Numbered from the stretch's first letter, positions 1 through 44,492 are shown. The stretch: 44,492 nt of DNA from Dehalococcoidia bacterium (GCA_030605575.1 JAUWIC010000069.1:1-44492); one strand, 5' to 3'. Translations and numbers: made by a program. The notes: generated by a model from the letters alone, not told the origin.

Positions 1-1771
1 CGGTAGCCAGCTCCCGTAACCGGCACTCAAATACATCCTGGCAACCGCAGGCTAGACAGCGCCCGGCCTCATGTTTAGCCATTTCCTCAGTGAACCCAAG
101 CTCAATCTCGGCAAAGTTCTCTTTCCGTTCTTCTGGGTCTAGGACGGGCATTTCAGTTCTTGGGATACGCTCTACCCGCTCATAGTCGGTGATGTCAATC
201 TCAGCTAAATCACCTTTGGTGCAATTATAAGGTTTTGTCTCGGGGGTAATTTGCTGGTTGCTTAAGTACTGGTTGATGGAAATTGCTGCTCTTCGCCCGG
301 CGGCGGTCGCTTCCACTACCGTAGCTGGGCCGGAAGTACAGTCACCACCAGCGAATACCCCTTCCACGGAGGTTTCCATTGTTTCCTCATTGGTGTTGAT
401 GTATCCTCTGCGGTTGAGCTTTACCTGGCTATCCTGGTTCAGGCTGGAAGTGTCCAGCGTCTGACCAATAGCCATAATTACGGTATCTACTTTTATGGTG
501 AATTCTGAGCCAGCTATTGGCTCTGGTCGTCGCCGACCTGAACTGTCAGGCTCTCCCAGAATCATTCTGATGCATTCCATGGAGTCAACCTTACCGTTCT
601 GGGTGTTTATCCTTACCGGGGCGGCTAAGAATTGAAGTTGGATTCCTTCTTGCTCGGCTTGCCCTACCTCTTCCTCATTAGCTGGCATTTCATTTCTTGA
701 CCGGCGGTAAACAATGGTTATCTCCCCTGCCCCTAGCCGCAGGGCAGTTCGAGCAGCATCTATGGCGGTATTACCACCCCCGATAACGGCTACCTTCTTA
801 CCTAGTGTTACCTTCTTGCCCAAGGCTACATCTCCCAGGAATCCTATCCCGGAAAGAACACCGGGCAAGTCTTCTCCCTTAATTTTCATCTTCTGGTTGG
901 CTTGAGCACCAAGGGCAATAAAGATGGCTTCATAGCCCATGGTCTTCAGACTTTCAATGGTAAAATCTGTGCCCAGAGAGACATTGCCGCGAATTTGACG
1001 GCATAGATTGGCGATAATAGCTATTTCCTTGTCTAGAAGTGCTTTGGGGAGACGATATTCTGGAATGCCGTATTTCATCATTCCACCGAGCTCGGGATTG
1101 GCGTCCAAGATTGTTACCTCATGCCCGTCAAGGGCAAGGTAATAGGCGGCTGATAAGCCGGCAGGACCTCCACCGACAATAGCCACTTTGTGCCCGGTGG
1201 CTGGTTTAGGCTTAGGGATATCAGGGTTTCCGTTATTCTGGTCATAATCGGCGGCAAACCGCTTTAGGGCGTTTATAGCTACCGGCTCATCCACCAAATT
1301 CCGGCGGCATTTGATTTCACAGAAGCGGGGGCATACTCGCCCGCAGACAAGGGGCAGGGGATTAGACTCCCTGATTAGTTTTAACGCTTCTCTATACTGG
1401 CCATTGGCAATGAGGCTAATATAGCCCTGAATATCAATGCCAGCCGGACAGGCAAGCTTACAGGGAGCAACACAATCACCATAGTGGTCAGAGAGCAGTA
1501 ATTCCAGAGCCATTCGGCGGATGTTAACGAGGTCATCGGTTTTTGTCCTCACCACCATACCTTCTGTTACCGGTGTGGTACATGCTGGCGTTGGCCCGCC
1601 ATTCCCGTCCACTTCTACCAGACAGAGACGACAGGCGGCGGTCGGTTTCAGACGAGGGTCGTGGCACAGAGTAGGTATCTTGACTCCGTTTTGTTCCGCC
1701 GCCTCTAGGACGGTGGCTCCGGCTTCTACTTCAACCTTTTCCCCGTTTAATGTAAACGCGACCTTAGGCAT
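1..1771 (-). CDS. StnC/SfrBA-like large subunit: N-terminal [2Fe-2S] (HydA/NuoG-like) domain + GltD/NfnB-like FAD/NADP(H) oxidoreductase domain; 3' end runs off the window
   Basis: Absent from the ORF track because it has no stop in the window. Manual translation from ATG at 1771 gives MPKVAFTLNGEKVEVEAGATVLEAAEQNGVKIPTLCHDPRLKPTAACRLCLVE...PACTTPV...SDHYGDCVAPCKLACPAG...VCGRVCPRFCE...VAIVGGGPAGLSAA...GGGNTAIDAARTALRLGA..IVYRR...FAGGDC...EAGRCLACGCQDVFEC. Confidence 0.9.
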   Translation of the reverse strand, partial: MPKVAFTLNGEKVEVEAGATVLEAAEQNGVKIPTLCHDPRLKPTAACRLCLVEVDGNGGPTPACTTPVTEGMVVRTKTDDLVNIRRMALELLLSDHYGDCVAPCKLACPAGIDIQGYISLIANGQYREALKLIRESNPLPLVCGRVCPRFCEIKCRRNLVDEPVAINALKRFAADYDQNNGNPDIPKPKPATGHKVAIVGGGPAGLSAAYYLALDGHEVTILDANPELGGMMKYGIPEYRLPKALLDKEIAIIANLCRQIRGNVSLGTDFTIESLKTMGYEAIFIALGAQANQKMKIKGEDLPGVLSGIGFLGDVALGKKVTLGKKVAVIGGGNTAIDAARTALRLGAGEITIVYRRSRNEMPANEEEVGQAEQEGIQLQFLAAPVRINTQNGKVDSMECIRMILGEPDSSGRRRPEPIAGSEFTIKVDTVIMAIGQTLDTSSLNQDSQVKLNRRGYINTNEETMETSVEGVFAGGDCTSGPATVVEATAAGRRAAISINQYLSNQQITPETKPYNCTKGDLAEIDITDYERVERIPRTEMPVLDPEERKENFAEIELGFTEEMAKHEAGRCLACGCQDVFECRLRELAT

Positions 1772-1781
1772 TTCTTTTTCC

Positions 1782-3563
1782 CTAGTAGACAGATACGGCA
1801 TCAAGACGACACACTTTCATACATAATCCACAGCGAATACACTTTTCATTATCAATAACGTAAGGCTTCTTTTTCTCTCCCGAGATAGCTCCAGTAGGGC
1901 AATATTTAGTACAAAGCCCGCACCCGGGGCATTTCTCCGGGATAATCTCGTAGGTAATTAAGGCTGGACATTTCTTGGCTGGGCATTTCTTCTCATAGAT
2001 ATGGGCTTCATATTCATCACGGAAGTACTTAACCGTGGTTAATACCGGGTTAGGTGCCGTCTGTCCCAGCCCACACAACGAAGCCCTCTTTACATTCTGG
2101 GCTAATTCCTCAAGGAGTTCTATGTCCCCCTCTTTGCCGTTACCTTCGGTAATTCGTTGCAAAATCTCGAGCATACGCAAGGTTCCTACCCGGCAAAAGG
2201 TGCACTTGCCGCAGGATTCAGCCTGGGTGAAATTGAGGAAGAATTTGGCTATATCTAGCATACAGCTGGTTTCATCCATTACTATCAATCCGCCCGAGCC
2301 CATGATGGCACCGGTCTCAGTTACCGACTCATAATCTACGCGGGTATCGGCTAAACTGGCGGGAATAACACCACCAGACGGTCCCCCTATCTGGATGGCT
2401 TTGAATTCTAGTCCGGTTGAGGTTCCACCACCGATGTTAAAGACAATCTCCCTCAAGGTTATACCCATGGGGACTTCTATTAGCCCACCGCGAGCTACCT
2501 TACCCGCCAGGGCGAAGACCTTGGTCCCCTTGCTTTTCTCGGTGCCGTAGGTATTATAGGCATCGGCACCATGGAGGATAATCCAGGGTACATTAGCTAA
2601 AGTCTCTACATTATTAATAGTGGTGGGTTTGCCCCATAAGCCTGACTGGGCAGGGAAGGGAGGGCGGAATCGGGGCATTCCCCGCCGTCCCTCTATGGAC
2701 ATGATGAGAGCCGTTTCCTCCCCGCAGACAAAAGCACCTGCCCCCTGCCTAATTTTTATATCAAAGTCAAAATTATAGCCCAGGATACTCTCACCGATAA
2801 ATCCTGCTTCCCTGGACTGAGCTATGGCTATCTCTAATCGCTGAATTGCCAGCGGATACTCGGCTCTGACGTAAATATAGCCCTCCGAGGCTCCGACGGC
2901 GTAGCCAGCTATCAGTATCCCTTCAATAACACTGTGAGGGTCGCTTTCCAGAACACTTCTATCCATAAATGCCCCGGGGTCACCTTCATCAGCGTTACAG
3001 ATTATGTATTTTTGTCTATTAGCCGACTTTCGGGCGAAGCCCCATTTGATGCCGGTAGGGAAGCCGGCGCCACCTCTTCCCCTCAAGCCGGAATTAGTGA
3101 CTTCACTAATTACCTCCTGGGGTGACATACTGCGCAATATCTTGTCTATTGCCTGGTAACCGTCGGCAGCTAAATAATCATCAATAGACTCGGGGTCAAT
3201 TATGCCGCAGTTTCGGAGCACAATCCTTGTTTGTTTAGCTAAAAAGCTGTTTATTTCTTCATCCGGTATAACCCACTCGGTAACGGGCTTACCGCCAATA
3301 ATGTGTTCATTGATTATCCGTTCAACTTTCTCCGGGGTTACCTTGCCGTAGAATATGCGCTCTTTCTCGGGGGATGAGACCTCAACCAATACCTCGTTGT
3401 AGCACATACCCATACACCCGGTTTGCTTCAACTTCACATCCAGTCCCCTGTCACCAAACTGGGTGCTGAAAGCATCGTATACCTTTCTGCCTCCAGCGGC
3501 TATGCCGCAGGAGGCGAGCCCTACCTTTATTAGCCAACTTTTGTCTCTTGCCCAGGACATCAA
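1782..3563 (-). CDS. NuoF/HydB-like (StnB-like) FMN/NADH-binding subunit with N-terminal thioredoxin-like [2Fe-2S] and C-terminal 2x[4Fe-4S] ferredoxin domain
   Basis: GLRGRGGAGFPTG, CNADEGDPGAFMDR, GAFVCGEETAL, ESCGKCTFCRVG, SLCGLG, C-terminal CPGCGLCTKYCP and CIRCGLCMKVC. Confidence 0.95.
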   Translation of the reverse strand: MMSWARDKSWLIKVGLASCGIAAGGRKVYDAFSTQFGDRGLDVKLKQTGCMGMCYNEVLVEVSSPEKERIFYGKVTPEKVERIINEHIIGGKPVTEWVIPDEEINSFLAKQTRIVLRNCGIIDPESIDDYLAADGYQAIDKILRSMSPQEVISEVTNSGLRGRGGAGFPTGIKWGFARKSANRQKYIICNADEGDPGAFMDRSVLESDPHSVIEGILIAGYAVGASEGYIYVRAEYPLAIQRLEIAIAQSREAGFIGESILGYNFDFDIKIRQGAGAFVCGEETALIMSIEGRRGMPRFRPPFPAQSGLWGKPTTINNVETLANVPWIILHGADAYNTYGTEKSKGTKVFALAGKVARGGLIEVPMGITLREIVFNIGGGTSTGLEFKAIQIGGPSGGVIPASLADTRVDYESVTETGAIMGSGGLIVMDETSCMLDIAKFFLNFTQAESCGKCTFCRVGTLRMLEILQRITEGNGKEGDIELLEELAQNVKRASLCGLGQTAPNPVLTTVKYFRDEYEAHIYEKKCPAKKCPALITYEIIPEKCPGCGLCTKYCPTGAISGEKKKPYVIDNEKCIRCGLCMKVCRLDAVSVY

Positions 3564-3587
3564 TCTCTCCTATTTGTGTCTGTAGGC

Positions 3588-4106
3588 TTAGCCTACTGGA
3601 GCCGGTATTTCTTTTGCTTCTTTTTTCCGAATTTCATTCACTATCTTGTCAATAGCTTCAGGAGTAAGCCGTCCGTAAGTTTCACCATTGACCATTATGC
3701 AGGGAGCCAAGCTGCAACAGCCAAGACAAGCCACTCGCTCTACGGTGAACATACCGTCCTGGCTGGTCTCTCCCTCCCTGGCACCGGTAACCTGGGATAG
3801 TCTCTCAGCCACCGTTTCGGTACCACACAGATGACAGGCGGTGCCATGACAAACCTTAATTAGGTTCTTACCCAGGGGCTGGAGTCTAAACTGGGCATAG
3901 AAGGTAACTATGCCGAATACCTCGCTGGCCGGGACATTCATGTTCTCGGCTATGCGTTGTATAGCTACCGGTGGTACATAGCCGTAGGTTTCTTGAATCT
4001 CTTGGAGGACTGGTATCACCGCCCCGGCTTCCACATTGTGTTTGTGGACTATGGCATCAATCACGGCGAAGCTGGGTTTCTCCCTGGTGCTAGCTTCAAT
4101 AACCAT
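3588..4106 (-). CDS. NuoE/HydC-like (StnA-like) [2Fe-2S] subunit
   Basis: VCHGTACH...CLGCCSLAP motif; directly upstream of the NuoF-like gene. Confidence 0.95.
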   Translation of the reverse strand: MVIEASTREKPSFAVIDAIVHKHNVEAGAVIPVLQEIQETYGYVPPVAIQRIAENMNVPASEVFGIVTFYAQFRLQPLGKNLIKVCHGTACHLCGTETVAERLSQVTGAREGETSQDGMFTVERVACLGCCSLAPCIMVNGETYGRLTPEAIDKIVNEIRKKEAKEIPAPVG

Positions 4107-4164
4107 GTTATCTCCTTCTGCTTAGTCTGCCTCGTAGCCCCGTAGATTTAGGTGAAGCCTGAGA

Positions 4165-4464
4165 CTACACACCACTACGGCTTAATGCCTTGAGAAGCTC
4201 CCTCTTGGATACCCGGTGGCGCTCAAACATGCTGACGATTCTCAGAATCTCTAAGTCCTTGACCCACTTCTTGGCTCTAATCTTGCTTGCTATTGCCTCC
4301 ACTGTCACCGGTGCATCCACCATAATCACCATGTCACGGGAACCAATGACAGGGTCGACAAAATCCACCCCGGGCATCTCCTCCAGCTCTCTGAGGGTAG
4401 TGATAAACTCCTGCTGCTCCATGTCATCGGCAACATCAACTAGTAGATATGCTCTCACCCCCAT
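4165..4464 (-). CDS. small hypothetical protein, possibly stand-alone Lrp/AsnC C-terminal (RAM)/ferredoxin-like fold
   Basis: 99 aa with AAAGGAGG SD upstream. Pattern 'RAYLLVDV...ELEEMPGVDFVDPVIGSRDMVIMVD' resembles RAM domains. First gene of the operon. Confidence 0.6.
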   Translation of the reverse strand: MGVRAYLLVDVADDMEQQEFITTLRELEEMPGVDFVDPVIGSRDMVIMVDAPVTVEAIASKIRAKKWVKDLEILRIVSMFERHRVSKRELLKALSRSGV

Positions 4465-4503
4465 TTCATTTCCTCCTTTATACTGCTGATTTAATTCAAG
4501 TTA

Positions 4504-4546
4504 ACTATAATTGGGTAATAACTACATCCGTGTGATGCCTATTTTT
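4504..4546 (-). promoter_or_regulatory. putative activator-dependent promoter of operon 1 (AAAAATAGGCA-N5-CGGATG-N15-TATAGT)
   Basis: Near-identical motif and -10 spacing at 18297-18340. Confidence 0.6.
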
Positions 4547-4653
4547 AGCCTATGGAAAACTTCATAGAAAAGACTGAACTTCATCGGGGATTTCAACCAC
4601 TTCCTGTTTGTGGTTTTCCCCAGCCAGGGAGTGTTTTCCCCGGGTTTACCCTG

Positions 4654-4682
4654 TTGAAGAAAGTTGCCAGGTGGTTTAAGAT
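4654..4682 (+). promoter_or_regulatory. sigma70-type promoter of two-component operon 1 (TTGAAG-17-TAAGAT)
   Basis: Same -35 and 17-bp spacing as upstream of the paralogous regulator at 18167-18195. Confidence 0.55.
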
Positions 4683-4736
4683 TAAATATGGACGGGCTAA
4701 AAAGTGTGGATTAGCTGGTAGCCTGAAGGACGTTTA

Positions 4737-5402
4737 ATGAAAAAGATTACTATCCTCCTGGCTGAGAACCATGTGGTGGTACGGGAGAGTATCCGACGGT
4801 TCCTTGAGCGTGAGGCAAATTTTGAGGTTGTTGGTGAGGCTGGTGACGGTGAGGAGGCAGTACAAATGGCGAGTCAGCTAAAGCCTGACGTTATTGTTAT
4901 GGACATCTCTATGCCCAAGCTCAATGGCATTGAAGCTACCAGGCAAATTAAGGCGCTTCAGCCTTCGGCGGTGATATTAATACTTACTGCCTATGATTAT
5001 GAACAATATATTTTCCCTCTGTTAGAGGCAGGTGCTGCCGGCTACTTGTTGAAGGATGTGAGTAGCCGGGAACTTATCAGTGCTATTCAGACCGTGCATA
5101 AGGGGGAAGCCGTGCTTCATCCAGCAGTGGCTCGCAAGGTAATGGAGCGGTTAAGGCATACCAAGGTTGAGCCGACCGGGGAACGCGCCTTGGATTTGCT
5201 CACTAAGCGGGAAATCGCCATACTCAAGATGGCGGCTAGAGGAATGGGTAATAGTGACATCGCTGAGGAATTGCATCTCAGTGTGCGTACTATTGAGAGT
5301 CATCTGGGGAATATTTTTAATAAATTGGGAGTAGGCTCTCGCACCGAGGCAGTAATACGGGCTATGAAGAAGGGCTGGTTCACATTGGAAGAATTGGCTT
5401 GA
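4737..5402 (+). CDS. NarL/LuxR-family DNA-binding response regulator
   Basis: REC domain (PDVIVMDISMP) + LuxR HTH (LTKRE...IAEELHLSVRTIESH...KLGVGSRTEAV). Confidence 0.96.
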   Translation: MKKITILLAENHVVVRESIRRFLEREANFEVVGEAGDGEEAVQMASQLKPDVIVMDISMPKLNGIEATRQIKALQPSAVILILTAYDYEQYIFPLLEAGAAGYLLKDVSSRELISAIQTVHKGEAVLHPAVARKVMERLRHTKVEPTGERALDLLTKREIAILKMAARGMGNSDIAEELHLSVRTIESHLGNIFNKLGVGSRTEAVIRAMKKGWFTLEELA

Positions 5403-5439
5403 CTCTCTGTCGCCCTGGGTATCAGGATAGGTTGGGTAT

Positions 5440-7245
5440 ATGGCTCCATATTTATTAAATCCAGTAGTAAGGGTTTTACGTAACCCTCGTTTTTGGCTTA
5501 TTGTTGGGTTATTTGTTGCTGGCATAATTCTTCACTACCCCCAGCAGCTACCTTTTTGGGGTTGGGAAGCACCCTCTTCATTTCTAGGGCTAACCCGGCA
5601 CACAATAGAGCGAGTTTATTTGCTCGTACCTATAATCTATGCCGGTTTTGCCTTTGGCATAAGGGGAGGGATAGCCAGCCTGGTGGTGGCTTTGGGGGTT
5701 ATGTTACCCCGGGCTATTTTAATCTCCCCGAGCCCGGCCGATGCTTTGTTTGAGACGGGTGGTGTTATCGGCATCGGGGCTGCAGTGAACCTGTTATTTC
5801 AGGTGCACCGGAGGGAGCAAGAGCGCATTCGGGTGACCGATGCTTTGCTGAAAGCCGAGGAGGAAAAGTGGCGTGGTTCATTCAATGCGCTGGAAGATGT
5901 TATGCTGATTATTGATAGGGATTACAACATAGAAAACATAAGTGATAGTGGATTAATGCTTCTGGGAAAGAGCCGGGAGGAAGTAATTGGGAAAAAGTGC
6001 TATGAAATCATTAGCGGCACCGATTGTCCCGAGGCAGGGTGTCCTTGCCGGCGCACATTGGAGACCAGACAGGTAGAATCAATAGAGCGGTATGAAGAGC
6101 GGTTTGGTAGGTACTTCTCCATAAAGAGCTCTCCGATATTTGATGAAAGTGGAGAAATAGTAAAATTTGTCGATTTAAGGCGTGACATAACTGAGAAGAA
6201 AAGGACGGAGGAGGCACTGCAAGAGTCAGAGAGAAGCTATAGAGAGCTATTTGAGGTTGCCCCTGATGCTATTTGGGTCCACGATTTAAAGGGCAACATT
6301 ATAAAGGCAAACAAAGCCGCCGAAAAGCTCACCGGACTTAGTGCCGAAGAGCTGGCTGGGGGGAATGTGCAAACTCTCCTTTCTGAAGAAGGCTTGCGCT
6401 TGGCTAAAGAGGTTCGCCGCCGGTTGGTTAAAGGCGAGGCTGTAGCTCAGCCCTACGAACAGCACCTCATCAGAAAGGATGGGACTGAAGCCACCCTGAG
6501 GTTAACTACCAGCCCAATCTTCAGCAATGGTCAGCTTATAGCCTTCCAAAACATTGCCAGAGACATCACTGAAGAAAAGCGAATGCAGGAAAACCTGCGT
6601 TATTATCTGCAGGAGATTACCCGAGCTCAGGAAGAAGAGCGTAGACGTATCGCTCGTGAGCTCCATGATAGCACTGCTCAAACTCTTATTGCCCTGCTTC
6701 ATCAGTTGGAGAACTTGCTCGGTGACAAGGCAAAACTGCCGGTAAGAGAAGCTAAGGCTCTATGGGGTTTCTATGAGCAGATCAGGGATGTATTGCGGGA
6801 GGTGCGTCGCTTCAGTCGTGACCTAAGACCCTCCATTCTTGACGATTTGGGTTTACTTCCGGCGCTGGAGTGGGTGACTGGTGAACTCAACAAGGAATAC
6901 GGGGTTGAGGCTACTTTGGAGGTGGTTGGTGATGTGCGGAGGTTCTCTCAGGAAGCGGAGTTAATACTTTTCCGCATTGTTCAGGAGGCGTTGAGGAACG
7001 TAGCCAAGCACGCCCAGCCGTCAAAGGCTGAGGTTAAAATTGAGTTCGAAAAGCAGAAAACTCGGGTTACTGTAAGTGATGATGGCATAGGTTTTGAGCT
7101 TCCAGAAAGCCTGGGCGACTTACCCTATACGGGTAAGCTTGGCTTGGCTGGAATGCAAGAGCGGGTACAGTTGCTTGGTGGTAACTTAAAGCTGAAGTCT
7201 AAGCTGGGCAAGGGTACGACGGTAGTTGCTACCGCCCCAATCTAG
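5440..7245 (+). CDS. membrane-anchored two-PAS sensor histidine kinase (HisKA_3/NarX-like)
   Basis: N-terminal TM helices, two PAS/PAC domains, ERRRIARELHDST H-box, EALRNVAKHA N-box, DDGIGF and GLAGMQERV. Confidence 0.95.
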   Translation: MAPYLLNPVVRVLRNPRFWLIVGLFVAGIILHYPQQLPFWGWEAPSSFLGLTRHTIERVYLLVPIIYAGFAFGIRGGIASLVVALGVMLPRAILISPSPADALFETGGVIGIGAAVNLLFQVHRREQERIRVTDALLKAEEEKWRGSFNALEDVMLIIDRDYNIENISDSGLMLLGKSREEVIGKKCYEIISGTDCPEAGCPCRRTLETRQVESIERYEERFGRYFSIKSSPIFDESGEIVKFVDLRRDITEKKRTEEALQESERSYRELFEVAPDAIWVHDLKGNIIKANKAAEKLTGLSAEELAGGNVQTLLSEEGLRLAKEVRRRLVKGEAVAQPYEQHLIRKDGTEATLRLTTSPIFSNGQLIAFQNIARDITEEKRMQENLRYYLQEITRAQEEERRRIARELHDSTAQTLIALLHQLENLLGDKAKLPVREAKALWGFYEQIRDVLREVRRFSRDLRPSILDDLGLLPALEWVTGELNKEYGVEATLEVVGDVRRFSQEAELILFRIVQEALRNVAKHAQPSKAEVKIEFEKQKTRVTVSDDGIGFELPESLGDLPYTGKLGLAGMQERVQLLGGNLKLKSKLGKGTTVVATAPI

Positions 7246-7285
7246 CTACCCGGTAGTGCCAGGAATGACTACTGGGGCACCATTA

Positions 7286-8356
7286 TCAGCCGTAACTACC
7301 TTCAATCAGGGCGACCCTGGCTTTGTCGGAAGTGACCACAGCGTTAATAACCTGTTTATTGTCCTCTATCTTGGTATTAGTGCCCAGAATACACTGTTTA
7401 AGAGTGACACCGGCACCAATATTAACCCCCCGCCACAGGACAGCCACCTCTATATTAGCGCCCTCTCCTATATGGCAATCTGCCCCCATAACCACCGGTC
7501 CCTTAATGCATGCTTTTTGGTCTATTCGGCATCTGCTACCGATTACGGCTGGTCCCACTACCTCGGCTGAAGGATGGATAATAACCTCCTTGTCACAGCC
7601 TACCCCCTCCCCATTTAAACCGCCAATGAGGGCGCTTTTGGCTTTCAACAACAAAAGGTCGCAATTCAGGCGAAGGTAGTTCCCCGGCGTTCCCATATCA
7701 AGAAAGTAGCCGCTAGATGGAAAACCATAGACCGGCTCACCAAGCTCAAGGAGGAGCGGAAACAGCTCCTTCCCAAACATGTAGTGAGTATTTGGTGGCA
7801 CGTGCTCTAAAACTTCCGGCTCAAGGAGATAAACGCCGGCGTTTATCCAGTTGGTGGTTACTTGGGCAGGGCTGGGTTTTTCTATGAAGCGCCTGACCCT
7901 TCCATCACTATCGGTTTCAACTACCCCGAAGGCACGGGGGTCATCCACCCAGGTCAAGGCTATGGTTGCCTTTGCCCCTTTGCCCCGATGAAAGGCAACC
8001 ATATCGGCTATATCAATGTCGGTGAAGACATCCCCATTGAGGACGACAAAGGTGCTGGTTAAGTATCGTTCCGAATTCTTTACTGCCCCGGCCGTGCCCA
8101 GTGGATTATCTTCCACGGCATAGTTCAGCTTCACCCCCGAGTTACTGCCGTCCCCAAAGTAATTCTGAATAACCTCGGGGAGATAGCTCAATGCCAGAAT
8201 GATGTCCTTAACCTTATAGTTCTTAAGGTAGGCGATGGTATGTTCCAGGAAAGGCCGATTCAGTACCGGCACCATAGCTTTGGGTATCTCATAGGTGAGC
8301 GGGTGTAGCCGTGTACCCTCGCCACCAACCAGAATAACCGCTTTCAGCAACCCCAC
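7286..8356 (-). CDS. NDP-sugar pyrophosphorylase (mannose-1-phosphate guanylyltransferase-like) with C-terminal hexapeptide repeats
   Basis: AVILVGGEGTRLHPLT..IPK, LGTAGAV, LNGD, EKP, left-handed beta-helix tail. Confidence 0.9.
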   Translation of the reverse strand: MGLLKAVILVGGEGTRLHPLTYEIPKAMVPVLNRPFLEHTIAYLKNYKVKDIILALSYLPEVIQNYFGDGSNSGVKLNYAVEDNPLGTAGAVKNSERYLTSTFVVLNGDVFTDIDIADMVAFHRGKGAKATIALTWVDDPRAFGVVETDSDGRVRRFIEKPSPAQVTTNWINAGVYLLEPEVLEHVPPNTHYMFGKELFPLLLELGEPVYGFPSSGYFLDMGTPGNYLRLNCDLLLLKAKSALIGGLNGEGVGCDKEVIIHPSAEVVGPAVIGSRCRIDQKACIKGPVVMGADCHIGEGANIEVAVLWRGVNIGAGVTLKQCILGTNTKIEDNKQVINAVVTSDKARVALIEGSYG

Positions 8357-8440
8357 CCCCTGTTGATAGGCATTAGAATTGAATTTTTCACTATTTCAAC
8401 TTTAGCCCAAGACAAACTTGTAGTCAAGATTCATCAGGCT

Positions 8441-8469
8441 TTGACAAAAATAATCAGTTGCGGTGTAAT
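8441..8469 (+). promoter_or_regulatory. sigma70-type promoter for hisF (TTGACA-17-TGTAAT)
   Basis: Consensus -35 and near-consensus -10 with 17-bp spacer. Confidence 0.5.
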
Positions 8470-8549
8470 AAGGTGAACGTTTTCCTATTACCTAGCTATG
8501 AGCACCGTGGTCGACTACCAAAATTTAATCAACTTTAAGGAGCTGTGAG

Positions 8550-9320
8550 ATGAAAGAGATAAAAATTATACCCTGTCTGGATGTCAAGGATGGTAGAGTG
8601 GTCAAAGGGGTAAAATTTGTCAACCTGAGGGATGCCCGGGACCCGGTTGAAGCTGCCGTTGCTTATTGCGGTGAAGGTGCTGATGAGCTTGTTTTCCTGG
8701 ATATCTTCGCCACTGTAGAAAACAGGAAGACCAGACTGGAATGGGTCAAGAAGGTCGGCGAGGTGGTTACTGTTCCTTTTGCTGTCGGCGGTGGTATCGG
8801 TAGCCTTGAGGATATGAAGGCATTACTTGACCTTGGCGTGGACAAAGTCTCTATAAATACCGCCGCCGTCAGGGAGCCTGAGCTTATAAAGAGGGCGGCT
8901 GAGAAATTTGGTAAGGGTAGGCTGGTGGTAGCTATTGACGGCAGGAAGAATCCACCAGGCAGTGGTCTTCCCCGGCTGGAGGTAGTGGTTAAGAGCGGCA
9001 GTGAGGCTACCGGCATAGAGATTGTTGACTGGGCGAAGAGGGTAGAGGAACTGGGGGCGGGTGAGATTTTGCTCACCAGTCAGGATGCCGATGGCACCAA
9101 GGAAGGCTATGACTTGGAGATGACCAGAGCCGTAGCCGAAGCCGTCGGCATTCCGGTTACCGCTTCCGGGGGTGCCGGCAGGCTGGAGCATCTCTATGAG
9201 GCGGTGGTAATCGGCAAAGCGTCGGCGGTTTTGGCAGCTTCAATATTCCATTTTGGTGAAATCTCAATTTCACAGGCTAAGCAATACCTGAAACAAAGAG
9301 GCATATCAGTAAGAATATAA
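8550..9320 (+). CDS. hisF: imidazole glycerol phosphate synthase cyclase subunit
   Basis: IIPCLDVKDGRVVKGV, GADELVFLDI, DKVSINTAAV, GAGEILLTS.D.DGTKEGYD, ASGGAG, LAASIFH. Confidence 0.95.
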   Translation: MKEIKIIPCLDVKDGRVVKGVKFVNLRDARDPVEAAVAYCGEGADELVFLDIFATVENRKTRLEWVKKVGEVVTVPFAVGGGIGSLEDMKALLDLGVDKVSINTAAVREPELIKRAAEKFGKGRLVVAIDGRKNPPGSGLPRLEVVVKSGSEATGIEIVDWAKRVEELGAGEILLTSQDADGTKEGYDLEMTRAVAEAVGIPVTASGGAGRLEHLYEAVVIGKASAVLAASIFHFGEISISQAKQYLKQRGISVRI

Positions 9321-9355
9321 AAGATACAATTTACTGCCCCTTGGTGCTCGTCTGG

Positions 9356-9673
9356 CTACCACCCTGCCTCCTTAAAAATGTGGCGGGTTAGGTTGACACT
9401 CGGCGTGTCCCCCCGGGCTACATTTATCGGGACTCCGTCACCGACGGCGTTGGCTATCTCCGCCACCGCCTGGTGGGAGAAGCCAGGGCAAAGGATGAGA
9501 ACCTGGACGCCTTCATTTTGAACCAGCTTCCGGCAGACATCAACGACCTGGTCAAAATTTCCCAGGTCAGCTACGACTGAGATAAGTTCAAGCTTGGGGG
9601 TTTTGATGGTAGCTCTATGCCGCTTGGCGTCAGCCTCAGGCGCCATGGCGACAAATGCGGCTTTGACAGCCAT
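9356..9673 (-). CDS. small conserved hypothetical protein (DUF6506-like)
   Basis: AGGAGG SD; KAAFVAMAP..D...LCPGF motif resembles the DUF6506 family (from memory). Confidence 0.65.
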   Translation of the reverse strand: MAVKAAFVAMAPEADAKRHRATIKTPKLELISVVADLGNFDQVVDVCRKLVQNEGVQVLILCPGFSHQAVAEIANAVGDGVPINVARGDTPSVNLTRHIFKEAGW

Positions 9674-9742
9674 AACCTGCCTCCTTTTTATTTGTTCTTC
9701 CTATATTTATATTAGTGTCTTTCTTAACCTCAGTGAGCCGAA

Positions 9743-10144
9743 TCACACCAGTTCCCAGTCTCTATAGCCCTGCTGGATGATGGCTAGATACTCCGGCGAA
9801 GGCGGTGTTTCCTCTGATTGCCTGGCTTTGATGTAGGTTACGGCTTCTATCGGCTCATTGTTTTCGGTAAATACGGTAACATTCAACCGGTTGGAGTCGC
9901 CGGGATAACCCTCGTCGCTGTCCAGCCGTCTCAGGTCCCGGTCCGAGACTTCATAGATAGCCCCCAGCACCCTCTCCCCCCGGAACGGTCTGATGCTGAC
10001 CACCCCACCCCGCCATTGCCTCGACCAGCCGACAAATACCAGCTTATAGTGGTGGAGGGTGGCGATGGACCTGGGCTTGCTGTCGGGGCAGCGTTCCCGC
10101 ATCTGCTTTTGGTTTAGATTAGAGCCGTAGGCAAAATAGTTCAT
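9743..10144 (-). CDS. gamma-glutamylcyclotransferase (GGCT/AIG2-like) family protein
   Basis: MNYFAYGSNL, LDSDEG, PSPEYLAII. Start moved to ATG 10144, where the family motif begins. Confidence 0.88.
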   Translation of the reverse strand: MNYFAYGSNLNQKQMRERCPDSKPRSIATLHHYKLVFVGWSRQWRGGVVSIRPFRGERVLGAIYEVSDRDLRRLDSDEGYPGDSNRLNVTVFTENNEPIEAVTYIKARQSEETPPSPEYLAIIQQGYRDWELV

Positions 10145-10225
10145 CCGGTTAACCGCCAGGGTATCTTTCCACGACAAATCCTAGCCTCAATTGTGGGCTT
10201 TGTCAACCGTTTAAGTATGAGATTA

Positions 10226-10440
10226 TTGTTTATTAACCCACCCCCTTTATCCCCTCCCTTATGAAGGGAGGGGGAATTGGTTATATAAGGGAGGCGAAGC
10301 CTCCCTTTGACTCTCCATAATAGGGTACATATTCCTATCATGGGGGAAGAGATTTTAGAGAGGGGCGAAGCCCCTCTCTTACCTACACTCCCCCTTCCCT
10401 TATTAAGGGAAGGGGGACAGGGGGATAGGTTGCTAAACAA
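10226..10440. repeat. ~215-bp palindromic REPIN/MITE-like element
   Basis: Imperfect terminal inverted repeats (TTGTTTATTAACCCACCCCCTTTATCCCC / GGGGGACAGGGGGATAGGTTGCTAAACAA). Four internal hairpins at 10251-10273, 10287-10307, 10357-10379 and 10389-10417. Confidence 0.75.
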
Positions 10441-10550
10441 CTTCTAGGTATTGAGGTTGTCTACTAACCCCTCACCCTTTATACCGCTCCCCGAAACAGG
10501 CAGAATGTGGTCTGATAGCTGATTATGACTGCATCAGACGGGGTAAAGCC

Positions 10551-10591
10551 ATGAAGCCCTGTTAGCTTTGACAGGGCTTCATTTTTATTAT
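10551..10591 (+). promoter_or_regulatory. hairpin (ATGAAGCCCTGT...ACAGGGCTTCAT-TTTT) overlapping a probable tRNA promoter (TTGACA-17-TACTAT)
   Basis: 12-bp perfect stem followed by a T-run; TTGACA at 10568 and TACTAT starting at 10591. Confidence 0.55.
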
Positions 10592-10616
10592 ACTATTTTA
10601 CAAGCTTTTGTAATTG

Positions 10617-10698
10617 GGGGAAGTGTCGGAATTGGCAGACGAGCATGACTTAGGATCATGTGCCGCAAGGCGTGGGGGTTCAAATCCCCCCTTCCCCA
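10617..10698 (+). tRNA. tRNA-Leu(TAG)
   Basis: Acceptor GGGGAAG/CTTCCCC, D-loop GGAATTGGCAGAC, anticodon arm CATGA-CTTAGGA-TCATG, long variable arm, GGGGG-TTCAAAT-CCCCC; CCA not encoded. Confidence 0.97.
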
Positions 10699-10705
10699 GT
10701 AGTTA

Positions 10706-11557
10706 TTACTTCCCCGGCTTCCGGCGCTGGCGGTAGGCTTCAATGTAGCGCCGGGCATACTTATCACGACCCAGGACAAGGTCAGCCGCCCGAACCATGG
10801 GACGAACCCTGGCTGCATCCGCGATGAGACAGGTCACGCCGGCGGCAATAGCCATAGCCACGAAGGCACTGTTGACCAGGGTGCGGTCAGGCAAGCCAAA
10901 GGAGACATTGCTCGCCCCCAGCGTCAAATTCACTCCCAGCTCGGCTTTAACCCGACGAACCGTGTCAATGGTGACCAGCCCCGAGCTGGTATCGGCTCCC
11001 ACGCTGAAAGCCAGGCAGTCAATGATGATGTCGTGGCGGGGGATACCCATCGCCCGGGCGCGGTCTACAATCTTATGAGCAATGGCCAGCCGCTGCTCGG
11101 GATTATTGGGGATACCTTCATCGTCCTGGACTAAACCAATGACGGCTGTCCCGTATTCCTTGACCAGAGGTAAGACCTTCTCCAGGGAGTGCTCTTCACC
11201 GGTAACTGAGTTGATGAGCGGCTTACCCTTATATACCTTGAGGGCGGCGGCTAAAGCCTGGGGATTAGCACTATCAAGACATAGCGGCACATCTACCGTG
11301 TCCATCACTGCCTGCACCACCCGGGGGAGGAGGCTTGCCTCGTCCACGCCGAACAGGCTGACATTGATGTCAAGAATATCCGCCCTGGCTTGCACCTGAG
11401 TTCGAGCCTCCCGGCTGACAATCTCCAGATTGCCTGCCTTTAAGGCTGCGGACAGTTTTTTCTTGCCGGCGGGATTAATGCGCTCGCCGATAAGCACCGT
11501 TGGCTGGTCATCGGCAATGACCACCTCTCTGGTAGCGCTTGACACCCTGGTTTCCAT
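10706..11557 (-). CDS. pterin-binding methyltetrahydrofolate:corrinoid methyltransferase (AcsE/MtgA/MetH pterin-domain-like)
   Basis: IGERINPAG, ADILDIN, PLCLDS, LINSVTGE, GASNVSFGLP. Confidence 0.9.
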   Translation of the reverse strand: METRVSSATREVVIADDQPTVLIGERINPAGKKKLSAALKAGNLEIVSREARTQVQARADILDINVSLFGVDEASLLPRVVQAVMDTVDVPLCLDSANPQALAAALKVYKGKPLINSVTGEEHSLEKVLPLVKEYGTAVIGLVQDDEGIPNNPEQRLAIAHKIVDRARAMGIPRHDIIIDCLAFSVGADTSSGLVTIDTVRRVKAELGVNLTLGASNVSFGLPDRTLVNSAFVAMAIAAGVTCLIADAARVRPMVRAADLVLGRDKYARRYIEAYRQRRKPGK

Positions 11558-13407
11558 TAATCAATCTCCCTTCTCTTACCCTGTCTCAGTCGGTATCGTC
11601 CCAGGTAACTTGCCTGGCTAAAGGTTGACATAAAATTAGGGGCGGTGGCTAATTCAAGATAGTGTACCCGTGACGCTATGTCCTGAGCCTGGGAGCGCTT
11701 ACTACTCGAGATTAGAGCCAGCTTGGCTCCCATACCGGCGGCGTTGCCTACCTGTCGGAAACGGTCTAGAGGCAGTGATGGTAGCATTCCGATAGTTATG
11801 GCGCTGGACACATTGATATAACTGCCAAAAGCCCCGGCGATAATCACCTGCTCAATTTCTTCTTCGGAGCCGCCATTTGTTTCCAGCAGTACCTGGATAC
11901 CGGTGCGGATGGCTGCCTTAGCCAGTTGCAGTTCTCTTATGTCCTGCTGGGTGATAACAATGGCTGGGTTTCCGTCTCGTTCCTCCTCGCTGACCAGGAC
12001 AAACTGGCGTTGCTTCTGGTCGGTACGGAGGTGGGGGTGGTTGTCCTTCATCCTGCCGTGGTGGTCAACGGTTCCCGCCAGATAGAGTTGAGCCATAGCA
12101 TCAAGTATGCCCGAGCCGCAAATACCAACCGGTGGCACGCCATCAATGGTCTGGTACTGGATGCCATCGGTGGCTATTCGCAACCGTTCAATGGCGCCGC
12201 TGGCAGCCCGCATACCATCCTTGATGTGACCACCTTCAAAGGCAGGTCCGGAGGCACAGGAGACGGTGGTTATTTCCCCGTTATTGACCAGGGAGACCTC
12301 GGTATTAGTCCCGATATCCAGAGCCAGTATCAGCCCTTTCGCCTGCCCGACCTCGGTGGCGAGCAACATCGCCACATGGTCGGCACCGACAAAACCGGCG
12401 ATGTTAGGCAGTATGTGCCCATACGCCCCTGAAGCCATGTGTAAGCCCAGGTCACGAGCCTTGATGTCCAGAGCCTGGCTAACCGCCGGGACAAAGGGAG
12501 AGTAAGCCAGTTGTCTTACCGGCAGACGGAGGAACAGGTGGTGCATGGCGGTATTGCCGACCACTACCGCCTCAACAATCTCCTCGGTGTCGGCACCAAC
12601 TTCGGCACACAGGTCACCAGCCAGCTCATTGAGTGCTTCCACAGCCAACTTCTGTAACTGGACACCCTCAGCCGGGGATTTGGTGACGGTGGTAATACGG
12701 CTGATGATATCCTCCCCATAGCTAATCTGGGGGTTCATAATCCCTTTAGCGGCTAAAGTCTGACCACGGCTCAGGTCAACCAGATAGCCGGCAATCTTGG
12801 TGGTGCCCAAATCTACTGCCAGCCCCAGTTGGCGACTGGGATAGGGGCTAACCGCTACCACTTCGTCATTGCGGACTGTAGCCTGACACTGCCAGTTCCA
12901 GGACCGCAGCCGGGGAGACAGAATACGCAGGACATCAATATCAACCTGGCTGCAGCCTAACTGGTATTGCTGGTTCAGGGCCTGGAGCAGGCGGTCGGCA
13001 TCAGCTTGCGGGTGGGACAGGGATGGGGTTGGTAGCTGTAAGTGGTAGGCTCGAACCGGCGGCTCGGGGTGAACCGTTATCTCCAATCCCTCCACCTGGA
13101 TGCGCTGGGGGGTGGTTACCGACTCGGCGGGCACGCTCACTTTGCCATCACTGATAGGATAGGTCTGGCACGCCAACCGCCAGCCATCCTGGAGTTCTTG
13201 AGGTGAAAAGACCTCCTGCTCACTGGAGGTTGGTTCTGAGACAGTCCCGCTTAAAACTCGCACCTTACAGCAGTGGCACGTTCCCTGGCCGCCGCATAGG
13301 CTGATAATACCCACACCGAGCCGGCGGGCACAGTCCAGGAGAGACTCATTGTCCTGGCATTGTCCTCTTCGACCTACCGGCTCAAAATCCATGTGATAAA
13401 GTTTCAT
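11557..13407 (-). CDS. ATP-dependent reductive activator of corrinoid proteins (RACo/ASKHA family with N-terminal [2Fe-2S])
   Basis: CGGQGTCHCCKV...RLACQ, AVDLGTT, VGNTAMHHLF, FVGAD, DIGTNTE, SGPAFEG, GICGSG, QLAKAAI, AGAFG, VGNAA. Confidence 0.93.
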   Translation of the reverse strand: MKLYHMDFEPVGRRGQCQDNESLLDCARRLGVGIISLCGGQGTCHCCKVRVLSGTVSEPTSSEQEVFSPQELQDGWRLACQTYPISDGKVSVPAESVTTPQRIQVEGLEITVHPEPPVRAYHLQLPTPSLSHPQADADRLLQALNQQYQLGCSQVDIDVLRILSPRLRSWNWQCQATVRNDEVVAVSPYPSRQLGLAVDLGTTKIAGYLVDLSRGQTLAAKGIMNPQISYGEDIISRITTVTKSPAEGVQLQKLAVEALNELAGDLCAEVGADTEEIVEAVVVGNTAMHHLFLRLPVRQLAYSPFVPAVSQALDIKARDLGLHMASGAYGHILPNIAGFVGADHVAMLLATEVGQAKGLILALDIGTNTEVSLVNNGEITTVSCASGPAFEGGHIKDGMRAASGAIERLRIATDGIQYQTIDGVPPVGICGSGILDAMAQLYLAGTVDHHGRMKDNHPHLRTDQKQRQFVLVSEEERDGNPAIVITQQDIRELQLAKAAIRTGIQVLLETNGGSEEEIEQVIIAGAFGSYINVSSAITIGMLPSLPLDRFRQVGNAAGMGAKLALISSSKRSQAQDIASRVHYLELATAPNFMSTFSQASYLGRYRLRQGKRREID

Positions 13408-13498
13408 TTTCCTGATTCAGGGCACCTCACCCGTTCCGGAAGTGATTATCTGGAGCAACACCATACCCCCGCCGTTTGTCCGGCACGCCAACCAGTCA

Positions 13499-15010
13499 TT
13501 AGGCGAACGGGTAGTCAGGCGATTTCAGGACCTTCTCCTGATAAACTTTCCATTCCTCATCCGATATCTGCCCCTTCTCCCGGTAATACTTTCTCGCCTC
13601 ATTCAATATTTTCTTTATGTCCTCTTCCTGGCCTGGGGTCAAAGGTATTGATACCTTATGGGTAGCCAGTATCTCCTCCATCCTTTCCTTGGCATAATCA
13701 ATACAGTCCTTTTTACCTGTCTTCATCCATTCCGGGTAGGTTAGACCGTCAGCAACTTTTGGTACGAACTGCTCCTTCTGCCACCACTCTCTGGTGTGTG
13801 CCGTATTGAGGTACTGCCCCGGAATTGGTCCTACCTGTTCTATTAAATCTAGGGCTATTGTCTCATCGCTTACGGTGACTCCCTCTATGAATCTGCCTAT
13901 CATACCGGCGACATCATCATCCAGTATGGCCTGGAGAGGGTGAGCTGTAATCTCACCATACAAACTACTGTGCATTAGTATCAGATTGGACCCGGTCAGA
14001 GCACTTACCAGAGCATTAAGCGCCTTCTCGTACCCGGTCTGGAAATCTGGTTTCTTGGAGCTGGCAGGTCCGCCAGCGGAGTCCCGCCTGGGGATTCCAT
14101 ACCTTCGAGCCATTTGATTTTCTACCGCCTTAACCAGGGCACCTCCTATCCGCCCAAAGCCGGGAGCTCCTGACCGCATATTTTGCGGATAGGTATCACT
14201 GGCAATGTGCACTCTCATCCCTGGCTTTAGTAGCTGTAGCAGTACTACCAGAGATAGGATTTCGGCAAGATTGGTGACCACCGAACCCGCGACCGTCGCC
14301 GGCCCGGTGGCACCAAGTATTGTTCCTTGCAATATATACATAGGAAATCCAGCTTCCATAGCTCGGTAAGTGGCTCTTATCTGGTCATCATACCAGGTTA
14401 AGGGCGCCGAACCGGATGCCATAAGAACCGACTCCCCTCCGGTGGCTTTTACCATTTCTATATTGAATTGATCACAGTCGCTGGCATTACCTGTCATTTG
14501 AACCTTGGTTGAATTCCTTATCTTAATCGCCACCCCCTCTGGTATACGCATTACTGGCGGCACACCCTCATACCCATAATAGGGATAGGGGCTTATAGCG
14601 TGCACATTAGGCAATGCATCCAGAACTGTTACCAGGTCATTATATTCCTGCCTGGTGGCGTCTCTTGGCTCCCAGGTATCTAAATCAACGGTCTGCATTC
14701 CAGGAAAATTCCGAAAATAAACAGTATCTCCACCAAATATCAAATCGTTCTTTGAATCCCTGGCTTTAACGCGATGACTATTGGGCGTCCGGCGTATAGC
14801 TTCCTCAACCAAATATTCGGGAAAGCGCACCCTTTTCTCTTCATAATCTACCTGACAGCCGTTCTTGTCTAGGTCGTTTAATGCCCTATCGCTGTGAAAT
14901 GTTACCCCCGTCTGCCTGAGAACATCCAGGACTGCTTTGTGAATAGCCCCGACCTGCTCTTCAGTTAGTATTTCTAGAGGCTTGAACTGGCGGGTAAATC
15001 CTTTTAGCAA
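13499..15010 (-). CDS. mttB: trimethylamine:corrinoid methyltransferase (MttB) superfamily protein, non-pyrrolysine
   Basis: VLDVLRQTGVTF, GATGPATVAGSVV..LAE.L, SSKKPDFQTGYEK, IEQVGPIPGQYLNTAHT. No in-frame TAG. Start placed at TTG 15010 after AAGGGAG (track start 15061). Confidence 0.9.
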   Translation of the reverse strand: MLKGFTRQFKPLEILTEEQVGAIHKAVLDVLRQTGVTFHSDRALNDLDKNGCQVDYEEKRVRFPEYLVEEAIRRTPNSHRVKARDSKNDLIFGGDTVYFRNFPGMQTVDLDTWEPRDATRQEYNDLVTVLDALPNVHAISPYPYYGYEGVPPVMRIPEGVAIKIRNSTKVQMTGNASDCDQFNIEMVKATGGESVLMASGSAPLTWYDDQIRATYRAMEAGFPMYILQGTILGATGPATVAGSVVTNLAEILSLVVLLQLLKPGMRVHIASDTYPQNMRSGAPGFGRIGGALVKAVENQMARRYGIPRRDSAGGPASSKKPDFQTGYEKALNALVSALTGSNLILMHSSLYGEITAHPLQAILDDDVAGMIGRFIEGVTVSDETIALDLIEQVGPIPGQYLNTAHTREWWQKEQFVPKVADGLTYPEWMKTGKKDCIDYAKERMEEILATHKVSIPLTPGQEEDIKKILNEARKYYREKGQISDEEWKVYQEKVLKSPDYPFA

Positions 15011-15069
15011 TTTTATCTCCCTTACTTCCCAACTAGCCTCTTGGCTAGCTCGGGGAAACAATTCGATAG

Positions 15070-17484
15070 TTATATTGGTACTTCTATCACCACTCTGGTG
15101 CCTTTACCTGGCTCAGATTCAATTTTCATCGTGCCATTTAGCAGGCGCACCCGCTCTTCCATTCCCGCCAGACCAAGCTTGCCGGCACGGGGTAAGTCTG
15201 CCAGACTTCCGCTCAAGTCAAACCCTTTGCCATTATCATAGATAGATACCTTTGTTTTGCCCTTGCCAAACTCTATCATCACCTCTACCCTTGAAGCTTG
15301 GGCATGCTTCTCGACATTCCTTAATGCCTCTTGAACGATACGGAAAATCATTAGTTCCACCTCTGCCGAGCAGCGTCGCTCAATACCAGACACGGTTAAT
15401 TCGGCTTCAATCCCAGAGCGTTTTTCGAGGTCGCTAACCTGCCATCGTAGTGCTGCCGACAAGCCTAAATCATCTAACATGGGTGGGCGCAATTCTTGGG
15501 TAAAACGATGTATTCCCTCCAGTGTGTTGTTCAACTGCTGGCGCAGTTCTTTTAGGAATGTAGCCTGCTCCGGGGTCAGAGCCGCATTATCGCGGGTGAA
15601 GTTATCCACCTGCCGGGAAAGGGCATAGAGAGCTTGACTGGTATCATCGTGAAGGTCACGAGCAATACGCTTGCGTTCCTCTTCCTGAACCTTGGTAATC
15701 TGGCTGAGGTAGTAGCGCAGGCTGTCCTGCATCCTCCTCTGCTCGGTTACATCACGTATGGTCTCTATGGCACCTATTATTTCTCCCTCGTTATCTTTGA
15801 TAGGACTCGCCGTAAAGTGAAGCCATCGGCCATCCTCGCCAAGGGCGGAGAAGAAGTCTTCAGCTTCGTAGGCGCCGTCAATCAGGTAAGATTTCCTGCC
15901 TTTATCCCTGTAGTGAACTTCAATTTCATCGGCGGAAGCTCCATCCACTATTAAATCAGCCATAACCGGTCTCTTCTCAGCGTAGAATGCCACCCATTGC
16001 TTGTCGGTCATAACTACTTCACCCTTTTTCATGCCCGAGAGAGATTCAAGGGCTGTGTTCCAGTGAGTGACTTCATGCTGCTTATTGATGGCGAATGTTG
16101 GGATTGGGGAACCATTAATAATTTTGGTGAGCATCTCCTCCGCTCTCTTTTTCTCGGTTATATCTCGGGCTATATGCTGAAAACCGGTAGGTTTCCCGTT
16201 CTCGGTAACTAAATTAGTCGACAGTAGCAGAATCACCTCCGTTCCATCCTTCCTTATCATGCGTTGCTCGTAGGGTTGTTCCACCGGTTCCCTTTCTAAT
16301 AGTTTCTGCCGAATTTGGCTAGTTAAATTGAGGCTTTCCTCTGCTAGAAATTTCCTCACATTCATCCTTTTCAGCTCTTCCGGGCTATATCCGACGAGTT
16401 TTCCGGCGGCCTCATTGGCGGCGGTAATATTACCTTCCAGGTCATGAACCCAGATAGCGTCGCTAGCATTTTCAAACAGCTGCCGGTAGTTTCTTTCCGA
16501 GATAGCCAGTCGTTGGGCTACTAGGCGCTCTTTCTCGTAGAGACGAGCATTTTCCATGGCGGTGGCTATTTGAGCGCCAATGGCAGTGAGCAGTTCCATA
16601 TCCTCTAAGGGAAATTGCCTGGGGCGGCGCATAGCTACGCAAACTATACCTCTAATTTGGCCTCTAAGAACCATCGGTACAATAAGCTGGATTTGGATTC
16701 GCATCTTTTTAACCTCAGGTGTACTCAGCCTGGGGTCATAAGAGGTATCATCCACTACCATAGGTTGGCACGTTTTGGCCACCTCTCCATAGACGCCCTC
16801 ACCAATCTTTATCCCATCTACAGCCCGGGCGAATTCATCAGATACACCTTCATAGGCAACAATCCTCAGTTTTTGGTTTTCCTCATCTAGGGAAAATATC
16901 AGAGTGACCTCTACTTCCATTAGCTCTGATACCATATGAGTGGCCTTGTCTAAAATCTTGTCAAGCTCCAGGGATTCGCCGAGCAGGGTAGAGATGGTAT
17001 TAAGTATGGTCTGGCGTTTCTCATTCTTCCTCGCCGACTGAACATAATGTTGAAGAATCTCGTGTGCCGACTGTAGTTTGTCTAAAGCGGCTTGGGTTTT
17101 ATCCCTTTCTTGGGCTCGCGTCCAAATCCCCCACGAAGCCAGTATACCTATGGCCAGGATGCCTCCGGTCTCCAGAAGGGCATCTCTAGGCACCGGCGAG
17201 ATAAGGATGGCTCTGGGTAGCATAATGGCTAATGCCGTAAAAGAGGTGATTAGGCTTCCCTTTAGCCTGAAGGTGAAACTGGCATAGATTATGGGTAGCA
17301 GAAAAAGAATGCGGTCCAAGGCGTGTCGGGTCAGGCCGAAGCGAAGGCTGAGTGGCGTACCGGTAATACCGGTTAGCTCGATATAGTGAAGTACACTACA
17401 AAGCACCAAAAAGACTAGGACAAGCCAGAAATTACGGTTTCGTATAAGTCCCATCGGTATAACCCTAAAATGCTGATTTCTCAT
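15070..17484 (-). CDS. membrane-anchored GAF/PAS/PAS sensor histidine kinase (HisKA_3)
   Basis: TM region homologous to 5440..7245, GAF (...IATAMENARLYE), two PAS domains, ERKRIARDLHDDT, EALRNVEKHA. Confidence 0.95.
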   Translation of the reverse strand: MRNQHFRVIPMGLIRNRNFWLVLVFLVLCSVLHYIELTGITGTPLSLRFGLTRHALDRILFLLPIIYASFTFRLKGSLITSFTALAIMLPRAILISPVPRDALLETGGILAIGILASWGIWTRAQERDKTQAALDKLQSAHEILQHYVQSARKNEKRQTILNTISTLLGESLELDKILDKATHMVSELMEVEVTLIFSLDEENQKLRIVAYEGVSDEFARAVDGIKIGEGVYGEVAKTCQPMVVDDTSYDPRLSTPEVKKMRIQIQLIVPMVLRGQIRGIVCVAMRRPRQFPLEDMELLTAIGAQIATAMENARLYEKERLVAQRLAISERNYRQLFENASDAIWVHDLEGNITAANEAAGKLVGYSPEELKRMNVRKFLAEESLNLTSQIRQKLLEREPVEQPYEQRMIRKDGTEVILLLSTNLVTENGKPTGFQHIARDITEKKRAEEMLTKIINGSPIPTFAINKQHEVTHWNTALESLSGMKKGEVVMTDKQWVAFYAEKRPVMADLIVDGASADEIEVHYRDKGRKSYLIDGAYEAEDFFSALGEDGRWLHFTASPIKDNEGEIIGAIETIRDVTEQRRMQDSLRYYLSQITKVQEEERKRIARDLHDDTSQALYALSRQVDNFTRDNAALTPEQATFLKELRQQLNNTLEGIHRFTQELRPPMLDDLGLSAALRWQVSDLEKRSGIEAELTVSGIERRCSAEVELMIFRIVQEALRNVEKHAQASRVEVMIEFGKGKTKVSIYDNGKGFDLSGSLADLPRAGKLGLAGMEERVRLLNGTMKIESEPGKGTRVVIEVPI

Positions 17485-18146
17485 GGGAGGTCTTCAATGG
17501 CAAACCAACCCCTTTTCAGGCTATACAGTATTGCCTCAGAACGGGAACCCACCCCCAGCTTATTGAAGATGCTTCTCATGTGGGCTTGGACGGTGCGCTC
17601 GCTGATAAAGAGGGTATCCCCGATATCCTTATTGCGCATACCTTTGGCGGCTATCTTGAGTACTTCCATCTCGCGTTCACTCAAGGGTGACAGGGGTCGG
17701 ACCGGTGTCGGCCCCTCGGCAGGAGTTTTGAAGCGGGTCATCAGCTTGCGTAGGACTGTAGGATGAATCATCGGCTCTCCAGCATAGACGGCTCGAACCG
17801 CGTTAATCAACTCGTCACCACTTACATTCTTCAGTAGATAACCGGCGGCGCCTGCTTCCAGCATGCTGAAAATATATTCATCATAATCATAACCGGTGAG
17901 GACAAGCACTATGGTGGCGGGTAAGATAGCCTTGATTTGCTTGGTAGCCTCAATGCCACTAAGTTTGGGCATGGCGACATCCATAATGACCACATCAGGC
18001 TTGAGTTGGCGGGCTAATCGGACCGCCTCCTCACCATCACCAGCCTCACCCACAATCTCAAAATCCTGTTCACGTTCTAGGAGTTGGCAAGTACCTTGTC
18101 GCACCACCACGTGGTCTTCAGCCAGTAGAATCCTGATAGTATTCAT
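17481..18146 (-). CDS. NarL/LuxR-family response regulator (paralog of 4737..5402)
   Basis: REC + LuxR HTH; same length (221 aa) and long shared stretches with regulator 1. Confidence 0.96.
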   Translation of the reverse strand: MNTIRILLAEDHVVVRQGTCQLLEREQDFEIVGEAGDGEEAVRLARQLKPDVVIMDVAMPKLSGIEATKQIKAILPATIVLVLTGYDYDEYIFSMLEAGAAGYLLKNVSGDELINAVRAVYAGEPMIHPTVLRKLMTRFKTPAEGPTPVRPLSPLSEREMEVLKIAAKGMRNKDIGDTLFISERTVQAHMRSIFNKLGVGSRSEAILYSLKRGWFAIEDLP

Positions 18147-18166
18147 AGTATGCCTTCTCTGCTATC

Positions 18167-18195
18167 AGTATAAGCCGTTTCGGCAGTATCTTCAA
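18167..18195 (-). promoter_or_regulatory. sigma70-type promoter of two-component operon 2 (TTGAAG-17-TATACT)
   Basis: Matches the promoter of regulator 1 in -35 and spacing. Confidence 0.6.
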
Positions 18196-18296
18196 CAACC
18201 ACGGTTGTAGTGAGTGCTATGAAGGCAATCTCTTGGCGGAAATACCTAGGTAAAAATGCCTAGTCGGCAGTGGGATGTTTGCGTTAAGGCGAAGTG

Positions 18297-18340
18297 AAAA
18301 ATAGGCACTAAGGCGGATGGCACGAGACTTCCGATATTGT
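18297..18340 (+). promoter_or_regulatory. putative activator-dependent promoter of the hydrogenase region (AAAAATAGGCA-N6-CGGATG-N15-TATTGT)
   Basis: Shared with 4504-4546. Confidence 0.6.
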
Positions 18341-18422
18341 TAAATATAAACAGAGGCTAAGAATGATGAATGGTAGTAAAGGAAATACGGCTCAAATAAT
18401 AGTGGAGAAGGAGGGAAAGACG

Positions 18423-19064
18423 ATGAAAATAGGCGACATGGTCAAAATTAGGAAGTGCGATCCAATACCAGGGGTGGTGGGCGAAAATGCTGACATAGTA
18501 GATATGCAAATTCAAGAGTTCGAGAAATATACTGTATATCCTTTGTGGGTCAAGATGGCCTCTGGTGAGCGTAAAGGCAGGATTTATGGCTTCCAATATG
18601 ATGAGGTGGAGGTACTGCCTAAAGCGTATGAGGCACAAGTCGTAAGCAAGAGAGGAGGGACAGAGACAGTGAAGACAAAAGTGGCTGAACAGCTGGAAGA
18701 GCTCCTGAAGGGCGTTACTACGGTAGAGGAGGTGGCGGAGGTAGAGAAGGCTATTAACGAAGCCAAGGGGAAGGTCTTGGCCGAGCCAGCTCTGGGCTTC
18801 TGGGAAGGAAAGACACCCTGCTGGGAGATGTTCCGCTGTCCCGAGGCAATGAGGAATGAGTGTCCGGCATTTAAGTATCGGACTCTGCCGTGCTGGCAGA
18901 TTGAGGGTACTTACTGCAAGCTTCTCGATTATGGGGCGAGAGGCGATGGCACCGATATCTGCCAGGTATGCCGAGTTTACAAGAAATGGGGTCACGGTGA
19001 GCCGATAGAGATAAAGCTTTGTGGTAAGGGATTCAATCCGGCTGGGAAAGTAGTTCCCAAGTGA
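18423..19064 (+). CDS. hypothetical protein: N-terminal SH3-like beta domain, helical linker, C-terminal Cys-rich two-CW-type domain
   Basis: AAGGAGG SD before ATG 18423 (track start 18363). C-terminal CWEMFRC-x7-C-x9-CW-x6-C-x14-CxxC. Confidence 0.75.
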   Translation: MKIGDMVKIRKCDPIPGVVGENADIVDMQIQEFEKYTVYPLWVKMASGERKGRIYGFQYDEVEVLPKAYEAQVVSKRGGTETVKTKVAEQLEELLKGVTTVEEVAEVEKAINEAKGKVLAEPALGFWEGKTPCWEMFRCPEAMRNECPAFKYRTLPCWQIEGTYCKLLDYGARGDGTDICQVCRVYKKWGHGEPIEIKLCGKGFNPAGKVVPK

Positions 19065-19288
19065 GCTAAAAAAGAAAGACTGGAGCTAGATAATAACGAT
19101 AACGCGGAATTGCCTGATTAGTATTAGCTTCGAGGGCATATATCGCAAGCAATGAGGGTATACCAGCTTGTGATAGGTGCCCTCTTTATATTACAATGTG
19201 GCGGCCAAGCTCACCTTAACCAGGCGAGCTAGCAATTATCGCCACAATTATTACAATCGCCGCATATTACCACAGCAGGAGGTATAAC

Positions 19289-19789
19289 ATGGCAGCAGTT
19301 GAAAGTGAGGTGCGTCCGGGAGTTGGGTATGCGGGGAGGGTTTTCCGACAAATTCAGGAAGTGATTGATGAGACTGGTGGACAGGCTGGTGCCCTTATTC
19401 GGGTGCTGCAGCAAGCACAGGGGCTAATTGGCTATCTCCCAGCACCGGTAATAAAGACTATCTCCCGAGATTTAAAGCTTCCTCTCAGCGAGGTATATGG
19501 GATAATCAGTTTTTATCACTTCTTTTCTATGGTGCCTAAGGGTAAGTATGTTATTCAAGTGTGTATGGGCACCAGTTGCTATGTTAAGGGGGGACAGAGG
19601 ATTCTCGATGCCTTAAGGAAGGAGTGGGGTCTTGAACCTGAGGGAATTACTCCCGATGGCAGGTTCTCTCTGGAAACCGTTCGCTGCCTGGGTTGCTGTG
19701 GTCTATCCCCGGTAATGGCTATTGGTGAAGATGTCCACCGAAAGGTCAAACCCAGCCAGGTAAAGGATATTCTGAATTCTTACCGCTAG
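19289..19789 (+). CDS. NuoE/HoxE/HydC-like [2Fe-2S] subunit
   Basis: VCMGTSCYV...CLGCCGLSP; AGGAGG SD. Confidence 0.95.
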   Translation: MAAVESEVRPGVGYAGRVFRQIQEVIDETGGQAGALIRVLQQAQGLIGYLPAPVIKTISRDLKLPLSEVYGIISFYHFFSMVPKGKYVIQVCMGTSCYVKGGQRILDALRKEWGLEPEGITPDGRFSLETVRCLGCCGLSPVMAIGEDVHRKVKPSQVKDILNSYR

Positions 19790-19802
19790 GAGGGAATAGA
19801 AG

Positions 19803-22800
19803 GTGGCGCGAATCTCCTCTATAGAGGATCTGAAAAGATTAAAAGCGGCTGTAGAACCGCTTTTTGCTGTGCGTGAAGATGGGGACTTCACCAAGATTAA
19901 AACTGCACCTGAAATTAACATCCGAGTTTGCCGGGGGAGCGGTTGCGCTGCATCTGGGTCAGAGAAGGTAACCAGAGCCTTTGAAGAGTCCATCAAGGGA
20001 AACGGGCTAGAGAAAAGGGTCAGGATTATAATAACAGGGTGTCATGGTCTTTGCGAGATGGGACCTATAGTTATAATCAACCCTGGGGATATCCTTTATA
20101 CCAGGGTGAAAGAGGAGGATATAGAGGAGATTGTACAGAGCCATCTAATAAAAGGCGAAATAGTGGAAAGATTGGTTTACCATGACCCGATAACAGGAAA
20201 GCCAATACCGAGATACGGTGAGATTAGTTTCTATTTGAGGCAAGAGAGGAGAGTGCTGCATAATAATGGCTTCATCGACCCCTGGAGCATTGATGAATAT
20301 GTTGCCCGGGATGGTTATCAAGCCCTGGGCAAGGTCTTGACCCAGATGAAGCCTGAAGAGGTTATAGACGAGATTAAGAAAGCAGGGTTGCGGGGACGGG
20401 GAGGAGCCGGCTTCCCCACAGCTATAAAGTGGGGCTTCGTCCGTAGTGCGTCCAGTGATGAAAAATACGTAGTTTGTAATGGTGATGAAGGCGACCCCGG
20501 GGCTTATATGAATCGGTCCGTTCTGGAGGGTAACCCCCACTCCATAATCGAGGGGATGGCCATTGGTGCCTATGCTATAGGGAATGTGTGCCAGGGCTAT
20601 GCCTATGTCAGAGCTGAATATCCCCTGGCCATTGAGACTTTAAGCCACGCCATCGCTCAAGCCCGAGAGTATGGTCTTCTGGGCAAAAATATTTTAGGTG
20701 CCAGCTTTGAATTTTCTATTGATATCTTCCCCGGGGCTGGTGCCTTCGTCTGTGGAGAAGAAACAGCCCTTTTGGGTTCCATCGAGGGGAAAAGGGGAAA
20801 TCCCAGGCAAAGACCTCCCTTCCCGGCCAACGTCGGGGGAGGACTCTTTGGCAAGCCTACCGCTATCAATAATGTGGAGACATGGTCAGATGTCCCCCAG
20901 ATTATTTTACAGGGGGCTGACTGGTTTGCCAGCGTTGGCACGGAGCAAAGCAAGGGGACAAAAACCTTCAGCCTGGTGGGGAAAATAAACAATACAGGAC
21001 TGGTCGAGGTCCCCCTAGGGACACCGCTGGGAAAAATCGTATTCGATATTGGTGGGGGAATACCTAACGGCAAAAGATTCAAGGCGGTTCAGATAGGTGG
21101 ACCGTCGGGAGGTGTTATCCCTATTGAGCATCTCAATACGCCTGTTGATTATGAAGCGGTTACCGCTCTCGGGGCAATTATGGGTTCGGGTGGGCTGGTG
21201 GTCATGGATGAGGATAGTTGCATGGTGGATGTGGCCAAATTCTTCCTTCAATTCACCAGGGATGAGTCCTGTGGTAAATGTACTCCTTGCCGGGCCGGGA
21301 TTCCTGAGATGTTGCAGATTCTAAACAGGGTCAGCCGGGGAGAAGCCACCCTGGAGGAACTGGATACCCTGGAAGAACTGGCTGAGATGGTTGCCTCGGC
21401 TTCTCTATGTGGTCTAGGACAAACCAGTCCGAATCCAGTCTTAACCACACTACGCCACTTCCGTGAGGAATATGAGGCTCATATTATAGATAAAAAGTGC
21501 CCGGCTGCCGTTTGCCAGGCCCTATTTAGAGTCCCCTGTCAGCATACCTGTCCTGTAGAACTGGACATCCCCGGTTATGTCAGTTTGATTAAGGAGGGTA
21601 AGTTTGTTGAAGCTTATTGTTTAATCAAACAGCGCAATCCTTTACCGGCGGTATGTGGTCGGGTGTGTCATCACCCCTGCGAGTTTAAGTGCAATCGAAC
21701 TCAGATTGATGAACCAATAGCCATCAGGGAGCTGAGGCGATTTGTTGCTGACTACGCTTTTAATTTGGGGGTTAAATATGCGCCTAAGATAAAGGCAGGG
21801 AAGGAGGAGAAGGTGGCTATCATCGGGGCTGGTCCCGCCGGGCTATCAGCAGCTTGGGACCTTGCCCTGGAAGGATACCAGGTTACCATCTTTGAGGCTC
21901 TTCCTGTGGCTGGGGGAATGCTGGCGGTAGCCATTCCTGAGTATCGTCTGCCTAAGGATATTCTGAGCCATGAGGTTCAAGAGATAGAAAATCTGGGGGT
22001 GGATATAAGACTAAGTACACCGGTTAGCGATGTTGAATCATTGCTTAAGGACGATTATAAAGCAGTGTTCATCGCCACCGGTGCTCATAAAGGAGACAAG
22101 ATGGGGATTCCTGGCGAAGACCTGGGAGGGGTCTATGATGCCATTGAGTTCCTGAGGGAGGTCAATTTAGGTCGGGAAGTACCGGTGGGCAGGAGGGTGG
22201 CAATTGTTGGCGGTGGCAACTCAGCCGTTGACTCTGCCCGAGTAGCTTTAAGAAAGGGCGCTGAGGAAGTACATATATTATATAGGCGCGAGAGGAAGGA
22301 TATGCCAGCCATATCTGAGGAGATTGAAGCCGCTGAAGAAGAGGGAATCAATTTTCACTTCCTGGTAGCCCCGACTAGGATTTTAGGTAATGATGGCAGG
22401 GTTAACGGGCTTGAGTGCATCCGAATGGAGCTGGGGGAATTTGACCGAAGTGGGAGAAGGACTCCCTCTCCTATTGGCGGCTCGGAATATGTAGTAGATA
22501 CGGATATGGTTATTGAAGCCGTAGGTCAAAGACCTGACACCTCTTTTATCAAGGATAACGGAATCAAGATGGGAAGGGGTGGGAGAGTAGTTGCCGACCG
22601 ACGGACATTGGCTACTGGTAGAAAGGGGATTTTTGCCGGTGGAGATGCCGTAACCGGTCCTCAGACGGTAATTGAAGCCATCGCTGCCGGACAGAGAGCA
22701 GCCTCCTCTATAAAGAGATATCTCCAGGGGAAGGAGCTTTCACCATTGGTTGAGCGTGATGGCTATGAACCGATTGCCTACTCATCTGTGCCACCCAGTG

Positions 22801-22958
22801 ATGAAGAGGCACAGGAGAAGGCCAGAATTAGGGCTTCTGAAATCGCCATGAGCCAAAGAAAGACGTCGTTTAAGGAGATTACTTTGACCTATAGCCCGGA
22901 AGAAGCCATAGAAGAGGCGTCAAGATGTCTAAGATGCGACCTTGAGGTTGGAGGATAA
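19803..22958 (+). CDS. NuoF/HoxF/HydB-like diaphorase fused to a GltD/NfnB-like FAD/NADP(H) domain
   Basis: Trx-like 2Fe-2S (CRGSGC...GCHGLC), GLRGRGGAGFP, DEGDPGAYMNR, ESCGKCTPCR, then PCQHTCP...VCGRVCHHPCE, GAGPAGLSAA, GGGNSAVD...YRR, EASRCLRC. Confidence 0.93.
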   Translation: MARISSIEDLKRLKAAVEPLFAVREDGDFTKIKTAPEINIRVCRGSGCAASGSEKVTRAFEESIKGNGLEKRVRIIITGCHGLCEMGPIVIINPGDILYTRVKEEDIEEIVQSHLIKGEIVERLVYHDPITGKPIPRYGEISFYLRQERRVLHNNGFIDPWSIDEYVARDGYQALGKVLTQMKPEEVIDEIKKAGLRGRGGAGFPTAIKWGFVRSASSDEKYVVCNGDEGDPGAYMNRSVLEGNPHSIIEGMAIGAYAIGNVCQGYAYVRAEYPLAIETLSHAIAQAREYGLLGKNILGASFEFSIDIFPGAGAFVCGEETALLGSIEGKRGNPRQRPPFPANVGGGLFGKPTAINNVETWSDVPQIILQGADWFASVGTEQSKGTKTFSLVGKINNTGLVEVPLGTPLGKIVFDIGGGIPNGKRFKAVQIGGPSGGVIPIEHLNTPVDYEAVTALGAIMGSGGLVVMDEDSCMVDVAKFFLQFTRDESCGKCTPCRAGIPEMLQILNRVSRGEATLEELDTLEELAEMVASASLCGLGQTSPNPVLTTLRHFREEYEAHIIDKKCPAAVCQALFRVPCQHTCPVELDIPGYVSLIKEGKFVEAYCLIKQRNPLPAVCGRVCHHPCEFKCNRTQIDEPIAIRELRRFVADYAFNLGVKYAPKIKAGKEEKVAIIGAGPAGLSAAWDLALEGYQVTIFEALPVAGGMLAVAIPEYRLPKDILSHEVQEIENLGVDIRLSTPVSDVESLLKDDYKAVFIATGAHKGDKMGIPGEDLGGVYDAIEFLREVNLGREVPVGRRVAIVGGGNSAVDSARVALRKGAEEVHILYRRERKDMPAISEEIEAAEEEGINFHFLVAPTRILGNDGRVNGLECIRMELGEFDRSGRRTPSPIGGSEYVVDTDMVIEAVGQRPDTSFIKDNGIKMGRGGRVVADRRTLATGRKGIFAGGDAVTGPQTVIEAIAAGQRAASSIKRYLQGKELSPLVERDGYEPIAYSSVPPSDEEAQEKARIRASEIAMSQRKTSFKEITLTYSPEEAIEEASRCLRCDLEVGG

Positions 22959-22961
22959 GCA

Positions 22962-24926
22962 ATGGGTGAGATAACCTTAACCATCAACGGGAAACAGGTT
23001 AAAGGAAAGGAAGGAGACACTGTTCTCGAGGTTTGTCAGGCTAATGGCATTGATGTGCCAACCCTTTGTCACCTTGATGGATTAAGCGATGTCGGCGCCT
23101 GCCGAATGTGTGTGGTGGAAATTGAGAAGGAGAGGAGACCAGTTCCTGCCTGTACCTATCCGGCCAGGGATGGACTGGTGGTTGAAACCAACACCGAGCG
23201 ACTGGAGAGATATCGTCGCCAGATATTGGAACTTATATTTACCGAGCACAATCACTTCTGTATGTTCTGTGAAGCAAGCGGGGATTGTGAGCTACAGAAA
23301 CTGGCTTACCGATATCAGATGGACAACGTGCGTTATCCCTATACCTTTCCTTCTTTATCTGTGGACTCACTAAGTGATTATCTGGTAATTGACCATAATC
23401 GTTGCATCCTCTGCGGCCGGTGCATTCGAGCCTGTAGTGAAGTGGCTGGTAGTCATACCCTGGATTTCAGTCAGCGAGGCTGGAAAACGCTGGTGACTGC
23501 TGACTTGGAGCAACCACTGGGCGAATCATCCTGTTTCCTCTGCGGTGCCTGTGTTCAGGCATGTCCTACCGGGGCTATTTTCAGTAAACTCAGCCTTTAC
23601 AAAGGCAGAACGGATGAGTGCCAGCAAGTAAAGACCGTTTGCCCTGCCTGCGGAGTGGGCTGTGAACTGAATGTACTGGTGAAGGATAATAACCTGGTGA
23701 GAATTGAAGCCCCACGGTTAACCGAGCCCAGGGGGCCATTATGCCGGATGGGGCGTTTTGGTCTGCTGGAGCCAACTCCACCTAGGGTTACTTCACCTCT
23801 GATACGGGGTAAGCAGGGCGAGCTAGAGGAGTGTACTTTACATAAAGCAGTGGAGGTAATCGTCGACAGGCTGGCAGGGGTAAAGGACGGTTTGGCCGGC
23901 ATGATATCTACCAGGGTTCCCAGTGAGACACTTTCTTTGTTCAATAGGTTCATCGGTGAGGTAATAGGTAGCGACTCGATTGATACCCTGGATGGAGAAA
24001 GCTATCGGATAATTACCAATGGTATTAGGCAATTTCAGGATAATGGGAGGGGATTAGACATTGAGTGTCCTATTGAGGATATACCGGAGGCAGATTGCAT
24101 TATTGTCGTCGGTGCCGACCCTGAGAAGACCAACCCTATCATTAGTACTCTCGTGCGCCGGGCGGTGAGGCAAAGGCAGGCAAAGTTGATTGTGGTAAAC
24201 TCATCCCGGGATGTTTTTCCCCTCTGGACTGACCTTTGGCTTAAACCCAGGGCGGGTAGTGAAGGGGTCCTGCTTAGTGGTCTAGCCGGGATTCTTATCG
24301 ACAAAGGTCTGGTTGTTTCAGGAAAGGCAAGTGCCAGGCTTATTAAGTCTTTTAGCCGGTATAGCATAGGCGAAGTGGTCAGGACTACCGGCATAGAGGA
24401 AGAGAGGTTGGAGTTGTTAGCGGGGATGTATGGCCAGGCTGAGCGTGGGGTCATCATCTATGGAGACGAGTTGCTACGGACGAATGATGCCAGCTCGATT
24501 ACCACCATCTTGAATCTGGCTAATATGACCGGAAATCAGGTTGGGGACAGGCTAAGAGTAATCTCACTTAAACCGCGGGCTAATAGTCGTGGTGCCTGGG
24601 AGATGGGGTTAGCCAGGGGCATAAAGCGGGGCAAGCTGAAGGGACTCTATCTCCTTCTCGCCGACGAACGTGATAGCGGGGAATTATTGAGTTGGCTTAA
24701 GGGAATAGATTTCTTGGTAGTACAGGCCAGCTATCAGTCACCGATTACATCTATGGCTGATGTGGTTCTACCCTCACCGATATGGGCAGAAAGAGAGGGT
24801 AAATATGTGACTATGGATGGGCGTGTTCTCGAATTAAAACGGGTGCTTCAGCCCAAAGATGGTCTACCTCAGGACCAGGAAGTATTAATAGAAATTTCTC
24901 AAAGATTGGGACACAAGTTGACCTAA
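22962..24926 (+). CDS. HoxU/HydA/NuoG-like Fe-S subunit with degenerate molybdopterin-oxidoreductase C-terminal domain
   Basis: CH...ACRMC...PAC (2Fe-2S), HNHFCMFCEASGDC, CILCGRCIRAC, CFLCGACVQACP, CPACGVGC...LC, ADVVLP. Confidence 0.88.
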   Translation: MGEITLTINGKQVKGKEGDTVLEVCQANGIDVPTLCHLDGLSDVGACRMCVVEIEKERRPVPACTYPARDGLVVETNTERLERYRRQILELIFTEHNHFCMFCEASGDCELQKLAYRYQMDNVRYPYTFPSLSVDSLSDYLVIDHNRCILCGRCIRACSEVAGSHTLDFSQRGWKTLVTADLEQPLGESSCFLCGACVQACPTGAIFSKLSLYKGRTDECQQVKTVCPACGVGCELNVLVKDNNLVRIEAPRLTEPRGPLCRMGRFGLLEPTPPRVTSPLIRGKQGELEECTLHKAVEVIVDRLAGVKDGLAGMISTRVPSETLSLFNRFIGEVIGSDSIDTLDGESYRIITNGIRQFQDNGRGLDIECPIEDIPEADCIIVVGADPEKTNPIISTLVRRAVRQRQAKLIVVNSSRDVFPLWTDLWLKPRAGSEGVLLSGLAGILIDKGLVVSGKASARLIKSFSRYSIGEVVRTTGIEEERLELLAGMYGQAERGVIIYGDELLRTNDASSITTILNLANMTGNQVGDRLRVISLKPRANSRGAWEMGLARGIKRGKLKGLYLLLADERDSGELLSWLKGIDFLVVQASYQSPITSMADVVLPSPIWAEREGKYVTMDGRVLELKRVLQPKDGLPQDQEVLIEISQRLGHKLT

Positions 24927-24941
24927 GTTAGGAGGCTAACA

Positions 24942-25475
24942 TTGGCCAAGGTAAAAGTGGCTTCAGCCTGGTTGGATTGTTGCTCTGGTTGTCACATGTC
25001 TTTTCTGGATATGGATGAGATACTTATTGATTTGGCAGATGTAATAGAACTCACCGCTAGCCCCATAACCGATATTAAAGAATTTTCACCGGTTGATGTC
25101 GGGATTATTGAAGGGTCAGTGAGTAATGAGCATGATGAACAGGTAGCTAAAAACTTGCGTGCCAATTGCAAGATACTGATGGTATTAGGTGATTGTGCTT
25201 GTTTCGGGGGTATAAATAGTATGCGTAACCTGTTCACTATTGAAGAGGTTCTTCATAGATACTATAGCACTGAGAGCACCACCAAAGATAGTAAAATTCC
25301 ATCATCGGAAGACATACCACCGCTGACCGAGGTTAAGCCGGTAAATCAGGTGGTTAAGGTTGACTGTTATGTCCCAGGATGCCCGCCCTCAGCTAAAGCT
25401 ATTCACTATGCTCTGACCGAACTTCTGGCGGGCAGAATTCCGGTGCTCCCGAGCGAGATGATGAGGTTTGATTAA
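24942..25475 (+). CDS. hoxY: group 3 [NiFe]-hydrogenase small subunit (HoxY-like, proximal cluster only)
   Basis: WLDCCSGCHMS, IIEGSV, LGDCACFGG, VPGCPP; 177 aa. Confidence 0.92.
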   Translation: MAKVKVASAWLDCCSGCHMSFLDMDEILIDLADVIELTASPITDIKEFSPVDVGIIEGSVSNEHDEQVAKNLRANCKILMVLGDCACFGGINSMRNLFTIEEVLHRYYSTESTTKDSKIPSSEDIPPLTEVKPVNQVVKVDCYVPGCPPSAKAIHYALTELLAGRIPVLPSEMMRFD

Positions 25476-25498
25476 GATTTCGAGGTGGAGGCATTATT

Positions 25499-26926
25499 AT
25501 GACTAGAAAGATTGTAATCGAGCCCATTACTCGAATTGAGGGGCATGGCAAGGTAACCATTCACCTTGATGATAGAGGTAATGTGGACCAAGCCAGGCTT
25601 CATGTTACCCAAGTGCGGGGGTTCGAGAAGTTTTGTGAAGGGCGGCTTTTCTGGGAGATGCCAGTTATTACTGCTCGAATCTGTGGTATTTGCCCGGTAA
25701 GTCACCACCTGGCTTCAGCTAAAGCTGGGGATGTCATTTTGGGGGTGAAGCTGACACCTACTGCTGAGATGCTACGCCGGCTAATTCACATGGCGCAGAT
25801 TGTTCAGTCTCATGCCCTCCATTTCTTCTACTTGGCTAGCCCTGACCTGCTCTTCGGTATGGATGCTGACCCAGCCAAGCGAAATATCATGGGTCTTATT
25901 GCCGAAAAGCCCGAGATTGCCAGAAAGGGAGTGAAGCTTCGTGCTTTCGGTCAGAAAATAATAGAGATGCTCGGAGATAAGAGGGTTCATCCCAATGCCG
26001 CTATCCCGGGAGGGATGAATAAGGCTCTTAGTCCTGATAGGCGTGATGAAATCCTAAGCCAGGTGGATGATATTATCGCTGACTGTCAGTTCGCCATTGA
26101 CCTGGTTAAGGAGTATTATGCTCAACATAGTGAGGAGGCTACCACTTTTGCCAGTTTTGGCACCGGCTACCTCGGACTTGTCGATAATGATGGTAATGTT
26201 GAGTATTATGATGGCAAGCTCAGATTGAAAGATAGCCAAGGTATTACCCTGGAAGATAATGTAGCCCCGGAGAATTACCTTTCCATTATTGAAGAAAAGG
26301 TCGAGGATTGGTCTTACCTTAAGTTCCCTTATTACAAGAAGCTGGGTTACCCTGTTGGTATGTACCGTGTAGGACCTTTGGGGCGGCTCAATGTTGCCGA
26401 TGGGTGTGATACCCCTCTAGCTAATAAAGAGTTCGGTAACTTCAAGAAGCTGGGCAACAATGGCGTAGTCCAGGGGTCGTTATACTACCACTACGCCCGC
26501 TTGATTGAAACGCTTAATGCCGCGGAAAAGATAAAGTTACTGGTGCAAGATGAAATCATCTGCTCCCAGGAAATATGGGTCAATTCCAGTGAGATTAACG
26601 AGGAGGGCATAGGCGTAATTGAAGCCCCCAGAGGGACACTTTTCCACCATTATTGGGTAGATACGAGTGGCAAAATTCGCAAGGTCAACTTGATTGTGGC
26701 CACTGGTAATAATAATTTGGCAATGAATCGTGCTGTTTATGAAGTAGCTAAGGGATTTATCAAAGACGGAAAACTTACTGAAGGGATACTTAATCGGGTT
26801 GAGGTTGCTATTCGCTGCTACGACCCCTGTCTCTCCTGCTCCACACATGCTCTAGGTCAGATGCCTCTGGTGATTCAATTGGTCTCTTCTCGCGGTGAGG
26901 TTATCAACGAGGTCAGTGCCGGCTAA
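25499..26926 (+). CDS. hoxH: group 3 [NiFe]-hydrogenase large subunit (HoxH-like)
   Basis: [19 protein letters not shown] (L1), [14 protein letters not shown] (L2) with a C-terminal cleavable extension. Confidence 0.95.
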
Positions 26927-26980
26927 ATGGTTATCTGTGGTGCTATGGTCGGTAGCACAGTGAGTGACTTAGCTATGTCC

Positions 26981-27053
26981 GGCTCTTATTGCCATCATTC
27001 TGCCACCACGTTGACTGAGCATATTGACAAGCTAAAAGAAATAGTATTAAAAT
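26981..27053 (+). promoter_or_regulatory. promoter (TTGACA 27024, TAAAAT 27048) with a ~50-bp upstream block shared with 28667-28716
   Basis: GGCT(C/T)TTATTGCCATCATT(C/T)TGCCACCA..TTGAC..AGC.TATTGACAA in both places. Confidence 0.65.
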
Positions 27054-27121
27054 AGTATCTAATTTGAGCATAAAACACTCTGGCAACAAGAGTGGTAGAA
27101 TTGCTGAGACAGGAGGGAAGG

Positions 27122-28507
27122 ATGAAAAAACTCATTATACCTTTGCTAATAGTGGCGATGGTAGCTATCTTGGTTGTTACTGGTTGTCGGCCAAAGCCGC
27201 CAGAACGACCTGATTATCCCGCGGAGATGCCTTGTGGCATGGTCGTCGATTTAAGCGGTCCTTATGCTGAACTGGGCAAAAAGCTAAGCACTGGGGCAGA
27301 AGTAGGCGCTTACCAAATGAACGAGTGGGGTGGCGTCAGGAACATGTATTCTATGAAACTAAGGCTTATAGTGGCTGACGACGGTGGCTCACCCGAGCAG
27401 GCAGCTACCGAGGCTGAGCGGTTAATTACCGAGGAACAGGTCATTTTTATACTGGGTACCTGGCCTACGGCTACGGCAGTTAGCGAGGTTTGTGAGGAGC
27501 ATGAGACTCCGTTCATCTGCCCCCTAAGCCTGGATCCGCTTCTTACCGAGCGTGGCTACTATTATACCTTCCGCATCGTCGGTGATGCCTCGGATGTGGC
27601 TGGTCAGATGGTATATGCCATGACTAAATCCGCCGAGGAGGCTGGACTGTCTCCGCCCAAGACCTGTTTCATGGAGTATATCTCTGATGACCCTAGTGTG
27701 GCTGTAGCTGAGGCGTTTAAGCCCCAGGCTGAGGAGGCTGGCATAGACATAGTCGGTGAGGCGGTCGTTGAGGCTACGGCAACGACCTTTGTTCCTCAAC
27801 TCATCGAAATAGAGGCGGCTGAACCAGATGTGCTGTTCAGTTGTCACTACACCGATGATGCCATAATTCTGTATCAGGAAATGATGGACAGGCAGATCTA
27901 TTTCCCCTACGGAGTATTTTCCTGGGGAGGTGGTCTGGAAGACTCGCGCTTTTATGAGGCGCTACCCCAGTCAGCCTATGAGTATGGCTTCAGTTACGAA
28001 ACCGGTGACCCCTTGCCCCAAAGAAGGCATTACTACAATTGGGTTAACAACGAGGTCAAGGCTAAAATGGGTCAGGACTGGGAGGATTACTCCGTAGGTA
28101 CGGCATATGCCGCAATCTGGATTGTTAAAGAGGGCCTTGAGCGAATGACACCACCTGGGCTGACATCCGTTCACGGCAAGGAAGCGTTTGTGGGCTTTGA
28201 GGTAAAGGGATTCAGCCTTGACCTGGTTGAATTCCGGTCCAATCTCCAATATGCACTGACTAGTGCTATTATAACCCGTAGCGATACCATGAAGCTTCAG
28301 CTACCCGATGCCACGGTGTTTCTGCCGGCTCTGCAGGTAATGCGTGCTAGCCGGATTGAGTTTGATGAGACAGGGCAAAATCTCTACGGTGTTGGTGCGG
28401 TTAGCCAGAACATCGGTGGCACACGCTGGCCGCTATACCCGGAGACACGGAGAGAGTCAGACTCCCCATCGGTTGTCCTGCCGATACCACCTTGGGGCGA
28501 GCGGTAG
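27122..28507 (+). CDS. LivK-like (branched-chain amino acid family) ABC substrate-binding lipoprotein
   Basis: MKKLIIP...VVTGC lipobox; DLSGPYAELG, ADDGGSPEQAATEAERLI, YYTFRI. Start set at ATG 27122 after AGGAGGG. Confidence 0.85.
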   Translation: MKKLIIPLLIVAMVAILVVTGCRPKPPERPDYPAEMPCGMVVDLSGPYAELGKKLSTGAEVGAYQMNEWGGVRNMYSMKLRLIVADDGGSPEQAATEAERLITEEQVIFILGTWPTATAVSEVCEEHETPFICPLSLDPLLTERGYYYTFRIVGDASDVAGQMVYAMTKSAEEAGLSPPKTCFMEYISDDPSVAVAEAFKPQAEEAGIDIVGEAVVEATATTFVPQLIEIEAAEPDVLFSCHYTDDAIILYQEMMDRQIYFPYGVFSWGGGLEDSRFYEALPQSAYEYGFSYETGDPLPQRRHYYNWVNNEVKAKMGQDWEDYSVGTAYAAIWIVKEGLERMTPPGLTSVHGKEAFVGFEVKGFSLDLVEFRSNLQYALTSAIITRSDTMKLQLPDATVFLPALQVMRASRIEFDETGQNLYGVGAVSQNIGGTRWPLYPETRRESDSPSVVLPIPPWGER

Positions 28508-28563
28508 AGCCGGACGGTGTTAGTATTAGGTTAAATGGTTGTAGCAGTAATCGGAATCTGGGA

Positions 28564-28599
28564 CAAGGGGGAGGTTAAAAGAGAGGAGCCTCCCCCTTG
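28564..28599. repeat. GC-rich hairpin (CAAGGGGGAGGTT...AGCCTCCCCCTTG), REP-like or terminator
   Basis: Inverted repeat just after the stop of the binding protein; composition like the hairpins of the 10226-10440 element. Confidence 0.45.
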
Positions 28600-28666
28600 C
28601 TTAGGGTAGGAACCAGGAAAGGGCAGATTTATGATGGTAATTGCCACGATTTCTATAGCCACTTCA

Positions 28667-28784
28667 GGCTTTTATTGCCATCATTTTGCCACCAAATTGA
28701 CCCAGCTTATTGACAAATGGCAGAAAGTAGGTTATAACCGAATTGCCCCAAACTATTGACAGACGGCGAAAAGTAGGTTATATT
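28667..28784 (+). promoter_or_regulatory. tandem sigma70 promoters (TTGACA-17-TATAAC at 28710; TTGACA-17-TATATT at 28756)
   Basis: 46-bp period; shared TATTGACA...AAAGTAGGTTATA. Confidence 0.7.
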
Positions 28785-28812
28785 ACTAAACTAGTTGGTA
28801 AGGGCATGAGCT

Positions 28813-29805
28813 ATGGCTGAAGAGCTAGAAAGACGGGAGCGAGTTACTTTCCGGGACATTGCCCGGCGTGCTCTCAGACATGAAAACGCTGTCATCGGCA
28901 TCGCTCTGGCAGCAATGATAGCTGTGCTGGCAGTTATATCTCGGGGGGCAACAATCACCCGGGGTAATATGGCGAATGTTCTGATACAGAGCTCGGTTCG
29001 GGGGGTGGCAGCGGTAGGTCAGGCCTTTTGTATCTTAACCGCTAATTTTGATTTGTCAGTTTCTGGGATCGGAGTTATGACTATGATGCTGGGTAGCTCC
29101 ATGATGACCACGGAGTGGACAAATATCCTCGGCTACCCGGCTTCTCCATTTATGGCGATACCAGTTATGCTGGCAGTGGGAGCCTGTTGGGGGCTTCTCA
29201 GTGGCGCATTAGTCTCGCGCTTCAACATGCCGTCGTTGATAGTAACCTTTGGTGTGTGGCAGATAGGCTACGGGGTCGCTTACTACGTAACCGAAGGAAA
29301 AGCCGTTATGGAGCTACCGGAGAGTTTTGCTGTCTACGGGTCATTGCCAGCGGGGCCAATTATCTTTTTCTCAGTGGCGGCGTTGGCTTATTTCGTCCTT
29401 ACTTACACCAGCTTTGGTCGTCGCGTCTATGCCGTCGGCGGCAGTCCAGTAAGTGCTTACCTTTCCGGCATAAGCGTGAAAAATACGTATCTTGCCGTCT
29501 TTGCTATCTCGGGATTGTGCGCCGGACTGGCTGGTATGCTGTTCACATCACGGGCTATGTCGGGTTCAATAGAAGCCTTGCGGGGTCTTGAACTGGACAG
29601 CATAGCTTCGGTGGTTATTGGTGGTGTCAGTCTATTTGGTGGTCGGGGCAACATGATTGGGGTGGTATTGGGCGCTCTACTGATTGGCGTGATTAATAAC
29701 GCCATGAGTGTATTGCACATGGGGCACGCTGGCAGGTATATCGTAAAGGGGGCGATAATAATTGGGGCGGTAGCGGCTGACATTTTGCGTCGGCGCGGTC
29801 GCTGA
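28813..29805 (+). CDS. monosaccharide ABC transporter permease (RbsC family)
   Basis: GQAFCILTANFDLSV, TSFGRRVYAVGGS, ELDSIASVVIGGVSLFGGRG. Confidence 0.92.
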   Translation: MAEELERRERVTFRDIARRALRHENAVIGIALAAMIAVLAVISRGATITRGNMANVLIQSSVRGVAAVGQAFCILTANFDLSVSGIGVMTMMLGSSMMTTEWTNILGYPASPFMAIPVMLAVGACWGLLSGALVSRFNMPSLIVTFGVWQIGYGVAYYVTEGKAVMELPESFAVYGSLPAGPIIFFSVAALAYFVLTYTSFGRRVYAVGGSPVSAYLSGISVKNTYLAVFAISGLCAGLAGMLFTSRAMSGSIEALRGLELDSIASVVIGGVSLFGGRGNMIGVVLGALLIGVINNAMSVLHMGHAGRYIVKGAIIIGAVAADILRRRGR

Positions 29806-29837
29806 AACCATCATTACTATCAGTAAGGGTATAAACT

Positions 29838-30842
29838 ATGTCTGAAGTTACAGAAAGACGGAAACGAGGTACTGCCCGGGACATTGCCCGGCGTGTTTTT
29901 AGATACGAAAATGCTACCCTTGGCATCATTCTGGCAGCAATAATGGGTACCCTGGCAGTGGCCACTGGGGGCAAAACAATCGCCCTACGTAATATGAAAA
30001 TGGTTGTGGTGGAAGGTGCGACTATGGGGGTAGGAGCCATAGGTCAGATGTTTGTTATCTTGACCTCTGGCATTGATTTATCCGTTGCTGGCATGGCTTT
30101 TGGGACTTCAGCTCTGGGGTCGGCAATGATGACTACCCAGCTGTGGCAAAATATTCTCGGCTACGCAGCTCCTATATGGGTAGCAGTACCAGCTATGCTG
30201 GCGATGGGAGTCGGTCTGGGGGCAATCAGTGGCCTGTTTGTCTCGCGTATCGGGATACCGCCGTTCATAGCCACCCTGGGTATGTGGCAAATAGCCCATG
30301 GAATCGGATTCCTGATAACCGGAGGGTTTACTATTGCTAGAATGATAGACCCTCTGCGTTTCTTCGGGCAGAGGTTTATCTACGGTTTTCCGGTGGCAGG
30401 TATTATTTGGATAGTGGTCGGTGCAGTGGTCTACTTTGTTCTGCATTACACTAGTTATGCTCGTTCTGTCTATGCCACTGGCAGCAATCCGGTAAGTGCC
30501 TGGCTTTCCGGTGTAAATGTGAAAAATACACAACTTTCGGTCTATATGATTTCGGGATTTATGGCGGCGCTTGGCGGTCTAATACGGACAGGGCGGGTTA
30601 TGTCGGTTTCATATTCAAGCTTTGATTTTCTTGAGCTGCAGACTATAGCTTCCGCTGTTATTGGGGGCGTCAGTCTATTCGGTGGTAAAGGGACCGTGGT
30701 TGGGGTGGTGCTTGGGGCTCTGGTAATTGCCGTTGTTCTTAACGGCATGACTATATTACGTGCCGACCCCTTCCTGGAGAGCCTGGTATTGGGGGTGATA
30801 GTAATTGCGGCGGTGGCTGTTGACTATTGGCGTGGGCGTTAA
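29838..30842 (+). CDS. monosaccharide ABC transporter permease (RbsC family), paralog of the preceding gene
   Basis: GQMFVILTSGIDLSV, IPPFIATLG, ELQTIASAVIGGVSLFGGKG. Confidence 0.92.
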   Translation: MSEVTERRKRGTARDIARRVFRYENATLGIILAAIMGTLAVATGGKTIALRNMKMVVVEGATMGVGAIGQMFVILTSGIDLSVAGMAFGTSALGSAMMTTQLWQNILGYAAPIWVAVPAMLAMGVGLGAISGLFVSRIGIPPFIATLGMWQIAHGIGFLITGGFTIARMIDPLRFFGQRFIYGFPVAGIIWIVVGAVVYFVLHYTSYARSVYATGSNPVSAWLSGVNVKNTQLSVYMISGFMAALGGLIRTGRVMSVSYSSFDFLELQTIASAVIGGVSLFGGKGTVVGVVLGALVIAVVLNGMTILRADPFLESLVLGVIVIAAVAVDYWRGR

Positions 30843-30865
30843 GCTGAAGTCAGTATTTTAGCCAC

Positions 30866-30935
30866 TTGACAAATTATATATAAATACTATAATTTAGTAT
30901 AGAATACTTGACAAACTATATTTTGCAACTATAAT
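30866..30935 (+). promoter_or_regulatory. tandem consensus sigma70 promoters (TTGACA-16-TATAAT at 30866 and 30908)
   Basis: Two perfect -35/-10 pairs with a 42-bp period. Confidence 0.7.
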
Positions 30936-31046
30936 GTTAACCACTACCAAGATGAGCTTAGGGGAAAGGAGGTAAGCCTATGTGAAAAGTCAGAGAATGG
31001 TCAGTATAGCCCAGAATCCTAAAAATCTTGAAGTAAGGAGGGAAGG

Positions 31047-32348
31047 ATGAAAAGGTTTATTATTCCGTTAGTAACGGCAGTAGCAGTGGTTAGTATAATA
31101 CTTGCCGGTTGTGTTACCGAGCCTGCACCCCCAGTGACACCCCCAGTGACACCACCAGTGACACCACCAGTAGAGCCACCGGTAGAGCCACCGGTAGGGG
31201 CGCTAACCGCTGCTGACATACCCGAGCTAGCCGAGATGGTGGCTAGAGGGCAGGTCGATGGGAGCCTCTTGTGGAATCCTTTCGAGGATTTGCTGGTCAA
31301 GCCTGATGGCACCTCCTTCAGGGTCGCCTACTCCGTCTCCACTTTGGAGGTCGAGCCTTGTGCTCAGTCAACAAAGATGATAGAAGACTACTTCCCAAGG
31401 TTTGGTTTAGGACCGAAAGGAGAAAACTGGACTACCTTCGGCTCTCGTTTTGACGTTGATGCCCAGATAGGCTTTATGGAGGACATGGCGGCAACGATGG
31501 AGCCAGACTGGTTTCAGATCCACTCAGTTAGTGCCGAGCTGCAGGTCCCGGTGACTGAGAAGATGGTCTACGAGTTAGGTATCCCCGTCTTCACCCAGGA
31601 CTGTGGTATTGAGTCTGAGGCGGTTACCTCGTTTGTCGCTCACAAGTTTGAGGGACCAGGCGGGACAGATATCCTTGGCACGTGGCTGATAGCTGAGCTC
31701 GAGAGAAGGGGATACGGTCCAGATAACCCCTGCGTCGTTGCTGAACTGTGGGGTATGCGCGAAATGCTTACTTCCAAGCTGCGCAATGTGGGATTTCACA
31801 AGGCAATCGACCCCGTAGCCTGGATTACAGTGATAGAGACTAAGGACACTAACTGGGCTGAGGAGCAAACGGCGACCATCACCGCCGACACAATAATGGC
31901 GCATCCTGAAGTCGTAGCTCTCTTCCATCACGGTTGCGGTGGACAGGGGATGGTCCCAGGGCTTGAGTCAATAGATATGCTCCTGCCACTGGATGACCCT
32001 GACCACATCATAATTGCTTCTAACGATGCTGAGAATGCCATGTGGGATGCGGTACTAGACGGCAGAGCTGATACCTTCTCCACCCATGGCATGGTCGAGC
32101 CAAGTGACATCTGCTTCCAGGTAGCTGTTACCAATGTCGTTCTGGGACAGCCGGTAGAAAAGTTCTACCAGTGCCCCTTCCTCATGGTTGATGCCAGCAA
32201 CATTAATACCGTTCAGATTGGTGGCGTGCCACCTTCCTGCGGTATGCCAAGAGGGCGGTGGGACTTATGGGTACCTTTGAACCCATTGCCAGAGTACGGA
32301 TTCCCGCAGCCTAGCCTTGAGCTGAGAATGCAGTATATGGGCTACTGA
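31047..32348 (+). CDS. RbsB-like sugar-family ABC substrate-binding lipoprotein with Pro-rich tether
   Basis: ILAGC lipobox; DVDAQI, GIPVFTQD, R..GFHKAI, NWAEEQT, IMAHPEVVALF. Confidence 0.8.
   Translation: MKRFIIPLVTAVAVVSIILAGCVTEPAPPVTPPVTPPVTPPVEPPVEPPVGALTAADIPELAEMVARGQVDGSLLWNPFEDLLVKPDGTSFRVAYSVSTLEVEPCAQSTKMIEDYFPRFGLGPKGENWTTFGSRFDVDAQIGFMEDMAATMEPDWFQIHSVSAELQVPVTEKMVYELGIPVFTQDCGIESEAVTSFVAHKFEGPGGTDILGTWLIAELERRGYGPDNPCVVAELWGMREMLTSKLRNVGFHKAIDPVAWITVIETKDTNWAEEQTATITADTIMAHPEVVALFHHGCGGQGMVPGLESIDMLLPLDDPDHIIIASNDAENAMWDAVLDGRADTFSTHGMVEPSDICFQVAVTNVVLGQPVEKFYQCPFLMVDASNINTVQIGGVPPSCGMPRGRWDLWVPLNPLPEYGFPQPSLELRMQYMGY
31128..31199 (+). repeat. intragenic 12-bp tandem repeat x6 encoding (PPVT)3(PPVE)2PPVG
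   Basis: CC(C/A)CC(A/G)GT(G/A)(ACA/GAG/GGG) units. Confidence 0.9.
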
Positions 32349-32532
32349 TAATCATCAGGGCTAGTTAAGATAGTTTATAAGCTTAGTTTATAAGCTAAGG
32401 CTACTGAGGGCTGGGAGTAAGATTTGGTGTAGATAAACCAGCTCTCGGTAGCTTTCTGTGTCAAAAAATACTGTGACTTAAATGTGGCTATAAGCTAATG
32501 GCGACTAATGATAAATACAAGGAGGCAACAAA

Positions 32533-33315
32533 ATGGGTAGACTAGATGGTAAGGTAGTAATTATAACCGGGGCTGGTATGGGAATGGGGCAGGCAGCAGC
32601 ACTTCTGTTCGCTAAAGAAGGGGCAAAAGTGGCTGTTATTGACTGGAAGGCTGAAGCTGGGGAGGAGACGGTCAAGACGATTAAGCAGGCTGGTGGCGAG
32701 GCTATATTTGTTAAGGCTGATGTCTCTAAAGCCGCTGATGCCAAAAATATGGTCAAGACAACCGTAGATACCTATGGGAAATTGGATGTTATCTATAATA
32801 ATGCGGCTATTCTTGGTCGGGCAGCCTTCACCGAAAACATCGCCGAGGAGGACTGGGACAGGATTATGGCGGTTAACCTCAAAGGTGTCTGGCTGGGGAT
32901 GAAGTATGCTATCCCCGAGATGCTCAAGGCAGGGAAAGGGTCAATAATCAATACCGCTTCCCAGTGTGGAGACAGAGGCACTCGCAATATGGGTGCCTAT
33001 TGCGCCTCTAAAGGGGGGATACTGGCCTTAACCAGAGTGACGGCAATGGAGCTGGCTAAAAAGAACATTCGGGTTAATGCTCTCAACCCCGGGATTATTG
33101 GCACGCCGATGGTGATGGCTTTGTCGAAAGCGGAGCAGGAACATTTTGCGTCGATAATACCTCAGGGTCGGCTTGGTACGCCGGAGGAAGTGGCCTATGC
33201 CGCCTTGTTTTTAGCCTCTGATGAATCTTCCCATGTCACCGGTCATACCTTGGTGGTTGACGGGGGTATAGAAGTTGATAACAAACAGGTGATACAACCT
33301 AGCCCTGGATGCTGA
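32533..33315 (+). CDS. short-chain dehydrogenase/reductase (classical SDR, probably NAD-dependent), copy 1
   Basis: TGAGMGMG, NNAA, YCASK, IRVNALNPG; Asp at the end of beta2 (VAVID). Confidence 0.95.
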   Translation: MGRLDGKVVIITGAGMGMGQAAALLFAKEGAKVAVIDWKAEAGEETVKTIKQAGGEAIFVKADVSKAADAKNMVKTTVDTYGKLDVIYNNAAILGRAAFTENIAEEDWDRIMAVNLKGVWLGMKYAIPEMLKAGKGSIINTASQCGDRGTRNMGAYCASKGGILALTRVTAMELAKKNIRVNALNPGIIGTPMVMALSKAEQEHFASIIPQGRLGTPEEVAYAALFLASDESSHVTGHTLVVDGGIEVDNKQVIQPSPGC

Positions 33316-33365
33316 TAACTATAGAGCGTAATGGCCAATAATGGTAAATACAAGGAGGCAGTAAA

Positions 33366-34148
33366 ATGGGTAGACTAGATGGTAAGGTAGTGATTATAAC
33401 CGGGGCTGGCATGGGAATGGGGCAGGCAGCAGCGCTTTTGTTCGCTAAAGAAGGAGCAAAAGTGGCTGTTGTTGACTGGAAGGCTGAAGCTGGGGAAGAG
33501 ACGGTCAAGACGATTAAGCAGGCTGGTGGCGAGGCTATATTTATTAAGGCTGATGTCTCCAAAGCCGCCGATGCCAAAAATATGGTCAGGACCACCGTGG
33601 ATACCTATGGGAAATTGGACGTTATCTATAATAACGCTGGTATTCTGGCTAGGGCAGCCTTCACCGAAAACATCACCGAGGAGGAATGGGACAGGATTAT
33701 GGCGGTTAATCTCAAGGGTATCTGGCTGGGGATGAAGTATGCTATCCCCGAGATGCTCAAGGCAGGCAAAGGGTCAATAATCAATGCTGCTTCCCAGTGT
33801 GGAGATAGAGGCACCCGCAATCTAGGCGCCTATTGCGCCTCTAAAGGGGGAGTACTGGCCTTAACCAGAGTGACGGCAATGGAATTGGCAAAAAAGAACA
33901 TTCGGGTTAATGCTCTCAACCCGGGGATTATTGCTACGCCGATGGCGTTGACTGCGTCTAAAGAGGAGCAGGAGGGTTTTGCCGCGATAATACCTCAGGG
34001 TCGGATGGGTAGACCGGAGGAAGTGGCCTATGCCGCCTTGTTTTTAGCCTCTGATGAATCTTCCCATGTCACCGGTCATACCTTGGTGGTTGACGGCGGA
34101 CTTGAGGTTGATAACAAACAGGTGATACAACCTAGCCCTTTACGCTGA
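33366..34148 (+). CDS. short-chain dehydrogenase/reductase, copy 2 (tandem duplicate)
   Basis: Same length (260 aa), NNAG, YCASK; near-identical to copy 1. Confidence 0.95.
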   Translation: MGRLDGKVVIITGAGMGMGQAAALLFAKEGAKVAVVDWKAEAGEETVKTIKQAGGEAIFIKADVSKAADAKNMVRTTVDTYGKLDVIYNNAGILARAAFTENITEEEWDRIMAVNLKGIWLGMKYAIPEMLKAGKGSIINAASQCGDRGTRNLGAYCASKGGVLALTRVTAMELAKKNIRVNALNPGIIATPMALTASKEEQEGFAAIIPQGRMGRPEEVAYAALFLASDESSHVTGHTLVVDGGLEVDNKQVIQPSPLR

Positions 34149-34185
34149 TAGCCACCAGACTATAAGCTAAAATAAAATGCTAACT

Positions 34186-34220
34186 GAAAAGACGAGGGAT
34201 ATTCCCTCGCCTTTTCTTTT
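34186..34220 (+). terminator. intrinsic terminator, probably bidirectional, between the SDR pair and surE
   Basis: GAAAAGACGAGGGA-TAT-TCCCTCGCCTTTTCTTTT. Confidence 0.7.
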
Positions 34221-34261
34221 AGAATCTCAGCTATTTCAGGTTATGGTAGTAATTCTTGTGT

Positions 34262-35041
34262 CTAGGTTTTCAGCAACTCCTGAAGAAGGTTAGAACACAG
34301 GCTGTTGAGGACGGAGGGTAAAGGCTTATTGACCGGGTTAGTATGTAAGGGAGTGATGGAGATATTTCCTTGTTCTATTGCCCATATATCTGTTTTTCTG
34401 TCTGCGTCCGTGTTTACCTTTTGACGCATTAGCCAATAGTATTCCCGTTTCCCATCAAATCCTTCCTCAACTGTGTCAGTATGACTTTCACTGGCTAATT
34501 GAGTAATCTTTACCCCCTTGATCTTGGCCAGGGGTAAGTTGGGTATGTTTATATTGAGGAAAATATTGGTCGGCAGGGAAATAGATTCAATCCTTTTAGC
34601 CAACAGTGCGGTTAATCTGGCGCCATTATCCAGGTAGAGACTATCGGTTACGGCTACTGAGATGGCGAGGGCGGGGAGACCACGCAGGTAGCCTTGCCAG
34701 GCAGCCCCTACTGTCCCTGAGATAAGCACATCATCACCCAGATTTGATCCCTGGTTTATACCAGAGATGACCAGGTCCACCTTGTTTGTAACCAGTTTAC
34801 CTAAAGCCAGGATGACACTATCCGCCGGGGTGCCTTCTACCGAGTAGGTTTCTACTTCAGGCACCAAGGGTCTTACTCTTTGTACCCTCAGTGGCTGGCG
34901 CAGGGTTACCGCAGTGCCTATGGCGCTCTGTTCTCTATCTGGAGCTACGACTACTACCTGGGCGATGTTCTTTAGCTCCCTGACCAGTGTCCACAGCCCG
35001 GGGGCAAATATTCCATCATCATTAGTTATTAGTATTCTCAT
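34262..35041 (-). CDS. surE: 5'/3'-nucleotidase SurE
   Basis: ILITNDDG, APDREQSA, GTPAD, SGINQGSN, SGTVGAA. Confidence 0.96.
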   Translation of the reverse strand: MRILITNDDGIFAPGLWTLVRELKNIAQVVVVAPDREQSAIGTAVTLRQPLRVQRVRPLVPEVETYSVEGTPADSVILALGKLVTNKVDLVISGINQGSNLGDDVLISGTVGAAWQGYLRGLPALAISVAVTDSLYLDNGARLTALLAKRIESISLPTNIFLNINIPNLPLAKIKGVKITQLASESHTDTVEEGFDGKREYYWLMRQKVNTDADRKTDIWAIEQGNISITPLHTNPVNKPLPSVLNSLCSNLLQELLKT

Positions 35042-35107
35042 TCAGAACGCCTTGGCTTTATCCAGTTTATCACGGTGGGAATAATGACGGCAAATTAAAA
35101 GGTTAAG

Positions 35108-35136
35108 TTGACGACGGTTCGCTTTTTTGATATGCT
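35108..35136 (+). promoter_or_regulatory. sigma70 promoter for the riboswitch-btuCD transcript (TTGACG-17-TATGCT)
   Basis: Immediately upstream of the cobalamin riboswitch. Confidence 0.55.
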
Positions 35137-35149
35137 GTTAACAAATTAA

Positions 35150-35280
35150 ATAAGGAATTATAGGGGTGCCTGAGCGTAAGCGAGGGCTTAAATGGAAGGC
35201 AAGACCGGTGAAAATCCGGCACAGTCCCGCCTGCTGTAACTGAGGGTTATATCCCTCGGAAGTCAGAACGCCAGCCTTAC
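35150..35280 (+). ncRNA. cobalamin (B12) riboswitch
   Basis: AGGGGTGCC...TTAAATGGAAG...CCGGTGAAAATCCGGCACAGTCCCGC...CTGTAA...GAAGTCAGAACGCC(A)GCC B12-box-like elements; upstream of btuCD. Confidence 0.88.
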
Positions 35281-35326
35281 CCTTTATTACCTCCGCGGAG
35301 ATGGGGGAATCTGGTTATAGATTTCG

Positions 35327-35360
35327 AAATCCCCTTGTTCTGCCAGCGAGGGGATTTTTA
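35327..35360 (+). terminator. riboswitch expression-platform terminator
   Basis: AAATCCCCTTGTT-CTGCC-AGCGAGGGGATTTTT between aptamer and btuC. Confidence 0.7.
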
Positions 35361-35411
35361 CATTTACTGGGGGTTAAGGCACCACTTTGATTATCAACTA
35401 GGTTTAGAAGA

Positions 35412-36470
35412 ATGCTTATTAAGCTAAGGCGTAGAAATCGGCTGGTTTTGGTTTTACTTCTATTAGGTGGGGGTTTGGTGGTGGCACTGTTTCTGGCTAA
35501 TGCCTTCGGTGCGGTGAACGTCCCCTTACCTGATATATTAAAGATGGCGCTTAATAGGTTAGCTGGTTTTGATTTTCCCTCCACCTGGAGGGCGGTGGAT
35601 GAAACAATTATTTTTCAGATTAGACTACCCCGAGTAATAAGTGGTGCTTTGGTCGGTGCCGCTCTGGCTACCGCCGGGGTGCTGTTTCAGGGTTTATTGC
35701 GTAATCCTATGGCTGACCCCTATATCATCGGGACCTCAGCCGGTGCTGCTTTAGGGGCTACCGTAGCTATGATGCTGCCCGTAAATCTGGTTTTCCTTGG
35801 TTTTGGCTTGGTGCCGATGGCTGCTTTTGGTGGTGCCTTGGTTACCGTGATTTTAGTCTATAATCTAGCCCGGGTAGGTGGCAAGACACCTATCATAAGT
35901 ATGCTCCTGGCCGGATTTGTGGTCAGTTCTCTGCTGGCGGCAGTTATGATGTTTCTAATGTCAATAAGCGGCAGGCTAAACCTAAACATTCACTCAGTTT
36001 ATTCCTTTCTTATGGGTAATATCTCGGTAACTAGCTGGGGACAGCTGGCTGTTATCGCCCCATTGGTCATCGGGGGTATCATCGGCGCCCGATTTTTTGC
36101 TTTCCATTTGAATGCCTTTTCTCTGGGCGAGGAGGGGGCTGCCTATCTAGGCATTGAGGTGGAGAAGGATAAAATTCGCATCCTGGCTTTGGGTTCGTTG
36201 CTCACGGCAGCGGCGGTTTCTATTAGTGGGCTGGTTGGTTTTGTCGGACTGGTGGTGCCTCATGCCGTGCGCCTGAGTCTGGGGCCAGACCACCGGCTGC
36301 TGTTACCAGCTTCAGCATTAGCCGGTGGTGGCTTTTTAATTATTGCTGACCTTGTCGCCCGTATCATACTAGCCCCGGTGGAAATTCCAGTGGGAGTTAT
36401 TACGGCTATTATTGGGGCTCCATTCTTTCTCTATCTGCTAAGACGTACCAGAAGGGAGTATGCTTTCTAA
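35412..36470 (+). CDS. btuC: cobalamin ABC transporter permease (FecCD family)
   Basis: IRLPRV, QGLLRNPMADPYIIG, GFVGLVVPH, EIPVG; under a B12 riboswitch. Confidence 0.88.
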   Translation: MLIKLRRRNRLVLVLLLLGGGLVVALFLANAFGAVNVPLPDILKMALNRLAGFDFPSTWRAVDETIIFQIRLPRVISGALVGAALATAGVLFQGLLRNPMADPYIIGTSAGAALGATVAMMLPVNLVFLGFGLVPMAAFGGALVTVILVYNLARVGGKTPIISMLLAGFVVSSLLAAVMMFLMSISGRLNLNIHSVYSFLMGNISVTSWGQLAVIAPLVIGGIIGARFFAFHLNAFSLGEEGAAYLGIEVEKDKIRILALGSLLTAAAVSISGLVGFVGLVVPHAVRLSLGPDHRLLLPASALAGGGFLIIADLVARIILAPVEIPVGVITAIIGAPFFLYLLRRTRREYAF

Positions 36471-37276
36471 TGGTTAGCTTACAGGTTCGTCAGGTTTACT
36501 TTTCCTATCTTAACGGCTTGGTTTTACATAACATTAACCTTTTTATTAAGGCTGGCGAGATGGTGGGCTTAATCGGACCTAATGGCTCGGGCAAGACGAC
36601 CCTGATTAAACTAGCCAGCGGTGTCCTTAAACCCAAGAGGGGAGAGATTAGGCTGGATGGCTCTAGTTTAAGCCAGTTGAGCCGAAAGTCTATAGCTCGT
36701 AGTGTGGCGGTGGTGCCCCAGCAATTCCACATCCCCTTTGCCTTTACCGTCAATGAGGTAGTAACCCTGGGGCGAATTCCTTTCCTTAAGGCCTTTGCCG
36801 GTGAAAGTAAGGCTGATAGCCAATTGGTGGCTAATGCCTTAGAGTTGGTCGGTATCACTGAGCTGAGGGAACGACGCTTTGACGAGTTAAGTGGTGGTGA
36901 GCGACAGAAGGTCATCCTGGCTATGGCGCTGGCTCAGCAGCCCAAACTGCTACTTCTTGATGAGCCAATAGTGCATTTGGATATCGCCCATCAAATAGAA
37001 ATTCTGGAGCTGATAAGAAGACTTAATGTTGAACGAGGGTTGACTGTTATCGGGGCTATGCATGACCTCAACCTGGCGGCACTTTACTTTGACCGCTTAG
37101 TCCTGCTTAAGGAGGGCAGGGTTTCGGCTGACGGGACTCCGGCTCAGGTCTTAACCGAGACCCGAATAAAGGAGGTTTTTTCGGCATCGGTTAGGGTGGA
37201 GCCGCATCAGGTAACCGGTGTGCCCCATATAATTATTATGCCTAAGGAAAACATTGATAAAAGCGGTAGTAGTTAG
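36470..37276 (+). CDS. btuD: cobalamin ABC transporter ATP-binding protein
   Basis: GPNGSGKTT, LSGGERQ, LLLDEP, MHDLNLA. Confidence 0.88.
   Translation: MVSLQVRQVYFSYLNGLVLHNINLFIKAGEMVGLIGPNGSGKTTLIKLASGVLKPKRGEIRLDGSSLSQLSRKSIARSVAVVPQQFHIPFAFTVNEVVTLGRIPFLKAFAGESKADSQLVANALELVGITELRERRFDELSGGERQKVILAMALAQQPKLLLLDEPIVHLDIAHQIEILELIRRLNVERGLTVIGAMHDLNLAALYFDRLVLLKEGRVSADGTPAQVLTETRIKEVFSASVRVEPHQVTGVPHIIIMPKENIDKSGSS
37236..37250 (+). repeat. 15-bp direct repeat copy 1 (TTATGCCTAAGGAAA) within the btuD 3' end
   Basis: Identical to 38868-38882. Confidence 0.85.
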
Positions 37277-37436
37277 GTGCTGGAAAGGTCGTAGTCGCCG
37301 CAGCCTGTGGGCTAGACTTCTAGCTTGCACAAAATGGCTATTTGTTACATAAAAATTGTGGACTGTTCAAAGAAAGTCAGTTCTTAGGCTAAATCTACCT
37401 ATATGTTAAAAGAGCTATAGATGACGACCGGACGAT

Positions 37437-37727
37437 TTAGTATCTTCGCTGTCTTCCTCCGCCAGACCTGTCACCTCCACTGTCGGGACGAGGGCGGGCG
37501 GCACTAACTTTCAGTGTCCTATCCCTTAGTGTTTTCCCGTCCAAGCCAGTAATTGCGGCTTGGCCTTCAGACACTGATGGCATTTCAACAAACCCGAATC
37601 CCTTAGGTCGCCCAGTATACTTGTCTGTTATAATGCTTACAGATGTCACCTCTCCAAAAGCCGTGAATTCTTGCTGCAATTCCTCTTCAGTCACCTCATA
37701 CGATAAGTTCCCCACGTAGATGTTCAT
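37437..37727 (-). CDS. RRM-domain RNA-binding protein with Gly/Arg-rich tail
   Basis: MNIYVGNLS (RNP2), KGFGFVEM (RNP1). Start at ATG 37727 after AGGGGGAG. Confidence 0.93.
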   Translation of the reverse strand: MNIYVGNLSYEVTEEELQQEFTAFGEVTSVSIITDKYTGRPKGFGFVEMPSVSEGQAAITGLDGKTLRDRTLKVSAARPRPDSGGDRSGGGRQRRY

Positions 37728-37851
37728 ATTGCTCCCCCTTGAATTGTTCAATAATTCGCCAAATGTTTCTCGCCAATACGCAAAGTGGATATTTCTTCGT
37801 AGTTAGTCCCCAATCATCTGCGCAGCCAGGTATTATCTGCGCCATCCATTC

Positions 37852-38037
37852 CTACTTCCTAACTCGCCTCCGCCTTGCGCTCCTTTTTTCTTTCAGACGG
37901 GCAGTATCTCTCTTGGATAAGAAATAGCGATGGCCTTTTGCCTCGCGCAGAACCCCACTCATCTGCACCATCCTTTGAAAGCGCCGCAACAGGGAATCTT
38001 GGGATTCACCGTTGCGTATCCAAACTTCTAACGACAT
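37852..38037 (-). CDS. rpsU: 30S ribosomal protein bS21
   Basis: MSLEVWIRNGESQDSLLRRFQRMVQMSGVLREAKGHRYFLSKRD...; 61 aa from ATG 38037. Confidence 0.85.
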   Translation of the reverse strand: MSLEVWIRNGESQDSLLRRFQRMVQMSGVLREAKGHRYFLSKRDTARLKEKRSARRRRVRK

Positions 38038-38126
38038 AACATACCAACACATTCTAGCTAGAGCATACATAAGCCAAGGATTCCGGCCTATGTATGCTCT
38101 TAAGCTCTTAAGATTATCAGCCAGGG

Positions 38127-38432
38127 TTATTGGCTGAGTCTGACCGTTCTGTAGCAATCGCTACAGTACACTGGCCTACCTTCGCGAGGCTCAAATGGCA
38201 CTTCTGTGTCTTTGCCACACTGGGCACATACTGCGGGGAACATTTGGCGTCGAGACCTCGAGCCATAGCCACTATTTCCGGAACGTTCTGACTTCCTGGC
38301 TTCACGGCACGAAGGACAGCGCTTGGGATCGTTGGTATAGCCTTTAGATGCGAAAAACTCTTGCTCCTCAACGCTGAAAGTGAAGGTAGCCCCGCAATCG
38401 GAACACTCGATTGACTTCTCCTGAAAACTCAT
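38127..38432 (-). CDS. double zinc-ribbon protein (zf-trcl + CxxC-x17-CxxC domain)
   Basis: CSDCG..F.F...EQEFF..KG..N.PKRCPSCR and CAQCGKDTEVPFEPREGRPVYCSDC. Confidence 0.9.
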   Translation of the reverse strand: MSFQEKSIECSDCGATFTFSVEEQEFFASKGYTNDPKRCPSCREARKSERSGNSGYGSRSRRQMFPAVCAQCGKDTEVPFEPREGRPVYCSDCYRTVRLSQ

Positions 38433-38732
38433 TGAATGACCTCCTCTCTTTTAAATAGTTGGTTTGGGTAGGTCATCCACTACTTGGGCAAATCAAAACT
38501 AATTTAGCTAAGTATGTAATAACCTAAACTGAAACCACCGTAGATATTATACACTAAAGGAGTTCTGTTTGCAAAAACCAGTGTAAGCCTCAGAGCAGGA
38601 AATGGTTGCTCTCTGCAAGGGACGTATCTCTTTCCAGTAACGATTTGACGTTTTGTTCAGTCACTGAAGACTCTCGTCGTTGCCTGGCTCGGCTGGACAG
38701 GACTAAGGATAAAAGCTATAATCCCAAATAGT

Positions 38733-38906
38733 ATGATTGCTCAACCTAAACCCCATATTCTTTTCACCAGGGACGAAGTAGAAGCTATCGTTAACCGGCT
38801 GGCGGCTGAAATTAGACAGGATTATCACGGCACCCCCCCCCTTTTGATAGGTATTCTTAAAGGTTCCTTATGCCTAAGGAAAGTGCTATCAAACGGCAGT
38901 GATTAA
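38733..38906 (+). pseudogene. hpt: 5' fragment of hypoxanthine phosphoribosyltransferase
   Basis: Below the track cutoff. MIAQPKPHILFTRDEVEAIVNRLAAEIRQDYHGTPPLLIGILKGS matches the HPT N-terminus, then switches to unrelated LCLRKVLSNGSD*. Confidence 0.8.
38868..38882 (+). repeat. 15-bp direct repeat copy 2 at the hpt breakpoint
   Basis: TTATGCCTAAGGAAA, followed by a degenerate match to the rest of the btuD tail. Confidence 0.85.
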
Positions 38907-38979
38907 GTGATTGGTGTATTTAGGAGAGTGATATTATGATAGCCATTCTCAAAGGAAAGTAAGCATAGGGAGTAATAAA

Positions 38980-39495
38980 ATGAATGATTTGAAAACGTTT
39001 ATTAGAGACATCCCTGACTTTCCAAAGAAAGGAGTGATTTTTAGGGATATCACTCCTCTGCTCAAGGAAGGTGAAAGATTCAGGGTAGCTGTTGATGAAA
39101 TTAGTGATAGATACATCGATAAGGGAATAGATGTTGTAGTTAGTATTGAGGCAAGAGGATTTATTATAGGGCCTGCTATAGCCTATAAGTTGGGAGCAGG
39201 CGTTGTTCCTGTCAGAAAGAAGGGGAAACTTCCATGGCATATCTATCAGGCTACCTACGACCTTGAGTATGGGACAGACATATTGGAGATACATCAAGAT
39301 GCGATAAAGCCTGGAGAGAAAGTGTTGATAGTTGACGACCTTTTGGCTACAGGCGGAACCGCAGGGGCTGTTGTCAGTTTGGTAGAGAGACTTAAAGGGC
39401 AGATTATAGGAGTTGCCTTCCTGATGGAGCTGACATCGTTGAAAGGGAGGGAGAAAATAAAAGATTACCCTGTATTTTCAGTGATTAAGTATTGA
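38980..39495 (+). CDS. apt: adenine phosphoribosyltransferase
   Basis: IRDIPDFPKKGVIFRDIT, EARGF, RKKGKLP, YDLEYG, VDDLLATGGT. Confidence 0.96.
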   Translation: MNDLKTFIRDIPDFPKKGVIFRDITPLLKEGERFRVAVDEISDRYIDKGIDVVVSIEARGFIIGPAIAYKLGAGVVPVRKKGKLPWHIYQATYDLEYGTDILEIHQDAIKPGEKVLIVDDLLATGGTAGAVVSLVERLKGQIIGVAFLMELTSLKGREKIKDYPVFSVIKY

Positions 39496-39676
39496 GAATG
39501 CCTCAATAACTCAGAGGATAGAATAGCGTTTTCCTAGACCGCCACCCTTCTCCACCCTCTCCTTCTTAGCTCTCCCCGTAATCCCCGAACTCCGCCTCGC
39601 CGACCTCGGCCTGGTCGATGTCAACCAGTTCAGGGTGATTAGGTGAGGGGTTGAATACCCATTATATTAATTACAC

Positions 39677-40195
39677 CTACTTCTTCCTCACCGCATACCT
39701 GATGATGGTCTTGGGGACTTTGGCGTCGGGGGTGGTGAGGTATTCTTCCTCATGGACACCAGCTATCTCGTAGCCGTTGTCTTCAATGAACTTGTGCAGG
39801 CGCTCCACGGTGGGACCCTCTTCGGCATAAGCTCCGAGGTGAAGAATCTGGGCTACGGTGCCGTATTCCCAGGTCTCAAGCTTGACCTCAACGCTGGGGA
39901 CCTTCTGGGGCAGGGAGGTGGTGTCCTCGGGGATGGGCAGGGCGATAATGTGAGTCCATTCCTCTTTAGGCACGAGGTGGGCATCAGGATAGCGGGCGCG
40001 GAGTCCGCTGACCTTGAAGGTAGGCAGTCCCTTCTTCTTGAGGTCAAACTTTAGCGTATAGACTGAGCCGTAGAGGGCAGGCATGACTTCGGCGAAGACC
40101 TTATCCGGAGTGCCTTTGCCATAGACCACCGCCATCTTTTGCGGCGGCATTTCCAGGATTTGGGGCTCTTTCTTGGATGATTTTCGTTGTGCCAT
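39677..40195 (-). CDS. GyrI-like small-molecule-binding domain protein
   Basis: ALYGSVYTLKF, VAQILHLGAYAEEGPTVERLH, HEEEYL..P. Confidence 0.85.
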   Translation of the reverse strand: MAQRKSSKKEPQILEMPPQKMAVVYGKGTPDKVFAEVMPALYGSVYTLKFDLKKKGLPTFKVSGLRARYPDAHLVPKEEWTHIIALPIPEDTTSLPQKVPSVEVKLETWEYGTVAQILHLGAYAEEGPTVERLHKFIEDNGYEIAGVHEEEYLTTPDAKVPKTIIRYAVRKK

Positions 40196-40225
40196 TGAGA
40201 TACCTCCTTTGTTAAATGGCTACCT

Positions 40226-41476
40226 TCATATTTGCTTGGTCTTGCGTTCCTGTATCAGCTTCTCACCGTATTGGAGCAGAAGTTTGGCTCGTTCTGGGGG
40301 GACTGGGGGTTTCTTGGATTCCAGGTAGGCTTTGAGGGCGTCAAGGGGGGTTATTTCCTCGGCTGTCCATCCTCCCAGTCTAAGGCGTGTCTCCCGCTTA
40401 ACATCCTTGGCGATGGTAAAGTAGTGAGCTTCTTTTAACGCATTCCTGATGTCATTATCCCTGAGCTGACCCTCAATCTCGGCGGGCAGGCTGATGTTTA
40501 GTCTTACTATGGCATCCCTGACATTGCTTTCATATTTATTAATTGCCTTGAGCACGGTTGAGGTGGGGTTAATATCTTGTGGCTCAATAGTAACGCTGAT
40601 GGTCAGAAACCGACGCCCGATTACCGGGTGAAAGCTAAAAGAGACCTGTCTGTTACCGATTTCTTTATCTGACTCAATCTCCACCACGTAGAACCCCTTG
40701 TCATCTTCCTCCTCGCTGAAGTCCAGCCGCTCCAGGCTACCGGAGTAAACTACCGGCGGGTTCTGAGATAAGACCTGGTGCTTGTGGATGTGACCCAGGG
40801 CAATGTAATCAAAAGCCGGGTTGGCAACATTGCTTAGCAGCAGTACATGCTCCTGCCCGATAGTCATTAACCGCTCTGAGCCTACTTGTGCCCCGGAGAC
40901 CCAGACATGAGCCGCTAGGATGGAGGGTAGTTTCGGGTCAAGCTCCAGGACTTTGTCAGTAATGATATTAGTTAATTTCTCTTGTGCGATTTGATTAATC
41001 TGGTCAAAAGTAAGATTCTTAGTCTCTTCCTTGCTTAATAGGGCACTCCGCCTCAACCAGGGCAGGGAGGCTATTTGAACCGTGCCGCTGTTAGTTGGGA
41101 TGTGGTAGATATCGGGGCGGTTGGAGACATAAACATTCTTAATGGTTAAAGTATCAAAAATCTCGGTGGTGGTCGCCCGGCCGATAGCATTAGGCAGGTC
41201 GTGGTTGCCGACAAGGAGGAAGATAGGGACACCGTTGGTGGACAGGCGATTAATGCGTCTGGCAAATTCCCGTTGCTGGGTCTGGCTCGGCTCACGACTC
41301 TTGTAGGCATCGCCGCAGAAGAGGACAAGGTCTACCTTATTTGCCAGGGCGTAGTCTACAACCTGGTCAAGAGTAAATAGGAAATCAAGGAGGCGTGAGG
41401 ATAACCCGGTAGCCGGGTCAATTCGCCCGTAAGATTCAACACCGAGGTGAAGGTCAGCAAAGTGAAGTATTTTCAT
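40226..41476 (-). CDS. sbcD: SbcD/Mre11-family DNA repair nuclease
   Basis: LHFADLHLG, GDAY, GNHD, YIALGHIH, YSGSLER.DFSE. Confidence 0.92.
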   Translation of the reverse strand: MKILHFADLHLGVESYGRIDPATGLSSRLLDFLFTLDQVVDYALANKVDLVLFCGDAYKSREPSQTQQREFARRINRLSTNGVPIFLLVGNHDLPNAIGRATTTEIFDTLTIKNVYVSNRPDIYHIPTNSGTVQIASLPWLRRSALLSKEETKNLTFDQINQIAQEKLTNIITDKVLELDPKLPSILAAHVWVSGAQVGSERLMTIGQEHVLLLSNVANPAFDYIALGHIHKHQVLSQNPPVVYSGSLERLDFSEEEDDKGFYVVEIESDKEIGNRQVSFSFHPVIGRRFLTISVTIEPQDINPTSTVLKAINKYESNVRDAIVRLNISLPAEIEGQLRDNDIRNALKEAHYFTIAKDVKRETRLRLGGWTAEEITPLDALKAYLESKKPPVPPERAKLLLQYGEKLIQERKTKQI

Positions 41477-41480
41477 TAGG

Positions 41481-41550
41481 TAACCCCATCCCCCTTTACC
41501 CCGTTAGGAACTCTAACGGGGTTTATCCCCCTTCCTTAGTAAGGAGAGGG
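41481..41550. repeat. partial copy of the 10226-10440 repeat family
   Basis: TAACCCCATCCCCCTTT...TTTATCCCCCTTCCTTAGTAAGGAGAGGG with an inserted hairpin ACCCCGTTAG/CTAACGGGGT. Confidence 0.6.
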
Positions 41551-41644
41551 ATTCCCTCATATTGTCCAGTAGGCTAGTCTTTGGTGGATTCGTAGCATAT
41601 CGTCTGCTACTAGAGATCTGTGTATGCCATGGAGCTACTCGGAA

Positions 41645-41923
41645 TTATGTATGGTACTTAGGTATCTCTCGGTAAATCCACTCCCAGGCAGCCTTTGTGA
41701 GCTGGCCGTATATATGGTTCCCCGCTTCAATTATCAATATACTATCATCTGGGTCTAGATGAGCCGCTAAGCGATTGTATAGTTCACTAGGACTCTCCGA
41801 AGTGGCGATTAACCAAGTTGACATTAAGTAATGCCACCAGCGGGGAGAATGCTGGAGTTGTTCTGTCAATCCCATATAGTCTTTACCTCGTTTTCTCAGG
41901 TCATATGAAACTAGATAAAGCAT
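41645..41923 (-). CDS. small Cas2/VapD-like ferredoxin-fold protein
   Basis: MLYLVSYDL N-terminus, STWLI, DPDDSILII; 1 bp after the hicB stop. Confidence 0.6.
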   Translation of the reverse strand: MLYLVSYDLRKRGKDYMGLTEQLQHSPRWWHYLMSTWLIATSESPSELYNRLAAHLDPDDSILIIEAGNHIYGQLTKAAWEWIYREIPKYHT

Positions 41924-41924
41924 T

Positions 41925-42437
41925 TCACTTTTTCCCTACCGCTTTACTCTGTGGTATAGACAAAAGTTCCTTGTAATCCAAGAGCCCCTCTTCGGTACCC
42001 CATATTCTTGCAGAAGGAGGAGCCCAGAACACAAAGCGCGACATAGCATCAACTTGGGTTAGCATAATATCTCTACTGACTCCGGCTGCGAGAAGGCTCG
42101 TAACATATTGATTCAGGCTGGCACCTTCTCGCTTTGCAGCGTGAGCTAAATCACGATGGAGACCTTGCGGAATACGAACCAAGAATTTCCCCTGGTATTT
42201 CTCCATATCTCTTGGTAGCGGGATATCCTGCCCTTCATTATAGGCTGTCTTAACCCAGAGTTGCCGGGCGTCTTCTATTGCTTTAAAGACTTCGTCTAGG
42301 GTTTCAGCCTGAGTCATACATCCTGGGAGCTCTTCAATCTCAGCCACAAAACCACTCTCAGGATCAGGATGTACGATGATCGGATAACACAGACTTAGAT
42401 AATATTCCAATTCCTTACGCTCCGTGTCTTGTCTCAT
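41925..42437 (-). CDS. hicB: HicB-family antitoxin with ribbon-helix-helix domain
   Basis: FVAEIEELPGCMTQAETLDE, IPLP, YQGKFLVRIPQGLHRDLAHAAKREGASLNQY. Confidence 0.92.
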   Translation of the reverse strand: MRQDTERKELEYYLSLCYPIIVHPDPESGFVAEIEELPGCMTQAETLDEVFKAIEDARQLWVKTAYNEGQDIPLPRDMEKYQGKFLVRIPQGLHRDLAHAAKREGASLNQYVTSLLAAGVSRDIMLTQVDAMSRFVFWAPPSARIWGTEEGLLDYKELLSIPQSKAVGKK

Positions 42438-42678
42438 ACCAATCCTCCAAATTTAAATTTTCTATTATCATCCTCACATAAGCCCTTTTCACACGCCGCC
42501 CTTTTATAGTTGGAACAATTTTGGGTGGATGACCTAGTTTTACGAAAGCCCGGTGGCTTCCTCCCCCAGAAGGTCGTTCTTCGTAGCCGAATACCTCCAA
42601 AACCTTAGCTACATCTGTGAATAAAACCTCCGGCGGCTCCCTTAAAAATTGCTCAACTAGTTTATCAAACCGGCTCAT
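42415..42678 (-). CDS. hicA: HicA-family mRNA interferase toxin
   Basis: 87 aa, KVLEVFGY, GGGSHRAF, overlaps hicB. Confidence 0.88.
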   Translation of the reverse strand: MSRFDKLVEQFLREPPEVLFTDVAKVLEVFGYEERPSGGGSHRAFVKLGHPPKIVPTIKGRRVKRAYVRMIIENLNLEDWYETRHGA

Positions 42679-42691
42679 TCATCACTCCATC

Positions 42692-42732
42692 ATGATACCA
42701 TATATAGTATCATTTTGACAATGAGATGTCAA
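42692..42732 (-). promoter_or_regulatory. hicAB promoter (TTGACA-17-TACTAT) with overlapping palindromic operator ATGATAC-N8-GTATCAT
   Basis: -35 at 42732-42727, -10 at 42709-42704; inverted repeat 42692-42698/42707-42713. Confidence 0.7.
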
Positions 42733-42801
42733 CCTCTTATTGAGAAGAAAAAGAGAGGCTACACTCCCCTTTTAAACTCCCTATATTCGAGAGGTGTATA
42801 T

Positions 42802-44175
42802 TTACCCATTTTCCCCCTCCTTCCATATCTTACCACCGGGAGGCAACACAAAAAGCGGTTCGCCCCCTAGCTTGGCTTGTAATGTCCTCCTTAGTTCGGC
42901 TATGGGTAGCCTAATCTGGTTCATAGTATCCCGTTCGCGAATGGTGACCTGTTCATCTTCCAGCGATTGAAAGTCAACGGTAAGGCAGAAAGGAGTGCCA
43001 ATCTCATCCTGACGCCGGTAACGGCGCCCGATGCTCTGGGCATCGTCATAGTCCACCATCCAGGATTGGCGCAGGTCAGCGTATATCTGTTTGGCTAGGG
43101 CTACCAGTTTCTCTCGTCGTGATAACGGCAGTACGGCTACCTTGATGGGAGCCAGAGTGGGGTGGAGGTGAAGTAGCACCCTCAGTTCCCCCTCGGCTAG
43201 CTCTTCAGCGTAGGCATCGCACAGGAAAGCCAGAGCCGAACGGTCTACCCCCGCCGAAGGCTCAATGATATAGGGGATGATATGCTCTTTGGTCTCTTCA
43301 TCAAAGTAGTCCAGACTCTTGCCACTATACTTAGCATGCTGGACAAGGTCAAAATCACCCCGATTGGCAATACCTTCTAATTCAGCCCAGCCCATAGGGA
43401 ACAGGTAATCAATGTCATAGCACGCCTTGGCATAGTGAGCCAGTTCATGTTTCATGTGTTGGCGCAACTTGAGGTTTTCCTTTTTGATACCCAATTTCAC
43501 ATACCAGTTGAAACGCTCCTCAAGCCAGTAGTCAAACCACTCTTTATCACTCCCCGGCTTAACGAAAAACTCAATTTCCATCTGCTCAAATTCCCGACTG
43601 CGGAAGATAAAGTTGCCGGTGGTAATCTCATTGCGGAAGGCTTTACCTATCTGGGCAATGCCGAAGGGCAGCCTCTTCCTGGTAGTATCAAGCACATTCT
43701 CAAAGTTAACGAACATACCCTGAGCTGTTTCCGGACGCAGGTAAACGATACTGGCTTCATCCTCAATGGGGCCCATAAAGGTCTTGAACATCAGGTTGAA
43801 CAGGCGAGGCTCGGTTAATTCACCACCGCAGGAAGGGCAACTATCGCCGGCTAAATCATCAACCCGCCATCTCAAGTGGCAGCTCTTACACTCTACCAGG
43901 GGGTCGGTAAACCCCTTAAGGTGTCCGCTGGCTTCCCAGGTCTGAGGGTGCATCAGGATGCTAGCATCCAGACCAACTATATCGTCGCGTTCCTGAACCA
44001 CAGCTCGCCACCAGGCTTGTTTAATATTCCGCTTTAGCTCCACTCCGAGGGGACCATAGTCCCAGCAGCTAGACAAGCCGCCATAGATTTCACTGCCGGG
44101 GAAGATGAAACCCCGCCGCTGGCAGAGGGAGACGAGCTTTTCCATATCAACCTTGGTTGGTGTCGGTTTGGTCAC
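42802..44175 (-). CDS. glyQS: glycine--tRNA ligase, alpha2 (homodimeric) type
   Basis: [73 protein letters not shown]. Start set at GTG 44175 after AAGGAG. Confidence 0.95.
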
Positions 44176-44318
44176 ACTATACTCCTTAGAAGTTATATTT
44201 GCTAAGATTGTAGCTGAAAATACCAAGCATTGCAAAGTCCTTAATACCGTTGATGATTCTTGGCGTTAGCCTTTGGTTAATGGTAGAATGTAAATCTAGG
44301 TTAGCTAGGGGGTATAAG

Positions 44319-44492
44319 GTGATTGTTGACAAAGTGGTAGTAGGACCGTTTGCTTCTAACTGCTATATCGTGGGCTCTGAATCTGATAATGAGGGGATGA
44401 TAATTGACCCCGGTGCTAGCACTAAGCAGATTTTGAGGGATGTTAAGGAACTGGGGCTTAACATCAGGCTTATTGTTCTGACCCACGGACAT
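44319..44492 (+). CDS. MBL-fold metallo-hydrolase (glyoxalase II-like), 5' partial
   Basis: Absent from the track. GTG 44319 gives MIVDKVVVGPFASNCYIVG...IIDPG...IVLTHGH, cut by the window end at the HxHxDH motif. Confidence 0.88.
   Translation, partial: MIVDKVVVGPFASNCYIVGSESDNEGMIIDPGASTKQILRDVKELGLNIRLIVLTHGH

What the first reader, a model, noticed from the sequence alone, without database searches (positions are those of the whole stretch)
19289..26926. Five-subunit [NiFe]-hydrogenase whose HydB ferredoxin domain is replaced by a GltD/NfnB module
Seen: the order E, F, U/A, small, large. In the 1051-aa F subunit, HIIDKKCPAAVC runs straight into a GltD domain (PCQHTCP...GRVCHHPCE, two Rossmann motifs, YRR). 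The paralog at 1782-3563 has a 2x[4Fe-4S] domain at the same place. Established: HydABCSL-type [NiFe] enzymes bifurcate to NAD+ and ferredoxin through that C-terminal domain, and GltD/NfnB domains bind FAD and NADP(H). Inference: one polypeptide carries both an FMN/NADH and an FAD/NADPH site, so the enzyme could couple H2 to both nicotinamide pools or bifurcate at a different flavin. This would be a hydrogenase-transhydrogenase hybrid that I do not know to be characterised.
Basis: partly seen in the sequence, partly recalled or inferred. Interest (0 to 1): 0.75.

Follow-up and report, generated by a model that had tools for sequence, protein, structure and literature searches.

The report
NiFe hydrogenase with NADPH module replacing ferredoxin arm
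An uncultured marine-sediment Dehalococcoidia bacterium encodes a soluble nickel-iron hydrogenase of the electron-splitting type in which the small domain that normally hands electrons to ferredoxin is replaced by a complete NADPH-binding flavin module, a widespread but biochemically untested design that probably ties hydrogen to both NADH and NADPH.

Summary
Window 19289-26926 (+) holds a tight five-gene operon, C/E, B/F, A/U, S, L. For all five products the best solved relative is the electron-bifurcating NiFe-HydABCSL of Acetomicrobium mobile, PDB 7T2R.

The 1051-aa B subunit keeps the N-terminal [2Fe-2S] domain, the FMN/NADH core, the [4Fe-4S] cluster next to FMN and the His/Cys hinge site. 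The 2x[4Fe-4S] ferredoxin-like tail is replaced by a complete GltD module of the Nfn-Bfu/Stn kind.

It is no assembly artefact. Of 80 related loci, 28 keep C-B(GltD)-A-S-L, all in Chloroflexota. Another 32, from many phyla, pair the same fused B with an [FeFe] HydA. This genome has a second fused B beside a true formate dehydrogenase, plus a Stn-like operon and NfnAB.

The fused B is in print for [FeFe] enzymes only (Zheng & Huang 2024, PMC11406978). Seven full-text searches found no paper on the NiFe form and no biochemistry. This scan flagged the same design before on other DNA.

Best reading, inferred: NADP(H) replaces ferredoxin at the end of the low-potential branch, linking H2 to NAD(H) plus NADP(H). 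It is a new variant of a known kind. Interest 0.6.

The parts
19289..19789 (+). HydC/BfuC (NuoE/HoxE-like, 166 aa), carrier of the mobile [2Fe-2S] cluster C1
   Evidence: Pfam 2Fe-2S_thioredx at 1.9e-48. Best solved relative is 7t2r_C, 146 bits, over residues 18-165.
19803..22958 (+). HydB/BfuB fused to a GltD module (1051 aa)
   Evidence: Residues 39-577 match 7t2r_B at 800 bits. Residues 576-1046 match 9bov_A (C. saccharolyticus NfnA) at 440 bits.
19905..20138 (+). N-terminal thioredoxin-like [2Fe-2S] domain of B (site B5; C43, C48, C80, C84)
   Evidence: Pfam hit at residues 35-112. The Cys are present in the translation and kept in 15-22 of 28 diverse fused proteins.
20235..21497 (+). NuoF-type core of B: FMN/NAD(H) site, SLBB domain, and [4Fe-4S] B1 (C490, C493, C496, C536)
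   Evidence: TIGR01959 nuoF_fam over residues 159-561. Close, gap-poor alignment to A. mobile HydB.
21480..21515 (+). Hinge metal site B2 (H560, C566, C571, together with C473), the 'HIIDKKCPAAVC' of the finding
   Evidence: Aligned to 'HIKDKRCPAKIC' of 7t2r_B. Ligand pattern as described for Bfu B subunits. Kept in 27-28 of 28 fused proteins. The fifth Cys ligand of A. mobile (C476) is Ser511 here, so the site probably binds Zn (inference).
21531..21764 (+). GltD Fe-S domain: C579/C583 of the distal [4Fe-4S], and C618, C622, C626, C630 of the proximal [4Fe-4S]
   Evidence: Pfam Fer4_20 at residues 568-654. Alignments to 9bov_A, 9n5u_A, 4ylf_B and 8oh5_C. Cys kept in 23-28 of 28.
21810..22691 (+). 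FAD- and NADP(H)-binding Rossmann domains of the GltD module (GAGPAGL; GGGNSAVDSAR...YRR)
   Evidence: Pfam Pyr_redox_2 at residues 670-963. The motifs match those of the NADPH-using NfnA, StnC and NfnB and are conserved in 28 fused proteins.
22854..22955 (+). C-terminal tail with RCLRC (C1042, C1045), which completes the distal GltD cluster
   Evidence: Aligned to the 'RCLECG' tail of 9bov_A and 8oh5_C, and to the N-terminal 'RCLQC' of 4ylf_B. 28 of 28 conserved. Weak Fer4_20 hit at 22857-22940.
22962..24926 (+). HydA/BfuA (654 aa): [2Fe-2S], His-ligated and 2x[4Fe-4S] clusters, plus a cofactor-less molybdopterin-like domain; the connector to the hydrogenase dimer
   Evidence: Pfam Fer2_4, NADH-G_4Fe-4S_3, Fer4_Nqo3, Molybdop_Fe4S4 and Molybdopterin. 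7t2r_A at 458 bits over residues 1-653.
24942..25475 (+). HydS, short [NiFe] small subunit (177 aa)
   Evidence: 7t2r_E at 196 bits, end to end (177 against 179 aa). Pfam Oxidored_q6.
25499..26926 (+). HydL, [NiFe] large subunit (475 aa)
   Evidence: 7t2r_D at 590 bits, against 469 for 5xf9_D and 424 for 5odc_F. Motifs [10 protein letters not shown] and DPCLSCSTH, followed by a 25-residue tail.
1..4106 (-). Context, not part of the enzyme: a Stn/Nfn-Bfu-type operon. C is 3588-4106, unfused B with a 2x[4Fe-4S] tail is 1782-3563, and A with an inserted GltD is 1-1804, cut by the contig end.

Best explanation
This is a cytoplasmic five-subunit [NiFe] hydrogenase of the Bfu (HydABCSL) family.

Shown by sequence: H2 is handled at HydL/HydS, and HydA wires it to the HydB-HydC core. 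That core keeps the FMN/NAD(H) site, cluster B1, the mobile [2Fe-2S] subunit C and the hinge site B2. In the solved relatives the hinge leads to two [4Fe-4S] clusters (B3/B4) that reduce ferredoxin. Here the hinge leads, 8 residues later, into a complete GltD module of the Nfn-Bfu/Stn kind, with its distal [4Fe-4S], proximal [4Fe-4S], FAD and NADP(H) site.

Inferred: the former ferredoxin branch now ends in NADP(H), and the enzyme catalyses 2 H2 + NAD+ + NADP+ <-> NADH + NADPH + 2 H+. The two nicotinamide half-reactions would be coupled through the FMN/B1/C1 'flavobicluster', as ferredoxin and NAD are in HydABCSL.

With the in-cell potentials given by Schut et al. 2022 (NAD about -280 mV, NADP about -380 mV), NADP(H) is the lower-potential partner. 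My Nernst estimate puts the coupled reaction at equilibrium near 140 Pa H2, against about 3 Pa for NADH alone. Coupling would therefore let NADH be re-oxidised to H2 at a much higher H2 level, or let NADPH be made from H2 at a lower H2 level, without ferredoxin.

The direction in the cell is not known.
For: (1) All five subunits have chains of 7T2R as their best solved relative.

(2) B aligns with A. mobile HydB up to the hinge, with few gaps. The motifs around the FMN site and the B1 and B2 ligands are kept.

(3) The GltD part aligns end to end with NfnA of C. saccharolyticus (442 bits). It also aligns with T. sibiricus NfnA, S. ovata StnC and T. maritima NfnB, including the C-terminal RCLxC tail, the FAD motif and the GGGNxA...YRR NADPH motif. 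The papers read describe these modules as NADPH entry points.

(4) The eight Cys of the two GltD clusters, the hinge ligands and both dinucleotide motifs are kept in 23-28 of 28 diverse fused proteins.

(5) Only 7 residues separate the last hinge ligand (C571) from the first GltD cluster ligand (C579). The GltD distal cluster therefore sits where B3 does in sequence.

(6) In HydABCSL and NfnABC the branch C1-B2-B3/B4 is the ferredoxin branch.

(7) The operon C-B(GltD)-A-S-L is conserved in 28 of 80 related loci. The same fused core sits beside [FeFe] HydA in 32 of 80 (15 of these checked by Pfam).

(8) The same genome also holds an unfused B with the ferredoxin-like tail, in a Stn-like operon, and a second fused B beside a true formate dehydrogenase alpha subunit (TIGR01591, 778 bits, cut-off 666). 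The two B types therefore coexist and are not redundant copies.

(9) hypD and a HycI-type protease are present in the genome.

(10) A weak hint only: contigs from two RNA libraries, 90-97% alike, cover parts of B(GltD), A, S and L and bridge the B/A boundary.
Against: No activity, cofactor content or structure is known for any member, so the function is inferred from homology alone.

Thermodynamically, H2 at standard pressure can reduce both NAD+ and NADP+ without any coupling. A bifurcating mechanism is therefore not needed a priori.

The cell does use ferredoxin: Rnf, a pyruvate:ferredoxin-type oxidoreductase and acetyl-CoA synthase genes are present. A ferredoxin role therefore cannot be dismissed. 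In NfnSL, ferredoxin docks on the GltD-type subunit (recalled, not from a call).

Zheng & Huang propose instead a second bifurcating centre at the FAD.

I could not obtain model coordinates, so no cofactor distances were measured.

NAD versus NADP preference of the FMN site was not tested.
Confidence: 0.4

Rival explanations
1. The wiring is the same but there is no energetic coupling. The enzyme is a plain bidirectional NAD(P)-linked hydrogenase with two independent nicotinamide sites, FMN for NAD(H) and FAD for NADP(H). Either site exchanges electrons with H2 on its own.
For: Both couples can be reduced by H2 under standard conditions, going by the potentials. B homologues that lack B3/B4 are non-bifurcating yet active with NADH (S. 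wolfei case, as summarised). All cofactor motifs for both sites are intact.
Against: The parts that mark bifurcating Bfu cores are all retained and conserved: the N-terminal [2Fe-2S] domain, the hinge site with its His, and subunit C. The GltD module hangs on the gated C1-B2 branch, not on the main A-B1-FMN chain.
Confidence: 0.3
2. The enzyme is a hydrogenase-Nfn hybrid with a second bifurcation site. The FAD of the GltD module bifurcates as in NfnSL, and ferredoxin docks on the GltD [4Fe-4S] clusters. H2, NAD(H), NADP(H) and ferredoxin are then all substrates.
For: Zheng & Huang 2024 raise this for the [FeFe] form. The GltD part is 51% identical over 399 aligned residues to this genome's own NfnB-type protein on contig C68. 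Ferredoxin-dependent enzymes are present in the genome.
Against: The closest relatives of the module are the NfnA/StnC type (442 and 382 bits, against 391 for T. maritima NfnB). For these, the structure papers report loss of bifurcation at FAD and a simple NADPH-entry role. No NfnS/PyrK-like partner is encoded in the operon.
Confidence: 0.15
3. The GltD module serves another acceptor or partner, for example polysulfide or Fe(III) as in the SudA/SfrB relatives, or a glutamate-synthase-like partner. Alternatively it is a structural remnant.
For: GltD-family modules serve many systems. Earlier notes of this scan report the same fused B beside GltB-like and MetVF genes in other genomes (not checked here).
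Against: No such partner gene lies in or beside this operon. The NADPH motif and all cluster ligands are conserved, which argues against a remnant.
Confidence: 0.05
4. The fusion is an assembly or frame artefact that joins separate nuoF-like and gltD-like genes.
For: None found.
Against: There is one open frame with no stop. The 120 best database relatives are all fused. There are 10 full-length fused cluster representatives down to 35% identity. Fused frames of about 1010-1150 aa occur in at least 67 of 300 other genomes sampled from the class.
Confidence: 0.01

Closest known systems
NiFe-HydABCSL (NiFe-Bfu) of Acetomicrobium mobile, PDB 7T2R/7T30 (Feng et al. 2022, PMC8880783; passages read)
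   Same: The five subunits are the same, each being the best solved match. HydS is equally short. HydA is the same NuoG-like protein with an empty molybdopterin-like domain. The B core is the same up to and including the hinge site.
   Different: The 55-residue ferredoxin-like tail of B (clusters B3/B4, the proposed ferredoxin site) is replaced by a GltD module of about 475 residues. The fifth Cys ligand of the hinge cluster is Ser here. No hisK, hydD or hydP genes lie inside the operon. A PAS/GAF histidine kinase and a LuxR-type regulator lie divergently upstream, and the protease is on another contig.
'Sub-type I BfuABC' group A3 [FeFe] hydrogenases of Hydrogenedentota (Zheng & Huang 2024, PMC11406978; section 7 read in full)
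   Same: The B-subunit architecture is the same: the B3/B4 domain is replaced by a DPD_II (2x[4Fe-4S]) domain plus an FAD/NAD(P) domain. I found this partnered with HydA in 32 of 80 loci.
   Different: The catalytic arm there is an [FeFe] HydA, not A-S-L with a [NiFe] site. That paper reports no NiFe case and no biochemistry. On the NuoF-core tree, the NiFe-linked fused B proteins form their own group, with an [FeFe]-linked Dehalococcoidales protein as sister.
NfnABC / StnABC (Nfn-Bfu) transhydrogenases: C. saccharolyticus 9BOV, T. sibiricus 9N5U, S. ovata 8OH5 (PMC11829005, listing only; PMC12018979, sections 6 and 9 read; PMC10482914, passages read)
   Same: The BC core is the same, and so is the kind of GltD module, including the C-terminal RCLxC strand. 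NADPH, NAD and a Bfu core sit in one complex.
   Different: There the GltD module is inserted in subunit A, on the mid-potential input arm, and B keeps its ferredoxin-like tail. Here it sits on B in place of that tail, and the A arm carries a hydrogenase. This genome has both arrangements.
NAD-reducing soluble [NiFe] hydrogenase, group 3d (Hydrogenophilus thermoluteolus, 5XF9)
   Same: A cytoplasmic NuoEF-type diaphorase joined to a [NiFe] dimer. It is the second-best solved match of L (469 bits).
   Different: Per Schut et al., Hox-type F subunits lack the extra clusters B2-B5, and HoxU is short. The window's A is full-length and NuoG-like, and its B has the bifurcating-type additions.

Membership tests
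Bfu family, NiFe-HydABCSL type | Five subunits A, B, C, S and L encoded together | tested here: met
   The same order recurs in 28 related loci.
Bfu family, NiFe-HydABCSL type | [NiFe] large subunit with the N-terminal RxCGxCxxxH and C-terminal DPCxxCxxH motifs (motif definitions recalled) | tested here: met
   [10 protein letters not shown] and DPCLSCSTH are present. Pfam NiFeSe_Hases hit.
Bfu family, NiFe-HydABCSL type | B subunit with the FMN/NAD site, B1 [4Fe-4S], the N-terminal thioredoxin-like site B5, and the hinge site B2 with its conserved His | tested here: met
.
Bfu family, NiFe-HydABCSL type | B subunit ending in a ferredoxin-like domain with two CX2CX2CX3CP clusters (B3/B4), the ferredoxin site | tested here: not met
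   After C571 the chain continues into Fer4_20 and Pyr_redox_2. The 2x[4Fe-4S] Fer4 domain is present in the window's other B, at 1782-3563.
Bfu family, NiFe-HydABCSL type | Electron-bifurcating activity: H2 with NAD+ and ferredoxin | not testable with these tools
   This needs enzyme assays.
GltD / NfnL / Nfn-Bfu NADPH module | Two [4Fe-4S] clusters (8 ligands), an FAD GxGxxG motif, and an NADPH GxGxxA...YRR motif | tested here: met
GltD / NfnL / Nfn-Bfu NADPH module | Binds FAD and uses NADP(H) | not testable with these tools
   Inferred from identity of the motifs with NADPH-using relatives.
Group 3d Hox (HoxEFUYH) NAD-reducing hydrogenase | Short HoxU (about 240 aa), and a HoxF without the extra hinge and tail clusters | tested here: not met
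   A is 654 aa and matches NuoG and 7t2r_A over its whole length. HoxE and HoxU NCBIfam scores are below their cut-offs (152 against 224; 278 against 333). The HydDB classifier was not available.
Sub-type I BfuB (Zheng & Huang 2024) | B3/B4 domain replaced by DPD_II plus an FAD/NAD(P) domain at the C-terminus of BfuB | tested here: met
   That description covers [FeFe] complexes only.

The most novel reading that the evidence does not exclude
The BC(GltD) core is a ferredoxin-free electron-bifurcating or confurcating unit. It would split electrons from H2 (or, with the second copy in this genome, from formate) between NAD+ and NADP+, exploiting the gap of about 100 mV between the two nicotinamide pools in the cell. 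If so, NADP(H) can take the 'low-potential' seat of a Bfu enzyme. One interchangeable core would then serve [NiFe], [FeFe] and formate-dehydrogenase modules across many anaerobic phyla.
Probability: 0.35. Interest if true: 0.8.

Novelty: new variant of a known kind. Interest (0 to 1): 0.6.

Why it matters
How Bfu enzymes bifurcate with a single FMN is still debated. A natural variant that lacks the ferredoxin domain altogether, and ends that branch in a two-electron NADP(H) flavin, gives a direct test. Does the gated C1-B2 branch still work, is turnover coupled, and can a nicotinamide replace ferredoxin?

There is an ecological side too. The design is common in sediment Chloroflexota: a fused frame was seen in at least 67 of 300 other genomes sampled from the class. 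It also occurs in many other anaerobes. H2 and formate budgets drawn from genome annotation may therefore mis-assign these enzymes as 'Hox' or as ferredoxin-dependent bifurcating hydrogenases.

In this 1.1-Mb genome, four differently wired GltD modules suggest that balancing NADH, NADPH and ferredoxin is central to its way of life. The four are NiFe-Bfu, Fdh-Bfu, the Stn-like operon and NfnAB.

Tried and rejected
- **Assembly artefact:** rejected.

- **Hox/group 3d assignment:** rejected on subunit A length, sub-threshold HoxE/HoxU scores and the B additions.

- **HydDB classification:** the classifier is not on hand. Only relative scores to solved large subunits could be given.

- **Single or multiple origin of the fusion:** the NuoF-core tree has 62 rows, used the quick method, and 26 of its 59 inner branches are unresolved. 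It needs 8 fused/unfused changes, yet its well-supported branches force only 1. One origin is neither shown nor excluded. The tree used 12 of the 28 NiFe-linked loci, 10 of the 32 [FeFe]-linked loci and 28 unfused representatives that I picked. The rest were left out to save time.

- **Literature:** seven full-text searches found no paper on the NiFe form and no biochemistry for any fused B. PMC5736913, PMC7325909, PMC10327494, PMC12918512 and PMC5037454 were checked by passages and hold nothing on it. PMC5037454 does show that HydDB's A2 rule excludes downstream proteins that also have NuoF. Subscription journals and supplements were not searched.

- **Earlier notes on this genome:** nothing on hydrogenases.

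- **Sequencing runs:** the RNA-library contigs are 90-97% alike, so they come from relatives, and such libraries can hold DNA. I count this as a hint only. Parts of the operon without RNA cover say nothing.

- **Promoter and terminator scan:** 18 promoter-like sites against 11.4 +/- 4.4 expected, and 13 terminator-like sites against 8.6 +/- 2.9. This is not informative. A 9-of-12 match lies at 19168-19197, upstream of C.

- **Not run:** structure prediction and complex prediction. The tools return no coordinates, so cofactor distances could not be read.

- **Contig C74:** its 879-aa open frame is not the simple continuation of the cut gene at window 1-1804. The 240-aa overlap is 89.6% identical, which points to a strain variant or a paralog.

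Full report
**Observation.** Window 19289-26926 (+) carries five co-directional genes separated by 13, 3, 15 and 23 nt.
- 19289-19789: a 166-aa thioredoxin-like [2Fe-2S] protein (NuoE/HoxE-like).
- 19803-22958: a 1051-aa protein.
- 22962-24926: a 654-aa HoxU/NuoG-like protein.
- 24942-25475: a 177-aa [NiFe] small subunit.
- 25499-26926: a 475-aa [NiFe] large subunit.

Pfam places five domains in the 1051-aa protein: 2Fe-2S_thioredx (35-112), Complex1_51K (191-365), NADH_4Fe-4S (476-560), Fer4_20 (568-654) and Pyr_redox_2 (670-963). The paralog at 1782-3563 (-) has a 2x[4Fe-4S] Fer4 domain at residues 538-590, the matching position.

**What family it belongs to.** For each of the five products, the best match among solved structures is a chain of 7T2R/7T30, the electron-bifurcating NiFe-HydABCSL of Acetomicrobium mobile.
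- L: 590 bits, with the next best at 469 (5XF9, an NAD-reducing enzyme) and 424 (5ODC, Mvh).
- B, residues 39-577: 800 bits.
- A, residues 1-653: 458 bits.
- S: 196 bits, end to end, 177 against 179 aa.
- C: 146 bits.

L has [10 protein letters not shown] and DPCLSCSTH followed by a 25-residue tail. The genome holds hypD and a HycI-type protease on contig C26. HoxE and HoxU NCBIfam scores are below their cut-offs. A is a full-length NuoG-like protein, so this is not a Hox (group 3d) enzyme in architecture.

**Anatomy of the fusion.** The alignment with A. mobile HydB runs without large gaps up to 'YEAHIIDKKCPAAVCQALFRV'. By the description of Bfu B subunits in PMC12018979 (section 6), this His/Cys stretch is not part of GltD. 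H560, C566 and C571, together with C473, form the hinge metal site B2, which lies between the core and the ferredoxin-like tail. The extra Cys that makes B2 a [2Fe-2S] cluster in A. mobile (C476) is Ser511 here, as it is Thr in the Zn-binding relatives. B2 is therefore probably Zn, which is an inference.

Eight residues after C571 comes PCQHTCP, the first half of the distal GltD cluster. The GltD part (residues 576-1046) aligns end to end with the module inserted in subunit A of the NfnABC/StnABC transhydrogenases:
- 9BOV_A, 442 bits;
- 9N5U_A, 406 bits;
- 8OH5_C, 382 bits;
- T. maritima NfnB (4YLF_B), 391 bits.

[quoted passage not shown] In NfnB it lies at the N-terminus. The protein stops six residues after it.

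In an alignment of 28 diverse fused proteins, the following are kept in 23-28 of 28: the hinge ligands, the eight GltD cluster Cys, the FAD GxGxxG motif and the NADPH GGGNxA...YRR motif. The N-terminal [2Fe-2S] Cys are kept in 15-22 of 28.

**Not an artefact, and not rare.**
- The 120 best relatives in the 5.8-billion-protein collection are 924-1055 aa long and all carry both halves. Source names are 'FAD-dependent oxidoreductase' or 'NADH-quinone oxidoreductase subunit F' from Chloroflexi/Dehalococcoidia MAGs.
- Among cluster representatives at 50% identity, 10 of the 150 listed match across both halves in one stretch, down to 35% identity.
- A genome scan returned 80 loci, which I classified.
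  - 28 have S and L downstream of C-B(GltD)-A. All have titles naming Dehalococcoidia, Dehalococcoidales, Chloroflexi, Chloroflexota or Chloroflexia.
  - 32 have an H-cluster domain beside the fused B. These come from Planctomycetota, Spirochaetota, Myxococcota, Bacteroidales, Fibrobacterota, Kiritimatiellia, TA06, Sumerlaeia, deltaproteobacteria and five Dehalococcoidales.
  - 3 (L072, L077, L084) have a different A, carrying a DHODB_Fe-S_bind domain, plus a separate GltD.
  - 3 have the NuoG-like A and then the contig ends.
  - 14 show nothing. Of these, 13 have under 2.3 kb downstream, and L005 has masked bases there.
- Pfam confirmed Fe_hyd_lg_C in 15 of the 17 A-like ORFs I tested. The other two were the L072 and L084 proteins.
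- In 301 genomes drawn from the window's class, a 161-residue query spanning the junction matched at E <= 1e-20 in 176. By my hand count of the 150 rows listed, full-span matches in frames of about 1010-1150 aa occur in at least 67 of the 300 other genomes, and often more than once per genome. A further 371 rows were not listed.

**Relationships.** The tree covers the NuoF-core columns only (62 rows, quick method). The 13 NiFe-linked fused B proteins fall on one side of a branch (SH-aLRT 86). Their sister is an [FeFe]-linked fused B from a Dehalococcoidales MAG (L041; joint branch 100). Deeper branches are unresolved, so one origin of the fusion is neither shown nor excluded. At the least, the catalytic arm was exchanged on a fused-core background within this class.

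**This genome.** G000 is 1.1 Mb in 76 contigs, 90.6% complete. Besides the finding it holds the following.
- (i) At window 1-4106 (-), a Stn/Nfn-Bfu-type operon: C of 172 aa, an unfused B of 593 aa, and an A with [2Fe-2S] plus an inserted GltD, cut by the contig end.
- (ii) On contig C58, a second C-B(GltD)-A set. Its B is 1027 aa and 52% identical to the window's B. Its A reaches the curated cut-off for formate dehydrogenase alpha (TIGR01591, 778 against 666 bits) although cut by the contig end.
- (iii) On C68, a canonical NfnAB pair.
- (iv) On C53, a second, Mvh/Vhu-like [NiFe] hydrogenase.
- Also FolD, acetyl-CoA synthase, Rnf and a pyruvate:ferredoxin-type oxidoreductase. No [FeFe] hydrogenase was found.

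Between the two Bfu operons of the window lie an MttB-family methyltransferase, a RACo corrinoid activase and a pterin-binding methyltransferase. Fused and unfused B subunits therefore coexist in a very small genome that does use ferredoxin. This argues that the fused core does a different job from the ferredoxin-linked one.

**Mechanism.** In HydABCSL the branch C1-B2-B3/B4 is assigned as the low-potential route to ferredoxin (PMC8880783). [quoted passage not shown] In NfnABC/StnABC the GltD module is a plain NADPH entry: FAD, then two [4Fe-4S] clusters, then the chain in A. It does not bifurcate.

Putting these together, the sequence-level wire in the window's B is C1, B2 hinge, distal GltD cluster, proximal GltD cluster, FAD, NADP(H). 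My best reading (confidence 0.4) is that NADP(H) has taken ferredoxin's place. The enzyme would then couple H2 to NAD(H) and NADP(H) together.

Schut et al. (Table 1) give in-cell potentials of about -280 mV for NAD and -380 mV for NADP. My own Nernst arithmetic then gives equilibrium H2 pressures of about 3 Pa for NADH alone, about 7 kPa for NADPH alone and about 140 Pa for the coupled reaction. Coupling would thus widen the H2 range in which NADH can be re-oxidised, or in which NADPH can be made from H2. A methyl-oxidising or fermenting sediment bacterium that yields NADH and NADPH and hands H2 or formate to partners would profit. This physiological picture is inference from gene content only.

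**Rivals.**
- The same wiring without coupling (0.3).
- A second, Nfn-like bifurcation at the FAD with ferredoxin docking on the GltD clusters, as Zheng & Huang suggest (0.15).
- Another acceptor or partner for the GltD module (0.05).
- An artefact (0.01).

**What is known.** Schut et al. 2022 defined the Bfu family from B subunits with a conserved cofactor set, and list NiFe-Bfu as 6 sequences from Synergistetes. Zheng & Huang 2024 describe, for [FeFe] group A3 enzymes of Hydrogenedentota, a 'sub-type I' BfuB in which the B3/B4 domain is replaced by DPD_II plus an FAD/NAD(P) domain. They say the coexistence of the two flavin centres had never been reported and needs study (section 7 read in full). 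My seven full-text searches found no description of the NiFe form and no biochemical work on any fused B. Subscription journals and supplements were not covered.

Earlier reports of this scan describe the same NiFe architecture in other Dehalococcoidia genomes and the [FeFe] form in several phyla. One of them pointed me to the 2024 paper, which I then read myself.

**Expression and habitat.** Near-identical DNA is held mainly by cold-seep, marine-sediment and salt-marsh metagenome runs. The top holder may be the source sample and is not counted. Contigs from two RNA libraries, 90-97% alike, cover parts of the GltD half of B, A, S and L. They bridge the B/A boundary (X19, 22899-23119) and the S/L boundary (X20, 25257-25569). 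They come from relatives, and such libraries can contain DNA, so this is a hint only.

**Verdict.** This is a new variant of a known kind: the first NiFe-type member I can document of a B-subunit design that is noted in print only for [FeFe] enzymes. It is widespread and mechanistically informative. Interest 0.6.

Noticed in passing
window 1-4106 (-): A Stn/Nfn-Bfu-type transhydrogenase operon. NuoE-like C is at 3588-4106. An unfused B with a 2x[4Fe-4S] tail is at 1782-3563. An A subunit with an N-terminal [2Fe-2S] and an inserted GltD module is at 1-1804 and runs off the contig end.
   Followed up: partly
own genome contig C58 (L095:1-5983, minus strand): A second GltD-fused B (1027 aa, 52% identical to the window's B), with its own C (153 aa). 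Its A subunit passes the curated cut-off for formate dehydrogenase alpha (TIGR01591, 778 against 666 bits). This looks like an Fdh-Bfu on the same modified core. A CoA-disulfide-reductase-like flavoprotein lies just upstream.
   Followed up: partly
own genome contigs C68 (L097), C53 (L096) and C74 (L098): C68 holds a canonical NfnAB pair (469 and 279 aa). C53 holds a second, Mvh/Vhu-like [NiFe] hydrogenase (L 486 aa, S 343 aa). C74 holds an 879-aa open frame of StnC type that is 89.6% identical to the window's cut A gene over a 240-aa overlap, so it is a strain variant or a paralog.
   Followed up: partly
window 10706-15061 (-): An MttB-family methyltransferase (13499-15061), a RACo-type corrinoid activase (11557-13407) and a pterin-binding methyltransferase (10706-11557). 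Together they look like a methyl-group-to-tetrahydrofolate module, lying between the two Bfu operons.
   Followed up: no
window 4737-7245 (+) and 15070-18146 (-): Two similar two-component pairs, each a 221-aa LuxR-type response regulator with a PAS (and, in the second, GAF) HisKA_3 kinase. One pair lies beside each Bfu operon. The second is divergent from the hydrogenase operon. A regulatory link was not tested.
   Followed up: no
window 18357-19064: Overlapping ORFs on both strands (212 and 233 aa), directly upstream of the operon, with no Pfam match. It is unclear which of them, if either, is a gene.
   Followed up: no
L020-L026, L029, L030, L033, L034, L039, L044, L046: In many related Dehalococcoidia loci a second [NiFe] hydrogenase cluster lies next to the fused-B operon. 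It has a separate GltD-like gene (31-34% identical to the fused module), a small subunit (28-32%) and a large subunit (39-43%; 51% over the contig-cut piece in L023).
   Followed up: no
L072, L077, L084 (deltaproteobacterial / Syntrophaceae MAGs): Here the fused B is followed by an A subunit of 831-835 aa with a DHODB_Fe-S_bind (NfnS/PyrK-like) end, and then a separate 463-aa GltD. This is a Bfu core with two GltD modules and no hydrogenase. L077 was judged by tblastn only.
   Followed up: partly
L057:12574-16269: In the locus of an [FeFe]-linked fused B, a 1231-aa ORF overlaps the end of the HydA-like tblastn match. It joins an H-cluster domain, a putative Fe-S domain, HisKA and HATPase_c. 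This looks like a sensory hydrogenase fused to a histidine kinase.
   Followed up: no
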